Source of the DNA: Candidatus Poribacteria bacterium
GTDB lineage: Bacteria; Poribacteria; WGA-4E; PCPOR2b
Direction: 5' to 3'
NCBI GenBank assembly: GCA_965208675.1
Contig: OZ242351.1
Coordinates: 3,776,001 to 3,840,000, forward strand
DNA: 64,000 nt
The position numbers and the translations under genes were made by a program. Each line of letters starts with the position of its first letter. Positions within the stretch are counted from its first letter, which is position 1. The notes under the pieces are model-generated. The model searched no databases, was not told the origin of the DNA, and saw nothing but the letters and a program-made list of their open reading frames with translations. Shown piece after piece: positions 1 through 64,000 of this stretch.

Positions 1-59
1 ACAAAAATGAAACGCCTCATATTTTCAGATAATTGAAGTCTGCAATAAAGAGGAATAAA

Positions 60-1841
60 ATGTCAAAATTTGATTTTGTAATTGCTATGGGCGGCGCGCC
101 GGGTCAGGGACTTGAAAGTGCAGGTCCCGTATTGATAAGAATTTGCGCTCGCCGCGGGCTTTCTGCATTCGCCTACAGCGCGTATCAGTCGCTGATCCGC
201 GGCGGTCATACCTTTTTGACCATACGCATCTGTTCGGAACCGGTCGCTAACCATGGTGATAGGATTAATATGGTCATTGCATTGAATCAGGATGCGATGG
301 ATAAACACCTTCAGAATATTGCTCCGGGCGGGGTGATTCTTTATAACAGCGATAATACGTCCCCGCCAGATAATACTCCCGAAGATGTCCAGCTATGCGC
401 ACTCTCCTTTAAGGAACTGAGCAATAACAGCCGAAATAGAGTTATGCTAAATACGCTAATGCTTGGCGCTACGCTCTACATAACAGGCGCCGGCTTGGAA
501 GAACTTGAAGACATCTTGACAATTCAGTTCAAGCGAAAGGGCCAGGAAGTTGTTGATGAGAACATAGGTATTGCCCGCGCCGGTTATAATCATGCTGCCG
601 AACATTTTACCCCGTTTTCAACGCCGTTCCCATATCAGGATAAGCCGCTCGCCGTGACGACTGGCAACGAGGCGATGGCGATGGGCGGTGCGGCAGCGGG
701 CGTCAAATTTTACTGCGCTTATCCGATGAGCCCATCGACGGGCGTTCTGCACTGGATGGCTGCGAACGCGAGAGATTTGGGCATTATGGTTCGTCAGGTT
801 GAGGATGAAATCGGGGTTGCTAATATGGCGATTGGTGCCGCCCATGCGGGCTGCCGCGCTATGTGCGCAACTTCGGGCGGCGGATTTGCTTTGATGAGTG
901 AAGCCATCGGGAGTGCTGGGATGATGGAGATACCAACTGTTTTTATAAATGTGCAGCGCGGCGGGCCTTCAACCGGGCTACCGACCAAGACGGAGCAGGG
1001 CGATTTATGGCAAATGCTCGGCGCCAGTCAGGGAGATTTTCCAAAGATTATTGTCGCGCCGACCAGTATTGCCGATGGTTTCCACACAATTCCCGAGCTA
1101 TTTAATTTAGTGGATAAATTTCAGTGCCCGGGTATGGTCATCTCCGATCTCACCCTGTCTATGGGATACACGACCATCGATCCCGAAGAAATCAATTGGA
1201 ATCCTGAGATAGATCGGGGCGAACTCATCGCCGAAGACAACGTCAGCGGGGATAAATACCTGCGTTTCAAGGTTACTGAGAGCGGTATCTCTCCACGCGC
1301 ATTACCGGGGACGGCTGGACACGTACACGTCGTAGCAACTGACGAACACGATGAAGATGGCGGCTTGATTACTGATGAATTTACAAACCCGCACATTCGC
1401 CGAGAGATTATGGAAAAACGGCAGCGTAAAATGGAAGGTATTAGTGCGTTAATGCCGCCGCCGGATCTCAAAGGCGCTGAAGACGCCGATATCACCCTAA
1501 TTGGCTGGGGTTCTACAGAAGACGTCATTGGGGAAGCCGCCAGCCTGTTGAGAACGGAAGGATTCAGCGTCAATCATGTACATTTCAAATGGCTTTACCC
1601 GATAAATGAAGATAGAACTAACCAGGTACTCTCCAAATGTAAACGAGCAATTATTGTGGAATGTAACTACACAGGCCAATTTGCGCGCTTCTTGCGTGGG
1701 GAAACCGGCTTCAAAGCTGATGGGCATATACGCAAGTATGACGGGGAGCCGTTTATGCCGCACCATATAGTGGATGGTGCCAAAGAGATAGATGCTGGTA
1801 AAACAGATTTGTATGTGCCGTATCAAGAAATTGTGGTATAA
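60..1841 (+). CDS. korA: 2-oxoacid:ferredoxin oxidoreductase alpha subunit (gamma-alpha fusion)
   Basis: GGAPGQG and IRGG N-terminal motifs, YPMSPS, QVEDEI, TSGGG, QRGGPSTGLPT. ATG at 60 after AGAGGA. Substrate specificity cannot be determined from sequence. Confidence 0.9.
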   Translation: MSKFDFVIAMGGAPGQGLESAGPVLIRICARRGLSAFAYSAYQSLIRGGHTFLTIRICSEPVANHGDRINMVIALNQDAMDKHLQNIAPGGVILYNSDNTSPPDNTPEDVQLCALSFKELSNNSRNRVMLNTLMLGATLYITGAGLEELEDILTIQFKRKGQEVVDENIGIARAGYNHAAEHFTPFSTPFPYQDKPLAVTTGNEAMAMGGAAAGVKFYCAYPMSPSTGVLHWMAANARDLGIMVRQVEDEIGVANMAIGAAHAGCRAMCATSGGGFALMSEAIGSAGMMEIPTVFINVQRGGPSTGLPTKTEQGDLWQMLGASQGDFPKIIVAPTSIADGFHTIPELFNLVDKFQCPGMVISDLTLSMGYTTIDPEEINWNPEIDRGELIAEDNVSGDKYLRFKVTESGISPRALPGTAGHVHVVATDEHDEDGGLITDEFTNPHIRREIMEKRQRKMEGISALMPPPDLKGAEDADITLIGWGSTEDVIGEAASLLRTEGFSVNHVHFKWLYPINEDRTNQVLSKCKRAIIVECNYTGQFARFLRGETGFKADGHIRKYDGEPFMPHHIVDGAKEIDAGKTDLYVPYQEIVV

Positions 1842-1852
1842 GGAGGAATCAC

Positions 1853-2752
1853 ATGGCAAAGGATGATAAACCCATCAAAGCCGCACCAACAGCGAAGGAT
1901 TTTAAGGGAAGTGTAGCCCCAGATTGGTGTCCAGGCTGCGGTGATTTTGGGGTATTGAGGGCGCTTGAGATGGCGTGCGCGAAGACCGGACGCGAACCGC
2001 ACGAGTTTGTAACGATTAGCGGCATCGGATGTTCTTCCAATCTGCCCGGCTTTTTTAATACTTATGGAATGCATACGCTTCACGGCCGGTCGCTTGCTGT
2101 GGCTACCGGCGTCAAACTCGCCAATCACAATCTCAAAGTAATCGTGACCGGCGGGGATGGCGATGGTTTTGGTATCGGCGGCAACCATTTCATGCATACC
2201 ATGCGCCGCAATATCGATCTCCTATACATTGTGATGGATAACCAGATTTACGGATTGACAATTGGTCAGGCATCACCCACGAGCCGAATGGGAATGAAGA
2301 CAAAGAGTACCCCCTTTGGCACCGTCGAACAACCCATCAATCCGCTTGCCTTGGCGATTGTTTCCGGTGCAACCTACGTTGCAAGAGGATTTAGCGGTGA
2401 CACGAAGCATCTCACCGAACTGATGTACAGAGGCATGGAACACGAAGGATTCGCTTTTGTAGATGTTTTCAGCCCTTGTATTACTTTCAACAGAGACAAC
2501 ACATTTGCATATTTCAAACAACGTGTGAGGAAACTCGAAGAAACGGACCATGATCCCAATGATATGCAAGCAGCGATTACGCACGCCATGACATGGGACG
2601 AGGAAATCCCCATCGGGCTGTTTTATCACGACACGAGTCGTTCTTCTCTTGAAGAACTGGAGCCAGTCCTTCATGAAGGTGTTCCGCTTGCACATCAGCA
2701 GCTCGGCATTACAAAGGAGCAGGGAGATGCCATCATCAGAAAGATGATGTAA
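1853..2752 (+). CDS. korB: 2-oxoacid:ferredoxin oxidoreductase beta subunit
   Basis: WCPGCG, SGIGCS, TLHGR, TPP-binding GDGD..N motif, YGLTxGQxSPT; SD AGGAGG. Confidence 0.92.
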   Translation: MAKDDKPIKAAPTAKDFKGSVAPDWCPGCGDFGVLRALEMACAKTGREPHEFVTISGIGCSSNLPGFFNTYGMHTLHGRSLAVATGVKLANHNLKVIVTGGDGDGFGIGGNHFMHTMRRNIDLLYIVMDNQIYGLTIGQASPTSRMGMKTKSTPFGTVEQPINPLALAIVSGATYVARGFSGDTKHLTELMYRGMEHEGFAFVDVFSPCITFNRDNTFAYFKQRVRKLEETDHDPNDMQAAITHAMTWDEEIPIGLFYHDTSRSSLEELEPVLHEGVPLAHQQLGITKEQGDAIIRKMM

Positions 2753-2813
2753 TCTGAGTGCGCTAGCTAGTCAGGTTTTTGAGCAAGTGCGAGAATTTGT
2801 CTTGTTTTCTCCG

Positions 2814-2850
2814 AAACAGCCCCGATTGCTGATTGGGGCTGTTTTTGTTT
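2814..2850 (+). terminator. Intrinsic terminator after korB
   Basis: AAACAGCCCCGAT-tgctg-ATTGGGGCTGTTT followed by a T-rich run. Confidence 0.75.
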
Positions 2851-2961
2851 GTGGGAAAAGCCTAAAGACAGCGCCAGTGGCTTGTGTCCTGTTGCCAGCA
2901 AGAGCGTCTTTACCGACCACTAGCTGCTAGTCAATATTTCTAAGAGCGCGGGTATTTTCGT

Positions 2962-5658
2962 ATGAATTGTGAAGCTACAGACAATAAAACATCGCAAATG
3001 GAAGCTGCTGAACTTCACGAATGGTTCGATTCCTTGGATTATGTTTTGCAGCGTCATGGACCGGCGAGTGTTCAGCGTCTATTGCGCACATTAAACATCC
3101 ATGCATTTGAGCAGGGCGTTCGATTTCCTTTCACGGCGAATACACCCTACATCAACACCATTCCAGCAGAGCAGGAAGTTCAATTTCCGGGGAATAGAGA
3201 AATTGAGCGGCGTATCAAGAACATCATCCGTTGGAATGCAATGGCGATGGTGGTGCGCGCCAACCGCGATGACAGCTCCGTCGGAGGACATATTTCAAGC
3301 TATGCTTCCGCGGCTACATTATATGAGGTTGGTTTTAACCACTTTTTCCGCGCTAAGAGTGAAGACCATGAAGGCGATTTGGTCTATTTTCAAGGACATG
3401 CCTCACCCGGGATTTATGCCAGGGCATTTTTGGAAGGGCGTATTTCCAAACAGGATTTGGAGAACTTCCGTAAAGAACTACAACCCGGGGGCGGCCTCTC
3501 ATCATATCCTCATCCATGGTTGATGCCAAACTTCTGGCAATTTCCCACAGTTTCCATGGGACTTACGCCGATTATGGCGATTTATCAAGCTCGGTTTGTA
3601 CGCTATCTTGAGGATAGGGGCTTAAAAGCACCGAGCGATGCAAAAGTGTGGGCTTTCCTTGGCGACGGCGAAATGGACGAACCGGAATCCCTCGGGTCAA
3701 TCTCTCTGGCTTCCCGAGAAAGACTAGACAACCTAATCTTTGTGATTAACTGCAACCTACAGCGGCTTGATGGCCCTGTGCGGGGAAACGGCAAAATTAT
3801 CCAAGAACTAGAAACTGTCTTACGGGGCGCTGGCTGGAATGTCATCAAAGTCATTTGGGGGGACGACTGGGACCCGCTGCTCGCTGAAGACCGCGAAGGA
3901 CATTTGTTGAAGCGGATGGAAGAGGTTGTTGACGGGCAGTATCAAAAGTACAAGACGGGTTCCGGGGCGGAATCCGGACGGTATATCCGCCAACACTTTT
4001 TTGGTGAGGCGCCTCGCTTACTGGAACTCGTTAAGCACCTTTCCGATGAACAGCTCTACAAGTTGAGGCGGGGCGGGCACGATCCCAAAAAGGTGTATAA
4101 TGCATATAAAGCCGCCTTCGATCACAAAGGCGCCCCTTCTGTCATTTTGGCGAAAACAATAAAAGGATACGGCCTCGGTGAAACCGGTGAAGGCAAGAAC
4201 ATCACTCATCAACAGAAGAAGTTGAACGAGGAGGAGCTTCGTGAATTTCGAAGCCGTTTTAATATCCCGATTTCAGATGATGAAGTTGCCGAAGCGCCGT
4301 TTTACAGGCCGCCTGACAATAGTCCGGAAATACAATACCTGCACGAACGCCGGCGGAAACTCGGCGGCTATGTACCTAAACGTACGGTAATGGCACCACC
4401 CCTTAAACGACCGCCGGAATCTCTGTTTGCAGAGTTTTACAAAGGCTCGGACGGCAGGGAGGTTTCCACGACAATGGCGTTTGTGCGGATGCTAACGAAA
4501 ATGCTGCGGGATAAGGAGATTGGCGAGTTAATTGTGCCAATCGTGCCTGATGAGGCTCGTACTTTCGGAATGGAAGCCTTATTCCGACAGGTTGGCATTT
4601 ACTCGTCTGTCGGGCAGCTTTACGAACCTGTTGACGCCGACACGCTGCTCTACTATAAAGAAAGCAGAGATGGACAAATTCTAGAAGAAGGGCTTACCGA
4701 AGCGGGTTCAATGTCTTCGTTTATGGCTGCAGGCACCGCATATGCGACTTTCGGCATCAACACTATCCCCTTCTTCATCTTCTATTCCATGTTTGGGCTT
4801 CAGCGGATTGGCGATTTCATATGGGCGGCTGGCGACATGCGTTGCCGGGGTTTCCTTATCGGTGCAACTTCAGGCCGCACCACGCTCGCCGGCGAGGGGC
4901 TCCAGCATCAGGACGGACATAGCCATCTGCTGGCATATTCCGTTCCAAACCTCCTCACATATGACCCCGCGTTCGCTTATGAACTGGCTATCATCCTTCA
5001 AGACGGTATCCGCCGGATGTATGAAGACCAGGAAAGTATCTACTACTATCTGACCGTGGGAAATGAACCGTACGTTATGCCGCCAATGCCCAACGAGGAT
5101 GTTAAGGATGGCATCCTCAAGGGGATGTACAAGTACAAAGGGACGGACTTAAAAGAGACGAACCTGCATGCTCAACTTTTGGGGAGCGGTTCTATCTTGA
5201 ATGAAGTTCTAAAGGCGGGGCAGATACTTGAAGATCGGTACAACGTTGCTGCCGATGTGTGGAGTGTTACGAGCTATAAACAGTTGTACCGCGATGGAGA
5301 TTCTGTCGAACGTTGGAATATGTTGCATCCGTCCGAGCAGGCTAGAGTTCCGTATGTAACCGCATGTTTCGAAGATGCGCCCGGTGTTTTTGTGGCGGCT
5401 TCGGATTATGTCAAAGCGCTTCCGGACTCGATTTCTCAATGGATACCTAGACCGCTTGTTACCTTGGGTACGGACGGCTTCGGCAGAAGTGATGACCGAG
5501 CCGCACTGCGTGATTATTTTGAAGTGGATGCCAGATTCATTACGCTGGCGACGCTTAATGCGCTTGCCTGCGAAGGCAAGATTTCATTTGACGTTGTACA
5601 GGCTGCGATGCAAGAATTGGAGATAGACTCGAAAAAACCCAATCCTTTGGATGTTTAG
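2962..5658 (+). CDS. aceE: Pyruvate dehydrogenase E1, homodimeric type
   Basis: 898 aa; YINTIP, IRWNAMAMV, SSYPHP, PTVSMGL, GDGEMDEPES, IVPDEARTFG, GEGLQHQDGHS. Confidence 0.95.
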   Translation: MNCEATDNKTSQMEAAELHEWFDSLDYVLQRHGPASVQRLLRTLNIHAFEQGVRFPFTANTPYINTIPAEQEVQFPGNREIERRIKNIIRWNAMAMVVRANRDDSSVGGHISSYASAATLYEVGFNHFFRAKSEDHEGDLVYFQGHASPGIYARAFLEGRISKQDLENFRKELQPGGGLSSYPHPWLMPNFWQFPTVSMGLTPIMAIYQARFVRYLEDRGLKAPSDAKVWAFLGDGEMDEPESLGSISLASRERLDNLIFVINCNLQRLDGPVRGNGKIIQELETVLRGAGWNVIKVIWGDDWDPLLAEDREGHLLKRMEEVVDGQYQKYKTGSGAESGRYIRQHFFGEAPRLLELVKHLSDEQLYKLRRGGHDPKKVYNAYKAAFDHKGAPSVILAKTIKGYGLGETGEGKNITHQQKKLNEEELREFRSRFNIPISDDEVAEAPFYRPPDNSPEIQYLHERRRKLGGYVPKRTVMAPPLKRPPESLFAEFYKGSDGREVSTTMAFVRMLTKMLRDKEIGELIVPIVPDEARTFGMEALFRQVGIYSSVGQLYEPVDADTLLYYKESRDGQILEEGLTEAGSMSSFMAAGTAYATFGINTIPFFIFYSMFGLQRIGDFIWAAGDMRCRGFLIGATSGRTTLAGEGLQHQDGHSHLLAYSVPNLLTYDPAFAYELAIILQDGIRRMYEDQESIYYYLTVGNEPYVMPPMPNEDVKDGILKGMYKYKGTDLKETNLHAQLLGSGSILNEVLKAGQILEDRYNVAADVWSVTSYKQLYRDGDSVERWNMLHPSEQARVPYVTACFEDAPGVFVAASDYVKALPDSISQWIPRPLVTLGTDGFGRSDDRAALRDYFEVDARFITLATLNALACEGKISFDVVQAAMQELEIDSKKPNPLDV

Positions 5659-5761
5659 TAGTGATTAGTGACGGGTGTAAAGGCAGCGATTCGTGGATGG
5701 TGATGAGCAAAAGCCTTAACTAACCACTGAACAAAAACCTGTAACAACTTGGTGAAGAGAG

Positions 5762-7087
5762 ATGGAACAACAATTTGTGCTTCCCGAACTTGGTGAAAAT
5801 ATAGAAGATGGCGATGTTTTAAGCATCTTGGTATCAGTGGGGGATACCATCGAAGAAGAGCAGCCCGTACTGGAAATCGAAACGGACAAGGCAGCCATTG
5901 AGGTGCCGTGCTCGGTTAGCGGTGTTGTCAAAGCGATTCATGTAGAAGAAGGCGGTAAGGCTAAAGTTGGACACCCCATCCTGACTGTGGAGACGATGGG
6001 TGAGGGTAAAGCCGTTGAGGTCGAAGCGCCTACTGCGACAAGCGTAGCTGATGATGAGGATACAATTACGCCTGAAGATTCGCCTCAGGACGCGGCGCCG
6101 GTAGTCGAATTCGAACCCGCACACCGCATCCCCGATACGCCGCCGACAGAGGTAATTCCTCGTGACATTGCGCCGGCATCGCCATCCGTTCGCCGATTTG
6201 CGCGCGAGATTGGAATTGATATAAATCAAGTCACTGGTTCAGGTCCTGGTGGACGAATTTCTGTTGACGACATCAAGAATCATGCATATCAAATTAATGC
6301 TGAGCCAATAGCACAAGGGGCAGCTTCCCCGGGTGCTGCGAGCCAAATTCCCGCGCCGCCGCTTCCGGATTTCTCGAAATGGGGCGAAGTGGAACGTGAG
6401 CCGATGAGCAGTGTGCGCCGTGCGACCGCGGCGCACATGGCGACTGCCTGGTCGGCAATCCCCCATGTGACTCAATCCGATAAGGCTGATATTACCGAAT
6501 TAGAAAAACTTCGCAAGCAATTCCAGGCGAGAGCAGAAACGTCGGGAGGAAAACTGACGATTACCGCTATTGTGCTAAAAGTCGCCGCTTTTGCGTTGAA
6601 ACGGTTCCCGCAATTTAACGCAAGCGTCGATATGGCGAAGCGCGAAATCATCTATAAGAAATATTACGATGTCGGCGTAGCGGTTGATACGGATCGTGGA
6701 CTTTTGGTGCCGGTCATTCGGGATGTAGATCGGAAGAGCATCATTGAGCTATCTGCCGAATTAAGCCAGATTGCCGAAATGGCGCGCAGCAAGAAACTGA
6801 CGCCTGAAGATATGCAGGGCGGAACGTTCACGGTAACGAATCTAGGGGGTATTGGCGGCACTCACTTTTCTCCAATTGTGAATCATCCCGAGGTTGCGAT
6901 TCTCGGTATTGCCCGCGGCCGTATTGAACCTGTCCTGATTAACGACGCGTTTCAACCCCGCACGCTGTTGCCGCTCATACTTTCGTACGATCACCGCTTA
7001 ATTGACGGAGCGGATGCGGCTCGATTTTTGCGCTCGATTGCGGAAATGCTTGAGGAACCTTTCTTGATTGCACTGGATTTGAAATGA
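5762..7087 (+). CDS. aceF: Dihydrolipoamide acyltransferase E2
   Basis: Lipoyl domain ETDKA, E3-binding ASPSVRRFARE, catalytic DHRLIDG. Confidence 0.93.
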   Translation: MEQQFVLPELGENIEDGDVLSILVSVGDTIEEEQPVLEIETDKAAIEVPCSVSGVVKAIHVEEGGKAKVGHPILTVETMGEGKAVEVEAPTATSVADDEDTITPEDSPQDAAPVVEFEPAHRIPDTPPTEVIPRDIAPASPSVRRFAREIGIDINQVTGSGPGGRISVDDIKNHAYQINAEPIAQGAASPGAASQIPAPPLPDFSKWGEVEREPMSSVRRATAAHMATAWSAIPHVTQSDKADITELEKLRKQFQARAETSGGKLTITAIVLKVAAFALKRFPQFNASVDMAKREIIYKKYYDVGVAVDTDRGLLVPVIRDVDRKSIIELSAELSQIAEMARSKKLTPEDMQGGTFTVTNLGGIGGTHFSPIVNHPEVAILGIARGRIEPVLINDAFQPRTLLPLILSYDHRLIDGADAARFLRSIAEMLEEPFLIALDLK

Positions 7088-7165
7088 TCGCCTGAACGAG
7101 TAGCGATGGATCAACTGAGCGAATAGCGAGGGATCAACCGAGTGAACAGCGAGGGCGAAAGTCTT
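7086..7165 (+). repeat. 23-bp structured repeat, 3 tandem units (type copy of a family at about 16 loci)
   Basis: (GATCAA-NN-GA-NN-GAATA-NN-GA-NN)n followed by GCGATAGTCTT. Other loci start at 12124, 14173, 14673, 23518, 26203, 26436, 27141, 34818, 39437, 56513, 56606, 59616, 62843, 63545 (partial) and 63695-63728 (minus strand). Confidence 0.9.
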
Positions 7166-7213
7166 CATTCTCCACTCAACACTGCTCTTTTTCACCGTCC
7201 TTGAGGATGCAAA

Positions 7214-8632
7214 TTGGGAATCGATAATTCAACGCAAGTTGCTGTAATTGGCGCAGGTCCTGGTGGATATGCCGCCGCATTTAGAGCTGCGGATTTGGGG
7301 ATGCAAGTTACCCTGATTGATTTGGAGCCCAATCCTGGCGGCGTCTGTCTTTACCGAGGTTGTATTCCGTCCAAAGCCCTATTACATATCGCAAGGGTGC
7401 TTACAGACGCACGCGAAGCGGTCGATTTGGGAATTGAATTTACTAAGCCGGCAATTGACCTCCATCGGGTGCGCACCTGGAAAGCGGGTTTGGTACAGAA
7501 AATGACGGCGGGGCTTGCGGAACTTTGTCAGCATCGAAATGTCAACTATATCCAAGGTAGAGCCATTTTCTTGGACGCTAAGAATCTTAGAATTCAGACC
7601 GATCTGGGTGAAGAAAACACACTGTTGTTCGACCATGCAATTTTGGCAACCGGCTCCCGACCCGCCACCGTACCTAACCTGTCCGTAAAAGGGCCTCGCA
7701 TTCTCGACTCAACGATCGCATTGGAACTAGATGAAGTTCCAAGAAACATGCTAGTGGTGGGCGGCGGCTACATCGGACTTGAGCTGGGGAGTGTTTACGC
7801 GGCACTCGGAACAGATGTCTCTGTCGTGGAGATGTTACCCGGTTTGCTAACGGGCGTTGACCGTGATCTCGTCAATGTCATCTCCAAGCGGCTGGAAAGG
7901 TTGTTCAAATCCATCGTTACCAATACCAAGGTTGCGCACATGGAAGAAACCCCAGAAGGTATCCGGGTACGACTTGAAGGTGCGGACATCGAAGCAACGG
8001 AACAGGTATTCGGGAAGATTCTCATCGCCATCGGGCGGAAGCCGAACACGATTGGTTTGGGTTTGGAAAATACAAGCGTCGAAATTGGCGGTGCGGGATT
8101 TGTTGTCGTGGATGCGCAAAGGCGGACGAAGGAGCCTACCATCTACGCCATCGGAGATGCGGCTGGAGAACCGATGCTTGCCCACAAGGCGTCTCATGAG
8201 GGTTTAATTGCGGCGGAAGCGATTGCCGGCCGCAAGGTTGCCTTTGAGCCGCGGGCGGTACCCGCGGTTGTCTTTACGGATCCGGAGATTGCATGGTGCG
8301 GCTTGACCGAGACGCAGGCGAAAAGCCAGAACCGACCCGTAGAGGTCGTCCGATTCCCGTGGGGTGCTTCCGGACGGGCGACGACGTTGGGGCGCAATGA
8401 CGGCCTCACCAAACTGCTCATCGATCCGGAGACAGAGCGGATATTGGGCGTGGGGATTGTTGGTGCCGGCGCCGGCGAGTTAATTGCAGAAGGCGTACTC
8501 GCCATCGAAATGGCGGCGACGGCATCCGACCTCCAATGGACTATCCATCCGCACCCAACCCTATCGGAAACAGTCATGGAATCCGCCGAAGTCTTTTTTG
8601 GCCACAGCACGCATATGTATCGGCCTAGGTAA
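7214..8632 (+). CDS. lpdA: Dihydrolipoyl dehydrogenase E3
   Basis: GAGPGGY, GGVCLYRGCIPSK, HPHPTLSE; TTG start after GAGGA. Confidence 0.95.
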   Translation: MGIDNSTQVAVIGAGPGGYAAAFRAADLGMQVTLIDLEPNPGGVCLYRGCIPSKALLHIARVLTDAREAVDLGIEFTKPAIDLHRVRTWKAGLVQKMTAGLAELCQHRNVNYIQGRAIFLDAKNLRIQTDLGEENTLLFDHAILATGSRPATVPNLSVKGPRILDSTIALELDEVPRNMLVVGGGYIGLELGSVYAALGTDVSVVEMLPGLLTGVDRDLVNVISKRLERLFKSIVTNTKVAHMEETPEGIRVRLEGADIEATEQVFGKILIAIGRKPNTIGLGLENTSVEIGGAGFVVVDAQRRTKEPTIYAIGDAAGEPMLAHKASHEGLIAAEAIAGRKVAFEPRAVPAVVFTDPEIAWCGLTETQAKSQNRPVEVVRFPWGASGRATTLGRNDGLTKLLIDPETERILGVGIVGAGAGELIAEGVLAIEMAATASDLQWTIHPHPTLSETVMESAEVFFGHSTHMYRPR

Positions 8633-8777
8633 GATTGGCCTTACCCTGAAGGGCGTTCTGCTTAGGCTTCCCACCTACTTGCCTTCCCGGGCGTATTGAT
8701 TTCCACTCTCTTTATATCCTATATAGACAATAGTGCTAGTTAAGTGTGAGCGAAATTCAACGATCGAAACCGAAGTC

Positions 8778-8806
8778 TTGACATTGCCCCGCTCCGACGG
8801 CATAAT
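8778..8806 (+). promoter_or_regulatory. sigma70-like promoter facing hicA (antisense)
   Basis: TTGACA-N17-CATAAT. Confidence 0.5.
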
Positions 8807-8932
8807 CGCAAGCGCCACGTAGTGCGCTAATAATGTCTACCTACCTGACACCAAAACACGCAGCTTACGGAGATTCCATTGTGGAGGCCGAATCCACAGC
8901 ATAGTAGATATAGATTGTCTAAGGCAACCAGT

Positions 8933-9145
8933 TTAAGAATTCTTAAATGTTTCCCAATCTATGCCTAACTGCCTAATTACAGTACGAAGCGTGCCAATTT
9001 TCAAATCCTTATTGCCCCAGTCAGGGATGACCGCTTCGTCTCCAGTTTTGGTATTAACCCAGGTGCGGTGAGATCCTGACTTGCGCTTAGGTTTTTCTTT
9101 ACAACCAAGCCGCTTTAATTTTTTGGTTGTGTTTCGATACTTCAT
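8933..9145 (-). CDS. hicA: HicA family toxin
   Basis: 70 aa, basic; KLKRLGC, GSH, IPDWGNKDLKIGTLRTVIRQLGI. Confidence 0.88.
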   Translation of the reverse strand: MKYRNTTKKLKRLGCKEKPKRKSGSHRTWVNTKTGDEAVIPDWGNKDLKIGTLRTVIRQLGIDWETFKNS

Positions 9146-9398
9146 TGAATGCGACTACCGTTTCAAATGAGGGCATAGAATCTTCAGTGAATTCATCACC
9201 TGAATATTTGATTGCATTAGGGAGCGGACGATTATTGTGTTCATAAAGCTCGACAACGGCAGCAAAAGCATCAATTACGTTGGCTTCCATTTCATCTAAT
9301 GAATCACATTCGGTTATCAATTCGGGTATTTCTTTACATGTTATGGTAAATCCACCTTCCGGCTGTGATTCAAGGCGGAGGGTCAAAACACATTCCAT
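9099..9398 (-). CDS. hicB: HicB family antitoxin (short, no obvious HTH)
   Basis: PEGGFTITCKEIPELITECDSLDE..NVIDA; acidic; upstream of and overlapping hicA. Confidence 0.85.
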   Translation of the reverse strand: MECVLTLRLESQPEGGFTITCKEIPELITECDSLDEMEANVIDAFAAVVELYEHNNRPLPNAIKYSGDEFTEDSMPSFETVVAFNEVSKHNQKIKAAWL

Positions 9399-9628
9399 AT
9401 TTTTAGCTATCCTTTCGTTTGCGAGTGATTAGGTGTCTGCAATAAAATCATATTCAATTATTAGTGGTATAAATAGTAGGTACACACACCATTCCCACGA
9501 AGCGAAGACACGCCACGAGCAATTACAATATAAATCACGTAACGATGGTTTGGAAGCAAATTATAGCATATGACCTCATAACCCATGTCAAGCAAAAAAC
9601 GCTGAAAAATGCGCTACCGAAGTATCAG

Positions 9629-9732
9629 TCAGCAATCAAAAACCATGATCGAATCGCTCACAGGACGCATCACCATCCGCACCTTACCCAAATCTTACCC
9701 GTTTACCCGTTACGCTTTACTCATTACTCTTT
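9629..9732 (+). repeat. ~100-bp duplicated intergenic element ending in TTACNCN heptamer repeats (second copy ~12011-12112)
   Basis: CAGCARTCAAAA(A)CCATGA...ACCTTAC.CAAATCTTA.CCGTTTAC...TTACGCTTTACTC. Heptamer runs also occur near 20590, 44085 and 48825. Confidence 0.75.
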
Positions 9733-9736
9733 TCCA

Positions 9737-9766
9737 TTGACAAATTCGGTGATTTGATACTATTAT
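9737..9766 (+). promoter_or_regulatory. sigma70-like promoter of the sensor kinase
   Basis: TTGACA followed by TACTAT/TATTAT at 15-18 nt spacing, ~90 nt before the ATG. Confidence 0.5.
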
Positions 9767-9853
9767 CCCGTAACAATCCCCGACAAATCCGAGTTGCACA
9801 AGCGAACCCATCAACTTAATCGTTTTTTGAACATGCGCTCCTAGGGAGAAAAC

Positions 9854-11947
9854 ATGGCGGACACAAAGATTCTAATGCTTGCCAATAGAGACGCTCTTGA
9901 CCTCGAAATTGAGAATCGATTAAAAAATCTTGGATACACCGTTTGCACGTCGGCTTCATCTGGAACACAAACCATTGAAGAGATATCGAAAATGCAGCCC
10001 GATTTAGTCATGGTCAAACTTGGACTCGAAGGTGCTATGGCTGCCGTCGAAGATGCCGAGCAAATGTACTACCAGTTCAATATCCCGGTAATATTTCTGA
10101 TTGACTCAATAGCCGAAAATGCATTGGAAAAAATAAAGCGGACAGGTGTATTTGGTCATGTCTTCCATCCGTTCGACGGTAATCAATTATACTTGAGCGT
10201 AGAACAGCAACTCCGCTGGCATCGCGATACCACCAAATATAAAATGAACGAGGCGCAATCAAATAAAACTATTGGTGAGTTGCGCCATCAAACCCAACTG
10301 ATGGAAACCGTTTTTGATAGTATGTATGACGGTATCGTCGTTCTCAGTTTAACAGGTGAAATATTGTTCATTAATCCAAGTATACGACAACTGTTCGGTA
10401 CGGTGCCCTTGGGCGAATTACGCAGCGAATGGTCTGAAAGGCACGGTGTGTTTTACCCCGATAAAGAAACCCGCCTTCCAATCGATCAGATTCTTTCCAC
10501 ACATCTCGCCCGAGGTGTAGCAATTAGAGATGAAGAGCTTTTCATACGCAACGAGCAACGGACGGAGGGAGTCCACATCAAGGCGAGTGCCAGCCCCTTA
10601 TTTGATGAGAATCACAATGTTGTCGCCTGTGTGTGCGTTATTCGCGACATCACTAAGGACAAATTAGCAACCATACAGTTGGAACAAACGATGCAGGAAC
10701 TGGAAAATCAGGTTCAACTGACGAATACCATTTTTAATAGTATGGGGGATGGCGTAATCGCTGCCGATACAAGCGGCGCATTCACAATTTTTAATCCCAG
10801 TGCAAAAAAGATTCTCGGCATCGGATTAATAGATACAACCCCTGATAAATGGAGCGAGAGCTACGGTTTCTTTTTCCCTGATAGAGTTACACCCTTCCCG
10901 GCAGACGAACTGCCGCTTGCGTGTGCCCTTAAGGGAAGAGCCTCAGACGAGGTAGAGATGTTTGTGCGCAATCCGGAAGTGCCGGACGGTGTTTTTATCA
11001 GCGTCAGTGGAAGGCCGCTGCAGGACGAAGACAGTACAAAAAAGGGAGGGGTTATAGTTTTCCGCGATGTAACGCACCGGGTGATTGCCGAAGAAGCGTT
11101 GACACAAGCATTCGCACAAGGGCGGTTGGAAATTGTCGAGACCATCCTCCACAATATCGGTAACGCAATCAATAGCGTAACCGTAGGAGTTAACGTCCTC
11201 CAAGAGAATTTGGTGGGAAATCAACTCGTACGCCGCTTCTCGTCACTTGCCGATATGGTTAAAGCGCATCAAGAGGATTGGGTTAATTATATTAAAGATG
11301 ACCCGAAAGGACAGCAGGTGCTCCCATTTATAATTGCACTGGCTGCAGATATCGCCGACCAGAACAATAAAGTGGTCGAGACACTTGAGCGCGTCAGTGA
11401 AAGAGTGACGCATATCGTTGATATCATCCGAACGCAAAGAGCGTCCAATCAGACAAGTATGACCTGGAAAAATATCGACTTGCGGCAAACAATCTTGAGT
11501 ACGGTAAAATTACATCAAGAAGCGATCGACAAAAGGGGCATACATATAGATGTCAACTGCGAAAGCGCGCCCCAAGAGATTCGAGTTCAGGAGAGTCAAT
11601 TTCATCAGATGTTAGTGAATCTAGTCAAAAATTCAATTGAAGCTATTGATGAACGTATTCAATCTGGCGGACTCAAGCAACCCCTGCGTATCGCGTTAAA
11701 GGCTTATATCAGCGACGATTTTCTCTGCCTGGATGTTACCGATAACGGCATCGGTATTACACAAAAGAACTTGAAGTTGATTTTCACCGCTGGCTACACA
11801 ACCAAGCAATCCGGCACCGGGCTAGGCCTCTTTTCGAGCGCAAATTTTGTGATTGGATCCGGCGGGCAAATTTACGCCTTGAGCGAGGGTATCGGCACGG
11901 GCACAACCATGCGAATCAAGCTCCGCTGCTCCTCCGTTATTCCGTAA
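9854..11947 (+). CDS. Sensor histidine kinase: degenerate receiver, 2 PAS domains, His-kinase/HATPase
   Basis: Receiver-like N-terminus lacking the acceptor Asp (DLVMVKL); PAS repeats; H-box ILHNIGN, NLVKNS, DNGIGI, GTGLGL. Confidence 0.88.
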   Translation: MADTKILMLANRDALDLEIENRLKNLGYTVCTSASSGTQTIEEISKMQPDLVMVKLGLEGAMAAVEDAEQMYYQFNIPVIFLIDSIAENALEKIKRTGVFGHVFHPFDGNQLYLSVEQQLRWHRDTTKYKMNEAQSNKTIGELRHQTQLMETVFDSMYDGIVVLSLTGEILFINPSIRQLFGTVPLGELRSEWSERHGVFYPDKETRLPIDQILSTHLARGVAIRDEELFIRNEQRTEGVHIKASASPLFDENHNVVACVCVIRDITKDKLATIQLEQTMQELENQVQLTNTIFNSMGDGVIAADTSGAFTIFNPSAKKILGIGLIDTTPDKWSESYGFFFPDRVTPFPADELPLACALKGRASDEVEMFVRNPEVPDGVFISVSGRPLQDEDSTKKGGVIVFRDVTHRVIAEEALTQAFAQGRLEIVETILHNIGNAINSVTVGVNVLQENLVGNQLVRRFSSLADMVKAHQEDWVNYIKDDPKGQQVLPFIIALAADIADQNNKVVETLERVSERVTHIVDIIRTQRASNQTSMTWKNIDLRQTILSTVKLHQEAIDKRGIHIDVNCESAPQEIRVQESQFHQMLVNLVKNSIEAIDERIQSGGLKQPLRIALKAYISDDFLCLDVTDNGIGITQKNLKLIFTAGYTTKQSGTGLGLFSSANFVIGSGGQIYALSEGIGTGTTMRIKLRCSSVIP

Positions 11948-12236
11948 TGAAACATCTCCCCCATTCGATAGGCGCGGTTTCCACTCGCACCGAATGCAAC
12001 CAATTATTTTCAGCAGTCAAAACCATGAAAGAATGGCTCACAGCAGGCCTCACCGACCGTACCTTACACAAATCTTAACCGTTTACGCATTACGCTTTAC
12101 TCGTTATTCTTTACCGTAGTTGCGATCAAGCGAGTGGATAGCGAGCGCGATAGAGATCCTCTTTCCTAACCTCGCCGATTCGAAGAATAAACGCAATTTT
12201 AAAATCAACCATAAATTAAACTACTAGGAAATATAA

Positions 12237-14126
12237 ATGGAATCAAAAGAGCATCGTAATTATCGTGTCTTAATCGTTGATGACGAAACCGCAATCCACA
12301 GAGACTTTAAAGATATGTTGACCCCAACCCGCACACAGACGTTAACAGATGAGTTGGTAGAAACCCTCCTAGACGAGGAGCCTGAGAATAATACCTCCTT
12401 TCTGCCCAACTTTGAACTTTTGCATGCGACAAGTGGAGAGGAGGGGTACGATATTATTCGCGCGGGAAAGGAATCAAACTGTCCGATTGCGGTCGCATAC
12501 ATTGATGTCAGAATGCCCCCGGGCATTGACGGGGTTGAAGCAATCCGCCGCATCAGGGAGATTGAAAAGGACATCGAACTGGTCATAATGACTGCTTACA
12601 CGGATAAACCGCTGCCTGAAATTGTCCGCGATATGGAGTTTCTTCACAAACTACTCTATATCCGAAAACCATTCGCACCGGAGGAGGTGCAGCAAATTAC
12701 GCTTGCCCTCGTCGAAAAGTGGAACATCGAACGTGAGTTAGCCAAAAAACAACAGCAAATCATAAGGAATCATCAGAGGCTTGAAACCATACTTGATTCT
12801 GCGGCTGATGCGATTGGAATGTTCGATGGCGACGGAAACCTGTTGTTCGCAAATCAACTCTATCAGCAACTGCTTGGATTTACAGGGGAACAGCTGAGAC
12901 AAATGCCCCCGGACGAGCTCAATACAGTTATTGAAGCGCGATTCCAAACGCCCGAACTATCGCAACTAGGACAGGCGCCGCCCGCTGAAAACCTTGAAAA
13001 CGTATTCGAAGAGATTGGAGAAGCCAGCCAGTCTGGGCAGAGGTTATTTTATCGCTCGATTACACCGGTACGGAACGATCAAGGCGATTCTGCTGGAGAC
13101 GTTGTCAGTTACCGCGATATGTCCAAAGACGTTGAGATTCAACAGATGAAATCTGAGGTGCTCCGTTTACGTGCTGAACTTGAAACCATTCTCTCCTTTG
13201 ATGAAATCATAGGCAAAAGCCGAAACATGCAGCAGATGTTCGAGTTGATGCAACGTGCAACTGAAAGTGATATTAGCGTGCTTATTTCAGGCGAAAGTGG
13301 AACTGGCAAAGAGTTGGCGGCGCGTGCAATCCACTTCAATAGCCCGCGAAAAGCGGGCCCATTTGTTTCAGTCAATTGCGCCGCCATTCCTGAATTGCTA
13401 ACTGAAAGCGAGCTATTTGGTCATGAACAAGGGGCTTTCACCGGTGCTACAACAAGGCGTATCGGCAAATTTGAACATGCAAATAGTGGTACAATCTTTT
13501 TTGATGAAATTGGAGATATGCATCTGGAGCTGCAAGCGAAATTGTTGCGTGTCCTCCAAGAACGGAAGATACAGCGTGTCGGCGGTGCAACCAATATCCC
13601 GGTTGATATCCGTGTGCTAACAGCCACAAACAAGAATCTAGAAGCTGCGATAAAATCGGGCGCTTTTCGGAAGGACCTGTTTTATCGGATCGCCGCTTTC
13701 CCCATTGTAATTCCCCCGCTTAGAGACCGGCGCGAAGATATTCCACTCTTGGCGAACCATTTTCTTAAAACATTCGCCGAAAAAATGGCAAAATCCGTAA
13801 AAGCGATTTCCGCCGATGCCTTGGGATTATTGATGCAATATGATTTTCCCGGCAACGTACGCGAGTTGCAAAACATCATTGAACGCGCTGTTCTGCTTGA
13901 GACCACTGAACTGCTGCAACCGAGCAACCTATCCCCACAGATTTCTGCTCCGGCTATCTTGTCATTCCTTAGCTCAACAGAAATCCTGCCGTTCGAGTTG
14001 ATTGAACGTCAGATTCTATCCCACGCACTCAAGATGAGTGACAATGATGTTAGGAGGGCTGCCGGAGCCTTGAATATCGGCAAATCAACACTGTATCGAA
14101 AATTAAAGTTCTATCAACTCAAATGA
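12237..14126 (+). CDS. sigma54-dependent enhancer-binding regulator (REC-PAS-AAA+-Fis HTH)
   Basis: IVDDE/YIDVRMP receiver, GESGTGKE, GAFTGA, FFDEIG, FPGNVRELQN, C-terminal HTH. Confidence 0.93.
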   Translation: MESKEHRNYRVLIVDDETAIHRDFKDMLTPTRTQTLTDELVETLLDEEPENNTSFLPNFELLHATSGEEGYDIIRAGKESNCPIAVAYIDVRMPPGIDGVEAIRRIREIEKDIELVIMTAYTDKPLPEIVRDMEFLHKLLYIRKPFAPEEVQQITLALVEKWNIERELAKKQQQIIRNHQRLETILDSAADAIGMFDGDGNLLFANQLYQQLLGFTGEQLRQMPPDELNTVIEARFQTPELSQLGQAPPAENLENVFEEIGEASQSGQRLFYRSITPVRNDQGDSAGDVVSYRDMSKDVEIQQMKSEVLRLRAELETILSFDEIIGKSRNMQQMFELMQRATESDISVLISGESGTGKELAARAIHFNSPRKAGPFVSVNCAAIPELLTESELFGHEQGAFTGATTRRIGKFEHANSGTIFFDEIGDMHLELQAKLLRVLQERKIQRVGGATNIPVDIRVLTATNKNLEAAIKSGAFRKDLFYRIAAFPIVIPPLRDRREDIPLLANHFLKTFAEKMAKSVKAISADALGLLMQYDFPGNVRELQNIIERAVLLETTELLQPSNLSPQISAPAILSFLSSTEILPFELIERQILSHALKMSDNDVRRAAGALNIGKSTLYRKLKFYQLK

Positions 14127-14339
14127 TAAGCGCTGTTTTCAACAACGCGCATTCCCAACCACCGGTAAGTGCGATTAAGCGATTGGATAGCGAGCGCGAT
14201 AAAGAGCCCCTTCCCAACCGCACCCGACACCATACGGTAATTTCCGGCAAAAATTTACATTTTTTTATCTTGAAAACGTTTTTCCTGCAAAAAAGTTATC
14301 CATTTACTGACCTAATCCTCCCCTAAAGCCTCCTCCTCC

Positions 14340-14453
14340 GTCCCAATATGGGACACAGTCCCATATTGAGAAAACGCCCGAATCCCGCGTCATTACAGGA
14401 TTTTCCGCCGATTTCCTCTGTTTCTGTCAATCCTATCTGTCCCATTATGGGAC
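14340..14453. promoter_or_regulatory. Three palindromic upstream activator sites GTCCCA-N3-TGGGAC
   Basis: GTCCCAATATGGGAC 14340-54, GTCCCATATTGAGAA 14358-72, GTCCCATTATGGGAC 14439-53; 120-235 bp upstream of a sigma54 promoter. Confidence 0.7.
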
Positions 14454-14573
14454 TTTTTCAACCTGCACCCTGTTACGCTACCGTCCGTCTGACTCCTTCC
14501 CATACCCATCAAAGCCAAGCTACCACTGGATTTCTATGCTTCTACAGAGTTGAATCCTTCCTTAGACCGACCG

Positions 14574-14590
14574 TTGGCACGGTTTTTGCC
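14574..14590 (+). promoter_or_regulatory. sigma54 (-24/-12) promoter
   Basis: TTGGCACGGTTTTTGCC with exact GG-N10-GC spacing, directly downstream of the activator gene. Confidence 0.85.
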
Positions 14591-15018
14591 GTAGTAAAGC
14601 GGAGGCAAATCGTCTTTCTCTGATCCGGTTGGTTCAACGGAATGACGAATCCAAACATTTTTCGGTTGGCGCGATCATGCGCGTGGATAACGAGTGCGAT
14701 AGAGATCCCATTCCAACCCCACCCGCGACCGGAAAAATAACGGTGCGGTTAGGAAACCGAACCTACCGCGGTGTTTAAATGATCGTTTGGTTTGCTATAG
14801 AACGAAACATGGGATAGCAGCGGCTTTGACAGTCCTGCTGCCTTGTATTTGCGGTGCCAGTTGTAATGAAAGCGTGCTCCCAAGTTGTAACCCATACACA
14901 TGATGATGGATTAGGCAATAGTGCAAATTCAAACTAATATCACGGCCGGGTGGGTATAACAGATAATAACTATCAAAACATAATCACTTAGATTAACTCG
15001 ATATGAGAAGGATTTGAA

Positions 15019-15129
15019 ATGAGTCCTTTAGCAATCGTAATCCTCGCCATGATTGTATTGCCCTTAGTAGCAATTTGCTTCATCGTGAAAAAGGCTTATA
15101 AATCGGATTCAAAGGGAAAAACCAGATGA
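15019..15129 (+). CDS. 36-aa single-TM small protein
   Basis: MSPLAIVILAMIVLPLVAICFIVKKAYKSDSKGKTR; SD AAGGA; ATGA overlap with next ORF. Confidence 0.55.
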   Translation: MSPLAIVILAMIVLPLVAICFIVKKAYKSDSKGKTR

Positions 15130-15302
15130 ACATCAAGGCAGACATTGAGAACATTAAGAAAATCATCGTTGGATTAATCATCAGCAATACACATAACTTC
15201 GGCACAGCGGAAGAAGATTTAGACGACCTTCAAACAGCGGCTGCTGAATTAATAGATGACCACAATACCTGTATGGTGACAGACAGTTTTTGGGTCGCTT
15301 AG
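15126..15302 (+). CDS. 58-aa hypothetical protein
   Basis: MNIKADIENIKKIIVGLII...; translationally coupled by ATGA overlap. Confidence 0.5.
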   Translation: MNIKADIENIKKIIVGLIISNTHNFGTAEEDLDDLQTAAAELIDDHNTCMVTDSFWVA

Positions 15303-15422
15303 AGTTTATCCGATTCGCTGAGCAACACAGCAGCCCTTACTGTTTGTCACCGCCAAATTGAATATGACGGGGCGCGGGGAAACTCCTATGGGACACCGAC
15401 CACCCCCGCTCTAGCCCCGTCA
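15274..15422 (+). repeat. Tandem hairpin pair H1 (15274-15352) + H2 (15365-15422)
   Basis: GGTGACAGACAGT...ACTGTTTGTCACC then TGACGGGGC-GCGGGG...CCCCGC-tcta-GCCCCGTCA; the same pair recurs at 17076-17230. Confidence 0.85.
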
Positions 15423-15450
15423 ACTCTTTTCGGCAAATGGAGGTGAAACA

Positions 15451-15540
15451 ATGTTCAATATTGGTTTTCTACTCCTTTATTTTTTCATTATCGGGTTACT
15501 TACTGGCGTTGTTACTTTCATGCTAGAGCATCTCCTCTAG
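15451..15540 (+). CDS. 29-aa hydrophobic peptide
   Basis: MFNIGFLLLYFFIIGLLTGVVTFMLEHLL; strong SD GGAGGTG. Confidence 0.6.
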   Translation: MFNIGFLLLYFFIIGLLTGVVTFMLEHLL

Positions 15541-15804
15541 ATTGATTTTAACGAACATCTAAACCAATACGCTCTTATGTCTGGCGCGAAAGGCGTTTTG
15601 TTACGAATATAGACCCAAAAAAAACTAAAAAATACCCAGTCTGAAAAAAGTCCCAACATATTGCCCGCAGTTCGGCATGAATACGCTTGAATTATTGAGT
15701 GGCGCACGCGGCGGGCGAAGGGGGACGTTGCACGTTTTGCGGACACGGACGCAATCATCGGGCGTGCCGCGGACGGTGAATCACAAACTGAAAGCAAGGC
15801 AAAT

Positions 15805-15877
15805 CCTTATGGCGGGAGTGGGGGGATCTAGCCAACTTGTTCCACAACTAACACTGTTCCTGCTCCCGTCGCCTTAT
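15805..15877 (+). repeat. Hairpin H3 flanked by CCTTAT on both sides
   Basis: CCTTAT-GGCGGGAGTGGGGG...TTCCTGCTCCCGTC-G-CCTTAT, multiple G.T pairs on the + strand. Confidence 0.8.
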
Positions 15878-15898
15878 TACGAACGAAGGAATTTGCCC

Positions 15899-16186
15899 AT
15901 GAGATGGATTTACATTGTCCCTTGTAACACCAACGATGACAAAATATGGTTTATCAATGCGGACAATATCAAATCGATTCGGTTAATTAAATTAGATTTA
16001 TACCTTGGAACTAGTCAAATACGATTACCTCTTGGAACGAAACCCGATGATGCCAGACACTTTTTATACACGCTCGTAAATTGCCTTTCTCATTGGCAGG
16101 ACGGGCATGTGCTTACGCTGGTTATGGAAAGCCTTAGTTGCGCGTTTGAACGAGCGGACAAAGCAATAGCCGGCGGCAAAGCTTGA
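15899..16186 (+). CDS. 95-aa hypothetical protein, probable paralog of 63060..63320
   Basis: ATG after AAGGA; WFINADNIKSIRL vs FYLNVDAIRSIRI. Confidence 0.6.
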   Translation: MRWIYIVPCNTNDDKIWFINADNIKSIRLIKLDLYLGTSQIRLPLGTKPDDARHFLYTLVNCLSHWQDGHVLTLVMESLSCAFERADKAIAGGKA

Positions 16187-16229
16187 TTCGGTGCTTAGAA
16201 AATTGTGAATGGCTAAGTAAGCTGAAAAC

Positions 16230-16343
16230 CCTTATGACGGGCGGCTGCGATGGTCTTAATTGGGGCTGACATACCCTTCCTTTCCCATCGCAGTAATTGC
16301 CCGTCACCTTATGGCGAGAGCCGGGCTAACCCCGGTAGTCGTC
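16230..16343 (+). repeat. Hairpin H4 (16235-16306) + short hairpin H5 (16313-16343) joined by CCTTAT
   Basis: TGACGGGCGGCTGCGATGG...CCATCGCAGTAATTGCCCGTCA-CCTTAT-GGCGA..CCGGG..CCCGG..TCGTC. Confidence 0.8.
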
Positions 16344-16480
16344 GAGTAACTGAATAGGCGTAAAGGACGCCTATTTGGGCAAGAAAAATCCTGAGTTTAG
16401 TGGTGAGTTGGGCGTCGCCGGGCGGCGTAGCTCGGGTACGTTTTCAATCATTTGATGGAGTAAAACGAAAGGAGCTAACG

Positions 16481-17066
16481 ATGAAAAAAAGGGGTTAAAG
16501 TGTTTGGAAGATAAATCTTAATGCTGTCACTAGTGATTGCCGTTTCGCTTGCTTTTCTGAGTTGCGATGCGGTTTAGGACTTGGCGGACTTGTTGTCATC
16601 GCCGCCGTCAGAACAGGCGCACGCAGCGATCGGTTCGACGAGCGTAAGCGACGTAACAGGTACGGCGGTTTTCGAACAAATCGGAGATACAATCGCGCTA
16701 ACCATTGAGATTCAGAACGCGGAACCACGGCTCCGTGCCGTTCATTTCCACGAATACGGTGATTGCAGCGCACCCGACGGGACATCGGCAGGCGGGCATT
16801 GGAATCCGACCAACACCGCGCACGGCAAATGGGGTGAGGGTGAATTCCATCTCGGAGACATTGGCAATATAATGGTCGGCGAGGACGGCACCGGCAAAAT
16901 CGAACTGGCGACAGACCTTTGGGAAATCGGAACCGGTTCCATCCGCGACGTTGTCGGAAAAGGCATAATCGTTCATGCCGGCGCGGACGACTTTACGTCC
17001 CAGCCCTCAGGGGCTGCCGGCGCGCGAATCGGCTGCGGGTCGATTGTGTTGGCTGAATCGCAGTAA
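16481..17066 (+). pseudogene. sodC: Cu/Zn superoxide dismutase lipoprotein with disrupted signal peptide
   Basis: HFHE.GDC, SAGGHWNP, HLGDIGN, IIVHAGADD, RIGCG. The 5' part has a frameshift in the A/G run, in-frame TAA 16512 and TAG 16575 just after lipobox LAFLSC. Confidence 0.8.
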
Positions 17067-17075
17067 TCCCTCGTA

Positions 17076-17230
17076 TGGTGACAAACAGTTTTTTTTTGCT
17101 CGTAGTGTGTACGATTTGATGAGCAATACAATCTCCTTGGTTCTGTTTGTCACCGCCTAAACTTAATATGACGGGGCGCGGGTAAATTGTCCCATGGAAA
17201 CGAAACTCCTAAGTCAATTCGTGTCCCGTC
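17076..17230 (+). repeat. Tandem hairpin pair H6 (17076-17155) + H7 (17170-17230)
   Basis: TGGTGACAAACAG...CTGTTTGTCACCG; GACGGGGCGCGGGT...ATTCGTGTCCCGTC (14 bp, 4 G.T). Confidence 0.85.
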
Positions 17231-17267
17231 TGCCCAAATTTTTAATTTCAAAACAAGGGATCTCAAA

Positions 17268-18470
17268 ATGAATATCGGAAGAATCATATTATTTTCGTTT
17301 GTATTGGCAATTGTCCTCTTAATAATGGGGCTATCTGCTTGTGACCAGATTGGGCAACTACTCCTCCCCGCGCCGCCTGATAAGGAAGATGTAAGTGTAG
17401 AGATTCCCATCGGCGTTGTGCTACCAATTACGGGACGGCTCACCTCTACATTTGGGGAACCCACGGTCAACGGCTATGAACTCGCTCTCGAAGAGATTAA
17501 CAACTCAAAACTCGGAGGGAAAAGCATCAAGTTTATCCTTGAGGATGACCGAAGCAACATTGAGGGCGCGGTTGAAGCATTCAATAAACTGATTCAACAG
17601 GAAGGCGTATCTGTTATCCTCGGCCCCGCCACCTCAGGTCAGGCAGAGGTCGTGTTCCCGATAGCGCAAGAAAATCAGGTCGTCGCGTTTAGCCCTACAT
17701 CCGCCGGACGCGGTCTCAGCGCCATTAGCGATTTTGCCTTTCGTGTCTCTCTCACCACGGATGTGCTGATTCCAAGCGGTATTGAGGCGACTTACGCTAA
17801 ACTCGGCTATAAGAAAGCCGCTACGATGTACGATGAAAGCGATGTCTTCTCCACGGATAGCGATGAAGCAGTGAGGGAATCGCTTGCCGCGAAGGGCGTC
17901 GAGGTATTGGTAACAGAGACGTTTCAAGGCGGCGACACCGATTTTAGCGAACAATTATCTCGGATAAGGGAGGCACACCCCGATATTATCTTTGTCTCCT
18001 CTTTATCGCCGGAAAAACCGGGAATTCTGATGCAAAGCCGCCAACTCGGTATACCCGACTCGGTGCCGTTTGTTATGCGCACCTTGACCATAGCTGACGT
18101 ACGTGCGGCGGGTGAGGCTGCCGAGGGGGCGATTACTTTCGTCGGGTGGGTAAGCACTGCCGACACACCGGCAAATGGCGCCTTCGTCCAGAACTATCGC
18201 GCCAAATACGGGGTGGATCCGAGTAATTCCGCAGCGCGGTCATATACCACGCTCCATGTTCTGGCGGAAGCCATTGCCAACGCCAAATCCACGGACTCAA
18301 TCTCGATTCGAAACGCATTGGCAAATATCGCGGACTTCGACACGGTCTTCGGTAAGTTCTCTTTTGACGCCGTCGGGGATGCCGTTTACGACCCAAAGAT
18401 ATTGATTGTCATTGACGGTCAATTGGAATTCTTTGAACAACCGTTTTTAGCAGCTCGGCAAAAGAGGTAG
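17268..18470 (+). CDS. ABC substrate-binding lipoprotein, LivJ/Peripla_BP_6 family
   Basis: Lipobox LSAC; IPIGVVLPITG, GDTDFSEQL, FGKFSFD. Confidence 0.88.
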   Translation: MNIGRIILFSFVLAIVLLIMGLSACDQIGQLLLPAPPDKEDVSVEIPIGVVLPITGRLTSTFGEPTVNGYELALEEINNSKLGGKSIKFILEDDRSNIEGAVEAFNKLIQQEGVSVILGPATSGQAEVVFPIAQENQVVAFSPTSAGRGLSAISDFAFRVSLTTDVLIPSGIEATYAKLGYKKAATMYDESDVFSTDSDEAVRESLAAKGVEVLVTETFQGGDTDFSEQLSRIREAHPDIIFVSSLSPEKPGILMQSRQLGIPDSVPFVMRTLTIADVRAAGEAAEGAITFVGWVSTADTPANGAFVQNYRAKYGVDPSNSAARSYTTLHVLAEAIANAKSTDSISIRNALANIADFDTVFGKFSFDAVGDAVYDPKILIVIDGQLEFFEQPFLAARQKR

Positions 18471-18527
18471 TGCGTCTATCGAACCCGGTCAGCGTGTTCC
18501 GGGTGTGGTTTTTCTATCAACCAATAA

Positions 18528-18601
18528 CTCATGACAGGGCGCGGGTAAAGCACTTTACATTGCCCCAACTCTCTTGTGTCAATCCGTTCCCTGTCGCTCA
18601 T
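18528..18601 (+). repeat. Hairpin H8 flanked by CTCAT on both sides
   Basis: CTCAT-GACAGGGCGCGGGT...ATCCGTTCCCTGTC-G-CTCAT. Confidence 0.8.
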
Positions 18602-18627
18602 TGTTTAAAGGAAGGAGGCATTAAAAG

Positions 18628-18819
18628 GTGTCCATGAACGGAGAAAAGGATATCACACAGTCCACCGTGATGATACGGCTGACAGAACGGCAGGAAATAA
18701 TCTTGAAAGAAGCCAAGAACGCGACCGGAGTTTCGTTTGGCTCGCTTATCCGAAAGTGTATAGACATGAATATCGAATACCTTCACCGTTTGACTATTGG
18801 GGCGAAGCAGAAGGATTGA
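18628..18819 (+). CDS. Ribbon-helix-helix-like small DNA-binding protein
   Basis: TVMIRLTERQEIILKEAKNATGVSFGSLIRKCID matches the CopG/RHH pattern; SD AGGAGG. Confidence 0.65.
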   Translation: MSMNGEKDITQSTVMIRLTERQEIILKEAKNATGVSFGSLIRKCIDMNIEYLHRLTIGAKQKD

Positions 18820-18841
18820 AGCTTGCACATAGCCTGATTTT

Positions 18842-18921
18842 CTTATGACAGGGCACGGAAAAAAGATCCAATCCTGCGGATTTGCGCCCTATCCGAGCGC
18901 TCCCGCCCCTGTCGCCTTAAT
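18842..18921 (+). repeat. Hairpin H9
   Basis: CTTAT-GACAGGG...CCCTGTC-G-CCTTAAT. Confidence 0.75.
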
Positions 18922-18977
18922 TGCGCGGTGCAATTACACCGACTGACGCCGTTGCAAGCGTGATGAAAGGAGGAACA

Positions 18978-19181
18978 ATGTGCGATTCTCCTGTAAATTT
19001 CGACGACCAGACGCAAAGATTGATCGAAGAAGATAAGTTGCTAGATACTATCGCGGACGCAGCCAAACGTCTCTGCGGACGCCGTCCAACCCACCAAGAG
19101 GTTGAGGATTTCCTAAAACTTATTGAAGGCGTAAAGCCCATAAACACAAAACAAAACAAAGGAGAGTTATCAAATGATTAG
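18978..19181 (+). CDS. 67-aa hypothetical protein
   Basis: ATG after AAGGAGG; overlaps the start of the next gene. Confidence 0.55.
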   Translation: MCDSPVNFDDQTQRLIEEDKLLDTIADAAKRLCGRRPTHQEVEDFLKLIEGVKPINTKQNKGELSND

Positions 19182-20388
19182 AACATGCATCACCCAATTC
19201 GTTTTTGCAACTGCGGTTATCGGCCTCGTTGCCGGGCTTTGCGGTTGCGATATAGTAGCTGAACTATTGACCCAAACCGACGACGGTTCTGATATTGAAG
19301 CCCCTGCTCGTATTGACATCGGCTTGATTGCGCCGCTCACGGGCGAGTACGCCGCGCCGTATGGTCTATCGATGGAGCGCGGTTTTAATCTTGCGCGCGA
19401 CGAAATCAATGGGCTGCCGAATAACCTACTTACGATTAATATCCTACCAGAGGATGATATGAGCACCCGAGACGGTATGGTATCCGCGTTTGAACGACTG
19501 ATTCAGGCGGGCGTTCCCGCTATTGTCGGAATCGCCATCTCGGAGCACGCGCAGCACGCTTTCCCGATAGCGCAAGAGAATCGGGTTGTGGTTTTCAGCT
19601 CCGTGTCAGCCGCCGCCGGTCTGAGCAGCATCGGGGATTACATCTTTCGCGCTGCCCTAGCTGTAGATAAGATGAATCCGGCGGGTGTCAACATCACACA
19701 TGAGGCGATTGGTTATGAAAACGCGGCAATGATATTTGACGACGCCGATCTCTACTCCACGAGCAGCTACGAACACTTGGCGGCGGCGCTTTTGAACCGC
19801 GGCGTGGATGTGTTGTTGACCGAGACGTACCAGTCCGGCGACACCGACTTCACAGCGCAATTGACCGCGATAATGGAAGCTAACCCGGACGCGCTCTTTG
19901 TTTCAGGTCTGGCTCCGGAAATCGTGAGCGTGGTGGTACAGGCACGGGAGATTGGCATTGAGGCGGATTATATCGTTCCGGAATTAGGCATAAACGATAT
20001 TCAACAAGCGGGCGCCGCGGCGGACGGCGTTATCACTTTCACCGGTTGGGATAGCTCAGTGGACAATCCGATAAATCATGCGTTTGTTGCCAGCTATCAA
20101 GCGGCATACGGCATCGCGCCCGACCCGTGGGCGGCTCAGTCATACGCAGCGCTTTACATCCTTTACAGCGCAATTTTAGAGGGGTCAATTTCAACGGAAT
20201 CTACAACGATTGCGGTTCCTGATTCTGCCGCGATTCGCGACGCTTTGGCTGCAGTGCAAGACTTCGGCACCAACCTAGGGCTCTTCTCATTTGACGCCGA
20301 GGGCGAGGCGCTTTACGAGCCGGTTGTGCTGACAATCAAGGACGGCAGTCTAATACCGTTCCGCGGCCCAGGAATCGCGTCGCCGTAA
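19174..20388 (+). CDS. ABC substrate-binding lipoprotein, LivJ family (paralog of 17268)
   Basis: Lipobox LCGC; IGLIAPLTG, FPIAQEN, GDTDFTAQL. Confidence 0.88.
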   Translation: MIRTCITQFVFATAVIGLVAGLCGCDIVAELLTQTDDGSDIEAPARIDIGLIAPLTGEYAAPYGLSMERGFNLARDEINGLPNNLLTINILPEDDMSTRDGMVSAFERLIQAGVPAIVGIAISEHAQHAFPIAQENRVVVFSSVSAAAGLSSIGDYIFRAALAVDKMNPAGVNITHEAIGYENAAMIFDDADLYSTSSYEHLAAALLNRGVDVLLTETYQSGDTDFTAQLTAIMEANPDALFVSGLAPEIVSVVVQAREIGIEADYIVPELGINDIQQAGAAADGVITFTGWDSSVDNPINHAFVASYQAAYGIAPDPWAAQSYAALYILYSAILEGSISTESTTIAVPDSAAIRDALAAVQDFGTNLGLFSFDAEGEALYEPVVLTIKDGSLIPFRGPGIASP

Positions 20389-20409
20389 TACGCCTTTTGG
20401 CAGTTTTTG

Positions 20410-20434
20410 GTGGGAGAGGCTTCCTAGCCTCGAT
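20410..20434 (+). repeat. REP-like palindrome GTGGGAGAGGCTTCCTAGCCTCGAT (6 copies)
   Basis: Copies at 20410, 23593, 26512, 36831, 44169, 48906, each followed by (T)TATCAAT or similar. Confidence 0.85.
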
Positions 20435-20706
20435 TATCAATCAGTCGATTTCTCCTTGTAAAAAATGAACCAAAATGACCATAACAAAGTGCTTTGGCTT
20501 ACGCTCCATCGTTCATATTTTCTAACGCAGTCAAACCATGTAACCCACACGGCGCATTGTCTATACCGCTCAACCGAACCTACAAATACTCATTACGATT
20601 TACGTTTTACTCACTTTGTGCGCACCGCAAAAACCATATCAAAAATCTGCCTGCCGAATCTGAACGAATTTAAGGCATATATTAAAGGAGTAATTAAGTA
20701 GACCAA

Positions 20707-21678
20707 ATGACCCGAGACGAAGCATTTCGCATTTTGGGGCTGGAATACAATGCGACACTAGACGATGCCAAGAAAGCCTATCGTGACCGCGTGAAAGTCA
20801 TGCACCCGGACAAGGATCCGTCGTCCGGTGCAAAACTACGCTTTATACTTGTCCAAAACGCATACGAAGTGATTACGAACCAACTTGTGAAAGACAAGCC
20901 TGCAAAGCAGGTTAGTACACGACCGGAAAGAGAACATCCGGCAAAGACACGAACGCACCACACGGATAGAGAAACCCATGCTGTTCGCTACTTTGAGCAC
21001 GGTGTACAAATGTATGAACTCGAGCAATATGCCGATGCAATTGCGGAGTTCGACGCTGCGATTCTATTTAATCCAAACTTTGCGGACGCCTGCTACGCCT
21101 GCGGCATCGCGAAATATGCTTCTAGACAATACGCCGCATCAATTCCAGACTTTGACGTCGCAATACGGCTTTATCCTAATTTTTTGGACGACTGCCATTA
21201 TTGGCGCGGTAGGGCAAAGTATAAGCTAAAACAATATTCCGCATCGCTGGCGGACTTCGACGCTGCAATAGGGCTTGAAGTTAACGTTTGTGCATACTAT
21301 TACTGGCGAAGTACGGCGAAGTTTAAGTTAGGACAATATGCCGCTAGTGTTCACGACTACGACGAGGTGATTCGCTTGGAACCGGATTATGTTGACGCCT
21401 ACTACTGGCGTGGTAGGGCGAAGTATGAGATAGGACATTATGCGGCTAGCGTTCACGACTACAACAAAGCGATACGAATGAAACCGGATTATGCCGACGC
21501 GTATTGTCATCGAGGTAGGGCGAAGTACGAGTTGGAACAATACGCCGAAGCTGTTCAGGACTTTGATGAGGCAATACGTCTGAGACCGGGTCTTAAGTAC
21601 GCTAGATACGGACGATTCAGAGCGAGGAATGAGTTGAAAAATGGGAACACCTCCTACACTGAGCCAGTTGATTGGTAG
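20707..21678 (+). CDS. J-domain (DnaJ-type) + TPR repeat protein
   Basis: AFRILGL..AKKAYR..HPDKD; about six 34-aa TPRs (AYYWRGRAKY.LGQYA.S..DYD.AI). Confidence 0.88.
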   Translation: MTRDEAFRILGLEYNATLDDAKKAYRDRVKVMHPDKDPSSGAKLRFILVQNAYEVITNQLVKDKPAKQVSTRPEREHPAKTRTHHTDRETHAVRYFEHGVQMYELEQYADAIAEFDAAILFNPNFADACYACGIAKYASRQYAASIPDFDVAIRLYPNFLDDCHYWRGRAKYKLKQYSASLADFDAAIGLEVNVCAYYYWRSTAKFKLGQYAASVHDYDEVIRLEPDYVDAYYWRGRAKYEIGHYAASVHDYNKAIRMKPDYADAYCHRGRAKYELEQYAEAVQDFDEAIRLRPGLKYARYGRFRARNELKNGNTSYTEPVDW

Positions 21679-21776
21679 AATCTCAGCGCACGCGCCAACG
21701 TGCCGCCGCTGTCCGCGTTGCGCTAGCAGAACTTTTGAAAATGACATAGCCTAACCAAGAACACAGGGAGAGAGTA

Positions 21777-22052
21777 ATGTCAAAATCAGATGGCGTTCCG
21801 ATTGGACAAACGCAGGAAGTTTTTCGCGCAATTGAATCGGGCAAAATACTAGAGAACGAGGAACTGTTCGGTCGTTTGGTGTGCTGGTGTTTCTATTGAT
21901 ATCAAGGCGTGCCGTTCGGCGTTCAAGAGGCGTGTCAGGAGGTCAAAAAGTGGACACGTGAAATAACTGAAAGCGTACAAAGTTATCCACAATTCTTCCA
22001 CAATGCGACTATTGCACTCCCCGACGCGCTTAAAAACAATCCTAAGGTCTAA
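21777..22052 (+). pseudogene. Small hypothetical gene with in-frame TGA at codon 41
   Basis: SD GGGAG, ATG 21777, TGA 21897-99; frame stays open 50 more codons to a TAA that abuts hairpin H10. Confidence 0.45.
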
Positions 22053-22053
22053 A

Positions 22054-22119
22054 TGACGGGCAGCTGGCGTTTTTTGGGGTATACAGCACCCCATCCTTTC
22101 CGCCAGCAAATGCCCGTCA
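22054..22119 (+). repeat. Hairpin H10
   Basis: TGACGGGCA-GCTGGCG...CGCCAGC-aaa-TGCCCGTCA-CCATAT. Confidence 0.85.
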
Positions 22120-22206
22120 CCATATTGCAGTTGTATTGAATTGTATTGGTTAAGGCGGTGAAATAAATGCCGATGTTGAAGCTATATCGAATAAGGAGGA
22201 TATAAG

Positions 22207-22329
22207 ATGAAAGTTTAGGACATGAAAGTTGACGAGTTTGATTATCGCATTAAGAAGATTGTTAAAGACGAGTCTAGGCTGTCTATTGATTCAGCGTTAG
22301 AGAGTAAACTGCTGAATGGGGTACCTTGA
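22207..22329 (+). pseudogene. Short ORF with TAG at codon 4
   Basis: Strong SD AAGGAGG then ATG AAA GTT TAG GAC ATG AAA GTT GAC GAG... Confidence 0.35.
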
Positions 22330-22448
22330 TAAATTTCGTCGAAAGCGCTGTGGATTTATCAATTCAAAAGCATGTTTCTGGTGATTAACAATCTATTCGC
22401 TTAATTTAATCGGTATGTAATCCTGAAAACAAAAAAAAAGGAGAAAAA

Positions 22449-23015
22449 ATGTTTCAACAAGTAATCGCCCGTTCTTTTTTGTGGTTAATCCCCCTTTTCG
22501 CGGTTCTCATTGTCGGAATCATCGCTTGTGGCGGTGACGAAGATGATGATACTGATGGACATGGTCATGAAAATGGTCATGAAAACGGTGATGTTAATGC
22601 TAATGATTGGGTTGGCACGTGGAAAATCGAAACCGTTGATGGTGAGGACTACGAGCAAGTCTTTGTAGAAAACTTAGAAGAAGAATTTGGAGAGGGCGTA
22701 AAAGTTTCCATTGTCGCCAACAGATACACGTTTAATAACGATGGCACACTAGAATCGGAATTTAAATTCAAGACGACAGGGAAAATAGGAGATGAAGACG
22801 TTTCTGGGACGCTTTCCCTTAAAGGAACGGGCACTTACGCCCTATCTGGCTCCAACTATACAATCACAGCCACACAGCGGGAAGAAGGAACTGGTTGGTT
22901 TGAAGGAGAGCAAGAAACCTGGACAGAGGATGAGTCCGGCACATGGTCAAGAGAGGGAAATTCCCTCACAATGAACAGCGATCAAGATGCTGTAGTTGTC
23001 TTGAAAAAGCAATAA
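22449..23015 (+). CDS. Lipoprotein, lipocalin-like beta-barrel (paralog of 44332)
   Basis: IIAC lipobox, WVGTWKIETVDG, GTW..EGN.LT. Confidence 0.75.
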   Translation: MFQQVIARSFLWLIPLFAVLIVGIIACGGDEDDDTDGHGHENGHENGDVNANDWVGTWKIETVDGEDYEQVFVENLEEEFGEGVKVSIVANRYTFNNDGTLESEFKFKTTGKIGDEDVSGTLSLKGTGTYALSGSNYTITATQREEGTGWFEGEQETWTEDESGTWSREGNSLTMNSDQDAVVVLKKQ

Positions 23016-23216
23016 GTAGGATCGGATGACATTAGACATCTTTCCAAAATCATTCCGCCGCCCGATAGCCCCAGCGGGGCGGCAGGTGTAAAACGACTAC
23101 CCTCACATTGGGCTAATACGCTGTAGGGGCAACCCTTGTGGTTGCCCTTAACGCTTCGGTTTTGTCAACCACATTGAGTTAAATAGGAAAGATGTCTATT
23201 GTAACTGCGCCGCCAG

Positions 23217-23495
23217 TAGACCCCGAATCCCCGTACTCGTTGCGGCGGATATTGGCATGGTAGATTCATTAACACGCGAGCGTTTTGGTCCGTATGGAGC
23301 GCCGATGCGGCGTGGATTTAATCTAGCGCGTGATGAGCCTAATCTTCCGATGGCGATAAACCTGATTCCGGCGGATGATATGCGCACGGCGCAAGAAATG
23401 ACAGAAGCATTTGAAAATCAGATTGAGATGGGTGTTCCCGCGATTCTAGGTATGGCGATATCGTCTTTTGTTCGGCAGGCTCTTCCGATAGCTCA
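23217..23495 (+). pseudogene. Fragment of a third LivJ-family binding protein
   Basis: PYGAPMRRGFNLARDE...GVPAILGMAIS...PIAQ matches the N-terminus of 19174; truncated just before a repeat element. Confidence 0.7.
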
Positions 23496-23745
23496 ACTTT
23501 TGTCGTTTGGGTTAAACGATCAACTGAGCGAATAGCGAAGGCGATAGTCTTACAGTCCTTACACCTAAATATCATCCATTTTCTATTAGTTTATGGGAGA
23601 GGCTTCCTAGCCTCGATTATCAATCAGTCGATCCATTCTTGTGTAGAATTGAACCGAAATGACTATATTTATTCAATCTGAGGCAATGCAGTTTGTCAAT
23701 TCGCCGCCGGCAGCAATTGGCTCAAGTTAATTCGGAGACTCTCAA

Positions 23746-26016
23746 ATGTCAAGCACACCTATCAAAAAGCAACCAATTGGTTTCATCTTTCTACTGTTAA
23801 TCTGTTTCTCAATGCCGTTAGATGCAAGCACCGTGCGTGTTCCTAGCGGCTGGCCGGGAGTCACTGTCACTGCCCCAGTATACCCCTTCCGCGAAAACAG
23901 ATCAGTGACGTGTAGCGTCAGTCCAAACAACGGGACTGCGACGGTATCTTGCCCAGACGTAACTAATCGCTGGGGCAACGCAAAGTTTACCTTGCTCTTT
24001 CATGAGAATGCCTGCGGCACATACAAAGTCAGATTGTGGACCGATACCCACCCCGAGACTTTTACTGAAATTACAGTAGTACATTATGAATCGTGCCCGA
24101 CTCCGCCAGCTCCGACACTGGAAAAAATCTCTGACGACAATCAGGTCACTGCACCCGGTGACAGCGTGATTTTCACCGTCGAATTTCAGAATTCGGACGG
24201 AAACCCCATACCGGACGTAGATTTGACCTTTTCTATTCAATCCGGAGACGAATCCAGCGCATCGTTGAATCCTGTGACGGCAACGACGGATGAAAATGGA
24301 CGCGCCGTGACGACGCTCACCCTCGGAACCGACGCAGCGGGCCAATACACCGTCAAAGCCTATCCAAGCGATATGCCCGACATCTATACAGAATTTACCT
24401 TAACCGTTGACCCCTCACTCCGGCGGGCGGCGCGATTGGAGAAATTATCCGGAGATAACCAGACGGGGCTCATCGGCAGCGTGTTGGCAAATCCATTTGT
24501 GGTCGAAGTCCGCGATCAAAATGGCGCCCCATTGGAAGGGGTACCGGTCACGTTTGCCGTCATCGCCGGGGTTGGCGCATTGAGCCGCCCAACTTCAACC
24601 ACAGACGCCGCTGGACAAGCCTCTGCCACGCTCACGTTTGGTGATAGCCCCGGCGAGGTTGCCGTGGAAGCGTCCGTCGCAGGAGTAGATGAGACGGTTG
24701 TGTTTACTGCTACAGCGACACCGTTGTTTCCCGAACCCGCATACATTGACACAATTGAAGCTGCAGCGAATCCGGGCGATACCGGGACACAGCGGGTATA
24801 CGGCGTCGCGTTCAGTCCGAACGGTGAAATGCTTGCCAGCGCGCACAAAGATAACATTGTCCGGTTGTGGGAGGTTGAAACGCGGGAACTCATACAGACG
24901 CTTGAGGGTCATCGGTTTTCGGTGCGCTCGGTCGCCTTCAGTCCGGACGGCAACATATTGGCGAGCGGCGGCATGGATGCCAGAGTGTTGTTATGGGACC
25001 TTGATACGGGGCGACTCAAACGAATTATCAGACCGGGCGGCACCGTCTGGGGCATAGCCTTCAGTCCTGACGGGAACACCCTGGCAACTGGGACAGAGTA
25101 TGGGCATGTATCCATTTGGGACATTTCCAATTTGAGAAGAGTTGTGCGTAAGCATCGCATACGCGCCCACTCGGTTCGCGCGTGGAGCGTTTCCTTCAAT
25201 CCGAACGGGGACATGCTTGCCAGTGCCGGCGGCGATGCGGTTGTCCGGCTGTGGAATCCTGAAACCGGTGAAATCACAAAGGAGCTCTCCGGACACGAGC
25301 AACACGTATTGAGCGTTGCGTTCGGAGGTGCCAACACGCTTGCCAGTGCCGGCGCGGATGGCAGCGTCCGGTTATGGAATCTCGAAACAGAATCAAGCCG
25401 TGTTCTTGATGGGCATACCGGCTGGGTGTTCAGCACGGCATTCCACCCGAATGGTGAATTACTTGCTAGTACGGGTAAGGATAATAGCGTCAGGGTTTGG
25501 GACGCGGCAGCGGGTACGCCGCTCCAAGTGTTGGAACGCCATTCAAACTGGGGCAGGAGTGTTGCAATTAGCCGGGGCGGGATACTTGCGAGCGGCGGTT
25601 ACGACAATATGATTCACTTGTGGGATTTGGGTGTAAAGTTGGACGATATGGAAGATACAGAAGACATAGAAGAAACGGAAGAAAACGCCGGAGGTGAAGA
25701 TACGGAAGATACGGCGCCGCAGCAGTCGGCTGAGCTACTGCCGAATTTCCCGAATCCGTTTAATCCTGAGACGTGGATACCGTACCATCTATCGAACAAT
25801 GCCGATGTGGGTATCTCGATATACGATTCCAAAGGTGAGTTAGTGCGCTGGTTGGATTTAGGGCATCAGGCAGCGGGATATTATACGGATCGGACGAAAG
25901 CCGCGTATTGGGACGGACGTAACAACATGGGTGAGCAGGTTGCAAGCGGCACCTATTTTTACCAGTTGACAACGCCGTCGTTCAATCAAACACGGCGGCT
26001 CGTCATTGTAAAATAG
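23746..26016 (+). CDS. Secreted protein: 2 Big_1-like Ig domains, WD40 propeller, C-terminal sorting domain
   Basis: Signal peptide; SGDNQ..TD..G.A..TL repeats; 7 WD repeats; PNFPNPFNPETWIPY tail. Confidence 0.85.
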   Translation: MSSTPIKKQPIGFIFLLLICFSMPLDASTVRVPSGWPGVTVTAPVYPFRENRSVTCSVSPNNGTATVSCPDVTNRWGNAKFTLLFHENACGTYKVRLWTDTHPETFTEITVVHYESCPTPPAPTLEKISDDNQVTAPGDSVIFTVEFQNSDGNPIPDVDLTFSIQSGDESSASLNPVTATTDENGRAVTTLTLGTDAAGQYTVKAYPSDMPDIYTEFTLTVDPSLRRAARLEKLSGDNQTGLIGSVLANPFVVEVRDQNGAPLEGVPVTFAVIAGVGALSRPTSTTDAAGQASATLTFGDSPGEVAVEASVAGVDETVVFTATATPLFPEPAYIDTIEAAANPGDTGTQRVYGVAFSPNGEMLASAHKDNIVRLWEVETRELIQTLEGHRFSVRSVAFSPDGNILASGGMDARVLLWDLDTGRLKRIIRPGGTVWGIAFSPDGNTLATGTEYGHVSIWDISNLRRVVRKHRIRAHSVRAWSVSFNPNGDMLASAGGDAVVRLWNPETGEITKELSGHEQHVLSVAFGGANTLASAGADGSVRLWNLETESSRVLDGHTGWVFSTAFHPNGELLASTGKDNSVRVWDAAAGTPLQVLERHSNWGRSVAISRGGILASGGYDNMIHLWDLGVKLDDMEDTEDIEETEENAGGEDTEDTAPQQSAELLPNFPNPFNPETWIPYHLSNNADVGISIYDSKGELVRWLDLGHQAAGYYTDRTKAAYWDGRNNMGEQVASGTYFYQLTTPSFNQTRRLVIVK

Positions 26017-26309
26017 CGGGATTTGCAGAGGATAGCGTAGTCAGACCAATCATTTTAACACAAGTTGCTAGACGATAAACCAAGCACCAGAGACTGGCAC
26101 ATTTGTCGGGAATTGGAATTCCCTCCTACAATAAGCGGGCGGTAGGAGCGATCTCCGAATCGCGACTGGCTGGACTACAGCCGTCTAGGTATTGAAGGTT
26201 GGAATCAACTGAGCGGATAGCGAAGGATCAACCGACCGAATAGGGAGGGCGATAGTCTTCAAGTCTTCGAGTCTTCACCTCCAGAACCGCTGAACCGACA
26301 AGAGGCAAA

Positions 26310-26349
26310 AAATTCTCCCCCTTTACAAGGGGGAGCTAGAGGGGGTACA
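26310..26349 (+). repeat. Palindromic repeat CCCCCTTTACAAGGGGGAGCTAGAGGGGG
   Basis: Copies near 26315, 39557 and 56688, plus an in-gene variant at 48113. Confidence 0.8.
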
Positions 26350-26419
26350 AAGATCGCCGGTAATCCAACTGAAGTTCCTCTAAGGGAATGCAGGCTATTT
26401 CTTCAGAGAATCAGTTTTT

Positions 26420-26687
26420 GTAGGTTGAGTTAAGCGATCAACTGAGCGGATAGCGAAGGCGATAGTCTTATAGTCCTTACACCTAATTATCATTCATTTA
26501 CCAATTGATCTGTGGGAGAGGTTTCCCAGCCTCAATAATCAATCAGTCGATTTCTCCTAATGCAAAAATGAAACGATATGAATATAACAAAAAGGTGTTG
26601 GGTTACGATCCATCAATCACATTTTCTTTCGCAATCAAACCGTGTAATGCACGCGGCACATTGTCTACACCGCTTAACCCAACCTAC
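26420..26687. repeat. REPIN/MITE-like element bounded by inverted GTAGGTTGRGTT(A/G)AGCG ends
   Basis: GTAGGTTGAGTTAAGCG ... CGCTTAACCCAACCTAC; contains a nested 23-bp unit and a GTGGGAGAGG repeat. Confidence 0.75.
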
Positions 26688-26728
26688 AAAAACTGATAAC
26701 CTTACGCGAAGAAAGAAAAGGCGGAATC

Positions 26729-26992
26729 ATGAAATACCTAAGATTGGTAACCCTACTTCTCGTTGTGTTTGTATTCTCAGGCTGTTTCCCCGGTGACGCT
26801 GCTCCTTACGAACGCGCCGGCTTTTTCAGCGGAGTTTGGCACGGCTTGATTTGCGTCTTCACCTTAATCGCCAGCTTCTTCACAGACGTGGGCATCTACG
26901 AAGTAAACAACAACGGGCGGTGGTACGAATTCGGATACATCGTCGGAGTTTTTCTTGTTTTTGTATTGGTTGGCTTTGGAAGTTCAACCTAG
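26729..26992 (+). CDS. Small membrane lipoprotein
   Basis: FSGC lipobox; AGFFSGVWHGLI...IYEVNNNGRWYEFGY, hydrophobic segments. Confidence 0.75.
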   Translation: MKYLRLVTLLLVVFVFSGCFPGDAAPYERAGFFSGVWHGLICVFTLIASFFTDVGIYEVNNNGRWYEFGYIVGVFLVFVLVGFGSST

Positions 26993-27036
26993 CAATTTCG
27001 ACTATTACGACCAACTCCTGCCGGCGAACAGTATTT

Positions 27037-27326
27037 GTAGGTTGGGTTGAACGGATAAACCCAAATCCGTAACGATGGCATATTGCCGGTCGGAACATTC
27101 AAACAACACCCTTGGCAGAATAGGTGTAGCGTAACCCAACGATCAACCGAGTGAATAACGATTGCGAGGACATTCTCCGAAACCGCCACCGTTCAACGAC
27201 ACGATTCAAATTAAACAAAAAGTGTTCGGTTACGCTCCATCAATCATTTTGTCCAACCCAATCTAATCACTTAAAGCAAGCGGCATATTTAAAATTTTGT
27301 TGCCTACATCGCTTAACGCAACCTAC
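27037..27326. repeat. REPIN/MITE-like element
   Basis: GTAGGTTGGGTTGAACG ... CGCTTAACGCAACCTAC. Confidence 0.75.
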
Positions 27327-27377
27327 AAAACTATTCCCCAATCAACCGTGGGACCATGAATACATTAATCAGATTGC

Positions 27378-30185
27378 ATGCCCAATCGGAAACCAATGAA
27401 TAAGGAGTCTCTTTTGAAAACACTACCTGTGAATCGAATGTGTCTCATGTTCGTCTTTGTTGCAATCCTGATAATTTACACACAAGACAGTCACGGGCAA
27501 TCGATAACCGCATCAATCACAGAACCGTTGACGGAAGCATCCCTACATGAAAGTGTTGTCACACTTACGCTTAGCGGCGGTCGGTTCGTTGATAGCCGAT
27601 GGCGCATTAAAGATGCGTTGTCCATCTCCGGCATTGAGGGTGTTGATTTTGAATCGTGGAATGTGGAACGGGTGAGCGACACGGTGGCAACCGTTGGACT
27701 TGAGTTTGCTGGCAACATTGACATTAATGCAGTCCTAACCTTCACTGTGGAAGCAGGCGCAATCGCGGAATATAATGGAAACGCGCTTGTAGCGACATTA
27801 CCTGTCACTGCGATACAGGAATCGCTGAAGGCATCGACAGAGATCCCCTTGACAGAAGCGATGCTGAACCAAGGCATTATTACACTCACGCTCACCGGCC
27901 GACAGTTTGTTCATCGGCGATGGAATATCAGAGATGCGTTGTCCGTCTCCGGCATTGAAGGGGTTTCTCTTGCCGATTTCCTAATACGTGTAAGCGACAC
28001 CGAAGTGACAATTAAACTTGAGTTTGCTGGCAACATTGACGAGGATGCCACGCTCACCCTCGCGGTTGGTCCCGATGCCATTGCAGGATACGATAAACCT
28101 TTTACTGTTCAAATCCCCGTCACCGCCGTGGAGGAATCATTGCATGCATCTACAGAGGCACCCTTGACGGAAGCAACACTGCACGGAAGTATTATCACCT
28201 TAACACTTAGTGGCCGGCAATTCAATGATGCTCGATGGGTGATTGGAGACGCATTGTCCGTCTCCGGCATTGATGGAGTTACTACGGGAGAATGGTCGTC
28301 GGGTGTGAGACGTCGGAGTGACACGGAAGTAACAATTGAACTTGAGTTTGCTGGAAACATTGACGAGGATGCCACGCTCACCCTCACCGTTGGTCCCGAT
28401 GCCTTAGTAGGATACGATAAACCCTTTACCTTTGAATTCCCTGTCACAGCCGTTGAGGAATCGCTGACCGCATCAACGGGGTTCCCCTTAACGGAGGCGA
28501 CGCTGGACGGCAGCATTATCAGCCTCTCGCTCAGCGGACGTTCCTTTGTCGAAGACTTTTCTCCCGATTGGGGTAGAGAAGCCCCAGAGTCAGTCTCCGG
28601 CATTGAAGGTGTTACTGTTCAATACTCTGGTGTGAGACGTGTAAGTGATACGGAGGTGACAATTATATTGGCATTCTCCGGCAATATAGACGCCGATGCT
28701 ACACTCACTCTCACCGTAGGTACGGATGCTATAGTAGGATACAATGAAGAGTTCTTAATCCAATTGCCTGTTATAGCTGTTGAGGAATCATTGGTCGCAG
28801 CAACCGCCGCACCCTTGACAGAGGCTACGCTGGACGGCAGCATCATCTCACTCTCACTAAACGGACGGCAGTTTGCCGACTGGTGGACTGCCGAAGACTG
28901 GTCAGTTTCCGGCATTGACGGTGTTACATTTGGTTATGGGGAACGTGTGAGCGACACAGAGATAGTAGTGCCGCTTGAATTTGATGGCACTGACTTTGAT
29001 ACCGACGCAACACTTGGCTTTACTGTCGAGGCAAATATGGCAAATTACAATCAGGCGTTAACAGCACAGATTCCTGTTACCGCGATACAACAATCGAACG
29101 CCACCGTGAGCATTGCGCCCTCGCCGGTCGAATCTCCTGATTTGGGAGAACGGCTCATATTCAACCTCAATATCGCAGGCGGAGAAAACATTGCGGGCTA
29201 TCAGGCAATCGTGTTGTTTGATGACACCGCGCTAAGCCTCGTTGATGCTGCCAATGGCGACTACCTGCCAGCAGAGGCCTTCTTCATAGCGGACGGGCCC
29301 ATTGGAGAGTCTTCGCAAATCATATACAGCCTCTCCGATGTCAGCAACGGCAACAGTATTGAGGACTATCGTAAGGTGACGCTCACCGCCAACACACTTG
29401 GTGGTGCAGGAAACGGCGATGGCACACTCGCCTCCCTCACGTTTGAGGTCGTCGACTTTAAACCATCCAAAGTGATTCCATCCCAAGTCTACCTTGTGGA
29501 TGTAGATGGCAAGCGATGGGAGGCGACTACGGAAAGTGCAGAGGTGGCTATGCCGCCCGAACCGGAAGAACTAATGTTCGGGGATATCAACCGCGATGAC
29601 GTGGTAAACATCGAAGATTTGGCAATCGTCGGTGCCCGGCTCGGTCAGAGGGGAAAAAACAGCGCGGATGTTAACGAAGATGGTCTTGTCGATATTGTTG
29701 ACATCGTCCTTGTAGCCAGTGCGTTCGATGCCGCCGCCGCCGCACCTGCCTTATATCCGCAAGCATTGGATCTGTTCACAACTGTAGAGGTAAGCCAGTG
29801 GCTCACCCAAGCCCAGGGGCTATACCTTACGGATGCAACCTTTCAACGAGGAATCCGCTTCTTAGAACAACTCCTCACAATGTTGACACCGAAAGACACA
29901 TTACTGCTTCCAAACTACCCGAATCCATTCAACCCTGAGACTTGGATTCCGTATCGGTTGGCGGAGGATGCTTTCGTAACATTAGCCATTTATTGTGGAG
30001 ACGGGCAAGTCGTCCGTACCTTTAATGTTGGGTACCAGCGTGCGGCGTTCTACGAAAGTCAGTCGAAAGCAATCCACTGGGACGGTAAAAACGAATTCGG
30101 TGAGCAGGTGGCGAGCGGTGTGTATTTTTATCGTCTGTCTGCAGGGGACTTTTCCGCAATACGCAAGATGCTTATCTTGAAGTAA
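27378..30185 (+). CDS. Secreted protein: 5 copies of a ~105-aa beta domain, cohesin-like, dockerin-like, C-terminal sorting domain
   Basis: PLTEA.L..S..TLTL repeats; IAGYQA.V.FD..AL; GDINRDDVVNIEDL/ADVNEDGLVDIVDI; PNYPNPFNPETWIPY. Confidence 0.85.
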   Translation: MPNRKPMNKESLLKTLPVNRMCLMFVFVAILIIYTQDSHGQSITASITEPLTEASLHESVVTLTLSGGRFVDSRWRIKDALSISGIEGVDFESWNVERVSDTVATVGLEFAGNIDINAVLTFTVEAGAIAEYNGNALVATLPVTAIQESLKASTEIPLTEAMLNQGIITLTLTGRQFVHRRWNIRDALSVSGIEGVSLADFLIRVSDTEVTIKLEFAGNIDEDATLTLAVGPDAIAGYDKPFTVQIPVTAVEESLHASTEAPLTEATLHGSIITLTLSGRQFNDARWVIGDALSVSGIDGVTTGEWSSGVRRRSDTEVTIELEFAGNIDEDATLTLTVGPDALVGYDKPFTFEFPVTAVEESLTASTGFPLTEATLDGSIISLSLSGRSFVEDFSPDWGREAPESVSGIEGVTVQYSGVRRVSDTEVTIILAFSGNIDADATLTLTVGTDAIVGYNEEFLIQLPVIAVEESLVAATAAPLTEATLDGSIISLSLNGRQFADWWTAEDWSVSGIDGVTFGYGERVSDTEIVVPLEFDGTDFDTDATLGFTVEANMANYNQALTAQIPVTAIQQSNATVSIAPSPVESPDLGERLIFNLNIAGGENIAGYQAIVLFDDTALSLVDAANGDYLPAEAFFIADGPIGESSQIIYSLSDVSNGNSIEDYRKVTLTANTLGGAGNGDGTLASLTFEVVDFKPSKVIPSQVYLVDVDGKRWEATTESAEVAMPPEPEELMFGDINRDDVVNIEDLAIVGARLGQRGKNSADVNEDGLVDIVDIVLVASAFDAAAAAPALYPQALDLFTTVEVSQWLTQAQGLYLTDATFQRGIRFLEQLLTMLTPKDTLLLPNYPNPFNPETWIPYRLAEDAFVTLAIYCGDGQVVRTFNVGYQRAAFYESQSKAIHWDGKNEFGEQVASGVYFYRLSAGDFSAIRKMLILK

Positions 30186-30221
30186 TATGTTTGTACCCTC
30201 GCAATATATAAGGAGTATTTT

Positions 30222-32336
30222 ATGAACGCACGAGATTCTAAAACAAAAGGTGTTGTATTTATTCTCGTTACCATTTTGATGGCTATCTGTGGAACGCAAA
30301 GCATCGGTTACGCGCAGGAAGGCACCCCAACAATCACAGCATCTGTTGAAGAACCGTTGACAGAAGCAATCCTACATGAGAGCTTCGTCACACTCACCCT
30401 TACCGGGTGGCAGTTTGTTGATGGCACAAGGGCTATCGGAAACGCGGTGTCAGTCTCCGGCATTGATGGTGTCACTGTTTATAGATATAACGTATACCGT
30501 GTGAGCGATACGACAGGGGAGGGCATAAGTGACACGGAGGTTGAGGTTAGACTAACATTCTCCGGTAACATGGACACTGATGCCATACTTACCTTCACCG
30601 TTGGCGCGAGCGCGATAGTAGGATATGATGGGCAAGCACTCACTGCGCAAGTCTCTGTCACTGCGATGGAGGAATCCTTGGAGGCTTCAACAGAAGCACC
30701 TTTGACCGAGGCAAACCTGCACGGAAATATCATTACCCTCATGCTCACCGGGCGCCGGTTTGTGGATAGCAACTGGGCTATTGCAGATGCAGTTGCAATC
30801 TCCGGCGTTGATGGTATTACTTTTGAACCGTGGGACGTAGACAAAATAAGCGACACGGAGGTGACCGTTGAACTGACATTTTCTGGTAACATTGACGAAG
30901 ATGCGACCCTCTCGCTCACCCTCGGTTCCGATGCCATAGTGGGCGGCGGATACGCATTTACCATTGAATTCCCTGTCCCGGCAGTGGAGGAATCCCTAGA
31001 CATTTCTACAGAGTTTCACTTGACAGAGGCTACGTTGGATGGAAGCGTCATCGCGCTCACGCTCGCAGGGCGGCAGTTTGTTGACGGCAACTGGGCTATC
31101 GCCGACGCCCTGTCCGTTTCAGGCATTGACGGCGTTACTGTAGAACCGTGGTATGTAAACAACATAAGCGGCACGGAGGTGAGGGTTAGACTAACATTCT
31201 CCGGGAACATGGACGCCGATGCAACACTTACCTTTGCCGTCGGAGCGGACGCAATAGCTGGTTATAATCAAGAGTTTACTGCACAATTTTCTGTCACCGC
31301 GATACAAAAATCAAATGCCGTGGTGAGCATTTCGCCCGCATCGGTCCAATCCCCTGCTGTCGGAGAGCAATTTACACTCAACCTCAATATCGCGGGCGGC
31401 GAAAACGTCGCAGGTTATCAAGTTACCGTGTTGTATGATGACAGCGCACTCAACCTCGTGGACGCTGCCAACGGCGGCTATCTACCAGCAAACCCATTCT
31501 TTTTGGCGGATAGGTATTACGGGTACGTAAGGCTCAATGCAAGCACACTCGCTCTGGCAGCTAACGGGGACGGCACACTCGCCGCCCTCACGTTTCAGAC
31601 CGTAGACTTTAAGGCATCCACGGTGGCCCTATCCGATGTCTACCTTGTGGATGCCGATGGAATACGGTGGGAGGCGACGACCATAGATGCGGAGGTAACG
31701 ATACCCCCAGAACCGCCAGAACCAATCTTTGGGGATGTTAACCGCGATGGCGTCGTGGACATCCAAGATTTGAAAATCGTCAACGCCCGCTTCGGCCAGA
31801 CCGGGCAAAACAGTGCCGACCTCAACGAGGATGGTTTGGTCGATATCATCGACCTCGTCCTCGTTGCCGGCGCCGTTGGCGACGAGGCAGCCGCACCTAA
31901 ATTATTTCCACAGGCATTAGAATTGATTACAACTACCGATATCCAAGATTGGCTCACCGAGGCACGACAATTAACATTGACCGACCCCGTATACCTCCGC
32001 GGTATCACCACGCTGGAACAACTCCTAAAAACATTGACGCCCAAAAAGACCGCGTTATTGCCCAATTATCCCAATCCATTCAATCCTGAAACATGGATAC
32101 CTTATCATCTGTCCAACGACGCGGACGTACAGATATCTATTTACGATATGAAAGGAGTGTTAGTGCGTCGGTTGGACATTGGACATCAAACGGCAGGCTA
32201 CTATACGGATCGGACGAAAGCGGCGAATTGGGATGGGAAAAACGAATTCGGTGAGGATGTAGCGAGCGCTGTGTATTTCTATCACCTGTCCACCCGAAAG
32301 TATTCCGCCGCACGGAAGATGCTAATTCTGAAGTAA
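30222..32336 (+). CDS. Paralog with 3 repeat domains, cohesin-like, dockerin-like, C-terminal sorting domain
   Basis: Same motifs as 27378; SD AAGGAG. Confidence 0.85.
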   Translation: MNARDSKTKGVVFILVTILMAICGTQSIGYAQEGTPTITASVEEPLTEAILHESFVTLTLTGWQFVDGTRAIGNAVSVSGIDGVTVYRYNVYRVSDTTGEGISDTEVEVRLTFSGNMDTDAILTFTVGASAIVGYDGQALTAQVSVTAMEESLEASTEAPLTEANLHGNIITLMLTGRRFVDSNWAIADAVAISGVDGITFEPWDVDKISDTEVTVELTFSGNIDEDATLSLTLGSDAIVGGGYAFTIEFPVPAVEESLDISTEFHLTEATLDGSVIALTLAGRQFVDGNWAIADALSVSGIDGVTVEPWYVNNISGTEVRVRLTFSGNMDADATLTFAVGADAIAGYNQEFTAQFSVTAIQKSNAVVSISPASVQSPAVGEQFTLNLNIAGGENVAGYQVTVLYDDSALNLVDAANGGYLPANPFFLADRYYGYVRLNASTLALAANGDGTLAALTFQTVDFKASTVALSDVYLVDADGIRWEATTIDAEVTIPPEPPEPIFGDVNRDGVVDIQDLKIVNARFGQTGQNSADLNEDGLVDIIDLVLVAGAVGDEAAAPKLFPQALELITTTDIQDWLTEARQLTLTDPVYLRGITTLEQLLKTLTPKKTALLPNYPNPFNPETWIPYHLSNDADVQISIYDMKGVLVRRLDIGHQTAGYYTDRTKAANWDGKNEFGEDVASAVYFYHLSTRKYSAARKMLILK

Positions 32337-32358
32337 TGCAAAAAGGAGACTGAATCTC

Positions 32359-34710
32359 ATGAAAAGAGCAACCTTTTTCATTTCAATCATACTTATTTTT
32401 TCAAGTATCGGTTTACAAATCATTCCCGCTCAAGTCGTCTTTGAACATGGTGATGCCGTTCTTTCAGTGGCGTTTTCGCCGGTGGACGATACACTGCTCG
32501 CCTCGGGATCGCTAGATAGCACAGTGAAGTTATGGGATGTCGTGGCCCAAACAGATGCCGCTACACTTGCGGGGCATGCCGCTGCGGTAGGGTCTGTCGC
32601 TTTTTCACCCAACGGCATGTTGCTCGCTTCCGGGTCGTATGATGGCACAGTGAAAATATGGGATGTGAACGCCCGCACAGATATCGCCACGCTTGACGAG
32701 GGTGCGGTTCCCATCACCTCGGTGGCGTTTTCGCCCGATGGTACAACCGTCGCTTCGGGAGCCGCAGATGGGATGGTCAAGTTGTGGGATGTAGAGACTC
32801 ACCAAAATACTGCTGCATTTGGCGGATATGATGCCGCAATTATTGAAGAGGGAGGGTGGCTCACATCTGTGTCGTTTTTGTCCAATACAACCCTCGCCTA
32901 TGGAGCAATAGATAGCATCCAGATGTGGGATATCGCGGCTGCCGAAAATCTCACGGAAATTGACCTGCCTGACGATCTTGTGATTTCAGTGGCGTTTTCG
33001 CCGGATGGCGCAACCCTTGCCGCCTCTTCAGCGAATAGCGTCATCCAATTGTGGGAGGTCGAGACCGGGAGAGATGCCGGTACTTTGCATCTGCCGAGTG
33101 AATATTTCTTCCCGCTTCCTTTTTTCTCCTTTTCATCCGACGGAACCTTGATTGCCGCCACACATGACGAAAACATAGGACTGTGGGATGTCGAATCCGG
33201 CACGCAGATGAATACACTGTTCGGGCATACGGATGTTGTCCGGTCTGTATCCTTTTCAAGTGGTGGATCGCTCGCCTCCGGGGCATTGGATGGCACAGTG
33301 AGGTTGTGGGATGTGTCGCTCGCTTATGAACCACAACCAACACAGGACACGTTAGTCGCATCAACAGCGTTCCCCTTGACGGAGGCAACCCTGCCCGGAA
33401 GCGTTGTTACACTTACACTCACCGGTCATCTGTTTGTTGATGACGAATGGGTTATCGCAGAAGCAATTTCAGTTTCTGGTGTTGATGGGGTTACTGTTAG
33501 CGCGGGTTACTTCGATTCCTTCGGCGCGGAACGCGTAAGCGACACAAATGTAACGGTGCTACTTGAATTCGACGGCACTGACTTTGATGCTGATGCAACA
33601 CTCGCTTTTTCCGTGGGTGCAGACGCAATAGTAGATAGCAATGGTCAAGGGTTTACCGCGCTAATCCCCGTCACCGCGATACAGAAATCGAATTCTTCCG
33701 TGAGCATTTCGCCCGCATCGGTCGTATCTCCCGCTGTTGGAGAGAAATTAACGTTCAGTCTCAATATCGAAGGCGGCGAAAACGTCGCCGGCTATCAGGT
33801 AACTGTGTTATTTGATCCAACCGCCCTCAACTATGTGAGCAGGACCGACGGCGACTACGGCGATTACTTGCCCGTGGAAACGTTCTTTGCGGGCGATGGA
33901 GGGATACTCGCCGCAAAGACATTCGCTGGTGCAAGAAATGGTGACGGCACATTAGCCACCCTCACGTTCGAGGTCAAAGACTTTAAGCCATCCACGGTTA
34001 TCTTATCCAAAGTCTACCTAGTGGATGCAAATGGAGTGCGGTGGGAAGCGGCCATGGAAGACGCAACGGTGACTATATCGCCAGAACCCGCAGAAGCAAT
34101 CTTTGGGGATATCAACCGCGATGGTATAGTAAATACCCAAGATTTGGTAATCGTTGGTGCCCGACTCGGTCAGCGGGGACAAAACAGTGCCGATCTCAAC
34201 GGAGATCGGCTTGTTGATATAGTAGACCTTGTCCTCGTTGCTAGTGTGTTTAGCGAGGAGGTAGCTGCTCCTTCCTTGTACCCACAATCATTAGAACCGC
34301 TCACTACCGCAGACTTACACCAGTGGATCAAGCAAGCTCAGGGGCTGTACCTTATAGATGCCAACTTGCAAAAAGGTATCCGCTTCTTGGAGCAACTCCT
34401 AACAGTGCTAATCCCGAAAGAATCAGCACTATTGCCCAACTACCCGAATCCGTTCAACCCGGAGACGTGGATACCCTATCATCTGTCAATCGACGACGAT
34501 GTACAAATCTCGATTTATGATTCAAAAGGCGTGTTAGTGCGATGGTTGGATTTAGGGCATCAGGCAGCGGGGTATTATACCGATCGGACGAAAGCCGCGT
34601 ATTGGGACGGCAGAAACGAATTGGGTGAGCAGGTGGCGAGCGGTCCGTATTTTTATCAACTCCGTGCGGGGGAGTATACCGCATTACGGCGGATGGTAAT
34701 CGTCAAGTAA
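32359..34710 (+). CDS. Secreted WD40 propeller, 1 repeat domain, cohesin-like, dockerin-like, C-terminal sorting domain
   Basis: SVAFSP..LASGS.D.TVKLWDV repeats; same tail as 27378. Confidence 0.87.
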   Translation: MKRATFFISIILIFSSIGLQIIPAQVVFEHGDAVLSVAFSPVDDTLLASGSLDSTVKLWDVVAQTDAATLAGHAAAVGSVAFSPNGMLLASGSYDGTVKIWDVNARTDIATLDEGAVPITSVAFSPDGTTVASGAADGMVKLWDVETHQNTAAFGGYDAAIIEEGGWLTSVSFLSNTTLAYGAIDSIQMWDIAAAENLTEIDLPDDLVISVAFSPDGATLAASSANSVIQLWEVETGRDAGTLHLPSEYFFPLPFFSFSSDGTLIAATHDENIGLWDVESGTQMNTLFGHTDVVRSVSFSSGGSLASGALDGTVRLWDVSLAYEPQPTQDTLVASTAFPLTEATLPGSVVTLTLTGHLFVDDEWVIAEAISVSGVDGVTVSAGYFDSFGAERVSDTNVTVLLEFDGTDFDADATLAFSVGADAIVDSNGQGFTALIPVTAIQKSNSSVSISPASVVSPAVGEKLTFSLNIEGGENVAGYQVTVLFDPTALNYVSRTDGDYGDYLPVETFFAGDGGILAAKTFAGARNGDGTLATLTFEVKDFKPSTVILSKVYLVDANGVRWEAAMEDATVTISPEPAEAIFGDINRDGIVNTQDLVIVGARLGQRGQNSADLNGDRLVDIVDLVLVASVFSEEVAAPSLYPQSLEPLTTADLHQWIKQAQGLYLIDANLQKGIRFLEQLLTVLIPKESALLPNYPNPFNPETWIPYHLSIDDDVQISIYDSKGVLVRWLDLGHQAAGYYTDRTKAAYWDGRNELGEQVASGPYFYQLRAGEYTALRRMVIVK

Positions 34711-34727
34711 ACTGCAAGATTGGCAAG

Positions 34728-34764
34728 AGAAACCGAGTTTTTTTCTTCAAAACTCGGTTTCTTT
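34728..34764 (+). terminator. Repeated terminator-like hairpin AGAAACCGAGTTT..AAACTCGGTTTCT
   Basis: Directly after the stop codon; near-identical copy at 48750-48785 and a degenerate one near 44038. Confidence 0.7.
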
Positions 34765-34978
34765 CCGAAGTTCGGGAAGGGTTCCTCCCGACTCAACTTG
34801 GAATTTCTTTGGGTTGGGATCAACCGAACGAATAGATCATCTGAGCGAATAGAGAGGGATCAACCGAGTGGACAACGGGGGCGATAGTCTTTTTCAGATT
34901 TTCGAGGTTAGCTTCCGCCCTCCCACGTTCCGATAACCCGATTGCATGTCCCAATCGAAAACCAACGAAAAGGAGTTT

Positions 34979-35289
34979 ATGATGAAAACGAAAATTGTGA
35001 AATTATGAGTCCCACATTGCTAACGATATTTGGATTTACTTTACCCATTTCCCTCATCTTACCCGTCGTTCCTACTTTGGGAACCAATGAATTCGAGTTC
35101 AGAATGGGATTCGGTATTTCGCACCGTGCTCCAGACGCTGATTCTACTTTTGTCCTTAAGGCAGAAGGAAAGTATCAACGTGTGTTAATCGAAGATGAAA
35201 ACGCTAATGGATTTTCATTTACTATCGGGTTTGGTACTCGGTTTGGAAACGACAAAGCTAGCACCTTTGAGGTGCCAAACACGCAATAG
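34979..35289 (+). pseudogene. Internally deleted, frameshifted paralog of the 37169 beta-barrel gene
   Basis: Same SD/start context AAGGAGTTTAT..TGAAAACG; FGISH joined almost directly to FVL..E..YQR...GTRF. Confidence 0.65.
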
Positions 35290-35369
35290 CGATTTCACCG
35301 CTGCGCACTGGATATAGATTCGGAAGTAGAGGTTTTGATGAAAACACAATACAGAAAGGAACGCTTCAG

Positions 35370-36476
35370 ATGAATAAGTCAAGTGTAATTCTCACAATTG
35401 CCATTACGTTGCTACTGAGTGCCTTCATGGCAGGTTGCGGCGAGGACGAAGCCGATATCGACACTCGCGGCGAGGATAAAGTCGACGTTGACACTCCCGG
35501 CGAGGATAAAGTCGATGTCGAGAGTCTTTATAAAGAATTAGTCGGGACGTATGATTTGTTAATGACAGTACTTACTACAGATGGTGCTAAATTAGTGGCT
35601 GAACCCCCCAACGTTGCCGGAACTATGACAATATCGTCAGATAAAAAAGTAACCATGAAATTTCAAGTGTTTGACTCTTCTGAATTCATCACAGGCTCAT
35701 TTGAAATCCTGCCAGATGAAGGAGTCATGTTAATAGACGTTGAAGCAGGTGATTTAAATCCCAAAGCAACTTATACATATACATGGGATGGCAAAATATT
35801 AACAACGGCAGTAGGCGCTGGGGCCGACGTTGGGAAGCACTTTTGGCGCAAGTTGAACAACAACGTGATAGAACTACAGCCGCCCGAGCCGCAATTTCCT
35901 CCGGAACTGGAATCGGAACCACCACCGCCCTCCGCAGCATTTGTTAGTGCAAATCCCCCGTTCGGTTCAACGATTGCCGTGGATGCAATTATCACCTTAA
36001 CCTTTGACAATATACCCGCTGATGTCACAGTAAACAGTGGTAGAGCTGTTGTTGATGGTAGGACCGTGGTTGTCGAGGGGCCGTTCATCCCAGGTCCTCT
36101 TGAGCTAAAAGTTACATGGGATAATGGATTCGAGACGCTCCGATATATTGTTTTCCGTCCTGACGTTGATCCGCCCGTAGTTACTGGCGCAACCGTCAGA
36201 GATGGTGACAAAGATGTGAATCCCGCCCTTCTTAACAATGATGGCATTGAGATTACCTTCAGTGAAGATGTCACTGGAATCATCGCCCTTCAAACTGAAG
36301 ACGGCGACGATGTCGGTTGGATTGGATGGGTCGAAGGCAACAAAGCGGCACTTGAGGCCGTCAAGGGCAGAGAGATTGGCAACGAAACGACCTATGTTAT
36401 CAAAGGTAAAGTCGCTGACGCTGCCGGGAACGAAACTGAAGTTAATATAACCTTTACAACTATGGGTTTCGAGTAA
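35370..36476 (+). CDS. Lipoprotein with lipocalin-like and Ig-like (Big_5-like) domains
   Basis: MAGC lipobox; LVGTYDL; Pro-rich linker; IEITFSEDV..V.DAAGN...FTT. Confidence 0.75.
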   Translation: MNKSSVILTIAITLLLSAFMAGCGEDEADIDTRGEDKVDVDTPGEDKVDVESLYKELVGTYDLLMTVLTTDGAKLVAEPPNVAGTMTISSDKKVTMKFQVFDSSEFITGSFEILPDEGVMLIDVEAGDLNPKATYTYTWDGKILTTAVGAGADVGKHFWRKLNNNVIELQPPEPQFPPELESEPPPPSAAFVSANPPFGSTIAVDAIITLTFDNIPADVTVNSGRAVVDGRTVVVEGPFIPGPLELKVTWDNGFETLRYIVFRPDVDPPVVTGATVRDGDKDVNPALLNNDGIEITFSEDVTGIIALQTEDGDDVGWIGWVEGNKAALEAVKGREIGNETTYVIKGKVADAAGNETEVNITFTTMGFE

Positions 36477-36581
36477 AATTGAGGCTATTTTGATTGTCTG
36501 AATCGGAGAACACACAGGTTCAGGAAGGACTTGAACGGAAAGAACTTTTATGTCGTAGCATGCGTCCCAGAATCAACAACA

Positions 36582-36725
36582 CTTGGATATTAACCCGCGG
36601 GAATGTATTAGACTCGAAACCGTGCCGCCTATTGGGACGGCAATCCTGTCGCAAGCGGTGTGTCCTTCTATCACCTGCCCGCTGGCGATTTTTACGCCGC
36701 TCGGAAGATGCTCGTCGTCAAGTAG
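36582..36725 (+). pseudogene. Relic of a C-terminal sorting domain
   Basis: LGY*PAGMY*TRNRAAYWDG.NPVASGVSFYHL..GDFYAARKMLVVK*. Confidence 0.8.
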
Positions 36726-37168
36726 GAAAGGGATTAACAGAATCCATCTCTCGTAGGCGGGCATCTTGCCCCGCTAATTTGCTATTTTATAATCATTGCG
36801 GGTAAAAATTATACATTTACTCATTGGTTTGTGAGAGAGGCTTCCTAGCCTCGATTATCAATCAGTCGATTCCGCCTTGTGTAATTATGCACCGAAGTGA
36901 CTATATTCCGGATTGAATGTCTTGCGAAAACGGACGATAAATCATTCGTTTTCGCTCTCTGCACCTATGGTATTACAAAATCAGGTTGTAAAGTTACGGT
37001 TATTTTGACACAAACTAGTAATTGTCGTTCCCATAGACAGGGCAGCATGCCACGCACACGGGGAATTAATAGCACTACTACTAATTCCCAATCAACAGTG
37101 GGGGTAATGTCATGGAGACACTTACCCCATCACATGTCACAGTAAAAATTGATAAAAAGGAGTTTATC

Positions 37169-37798
37169 GTGAAAACGCAGCTTGTGAATCAAAGATTTCC
37201 GATGTATGGTTTTTCTGTTTTTGTTTCCTTTGTCTTATCTGTAGTTCCTGCTTCGGCTACTGACTTTGAGGTTGGAACCCAATTTGGAATTTCACACATT
37301 ATTCCTGACGACGAAGATGTTAGTGTGACTTTAACTGAAATACCATCAGGATTGGGCGGGACTATCGGGGTTAGCCCGTCTTCACTGTACACGATGTGGT
37401 TTCCAAATAAGCGGTTTGGTATGGGTCCGGAGTTCCAGTTTGGAAGGTTGTCGGTGACTGAGGAGCATTGGGACGAGAAGCGGACCGAGAGTCTGACTTC
37501 CCTTGTTCTCGGCGGCCGAGCAGTCTACTTTCTGGGTAGCCGCGCGTTGGCTAGTCCTTACGTCCTAGGGCGGGTTTCGTCAAGACATCTTATTATGAGC
37601 GATGCTGATAACGATAGTTCTCTGAGCCTCGGATTCGGTTTCGGTTATCAGTGGCTTATGCGCTCGGCTTTTGTCCTTCGGACAGAACTACAGTATCAAC
37701 GATTGTTTGATGATGAGGCTGGCGGCAACATCTTCTCTTTAAATTTCGGGATTGGCACTCGGTTCAGAAAAGATGATAATCCGGTACCCTTAAAGTAG
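37169..37798 (+). CDS. Outer-membrane beta-barrel-like protein
   Basis: GTG after AAGGAG; signal peptide (ASA); amphipathic strands, SPYV.G, GFGFGYQ, NFGIGTRF. Confidence 0.7.
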   Translation: MKTQLVNQRFPMYGFSVFVSFVLSVVPASATDFEVGTQFGISHIIPDDEDVSVTLTEIPSGLGGTIGVSPSSLYTMWFPNKRFGMGPEFQFGRLSVTEEHWDEKRTESLTSLVLGGRAVYFLGSRALASPYVLGRVSSRHLIMSDADNDSSLSLGFGFGYQWLMRSAFVLRTELQYQRLFDDEAGGNIFSLNFGIGTRFRKDDNPVPLK

Positions 37799-38233
37799 GT
37801 GCCGAAATCTAGGGGTAGACCGTGTAAGAAATTCGAATAGCACGGTTGAACCTGAATTCAACAGGAACATCAAATCGGAAAATGCGTTGACCTCCACAGC
37901 GGGCGTGTCATAAGAACTGCAATGAAGCGTATTCACCTAACGCGAGAGCGCACAGGTGCCATGGCCCGCCCTTACTGTGGATTTTGACGGCTCGTTTTTC
38001 AATACTAAAACCATTTCACTTGAATAAGTAGTGCGAATGATGTCTTTATAATATCATTCACTTACTTCGTAGGCGGGGCATCCTGCCCCACCGACTTTGC
38101 GCGGCGCAGACAAGGTTTCTTCCTCCGCTCCACACATGTTTCTTTGCTTGATCCACGCAATGAACGCACTTGACTTCTAGAGAAATGGGATACGTTGTTG
38201 TACTCAAACCCAAAAGATTAATGAGAGGTTTAA

Positions 38234-49051: not shown

Positions 49052-49594
49052 ATGTTAAGCGGCCAGGAATTTAGGCAGTTTGACGAAGAACTTAATCGCA
49101 CAATCAATGTCTTGATGGAGATTTCCACTGCGGTAAGACACGCTTATCCGCCCAACGATCGTATTCACTCGATTGTCCGGACCGCTTCCGATGCGATAAG
49201 CGGTCTCCAAGAGATGCGAACCGAACTGGAGCAGTTACGGTTTAAGGAGCACACGCCGCCGACCCCAACAGACATGGACGCTTTTTTCCAACGGCTAATG
49301 CCGCGTGTTTTGGGCTTGCACGGGGTTGAGGCGTTTAACCGAGAATCGGATGGTAGTATCGGCTTCAAAGCTCCGAAGTTGATGAGAACACAGTTTTTAT
49401 CTGTCTGCCAATACCTGAAACACGTGACGATGTACCTAAAAATGCCTTTCGACAACATCACGGATCCTCATGAAATGTGCGAGAAAAAGGACTACGGTTG
49501 GACCGTTGTAAAATTGAAGTCGGTCGAGAATCTCGACTATGTTATGGGGCTGATTCAACAAGCATATGATTTCAATCTAATTGGGAGGAGCTAA
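49052..49594 (+). CDS. Hypothetical protein with DUF5655-like C-terminus
   Basis: ATG after AAGGAGG; ends DP.....VKLKSVENLDYVMGLIQQAYD. Confidence 0.6.
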   Translation: MLSGQEFRQFDEELNRTINVLMEISTAVRHAYPPNDRIHSIVRTASDAISGLQEMRTELEQLRFKEHTPPTPTDMDAFFQRLMPRVLGLHGVEAFNRESDGSIGFKAPKLMRTQFLSVCQYLKHVTMYLKMPFDNITDPHEMCEKKDYGWTVVKLKSVENLDYVMGLIQQAYDFNLIGRS

Positions 49595-49603
49595 CACGTT
49601 AAG

Positions 49604-51730
49604 ATGAGAATTACGGAATTAGAAGCTGAAAACAAGCAACTGCGGGAGCAATTGGTACAGATGAGAACGATTCTCGACGGTCTAAGCGAGGGCGTTGTTG
49701 CCTCAAATACAGCCGGTGAATTTCTGATTTTCAATGTGACGGCTGAGAATATGGTCGGCATTGGTGAAACCGACAACCCTCCGGACGAATGGAGCGATCG
49801 TTACGGCGTTTTTTATCCGGACACAATTACCCCCTTTCCTAGCGACAATCTCCCTTTGGTACATGCAATACGGGGGAAAGTCACAAACGGTGTGGAGCTG
49901 TTTGTTCGCAATGCAAAAAAACCGGAAGGGGTTTTTATCACTGTAAGTGGGCGGCCACTGCACGATTCGTCGGGTGAATTGATTGGAGGAGTGATTGTGA
50001 TGCGCGACATCACCGCGCTGAAAGCCATGGAAGCCAAACTTGATGAATCGAGGGCTAACCAGCAAAGGCAATCCAGGTTGTTAGATACCGTTTTCAACAG
50101 CATCAGCGATGGCGTGATTGTCGCAGACGATTACGGAAAATATGTGTTCTTCAACAAACGAGCTGACGAGATGGGGGCAAAGAAACTGCGCGGCAAACAT
50201 ACCAAGGATGCGCCTCGGCAGATTGGTCTGTTTCAACCGGACGGGGAGTCGGAGTTCCCCGTAAACAAACTTCCGCTTGCGTTGGCGCTGCTGGGGGAAA
50301 ACACGGATAACATTGAGATGCTGCTGCGGAATGAGACACAACCGGAAGGCATCCATGTGAGTATCAGCGCGCGCCCCATATTGAACAAGAAGGGACATGT
50401 GGTGAGTGCGGTTGCCGTAATACGCGACATTACGCAGCTCAAGAAGACTGAGGAACGGCTGAAAAACTCGATCGCTGAACTTGAACGCCAAACTCAACTC
50501 CTGGAATCGGTCTTTAACAACATCAGTGACGGCATAGTCGTTGCCGATAAAAACGGCAATTTGACCATGTTCAATCCGCGGGCCGAACAGATAGCCGGCG
50601 GACCGCAGCTTGAAGTCCCCATCAACGACTGGACGCAAAAATACGGGATGTATTATATGGACAAGGAAACGCCGTTCCCGACCGATGAGCTTCCACTGAC
50701 CCGCGCCATCCGCGGTGAATCAACAAATAACGTCGAAATGTTTGTGCAAAATCCCTCTATACCGGACGGCGCGTATCTCAACGTCAGCGGAAGACCGCTG
50801 CGGGACGACAGCGGTGAACAACAAGGAGGCGTCGTTGTTTTCCACGACGTAACGGATAAAGTGCGTGCCGCCGAACATTTGAATCAAGCGTTCGCACAGG
50901 GGCGGTTGGAGGTCGTCGATACCATCTTGCACAATATCGGCAATGCCATCAACAGTGTCGCAGTCGGCACTGATACCGTCTACGAAATGCTTGCCAGCGA
51001 CAAACTGTCAACCCGGCTCGCTGCCCTCGCCAACGCACTCGAAGCGCATCGAGAGGATTTGGGTGAGTATGTTACCAATCACCCGCAAGGCCAAAAAGTT
51101 TTGCCCTTCATAAAGGCGTTGGCAACCGACCTGCACGAGGTTGACGCCGACTTGAAGCGGAGGGTCGAGCGTATTCGGAACCGTACCAATCATATCGTGG
51201 ACATCATCCGGACACAGAAATCGCATGGCGACGCCCGCGATAACCGCAAAGATATCCATCTTGCCGAAGCACTTTCATCGGCTATCAATGTATTGCAGCA
51301 CTCTATCGATAAGCGCGGCATAGAGATTGAGATAGACTGTGAAGGAGCGATTGATGAGATTCGGATACAGGAGAGCCAGTTTCATCAGATGATAGTCAAT
51401 ATGGTCAAGAACTCGATTGAAGCCATCGATGAGATTGCAAAATCGGGGGAATTGGACGAGATGCCCTTTATCCGAATTCGAGCGCACAGTGATGCGGATT
51501 CCTTGCGCATTGATTTTACCGACAATGGGATAGGGATAGACCCCGACCAATCCAGGACAATCTTTACGCCAGGTTATACCACCAAACAGAAGGGCACGGG
51601 GCTGGGGCTGCATTCGAGCGCGAATTTCGTGATTGCAATCGGAGGCAAGATTAGCGCATCAAGCGGCGGCCATGGAAAAGGGATGACAATCCACGTCCAG
51701 CTGCCCTGCTCCAGGATTCTGCCCGATTAA
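49604..51730 (+). CDS. Sensor histidine kinase with 3 PAS domains (paralog of 9854)
   Basis: QAFAQGRLEVVDTILHNIGNAINS, IQESQFHQM, DNGIGI, GTGLGL. Confidence 0.88.
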   Translation: MRITELEAENKQLREQLVQMRTILDGLSEGVVASNTAGEFLIFNVTAENMVGIGETDNPPDEWSDRYGVFYPDTITPFPSDNLPLVHAIRGKVTNGVELFVRNAKKPEGVFITVSGRPLHDSSGELIGGVIVMRDITALKAMEAKLDESRANQQRQSRLLDTVFNSISDGVIVADDYGKYVFFNKRADEMGAKKLRGKHTKDAPRQIGLFQPDGESEFPVNKLPLALALLGENTDNIEMLLRNETQPEGIHVSISARPILNKKGHVVSAVAVIRDITQLKKTEERLKNSIAELERQTQLLESVFNNISDGIVVADKNGNLTMFNPRAEQIAGGPQLEVPINDWTQKYGMYYMDKETPFPTDELPLTRAIRGESTNNVEMFVQNPSIPDGAYLNVSGRPLRDDSGEQQGGVVVFHDVTDKVRAAEHLNQAFAQGRLEVVDTILHNIGNAINSVAVGTDTVYEMLASDKLSTRLAALANALEAHREDLGEYVTNHPQGQKVLPFIKALATDLHEVDADLKRRVERIRNRTNHIVDIIRTQKSHGDARDNRKDIHLAEALSSAINVLQHSIDKRGIEIEIDCEGAIDEIRIQESQFHQMIVNMVKNSIEAIDEIAKSGELDEMPFIRIRAHSDADSLRIDFTDNGIGIDPDQSRTIFTPGYTTKQKGTGLGLHSSANFVIAIGGKISASSGGHGKGMTIHVQLPCSRILPD

Positions 51731-51755
51731 CACGCCAACCGGAGCACTGTAGACA

Positions 51756-53633
51756 ATGGATAATCGAAACACGCGCGTCTTGGTCGTCGACGACCAAGAG
51801 AGTATTTATACCGACTTTTCAGGAGATGCTGGTCGTCAAAAGACGAAAACATCGCGCAGATGAGTTAACCGCCGGTTTTTTCCGGCAATCGATGACACCA
51901 ATCCGGTCGCCGAGTTGCCGTTTTTTGAGCTATCTTACGCTTCAAACGGCGATGCCGCCGTAGAGGCGGTTAAGTCCGCTAAGGAATCTAATCGTCCGTT
52001 TGCGCTAGCGTTTATTGATATCCGGATGCCACCGGGCATTGACGGGATTGAGGCTATTCGGCAAATACGAGAATTCGCGAAAAATCTTGAAATCGTCATC
52101 ATGACCGCCTATAGCGACAAACCGATGTCGGTAATCATGACGAATTTGGAGCTGCTCCACAAACTGTTGTATATACGGAACCCGGTCGCACGCGAGGTGA
52201 TTCGGCAGATTACCAGGACGCTCGTCGAGAAATGGAACTTGGAGCAGGAAGCCTCCCAGCAGCGGCAGAGACTGAAGACCGTGCTTGACGCCAAAAGCGA
52301 CGCGGTTGGCATGTTTGGGGAAGACAACAAACTGCTGTACGCCAACCACGCCTATTACCAACTGTTCGACTTTTCGCATAATGAACTGAAACAGTTATCG
52401 CCGGAAGACCTATCCAAACGCATTGAGGCGCGTCTGCGCAAAGTGGCTAACTATCGAGCAGGCGATACCGGCCCTTTGGCGCACTTCGAAGCCATTTTGG
52501 AGGAGACGGCGAATCGGTGTACCGCCGAACCCAGATTGTTTTTTCGATTTGTCATGCCGCTAGAGAAGGGCAACACCGAGAATTATGGTAGCATCATCTG
52601 TTATCATGATATGTCCAAAGAGGCGGAGATTCAGCGCATGAAGGCTGAAATCGTGTCTTTGCAACAGGAACTCGCCAATTCATACTCCTTCGACGGCATC
52701 ATCGGCGACAGCGCCGCGATGCGCAAGATTTACGAACAGATTCAGCTCGCGAGCGAAAGTGACATCGCTGTGCTTATTCAAGGAGAGAGCGGCACGGGCA
52801 AGGAGTTGGCGGCGAAAGCAATCCACTATAACAGCTCTCGCCGTGACAAGCGATTCGTGACCGTCAACTGCGCCGCGATACTGGAATCATTAATTGAGAG
52901 CGAGTTGTTCGGTCACGAAAAGGGTGCCTTCGCGGGTGCGGCTGCGCAACGGATTGGCAAATTCGAGCAACCGAACGCCGGCACCATATTCCTCGACCAA
53001 ATCGGAGATATGGCCATCTCAAACCAAGCGAAGTTGCTGCGCGTGCTCCAAGACGGTCGGATTCAACGTGTCGGCGGTGCGGGTAATGTCGACCTCGATT
53101 TTCGCGTGATTGCAGCCACCAACCATGACCTCGAAGCCGAGATGAAAACAGGGCGTTTTAGAAAAGATTTTTACTTTCGGATTTCTGCCTTCCCCACCAC
53201 AATCCCGCCCCTGCGCGAGCGGCGCGAAGATATTCCGCTCTTGGTCAATTATTTCTTGCAAAAAACGCAAAACCTGTCTGAACACATCAACGCTATCGCG
53301 CCCGACGCCATGCGCGTGTTGATGCAGTACCGATTCCCGGGGAACGTGCGGGAGTTAAAGAATATCATTCGCCGCGCTGTAATGCTTGAAACCTCGGACA
53401 TACTGCAAGCGAGCACGTTGTCGTTACAGATAACCGGTGCGCCGCGGTCGGCGAGTGACGGCGACAGTTCGCCTCATCCGGACAACATTCCCTTGTTAAC
53501 CGAACTTGAACGTTTAGCCATCGTCCAATCCCTGGAAGTTACCGGAAACAACATCGCGCGGGCTGCCCACGGGTTGGGCATCAATCAATCAACCCTGCAC
53601 CGCAAAATGAAGGCTTACGGCATCGAAGCGTAA
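51756..53633 (+). pseudogene. sigma54 activator paralog, disrupted
   Basis: MDNRNTRVLVVDD start; apparent +1 in T4 (51816-19) and -1 in T6 (51876-81) give TGA 51861; GAFAGA and Walker B FLDQ. Confidence 0.8.
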
Positions 53634-53741
53634 CTAGCCCTACACCTTAATGGACAAGCATGACTGTCGAAACATTGGGGGTGAGTAAATAACGGGCTTC
53701 AAGTCAGATCCCCATGATTTCGCACAAAAGGAGGTTGTTCA

Positions 53742-54191
53742 ATGAATACGAAACAAAAACTCGGTTACATGGTCGTTGGAGGGGCTTTGGTCGCGGTCGG
53801 GATGGCGGTCGCGGTATTGCTGGTTTCGCCGGTCACGGCGCAAACTGATAAGTATGATACGATTCAGTGTTCTCAGTTAGAGGTCGTAGATGCGGACGGG
53901 GTCGTCGGGATAGTGCTTAGTATGGGCGACCAGGGTGGACGTGTCGATGTTTTGGGCAAAGACGATATATCGAAGGTCGTGCTTGATATCACCGAACAGG
54001 GCGGAACGATCGCCCTGCGTGACAAAGACGGCAAGTTAGGTCTGTCCCTCTTTAACGGCGAATATGGCGGGCGAGTCCACGTCTACGGCAAACAGAGCAA
54101 CGGCGCGGCGCTGATGCACATCAAAGAAAACGGCGGTGGCGAGGTGTCCACATGGGATAAAAACGGTTATAGGAAAAATCGGTTAAAATAA
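53742..54191 (+). CDS. Secreted Gly-rich repeat protein, family member 1
   Basis: Signal ..SPVTAQ; C..L.VVD; E.GG.V...GKDG repeats; VSTWDKNGYR. Confidence 0.8.
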   Translation: MNTKQKLGYMVVGGALVAVGMAVAVLLVSPVTAQTDKYDTIQCSQLEVVDADGVVGIVLSMGDQGGRVDVLGKDDISKVVLDITEQGGTIALRDKDGKLGLSLFNGEYGGRVHVYGKQSNGAALMHIKENGGGEVSTWDKNGYRKNRLK

Positions 54192-54269
54192 ACGACGGGG
54201 AGGGTAACCGTCATGTAAACGGCGTCGAAACCCAAAACCCGAAAATTTACGCAAAAAGGAGGCGGTTCA

Positions 54270-54899
54270 ATGAAAACGAAACACTGACTGGTAATAAGCG
54301 GACTTGTCGGCGGAATCATCGGCAGTCTGTTGACGGCGTTGTTAGTTTCACCAGTAACGGCGCAAAGGGACAAGTTCGAAGAAATTGTGTGCACAAGTTT
54401 GAGGGTCGTTGATGCGGCAGGAAAACACAGCGTGACAATTGATGGTACTGAACACGGCGGGGCTGTCATTGCCTTCGGCAAGGATGGCAAATTGGGGGCG
54501 TCGCTCAGTATCGGTTCATTTGGCGGGGTTGTCGAGGTTAGGAGTAGATTTGGCAATGCAACCGCGGTGCTAGGCACCGATCCGCACGGCGGGCGTGTTA
54601 GTGCTTGGGACAAAGATGCTAAACTGAGAGCGATTCTCGGTACTAGTGAACATGGTGGGATTATCGGCGTAATGGGAAAAGAGGAAGAATACGCGGAACT
54701 TGGTATTGAGGAACAGGGTGGATATGTCGCCGCTATGGGAAAAGAGAAGGGCGGTTCGGCAGGTCTTGGAATCGCTCGCAATGGTAACGGGTACGTCAGT
54801 GTCTATGACAGACATGGGAAGCTAAAAGCTGTCATGGGAACCGACAAATTTGACAACGGCGGCGTGTCCACTTATGACAAAAACGGCTATCGACAGTAA
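54270..54899 (+). pseudogene. Gly-rich repeat protein member 2, TGA at codon 6
   Basis: SD AAGGAGG; MKTKH*LVISG...SPVTAQRDKF; VSTYDKNGYRQ. Confidence 0.75.
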
Positions 54900-54983
54900 G
54901 AACCCTAACCTCAAACACTCGGAGCAAATCCAATTGAGTGAAGATTATTAAGCTAACTATTCGGCTTCGCCCTGCGGCGGCGG

Positions 54984-55223
54984 TTAGCGCGAGTCCCCGT
55001 GCATAATCATGAGATTATTAGTAAAAGCCTCATCAAGTTTGCTAAACCTCATGTTCATTTCACTGCGTAATTCCCCAATCTCACTGCGTACGTCCCTAAT
55101 CTCATCGCGTAGTTCAACGCGCAAATCACTCAAATCCTTTCGGGTGGGAACGCGGGAGAAATACACAATGACATTTAGGATGAGGGCACCGATAGCAACA
55201 AGTTCCGCAATTGAAAACTCCAT
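54984..55223 (-). CDS. Small protein with TM anchor and coiled coil
   Basis: MEFSIAELVAIGALILNVIVYF + heptads LRVELRDEIRDVRSEIGELRSEM. Confidence 0.65.
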   Translation of the reverse strand: MEFSIAELVAIGALILNVIVYFSRVPTRKDLSDLRVELRDEIRDVRSEIGELRSEMNMRFSKLDEAFTNNLMIMHGDSR

Positions 55224-55632
55224 GACAATCCTTCCGTCTAAATTAGGTGACGCACATTCATGATTGCACAATTTGAAAAGAATTTCAATTGAGTATCCAA
55301 ACCAGTGAACACAGTAACTACTTAAATCTATGATTTTGGTTCATTGAGGAGTATGCAACGCTGTATCGTGCGCTGCCAACCGGTAGGCGCTATCAGGCGA
55401 GTGGAATCGTTCAAGCTGAAAGATAGAGAAGTAGAGTAGAAGATGTTGTATGCGCGGCTGTACAAAAGAGATTCTGATTGAGGATGCCGTCCTCTAAAGC
55501 AAAATATTCGAAATGCCGCAAACTACTATTTGCGAAGCCCAACGCTGATGAAAGAGGGTTAATAAAATGGCTAGATGATGTGGATGCAAATGCTGTAATC
55601 GCTGATAATAACGCACAAAATTACAGCACATA

Positions 55633-55661
55633 AAAAGGCGGGTGCAACCCGCACCCGCCTG
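55633..55661. terminator. Terminator-like hairpin
   Basis: AAAAAGGCGGGTGC-aacc-CGCACCCGCCT; T-run on the minus strand. Confidence 0.55.
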
Positions 55662-55867
55662 ATGACACTCCCTGTAGCGGTGAAAATTAAACGTTTACCA
55701 CTGAACTAGGAGAACTATACTTCAAATTACGTCTGATAATCTGTTGTCAATTTGACGATAATAAGACCACGTCATGGTAAGGATTTACGACGTATCCGTT
55801 CATACACCGAGACTGGTTTATTGAAAGAAGATAAGCCAGCGACATAACGTAATCGCTGGCTTTTTGT

Positions 55868-56305
55868 TTAATCGCTGTCCCCAGGACCGTGTCCTGATTC
55901 GCTGCCTTCGCCTCCGCTGGTGCCTTCTGTTCCGCTACTTCCCACTTCCGGGTGCGCACCCCAGGTAGTAAACTGAGCGTCAGAGGAAGGTAACACCACA
56001 TCAATAGTTTCACCGGGAGAAAGGTCTACTGGAGTCGTTGGTCCTAACTCAATGCCATTTGACAAATGCACTTCTACACGTACTCGTGATAACGTGCTAT
56101 TCGTCGTATTCGTGACTGTTCCCTGAAATGAATTAGCCGATGAATCATAGGCCAAGATTAACCTCGCTCCTGCCCTAGTTTCATCGTACGTATCATTTAC
56201 TCCGTATTGTGTGTTTGATTCTTCATCGCCTAGCATGGTATCGACCACAGAGGTATCATCAGCGCAAGCGATAAAGGCTAATGCCGCTAGAATTAGGTAT
56301 CTCAT
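55868..56305 (-). CDS. Hypothetical lipoprotein
   Basis: FIAC lipobox; SD AAAGGAG; GTVTNTT..LSRVRVEVHLSNGIELGPT. Confidence 0.75.
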   Translation of the reverse strand: MRYLILAALAFIACADDTSVVDTMLGDEESNTQYGVNDTYDETRAGARLILAYDSSANSFQGTVTNTTNSTLSRVRVEVHLSNGIELGPTTPVDLSPGETIDVVLPSSDAQFTTWGAHPEVGSSGTEGTSGGEGSESGHGPGDSD

Positions 56306-57066
56306 CGTCTCTCTCCTTTCTATTAAAATTTAACGCAAATCAAAATCCGCCAGTTTACCACGTCGAAACTTTCGACGCTGTTTTAAATTAGGCATGAAAA
56401 TTGAGTTCTTGTAGGTTGGGTTAAGCGGAGTAAATGAGAGACGCGAAAAATGTCGAATGGATATCGGTATTTGAATATGTGCGGGAATTGTTAAAAAGGT
56501 AGCAAACCCAACGATCAACCGACCGAATAGGGAGGGCGATAGTCTTGTTTTTATTGTGAGGTATTCGGTTCGTCGCATGACGTGCGTGAATCCGAAAAGC
56601 GTTGGAATCAACTGCGCGAATAGCCAGAGCGATAGTCTTCAACTCTTCGCCTCCCGAACCACTCACCCTACACGCGCCAAAAAATCCTCCCCCTTTACAA
56701 AGGGGAGCTAGAGGGGGTACAAAAACCGCCCCAAATCCAACTTAAACCTGCACGAGGCAAAGAAGGCAATTTCTTCAAAGAATGAAACCTCGCTCCGCCT
56801 GAGAATCCAGCTTTTGCATCAGAAGCCCCACCTTCCGCGCTAACCCTTTTCCTGTCAAAAAGGGGAGTTTGAACAGGTACAATCAACGCGGAAAATCAAA
56901 CTGAAAACGACACTAGCGAATACATACCAAACCTTCTAATTTTCACTCCCAATGACCGCTCAAAAACACAACGAACCCGCTCTAATCCAGATCCCGTCCG
57001 TCTACTAGACGCTTGAAAAAAATAAATCGGAATCGCTCAATAATGCCCTGTCCTTCGTCCGCCCGC

Positions 57067-57095
57067 TTGAATATTGATGATTCGCACGTTACACT
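57067..57095 (+). promoter_or_regulatory. sigma70-like promoter implying a near-leaderless transcript
   Basis: TTGAAT-N17-TACACT ending 9 nt before ATG 57105; no SD. Confidence 0.4.
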
Positions 57096-57104
57096 TTCTC
57101 CATA

Positions 57105-57593
57105 ATGAATACGTCAAATATCCGATTCAGCGAATCGGATATCGTCTTCACCATTGAACTTTTTGCGTTCTATGGGAAAGGCAAGAGTAATGCGAAGCTC
57201 GTATTGAGCGAACTGTGCGAATACTTTGGGATTGCGGACAATCCTAGCAATCATAAAATATTATCCAATAAAATCCGCACCTTTAATCCCAATCGACATG
57301 AATGCGCAGAGCATTATCGAGAGAGTTATCGTATGAAACGCAATCATAACCTTAATCACAGGCACGAGCCCCACGGAATCTATTCCAAATTGAAACATAA
57401 AATCTACCTCCGTGCGATTGACGTGTTGTGTGACGGAATGACGCCTTCTCTTGCGCTGAAACTCATTGAAGCCGAAAATCGATTCGCTATCGAACAAATA
57501 GACATATCTAACCAAGCAAGGATCGAGAGCGGTCTTTTAGCCGCCGAAACGGGAAATAGTTCTATACGTCATGGCGAAACGGAGCCGGATTAG
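57105..57593 (+). CDS. Hypothetical protein in the small-terminase position
   Basis: 162 aa, overlaps the terminase start by 23 nt; no recognisable family motif. Confidence 0.55.
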   Translation: MNTSNIRFSESDIVFTIELFAFYGKGKSNAKLVLSELCEYFGIADNPSNHKILSNKIRTFNPNRHECAEHYRESYRMKRNHNLNHRHEPHGIYSKLKHKIYLRAIDVLCDGMTPSLALKLIEAENRFAIEQIDISNQARIESGLLAAETGNSSIRHGETEPD

Positions 57594-59385
57594 CCGAAAC
57601 CGCAAAAAGTTTCGGCAAATCCATCGCGCAAATCATAGTGTAAGCACGCCGTCCGCCATCAATAGAACTGAAGAAGAACAAGACATCTATCTCCGCGGTT
57701 TCGATGATGTCCTGTTCTTCGCCAAGCAGCACTTTCCCAATGTGTTTACAGTGGAGTGCGGTCCCCATGCGTCTCCTATCCTGAACTGCATTCCCGCCGG
57801 TGAGCGCGGAAGGCGTGTCAATATCATTGCGCCCAGAGGTTGCGGCAAAAGCACCTACATCGCCGTAATCTATGTGCTGCACTGCGTCTACTACAAAGAC
57901 GAGTACGAACGGCGCGGCATAATGCCCGATAACTTCATCGTTATCGTGAGCGGTACTGAAGACCTCGCAAAAGCGCGGCTGCGCGACATCCGAGAAAAAA
58001 TAGAGGACGATCCAAACTTCCGCCATCTCAAAGGAAACGGAAAGTGGAGTGCGGACCAGCTCGATACCGCAAACGGAGTGTGCCTAATCCCCGTTGGGCG
58101 GCGCGGAAGAATACGCGGCGAACTCAAGGATCTCACAAGACCGACGCTGGTTGTCCTCGACGATGTTGAAGACAGCGAGGAAGTCCAAAACCCCCGCCTC
58201 CGCGAGAAAAACTGGAAATGGTTCAACGAAGATGTCATGCCCGTCGGCAGAATTGACGGCAAGACAAACTTTATCCACATCGACACCGTAAAGCACGAGG
58301 AAGCCATCTCCAAGAAATTGCAGAACCTGCCCGGCTGGTATACCCAATTCTACCGTTCTATCGACCACCCTGTCGACCTCCGCCACCCCACCGCCGAGCC
58401 GTTGTGGGAAGAGTGGGAAAAAATCTATACGGACATGAGGCTCGAAAAAGAGGAGCGCGACCGGCGGGAAAATGCATTTCTGGAAGAACATAAAGCTGAA
58501 ATGCTGGATGGTGTCGAGGAACTCTGGCCCCAAATGCTCTCGTATACACACATTTGCCGCCTTATCTGCAACGAAGGCTATATCTCCGTCATGCGCGAAC
58601 GTCAAAACTCGACGCGCGACCCCTCAAAAGAAACCTTTAACATGGAGAGTGCCGTTAGCTTCAAAATCACACCCGATGGACTCTTGAGAAGCGACGGACG
58701 ATTAGTCCGCTGGTGTGACATTGCCGGCGGCACATGTTTCCTCGATTGGGCTGGCGGCAAGGACGCTTACGATTCCTGCTTCGCTGCGGCTGTGTTCCTC
58801 CTGTGGGAACCGCTGCCTCAAGCGAACATGAGACGCCGCCGTGAACCGGTTACCGCCCTCTCTAACACCCACGCCTACGTGCTGAATGTCTGGATGGACA
58901 AAGTTCCTCCTTCCGCCCAACTAGAAGAGACGTTCAAACTCATTAAGCGGAGCATCAGCGATGTGCCGCACATCCGCTTCGAGTCGATTAAGCTTGCTGT
59001 CGAGGATATTCCGAAAGACACGGGCAACGCTATGCGAGAAATGATAAATCGGGCTTTCAACACGGCTCGGGAAAAGTATCAGATGACCTCCTTGGTTCAT
59101 ATCCAATTCTACAAACAAAACGCCAATAAAATTGAACGTATCGCCGCATTGGAACCGATTATTGCCAACCGGTGGCTCGCCTTCAATGAGACGCTGCCCG
59201 AGGAGTTTATGCGCCAAATGAGGCAATTCCCAATGGGCGATTTCTGCGACGGTCCCGATGCTCTGCAAAGCGCGACCAAGATGCCTATCACACGCTTCCC
59301 GGTTGAACGACTCCCGAACGGAATGCCGATGCCGTTCGACGAAGATCCGAATTCGTCAGGGCACGTAATAAGAAATTATCTATGA
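57571..59385 (+). CDS. Phage terminase large subunit-like protein
   Basis: Walker A APRGCGKST, IRG, Walker B VVLDDVED, RNase H-like nuclease acids (FLDWA, AVED, DGPDAL), NK..RI..LEP. Confidence 0.85.
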   Translation: MAKRSRISRNRKKFRQIHRANHSVSTPSAINRTEEEQDIYLRGFDDVLFFAKQHFPNVFTVECGPHASPILNCIPAGERGRRVNIIAPRGCGKSTYIAVIYVLHCVYYKDEYERRGIMPDNFIVIVSGTEDLAKARLRDIREKIEDDPNFRHLKGNGKWSADQLDTANGVCLIPVGRRGRIRGELKDLTRPTLVVLDDVEDSEEVQNPRLREKNWKWFNEDVMPVGRIDGKTNFIHIDTVKHEEAISKKLQNLPGWYTQFYRSIDHPVDLRHPTAEPLWEEWEKIYTDMRLEKEERDRRENAFLEEHKAEMLDGVEELWPQMLSYTHICRLICNEGYISVMRERQNSTRDPSKETFNMESAVSFKITPDGLLRSDGRLVRWCDIAGGTCFLDWAGGKDAYDSCFAAAVFLLWEPLPQANMRRRREPVTALSNTHAYVLNVWMDKVPPSAQLEETFKLIKRSISDVPHIRFESIKLAVEDIPKDTGNAMREMINRAFNTAREKYQMTSLVHIQFYKQNANKIERIAALEPIIANRWLAFNETLPEEFMRQMRQFPMGDFCDGPDALQSATKMPITRFPVERLPNGMPMPFDEDPNSSGHVIRNYL

Positions 59386-59747
59386 TGGCTGAATTAACCA
59401 ACACGTCAACGGTTAAAAAAATGAGTATACTCAACTTATTTTTTCAAATACTCAAAAATACTCAACCTCCCAAACCCGCTCCCTGTCTAGGGTTGTGCCC
59501 ATTTTCGCTAATTTTCCTATTTCCCAAATACTCAAAAAAAATACGCAAATCCAATATCCCAAATCTACCTCCCTTCACCCCAACCCACGAAGGCGCTACC
59601 GTCTTAATCGTAGGGGATCAACCGAGTGAATAGCGAGGGATCAAGCGACTGAATAAGGAGCGATCAACTGACCGAATAGCGAAGGCGATAGTCTTCTCCT
59701 ATCTTCTCTTGTCTTGATTCCTGACTCAACAAACATCAAATTTTATG

Positions 59748-59776
59748 TTGACATACGCCGAATCATCTTGTAATAT
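59748..59776 (+). promoter_or_regulatory. sigma70 promoter
   Basis: TTGACA-N17-TAATAT, 100 nt before ATG 59876. Confidence 0.6.
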
Positions 59777-59875
59777 ATTAAGTAAATACGAATATAGTAT
59801 TTGGTGGACGGTTAAATTCCTTGCTCTCTACTGACCACTTATCACTAACCACTGTTTCTAAAAGGGGGATATTGC

Positions 59876-60694
59876 ATGTTTGGGATTCAGAATTGGAAGC
59901 AGGCACTCGGTTTAATGGCGTTGGGCAGCGTGTTCACCATCATCGGGTTGCTACTGTCTCCAGTCTCAGCGCAACGAGACAAGTTCGGGGAAATTGAGTG
60001 CACGAAGCTGACGGTCGTTGACGCGAACGGAAAACCGAGGGTGTTGATCGCCACCGACATAATCGGTAGTGATTATAGTGCCGACACCATACGGGTGCGT
60101 GTTATTGGCCATGGACTCGGCGCGTTTGTCTCTACCCATGGCATGGATGGGAAAACGGGGGCTGCGCTCGCTGTCTCACATCTAATCGGGGGGGCTGTCA
60201 CAGTCTATGATTACGATGGGATACTTGCAGCGGAACTCAAAGGCGAAAAGTATCGGAGAGGCGTCAGGGTCTATGGCGAGAATGGGAAACGAGCAGCGGA
60301 ACTCCTCGCCATTGAAAACCTCGGGATTGTCGAAACCTATGGCAAGGATGGCAAACCGATGGTAGGGCTCGGCACCGGAAAACATGGTGGGACTGTCGTT
60401 GCCTATGGCACGGATGGTGAATCGATAGCAAGGCTCGGCATCTTAGAACATGGCGGAACGGTCGCCGCCCTTGGAAAGGATGGTAATTTGGGGGCGGTGC
60501 TCAGTCTTGATGAACATGGAGGTAGTGTCAATGCCTATGGCAAGGATGGTAAATCGGAAGCATGGGTCGGTATCCGAGAACACGGCGGTTTTGTGCAGGT
60601 AAGAGGTAAAGGCGAGGGCGCGGCGGCCATGGGTGTAAATGAATACGGGAACGGCGCGGTGTCCACTTGGGACAAAAACGGCGTTCGACGGTGA
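59876..60694 (+). CDS. Gly-rich repeat protein member 3
   Basis: SPVSAQRDKFGEIECTKLTVVD; EHGG.V.AYGKDGK repeats; GNGAVSTWDKNGVRR. Confidence 0.82.
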   Translation: MFGIQNWKQALGLMALGSVFTIIGLLLSPVSAQRDKFGEIECTKLTVVDANGKPRVLIATDIIGSDYSADTIRVRVIGHGLGAFVSTHGMDGKTGAALAVSHLIGGAVTVYDYDGILAAELKGEKYRRGVRVYGENGKRAAELLAIENLGIVETYGKDGKPMVGLGTGKHGGTVVAYGTDGESIARLGILEHGGTVAALGKDGNLGAVLSLDEHGGSVNAYGKDGKSEAWVGIREHGGFVQVRGKGEGAAAMGVNEYGNGAVSTWDKNGVRR

Positions 60695-60725
60695 GAGCTA
60701 ACCTCAAACACAAGGAGTTTATCCA

Positions 60726-61574
60726 ATGAAGTCAATCAAAGAAAAACTGGCATATTTTATCAGTGGGGGGCTACTCGTCACGGTCGGCATGACACTCTCA
60801 CCTGTCACCGCACAAAAAGACAAATTCGGTGAAATTGAGTGTACGAAGTTGACAGTCGTTGATGTGGACGGCAAGCCGCTGATGGCGCTCGGTATCGAAG
60901 AACACGGTGCGTTTGTCATTGCCGGTGGCAAAGATGGGAAATCGATGGCGTTCCTCGGTATTGATGAATATGGCGGTAGGGTCAGTGTCGGTGGCAAGGA
61001 TGGGCAATTAAAAGCTGTGCTCAATATCTCTGAACACGGAGGACGTGTGCAGGTAAAGAGTAAAGGCGTGGGCAAGGTTGTCTCAGGTGTGAATGAATCC
61101 GGGCAAAAAGATAAGTTTGACACGATTCAGTGTTCTCGGCTGGAGGTGGTTGATGCGGACGGCAAGCCGCTTGTAGTGCTCGCTATCGGTGAATACGGCG
61201 GGGGTGTCGGCGCCTATGGCAAGGATGGCAAATCGATCGCAGGGCTCGCTATCAGCGAACATGGAGGGCGTGTCGATGTTTTTGACAATGATAAGGGGGG
61301 ATTGCAGGCCGGACTCAGTATCGATGAACATGGAGGGCGTGTCGATGCTTATGGCAAGGATGGGGATTCGCAGGTGTCGCTCGATATCACAGAGCACGGC
61401 GGTTTGGCCAACGCTTATGGCAAAGACGGCAAATCGAGGGCGATGCTCGGTATTGCAGAACACGGTGGTTTCGTCAGTGCTCATGGCAAAATCAAGGGCA
61501 AAGCGATAATTGGTGTGAATCAATCCGGGAACGGCGCCGTTTCCACGTGGGATAAAAACGGCGTTCGACGGTGA
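60726..61574 (+). CDS. Gly-rich repeat protein member 4 (two fused modules)
   Basis: Internal second head QKDKFDTIQCSRLEVVD. Confidence 0.82.
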   Translation: MKSIKEKLAYFISGGLLVTVGMTLSPVTAQKDKFGEIECTKLTVVDVDGKPLMALGIEEHGAFVIAGGKDGKSMAFLGIDEYGGRVSVGGKDGQLKAVLNISEHGGRVQVKSKGVGKVVSGVNESGQKDKFDTIQCSRLEVVDADGKPLVVLAIGEYGGGVGAYGKDGKSIAGLAISEHGGRVDVFDNDKGGLQAGLSIDEHGGRVDAYGKDGDSQVSLDITEHGGLANAYGKDGKSRAMLGIAEHGGFVSAHGKIKGKAIIGVNQSGNGAVSTWDKNGVRR

Positions 61575-61605
61575 GAGCTAACCTCAAACTCAAGGAGTTT
61601 ATCCA

Positions 61606-62301
61606 ATGAAGTCAATCAAAGAAAAACTGGCGTATTTAATCAGTGGCGGGCTACTCGTCGCGGTCGGCGTGACACTGTCTCCAGTCACCGCGCAAAAAGA
61701 TAAATTCGGTGAGATTGAATGCACGAAGCTTACGGTCGTTGATGCCAACGGCAAAGCTAGGGTGAAGCTCGATGAATTCGGGGTTAAGTGTATTGAGGGG
61801 TTGGGGTTTCTTCTCGTTGATGCGGATGGCAACCTGTTGGGCCAAATGTCAAGAGGCGGACAGGGCGGGTATGTCGGCGTCTATGGCAAGGATGGTGAAT
61901 CGCACGTGTTGATCGGTATCGAACCAGGTGGCGGTTTGGTGCAAGTTACTAGCAATGGGGGTGAATCGCAAACGAGGCTCGGTTTCTCCGGATACGGTGG
62001 GCATGTCAAAATCTATAGCGACAAAGCTAGGATTCCGACGGTGTCGCTCATGACTGATGAGCACGGCGGGAGAGTCAAGGCCTATGACAAAAAAGGGCTA
62101 TTTGGGGTGGAGCTTGATATCGATGAACATGGGGGCAGTGTCACTGCCAGTGGAAAGAATGGCCAATCCATGCTCAGTATCGGTGAACACGGTGGTCGTG
62201 TGGACGTAAGAGGCAAAGGCGATGGCAAGGCTGCCATGGGTGTGAATGAATACGGCAACGGCGCGGTGTCCACTTTTGACAAAAACGGTTACAGGCAGTA
62301 A
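61606..62301 (+). CDS. Gly-rich repeat protein member 5
   Basis: N-terminus near-identical to member 4; VSTFDKNGYRQ. Confidence 0.82.
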   Translation: MKSIKEKLAYLISGGLLVAVGVTLSPVTAQKDKFGEIECTKLTVVDANGKARVKLDEFGVKCIEGLGFLLVDADGNLLGQMSRGGQGGYVGVYGKDGESHVLIGIEPGGGLVQVTSNGGESQTRLGFSGYGGHVKIYSDKARIPTVSLMTDEHGGRVKAYDKKGLFGVELDIDEHGGSVTASGKNGQSMLSIGEHGGRVDVRGKGDGKAAMGVNEYGNGAVSTFDKNGYRQ

Positions 62302-62322
62302 CCCCATTTGTTTGGACACGAA

Positions 62323-62451
62323 ATGCGGGACGTGATTGGAAATGTATGTGCGGGGGTTATAGCGCTTGTTGAAATTGTACTTGTGGCTTGTGTTATACTA
62401 TCGCCGATAGCATTTGTGGTTTTTGTTGATAACTATTGTGGAATCTTTTAA
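62323..62451 (+). CDS. 42-aa hydrophobic peptide
   Basis: MRDVIGNVCAGVIALVEIVLVACVILSPIAFVVFVDNYCGIF; weak SD. Confidence 0.4.
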   Translation: MRDVIGNVCAGVIALVEIVLVACVILSPIAFVVFVDNYCGIF

Positions 62452-62482
62452 CTCATCTAATTTCTTAGGAGGATTAAAACCT

Positions 62483-62584
62483 ATGAAATGTTTGTTTTGT
62501 GTTTTCATTGGTTTGGTGATTGCATGGTTGCTGTATGTTATTATGGATTTTTTAAGCAGAGTGCACATGCCCATGTTGAGTTGA
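62483..62584 (+). CDS. 33-aa single-TM peptide
   Basis: SD AGGAGG; MKCLFCVFIGLVIAWLLYVIMDFLSRVHMPMLS. Confidence 0.5.
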   Translation: MKCLFCVFIGLVIAWLLYVIMDFLSRVHMPMLS

Positions 62585-62677
62585 TAAACCTGACACATTA
62601 TCAACGCGTTATACATAAATTCCGATTGTGGCGGGGGACGAATATGTGAACTTGCCCCCAATGTTTAGACAGTTCTT

Positions 62678-63036
62678 GTAGGTTGGGTTAAGCGGAGTAA
62701 ATGCGAGAGCGTAAGATGTTGAATGAGATTTGGTAAAATGAAGTTGTTTGGAATTAGTTAAGACGTAGCGAACCCAACGCTTCTCGTTAATTGCGAGGCG
62801 TTCAGGTCATCGCGAACCATGCGGAATTACAAAAAACGTTGGGATCAACTGAGCGAATAACGAAGGATCAAGCGACTGAATAGGGAGCGCGATAGTCCTG
62901 TCCATTTTTTTTGCTTCTTCGTACGACGAAAAGTGTTGGGTAACGCTCCGCGCATCGGATTCTGCACGTCGTTAGGTTTCCAGAGCGCAACATAAAATTG
63001 TACGCCATCTGGTGAAGACCGCTCAACCCAACCTAC
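62678..63036. repeat. REPIN/MITE-like element with two nested 23-bp units
   Basis: GTAGGTTGGGTTAAGCGG ... CCGCTCAACCCAACCTAC; left end shared with the element at 56411. Confidence 0.8.
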
Positions 63037-63059
63037 AAGAGCTAGCGAGAGCATTCCCA

Positions 63060-63320
63060 TCAGGTATCTTCCCGTTCTTTAACAAGTGCTCCCTCTTTAA
63101 CGACATAGTGCGGTATTTCAGCAATAAAGTGCTGTTCCTCTATTGCCTCCCTCAAACGTTCCAAACGTTCTTCGGCTTCCTCACGCGTATCGCACGGCAA
63201 ATCTACATAATTGCCATCTATCGTCCTAATTCGAATTGTCGGAAAATCAATCCGAATACTTCTAATAGCATCTACATTCAGATAAAAATCGCCGTTTATT
63301 GCTTCAATTTTCAAAAACAC
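63060..63320 (-). CDS. 86-aa hypothetical protein (FlbD-like N-terminal pattern), probable paralog of 15899
   Basis: GTG after AAGGGGGG; INGDFYLNVDAIRSI. Confidence 0.65.
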   Translation of the reverse strand: MFLKIEAINGDFYLNVDAIRSIRIDFPTIRIRTIDGNYVDLPCDTREEAEERLERLREAIEEQHFIAEIPHYVVKEGALVKEREDT

Positions 63321-63342
63321 AACAGCCCCCCTTCTACACTAG

Positions 63343-63490
63343 TGGCGAGACAGACCGACCGGCAATTTTCGGGGAATGCACTATCCTTTGTCGGCAGTCG
63401 GGTGTCCCGCCATAAGTTGACGGCGAGATAGCTTGGCAAAGGAAGAAAAGGGACAGGACCAAACCCTGTCAAAAAACCGAGCATCTCGCC
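63343..63490 (-). repeat. Tandem hairpins H12 (63422-63490) + H11 (63343-63412) of the array family
   Basis: Minus strand: GGCGAGATGCTCGG...CCAAGC-t-ATCTCGCC-GTCAACTTAT-GGCGGGACA...TGTCTCGCCA. Confidence 0.7.
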
Positions 63491-63781
63491 TCAAGATTGA
63501 AAACAGTTTTTGCAGGTTGAGTTTAGCCTACGGCGAAACCCGACGATCAACTGAATAGTTTTCTGCAATCACCGGTCAAAGATACTATTTAAATTATCAA
63601 AAAAAGGTTGTGTTGTGCTTCACCCACACAAATCTTAAAGTCAAACAACATAACAACCACATGCGCCAAACCAAAAAAGTTTTGATTAACGGGGAAAACT
63701 ATCGCTTTCGCTATCCGCTCAGTTAATCGCTCAACCCAACCTACAAGAGCTGGGATGGCTTTGCGTTCCGTTCTCTATATT

Positions 63782-64000
63782 TCAGCCTTCGTAGCGAAGG
63801 TGGACGATTTTGTTGATTGCGTCAATGTAGGCTTTTGCGCTTGCTACGATGATGTCAATACTGGCGCCATGACCAACAATCATTCGTCCGTTGTCCTGCA
63901 CTTTAATCGTGACTTCACCGATGGCATCCTTCCCCTCGGTTACGGAGCGGATGCGGTAGTCCGTGAGGGTGAGCGGCATCTTGACGATGCGGTCGATGGC
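63782..64000 (-). CDS. leuA: 2-isopropylmalate synthase, C-terminal regulatory domain (partial)
   Basis: L.DY.I.SVTEGKDAIGEV.I......G.G.S.DII.ASAKAYIDAIN. Confidence 0.88.
   Translation of the reverse strand, partial: AIDRIVKMPLTLTDYRIRSVTEGKDAIGEVTIKVQDNGRMIVGHGASIDIIVASAKAYIDAINKIVHLRYEG

Follow-up and report, generated by a model that had tools for sequence, protein, structure and literature searches.

To understand what a set of intergenic hairpins might do for the genes that they precede, we analyzed a 64,000-nt window from Candidatus Poribacteria bacterium (GCA_965208675.1, contig OZ242351.1, 3,776,001 to 3,840,000, forward strand; all coordinates below are those of the window). The window contains 12 related hairpin-forming repeats of 32–78 bases at two places, just 5' of small and mostly lineage-specific genes. 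A sequence-only reading had reported ten of them within 15274..22119, either as parts of a polycistronic precursor processed into small RNAs or as a non-integron signal for gene-cassette recombination. We found these ten within 1–2 nt of the reported positions and two more (H11 and H12) at 63343-63490, beyond the extent proposed for the array. The structure and the folding strand that it described held up, whereas neither of the two mechanisms was demonstrated. Our own tentative preference, to which we give somewhat less than even chances, is that the hairpins are intercistronic or 5'-UTR RNA hairpins transcribed from a lineage-specific repeat family.

Twelve hairpins form one family with subfamilies

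The hairpins share the base (C)CTTATG-[G/A]C[G/A]GG...CC[C/T]GTC-[A/G]CC(TTAT), which forms a conserved stem of 7–9 bp. Beyond the base usually follow a copy-specific inner stem, varying from subfamily to subfamily, and a variable loop of 5 to ~45 nt. Folding confirmed the 3–4 nt bulge described earlier in the 3' arm of three of the 12 copies (H2, H4, and H10). The flanking linkers were also found as described, with exact direct repeats on both sides of three copies, CCTTA(T) at H3 and H4 and CTCA(T) at H8; the flanks of H9 match at four of five positions. Pairwise identities reach 78% for H1/H6, 74% for H4/H10, and 68% for H7/H8, above the shuffled maximum of 62%. Despite their overall identity, H4 and H10 carry different inner stems, each internally complementary. 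Four tandem pairs (H1-H2, H4-H5, H6-H7, and H12-H11) lie 6–15 nt apart without a gene between them. The suggested recurrence of H1+H2 as H6+H7 is confined to a segment that starts some 12 nt before H1 and ends with the 5' arm of H2/H7 (...GCGCGGGKAAA); past it, H2 and H7 are different.

Eleven hairpins were folded as DNA on the sense strand against 200 shuffles each, giving z-scores from -1.1 to -5.75. None of the shuffles folded better for four of the 11 (H2, H4, H6, and H10), and at most three did so for six of the 11; H3, H5, H7, H9, and H11 were not significant individually, as 10–32 of the 200 shuffles folded equally well. A covariance model built on five copies (H2, H3, H4, H9, and H10), of the kind that the sequence-only reading had recommended, was used to scan the entire window without filters and matched the held-out H7 (E=0.0012) and H8 (E=0.021). 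On the minus strand, 63412-63477 is the next match (E=0.29); all others in the window have E-values of at least 0.79. H1, H5, H6, and H11 were not recovered by the model, and their membership is defined by the shared flank, the base motif, and their own folds. In the outer conserved stem of seven copies, 97.6% of the cells pair, with one double change from G-C to A-U in addition to G.U variants.

Searching Rfam, as had also been advised, revealed no known family, either at the gathering threshold in the window or at E<=1 in 14400-22600. In line with the earlier claim, the hairpins are not CRISPR-like, and the consensus pattern has no match beyond chance in 185,579 species genomes. GC-rich hairpins placed after stop codons could be ordinary intrinsic terminators or chance palindromes, an explanation to which we give next to no credence. 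In agreement with the earlier claim, a T-rich tail follows only one of the 12 copies (H2, five T in the first 8 nt), and the shared flank and base consensus would be unexpected among independent terminators. The held-out model matches together with the clustering exclude chance.

The hairpins are concentrated in one gene cluster

The array lies downstream of a gene for a sigma-54 activator with activator domains (12237-14126). For the sigma-54 promoter postulated earlier, the window has a promoter-like candidate site on the plus strand, TGGCACGGTTTTTGCC (14575-14590), with one mismatch to TGGCAC-N5-TTGCW. It lies about 430 nt 5' of the first small ORF, and the window holds five such one-mismatch sites vs. 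2.24 expected. All genes and hairpins of the array are on the plus strand. Two overlapping small ORFs (15019-15302) encode a membrane-like peptide of 36 residues and a 58-residue protein with no homologue except itself among 5.8 billion proteins. H1 (15275-15351; subfamily GGTGACARACAG; z -2.63, 1/200 shuffles) overlaps the stop codon of the latter ORF. H2 (15365-15422; two-tier, 4-nt bulge; z -4.10) precedes by 28 nt a 29-residue hydrophobic ORF of no family (15451-15540) with the ribosome-binding site GGAGGTG. H3 (15810-15871; TGGCGGGAG type; z -1.10) lies 27 nt before a 95-residue ORF (15899-16186) of a strictly lineage-specific family, whose relatives fall into six clusters with 58–89% identity and one 50% cluster in 1.84 billion; the predicted model of the protein (pLDDT 81) has no PDB match. 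H4 (16235-16306; two-tier, 3-nt bulge; z -5.25) is followed after 6 nt by the short H5 (16313-16344; GGCGAG type, 5-nt loop; z -1.96, 11/200 shuffles).

The gene named sodC in the sequence-only reading (16521-17066) indeed codes for a Cu/Zn superoxide dismutase that carries a lipoprotein signal, and it is interrupted by an in-frame TAG at 16575-16577. H6 (17077-17154; z -4.52), the homologue of H1, begins 10 nt past its stop codon. H7 (17170-17229; z -1.79), with a 5' arm common to H2 and H8, lies 38 nt before the first of two orphan genes for LivJ-type substrate-binding lipoproteins (17268-18470), which ends shortly before a terminator-like hairpin with a T-run (18481-18515). H8 (18532-18596; z -2.83) precedes by 31 nt a 63-residue ORF (18628-18819), for which the proposed RHH assignment found weak support, as the match to DUF6290 (E=0.0015) is below the family cut-off. 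H9 (18846-18914; z -1.21) lies 63 nt before a 67-residue ORF overlapping the second LivJ-type gene (19174-20388; both ORFs, 18978-20388). The two binding proteins are 43% identical, lack transporter genes, and are preceded by hairpins of the same subfamily, H7 and H9. The 5' neighbors of the DnaJ-TPR gene (20707-21678) are other repeats (families B and C, see below) without a hairpin; no homologue that covers half or more of the query exceeds 52% identity to its product, one further match having 64% over 18% of it. A 91-codon frame (21777-22052) contains an in-frame TGA (21897-21899), and H10 (22054-22119; two-tier, 3-nt bulge; z -5.75) begins 1 nt past its end. Most hairpin groups are spaced by 0.3–1.4 kb, and one stretch of 3.2 kb with four genes is hairpin-free.

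Hairpins occupy seven of the nine gaps in the array and about one of 22 elsewhere in the window (hand count; Fisher p=1e-4). The small, unrelated, and partly decayed genes would make up an accessory, fast-evolving cluster. Of the array genes, three were searched: one has relatives that are 81–89% identical, and for the other two no relative exceeds 52% when half or more of the query is covered. Gene content thus seems to vary among relatives.

The second locus, 41 kb away on the minus strand, holds two copies behind an unrelated housekeeping gene. Downstream of the end of this leuA-type gene (LeuA_dimer domain) lies H12 (63422-63490; GGCGAGATGCT.../...AGCTATCTCGCC; RNA fold -31.1 kcal/mol), which overlaps the model match with E=0.29. 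In tandem with it, H11 (63343-63412; CTTATGGCGGGAC type; z -1.59) lies 22 nt (counted by hand) before an 86-residue ORF (63060-63320). H3 and H11 belong to the same subfamily, and the 95- and 86-residue ORFs that they precede show weak paralogy; the latter is a possible distant paralogue of the former (E=0.004 over 13 residues; hhalign probability 44.6%, E=2.3e-4, 35 columns), absent from its 50% cluster (1.84 billion).

Polycistronic small RNAs would be another way to account for the array. A sigma-54-driven precursor would be cut at CCUUAU linkers flanking every hairpin on either side to free small RNAs of ~60–80 nt, with the variable loops as guides or regulators. The upstream consensus, the two-sided linkers of H3, H4, and H8, the folding of the sense strand (see below), and the conserved stem with variable loops would suit this proposal. 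It is weakened by the terminator-like hairpin within the array and the distance of the sigma-54 site. Moreover, exact two-sided linkers occur at only three of the 12 copies, the second locus follows a housekeeping gene on the other strand, and Rfam gave no match. No nuclease or RNA-binding gene was found near the array, and the loops have no detectable relation to any other sequence of the window. We consider such small RNAs highly improbable.

Strand of folding and a tentative case for RNA hairpins

Arm-against-arm alignments of the 12 copies contain 166 Watson-Crick positions, 14 transversions, and, among the remaining mismatches, 15 G.T/T.G pairs on the gene-sense strand vs. three A.C pairs, which could wobble only on the antisense strand (binomial p=0.0075). 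Stem mismatches are thus tolerated on the sense strand. All 12 copies, in eight intergenic gaps at the two loci, are oriented in the sense of the neighboring genes, including the minus-strand copies H11 and H12. Both results uphold the earlier claim of folding by the transcribed strand. When RNA parameters were used, it was the antisense strand that was more stable in four of the 11 hairpins (H2, H4, H9, and H10). The wobble bias could in part come from a bias toward C-to-T mutation of the non-template strand, and it is equally expected if single-stranded DNA of the sense strand folds. The case against a replication-linked orientation bias consists of the one second locus.

All copies are intergenic or at ORF ends, and the last hairpin of a gap lies 28, 27, 38, 31, 63, or 22 nt from the next start, with 176 nt in one case. 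As we tentatively envisage it, the imperfect palindromes would be transcribed together with the surrounding genes and fold in the messenger RNA, several of them in two tiers, 22–63 nt 5' of the next start codon. The conserved single-stranded CCUUAU beside the stem would mark processing sites, and the hairpins would shield message ends against exonucleases. They would thereby punctuate and stabilize messages, a weaker form of the RNA option raised before. The copies may have spread by being duplicated along with the gene that follows them or through some mobility enzyme. The inner stems of H4 and H10, in which structure is kept while sequence drifts, count in favor of such RNA hairpins, as do the paralogous genes that are preceded by hairpins of one subfamily. 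For small palindromic repeats and MITEs, Di Nocera et al. (2013; PMC3733652) report a location mainly between ORFs that are co-directional or convergent, frequent transcription, and effects of the RNA hairpins on adjacent genes. Several features fit the RNA hairpins less well. The terminator-like hairpin inside the array speaks against a single long transcript; the conserved base and the direct-repeat flanks, unneeded for a plain stabilizer, suggest recognition by a specific enzyme; and a cassette-type explanation would account equally well or better for the clustering and the gene turnover.

Possible selfish repeats or recombination sites

The genome is rich in further intergenic repeats. In the window, family B comprises a 19-mer in ten copies and linked units in 13, family C has three copies, and one palindrome carries a GTAG tag. 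The hairpins might likewise be small, selfish, mobile repeats (REP/REPIN or MITE type) that accumulated where the sequence is dispensable and decaying, without a dedicated function and with merely incidental RNA effects. Their arms resemble terminal inverted repeats (TG start, CA or CG end), flanked by direct repeats of 4–5 nt at H3, H4, and H8 and by the partial match at H9. Three pairs with conserved interiors (H1/H6, H4/H10, and H7/H8) exceed the shuffled maximum, two array genes contain in-frame stops, and REP/BIME elements typically form tandem clusters. Some REP families cluster at a few loci, and "CGTC"-tagged REPs exist (PMC3733652). We nevertheless regard selfish repeats as unlikely. 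The orientation relative to genes is identical in all 12 copies, and loops and inner stems are mostly unrelated, in contrast to copies of a single master element. Nor are the arms the 8–9 bp stem-loops that define CGTC/GTAG REPs, and they have no unpaired GTAG tag. Because the flanks of H3 and H4 are both CCTTA, they seem to belong to the consensus instead of being random duplications of a target. The window contains neither a transposase nor a RAYT gene, most of its intergenic gaps hold family B instead of hairpins, and the consensus pattern stays at chance level in the species genomes.

Recombination of single-stranded DNA is slightly more probable, though still an unlikely explanation. Each hairpin would bound one mobile one-gene module of a non-integron or very divergent integron-like cassette system, and the folded sense strand would be the substrate of a recombinase whose gene lies elsewhere in the genome, with the crossover at the base triplet (TGA|C for AA|C of attC) or at the CCTTAT flank. 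The small, unrelated, co-oriented, orphan, and partly pseudogenized genes, the tie of the hairpins to the downstream gene, the spacing of the groups, the direct repeats at three of 12 hairpins, and the turnover suggested by protein searches of three array genes are consistent with such modules. On the other hand, this turnover is deduced from protein searches alone, four tandem pairs enclose no gene, four genes in 3.2 kb lack hairpins, and the second locus has two copies only. Among the ORFs scanned in the window, none contained a domain of a tyrosine or serine recombinase, an HUH enzyme, or a transposase. As reported earlier, attC cores (RYYYAAC/GTTRRRY) occur in none of the 12 copies in either orientation. 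The recombined strand of integrons is normally antisense to the cassette genes, whereas the sense strand is concerned here.

The hairpins share the shape of attC without its sequence: a base stem, extra unpaired bases on one arm (3/12 copies), a copy-specific inner stem, and a variable loop, the extra bases being on the 3' arm of the strand marked as the folding one by the wobble bias. One source places the extrahelical bases of the attC bottom strand on the corresponding arm and describes the AAC triplet as "not important per se" but as providing micro-homology (PMC5027507), which makes a parallel system with another triplet conceivable. For the transcribed RNA hairpins that we tentatively prefer, the role may instead be likened to that of several better-known elements. 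REP/BIME, ERIC, and Correia elements serve as processing sites or protect message ends, and the RNase III hairpins between the early genes of phage T7 have the same kind of role.

Twelve hairpins with a common stem base

All ten hairpins described in the sequence-only reading (H1–H10) were found where it had placed them, between the genes of a plus-strand array at 15.0–22.2 kb. When the whole window was scanned with a loose motif and with a covariance model, a further tandem pair emerged on the minus strand, H11 (63343–63412) and H12 (63422–63490), located 3′ of the end of a minus-strand leuA-type gene (LeuA_dimer) and 22 nt, counted by hand, from a minus-strand 86-aa ORF downstream. The twelve copies are 32–78 nt long, irregularly spaced (6 nt to 3.2 kb), and share the consensus (C)CTTATG-[G/A]C[G/A]GG ... 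CC[C/T]GTC-[A/G]CC(TTAT), with an ATG at the stem base or directly before it in 11 of 12. The CGTC or TGTC at the 3′ base is paired inside the stem, and single arms do not self-fold. H2, H4, and H10 clearly fold in two tiers with a bulge on one side, the remaining copies having symmetric or irregular internal loops. Exact direct repeats of 4–5 nt flank three of the twelve copies, the same CCTTA at H3 and H4 and CTCA at H8; the flanks of H9 match at four of five positions.

The covariance model, seeded with five copies (H2, H3, H4, H9, and H10) and run without filters over all 64 kb, recovered the held-out H7 (E = 0.0012) and H8 (E = 0.021). The next match overlaps H12 (E = 0.29), and all remaining matches have E-values of at least 0.79. 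H1, H5, H6, and H11 were missed by the model and are members by motif and fold. Pairwise identities are mostly below 70%; those of H1/H6 (78%), H4/H10 (74%), and H7/H8 (68%) compare with a shuffled maximum of 62%. Only these three pairs have common interiors, with identities of 70%, 58%, and 51%, respectively. H2, H7, and H8 have a common 5′ arm, and H3, H5, H11, and H12 a common GGCG[G/A]G start. The unit formed by H1, its linker, and the 5′ arm of H2 is repeated by H6, its linker, and the 5′ arm of H7, a similarity beginning about 12 nt 5′ of H1 and ending in the H2/H7 loop.

When the sense strands of 11 copies were folded as DNA, none of 200 shuffles beat H2, H4, H6, or H10, and at most three did so for six of the 11; H3, H5, H7, H9, and H11 were individually non-significant. 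Family membership is a stronger argument against chance than individual folding. That the hairpins are plain terminators or chance structures is hardly credible to us. An intrinsic terminator is a GC-rich hairpin with a T-run directly behind it. The absence of terminator U-tails claimed from the sequence is borne out, a T-rich tail (5 T or more among the first 8 nt) following only one of the 12 copies, and the terminator scan lists none of them.

An Rfam search, proposed in the sequence-only reading, returned no match at the gathering threshold in the window and none at E ≤ 1 in 14400–22600. CRISPR arrays consist of direct, nearly identical repeats 24–48 nt long, separated by regular, unique spacers. 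The rejection of CRISPR repeats in that reading also stands, since the present copies are too dissimilar in length and sequence and too irregularly spaced; no CRISPR-like family occurs among the 20 largest repeat families of the window. We ruled out a DNA uptake sequence because single arms are not dispersed over the window, and mini-ORFs from the stem-base ATG because they range from 5 to more than 30 codons without a ribosome-binding site by inspection. A pattern scan of species genomes (TTATGRCRGG-N38-66-CCYGTCRCCTTA) yielded seven single matches in unrelated taxa, roughly the chance level (about 30 estimated), and none with a family-like fold. No description of the hairpin element was found in a literature search, which was not designed to prove absence.

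Array genes, their relatives, and other repeats

Upstream neighbours of the array are a histidine kinase gene (9854–11947) and a sigma-54 activator gene (12237–14126), and a putative promoter-like sigma-54 consensus, TGGCACGGTTTTTGCC, graded good, lies at 14575–14590. One-mismatch sigma-54 sites number 5 in the window against 2.24 expected, and a search of the window found no repetition of the consensus downstream of individual hairpins. Promoter and terminator scans gave site numbers not above those in shuffles, no tRNA or tmRNA was detected, and the array had no blastn match in plasmids or phages.

The plus-strand array comprises four small ORFs (36, 58, 29, and 95 aa), a Cu/Zn superoxide dismutase gene (sodC, 16521–17066), two orphan LivJ-type substrate-binding lipoproteins of 43% mutual identity, a weakly RHH-like 63-aa ORF (DUF6290, E = 0.0015, under the cut-off), a 67-aa ORF, a DnaJ-TPR protein gene, and a 91-codon frame (21777–22052). 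An in-frame TAG (16575–16577) splits the lipoprotein signal of sodC from its enzyme domain, and an in-frame TGA (21897–21899) interrupts the 91-codon frame; these stops may reflect pseudogenes, sequencing errors, or read-through. The GC3 of the array genes (0.42–0.62) falls inside the range of the remainder of the window (0.33–0.64, or 0.40–0.64 excluding the 86-aa ORF) and is therefore uninformative on foreign origin. Between the first binding-protein gene and H8, we read from the sequence a terminator-like hairpin at 18481–18515 (ACCCGG...CCGGGT then GGTTTTTCT), which the terminator scan omitted because its loop exceeds 8 nt. Judging from this hairpin, the organism apparently terminates transcription at ordinary T-tailed sites, and the array is probably transcribed in more than one piece.

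Three array genes (95-aa, 58-aa, and DnaJ-TPR) were searched in a set of 5.8 billion proteins. For the 95-aa protein, this gave six homologue clusters of 58–89% identity, one located on a 421-kb contig; among 1.84 billion representatives, its whole family forms just one 50% cluster. The 58-aa ORF matched only itself among the 5.8 billion proteins, and the DnaJ-TPR protein had no homologue above 52% identity covering at least half of the query in the same set. That only one of the three genes has close relatives suggests a gene content that varies among close relatives. The structure model of the 95-aa protein (pLDDT 81) matched nothing in the PDB with E < 0.8, its Atlas scores were all below 0.9, and neither these nor the family search gave a clue to a nuclease or recombinase role.

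This sign of gene turnover, together with array genes that are orphan and partly decayed, would agree with the hairpins being cassette recombination sites, a possibility already raised from the sequence, to which we give a fairly low probability.

Two further intergenic repeat families lie in the window. The 19-mer of the first, a dispersed one (family B), TTGTAGGTTGGGTTGAGCG, occurs in 10 copies at up to 3 mismatches (0.02 expected) and is often joined to 23–35-nt units of the form GATCAACYGAGCGAATAGCGARGGCGATAGTCTT, present in 13 copies. Its sites are 7111–7182, 12116–12150, 14665–14699, 20567–20585, 23510–23544, 26205–26462, 26671–26689, 27035–27167, 27310–27328, 34837–34908, 39419–39510, 56409–56563, 59618–59712, 62676–62916, 63020–63038, and 63728–63746. 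The inverted pairs 26418/26689, 27035/27328, and 62676/63038, 250–360 nt apart, resemble MITE ends. A third LivJ-type binding-protein gene is represented by an N-terminal fragment (23257–23535; Peripla_BP_6, E = 0.0056) that ends abruptly at a unit of this family. The second (family C) is a 38-mer at 20412–20449, 23595–23632, and 36833–36870, two copies being exact and one having one mismatch, within a conserved block of about 85 nt; these copies are intergenic, ahead of genes for the DnaJ-TPR protein, a WD40 protein, and an outer-membrane beta-barrel protein. At 23123–23147 there is one perfect 8-bp palindrome with a GTAG tag and the classical REP shape, GTAG-GGGCAACC-CTTGT-GGTTGCCC. Since the window holds other intergenic repeat families, the prior for a repeat-element origin of the hairpins is raised. 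We think it rather unlikely that they are selfish repeats of the REP or MITE type; the differences are set out below.

Elsewhere in the window, a HicA toxin gene (Pfam E = 7e-14) overlaps an upstream 99-aa ORF, which could be its HicB-type partner despite the absence of a Pfam match, and this pair (8933–9398) stands alone on the minus strand within an otherwise plus-strand region. At 57105–59385, a 604-aa protein with weak similarity to the phage terminase large subunit (NCBIfam E = 1.8e-8, under the cut-off) and a weak DEAD-helicase Pfam match follows a 162-aa ORF that overlaps it; the vicinity showed no further recognisable phage genes. Genes without a family assignment at 53912–54745 and 60313–62219 are made of 66-nt (22-residue) coding repeats, the former directly following a second pair of histidine kinase and sigma-54 activator genes (49604–53633). 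A run of very large plus-strand genes with WD40, Ig-like, dockerin, cohesin, LRR, and FlgD-Ig/T9SS-sorting domains occupies 23746–48745; they have in common a conserved C-terminal block and long repeats of about 320 nt, found both within and between the genes.

Folding strand, position, and possible function

To compare the arms, every 5′ arm was aligned to the reverse complement of its own 3′ arm, giving 166 Watson-Crick positions and 14 transversions. On the gene-sense strand, 15 mismatches form G.T or T.G, against three A.C mismatches, which wobble on the antisense strand only (binomial p = 0.0075). This excess could come partly from a C-to-T bias of the non-template strand, and a sense-strand single-stranded DNA intermediate would be expected to leave an identical wobble signature. 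In the outer stem of the seven model-aligned copies, 97.6% of cells are paired, with G.U variants and one double change from G-C to A-U (H8 and H9). Folded with RNA parameters, 7 of 11 copies are more stable as the sense strand and 4 of 11 as the antisense strand, so that energy alone cannot decide the folding strand. All twelve copies, including the minus-strand H11 and H12, have the same sense as the genes that flank them.

The last hairpin of a gap lies 28, 27, 38, 31, 63, or 22 nt from the next start codon, the exception being the 176 nt ahead of the sodC signal peptide; the distance from the preceding stop is more variable (-28, 269, 48, 10, 61, 26, and 1 nt). By hand count, hairpins occupy seven of nine gaps in the array and about one of 22 elsewhere (Fisher p = 1e-4), with different gap thresholds in the two sets (at least 50 nt and at least 100 nt, respectively). 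Paralogous genes have hairpins of the same subfamily in front of them: H7 and H9 in the case of the two binding-protein genes, and H3 and H11 in that of the 95-aa and 86-aa ORFs, whose paralogy is weak (E = 0.004 over 13 residues; hhalign probability 44.6%, E = 2.3e-4). The 86-aa ORF was not recovered in the 95-aa family search among the 1.84 billion representatives. Such linkage to the downstream gene would also be expected of cassette recombination sites, as would the bulge that H2, H4, and H10 carry on the 3′ arm of the folding strand.

Transcribed intercistronic or 5′-UTR RNA hairpins are the reading that fits best and that we tentatively favour: the wobble signature is that of the sense strand, orientation is strict, the copies sit in front of ribosome-binding sites, and their single-stranded flanks are conserved. 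Within mRNA, the hairpins might mark processing sites and might shield message ends, for which REP/BIME and MITE-type elements offer a precedent (PMC3733652). The small-RNA precursor of the sequence-only reading likewise places the hairpins in RNA, and we judge it very unlikely. If the hairpins are RNA elements, the array would be a clean natural case, from an uncultured-type lineage, of intercistronic hairpins that are linked to genes and locked in orientation, useful for studying message-end definition outside model bacteria.

Comparison with known systems

In an integron attC site, it is the bottom strand that folds and recombines; this strand is antisense to the cassette genes and has its extrahelical bases near L''. 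A complete integron has an intI tyrosine recombinase and an attI site adjoining the array, and a CALIN is a cluster of attC sites without an integrase. The attC site is a single-strand hairpin made up of R and L boxes, spacers, and a variable loop (PMC8352920), and its cores read 5′-RYYYAAC-3′ (R'') and 5′-GTTRRRY-3′ (R') with a conserved AAC/GTT triplet (PMC5027507). The present hairpins are attC-like in architecture, which favours cassette sites: they are imperfect, of similar size, with a conserved base stem, an inner stem differing among copies, and a highly variable loop, and three of the 12 copies have additional unpaired bases on one arm. As in attC arrays, there is one site per small, promoterless-looking, co-oriented gene, and gene functions are unrelated; as in CALINs, an integrase is absent nearby. 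No integrase, recombinase, transposase, or HUH domain was found in the ORFs scanned across the 64 kb, which rules out a complete integron there and counts against cassette sites.

Cassette sites are further opposed by the cores: as the sequence-only reading had noted, RYYYAAC/GTTRRRY occurs in none of the 12 copies on either strand within 35 nt of either end, the base being TGAC[G/A]GG/CC[C/T]GTCA. With neither an Rfam model nor attC cores to match, such arrays may go unannotated. Unlike in attC, the stretch matching the unpaired spacer is paired, the repeats outside the stem are direct and not inverted, and the wobble-tolerant strand is the coding strand, opposite to that of integrons, with bulges on its 3′ arm. 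Gene-less tandem hairpins and a stretch of four genes without a site also differ from attC arrays and CALINs and speak against cassettes. According to Nivina et al., the AAC triplet counts only as micro-homology (PMC5027507), which favours cassette sites by leaving room for an independent system. We see a rather low probability for an undescribed, integron-independent cassette system, in which attC-shaped, GAC/GTC-based coding-strand hairpins would form the 5′ edges of mobile one-gene modules, with the enzyme that moves them encoded elsewhere in the 4.9-Mb genome (source contig, 4,892,038 bases). If the hairpins are recombination sites, the integron solution of a structure-specific single-strand site per gene would have arisen more than once, and the array would point to a new recombinase.

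REP and REPIN elements have high copy numbers across a genome and an associated RAYT gene. Tagged REPs, according to Di Nocera et al. (2013), are 20–40-nt units with their own 8–9-bp stem, a 4–5-nt loop, and an unpaired GTAG or CGTC tag (PMC3733652). Like REP/BIME/REPIN elements as presented there, including the tagged palindromes, our hairpins are intergenic, fall into subfamilies, are often tandem or clustered between co-directional genes, are plausibly transcribed, and in many copies carry CGTC at the 3′ base. Unlike such tagged units, they have arms that are not stem-loops of that size and fold, and their CGTC or TGTC is paired, which excludes this identity. Orientation relative to genes is strict here, there are only 12 copies at two loci in 64 kb, and a RAYT gene was not seen in the window.

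MITEs have terminal inverted repeats of 15–30 bp and target-site duplications. Bacterial MITEs acting as RNA hairpins include ERIC, Correia/NEMIS, and RUP (PMC3733652). Our family resembles them in its position beside coding regions and may do so in having terminal inverted repeats, short target duplications, and co-transcription with effects through RNA folding. They differ in length (70–300 nt versus 32–78 nt here), and the present copies have mostly unrelated interiors, a single orientation, and no known parent IS. Inverted arms occur in 12 of 12 copies and exact direct flanks in three, two of them with the same CCTTA. With interiors common to three pairs only and no IS in the window, a MITE with a common interior and a parent IS was rejected.

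A case similar to the favoured RNA reading is that of phage T7, among whose early genes RNase III processing hairpins lie between the cistrons of a multi-gene transcript and leave protective hairpins on message ends. Unlike in T7, the conserved sequence here is at the base and flanks and not in the internal loop, and the locus is chromosomal, not phage; cleavage or a role of RNase III would here be an analogy only. Like the T7 hairpins, the present ones are intercistronic, and the clearest copies (H2, H4, and H10) are two-tier with an asymmetric internal loop.
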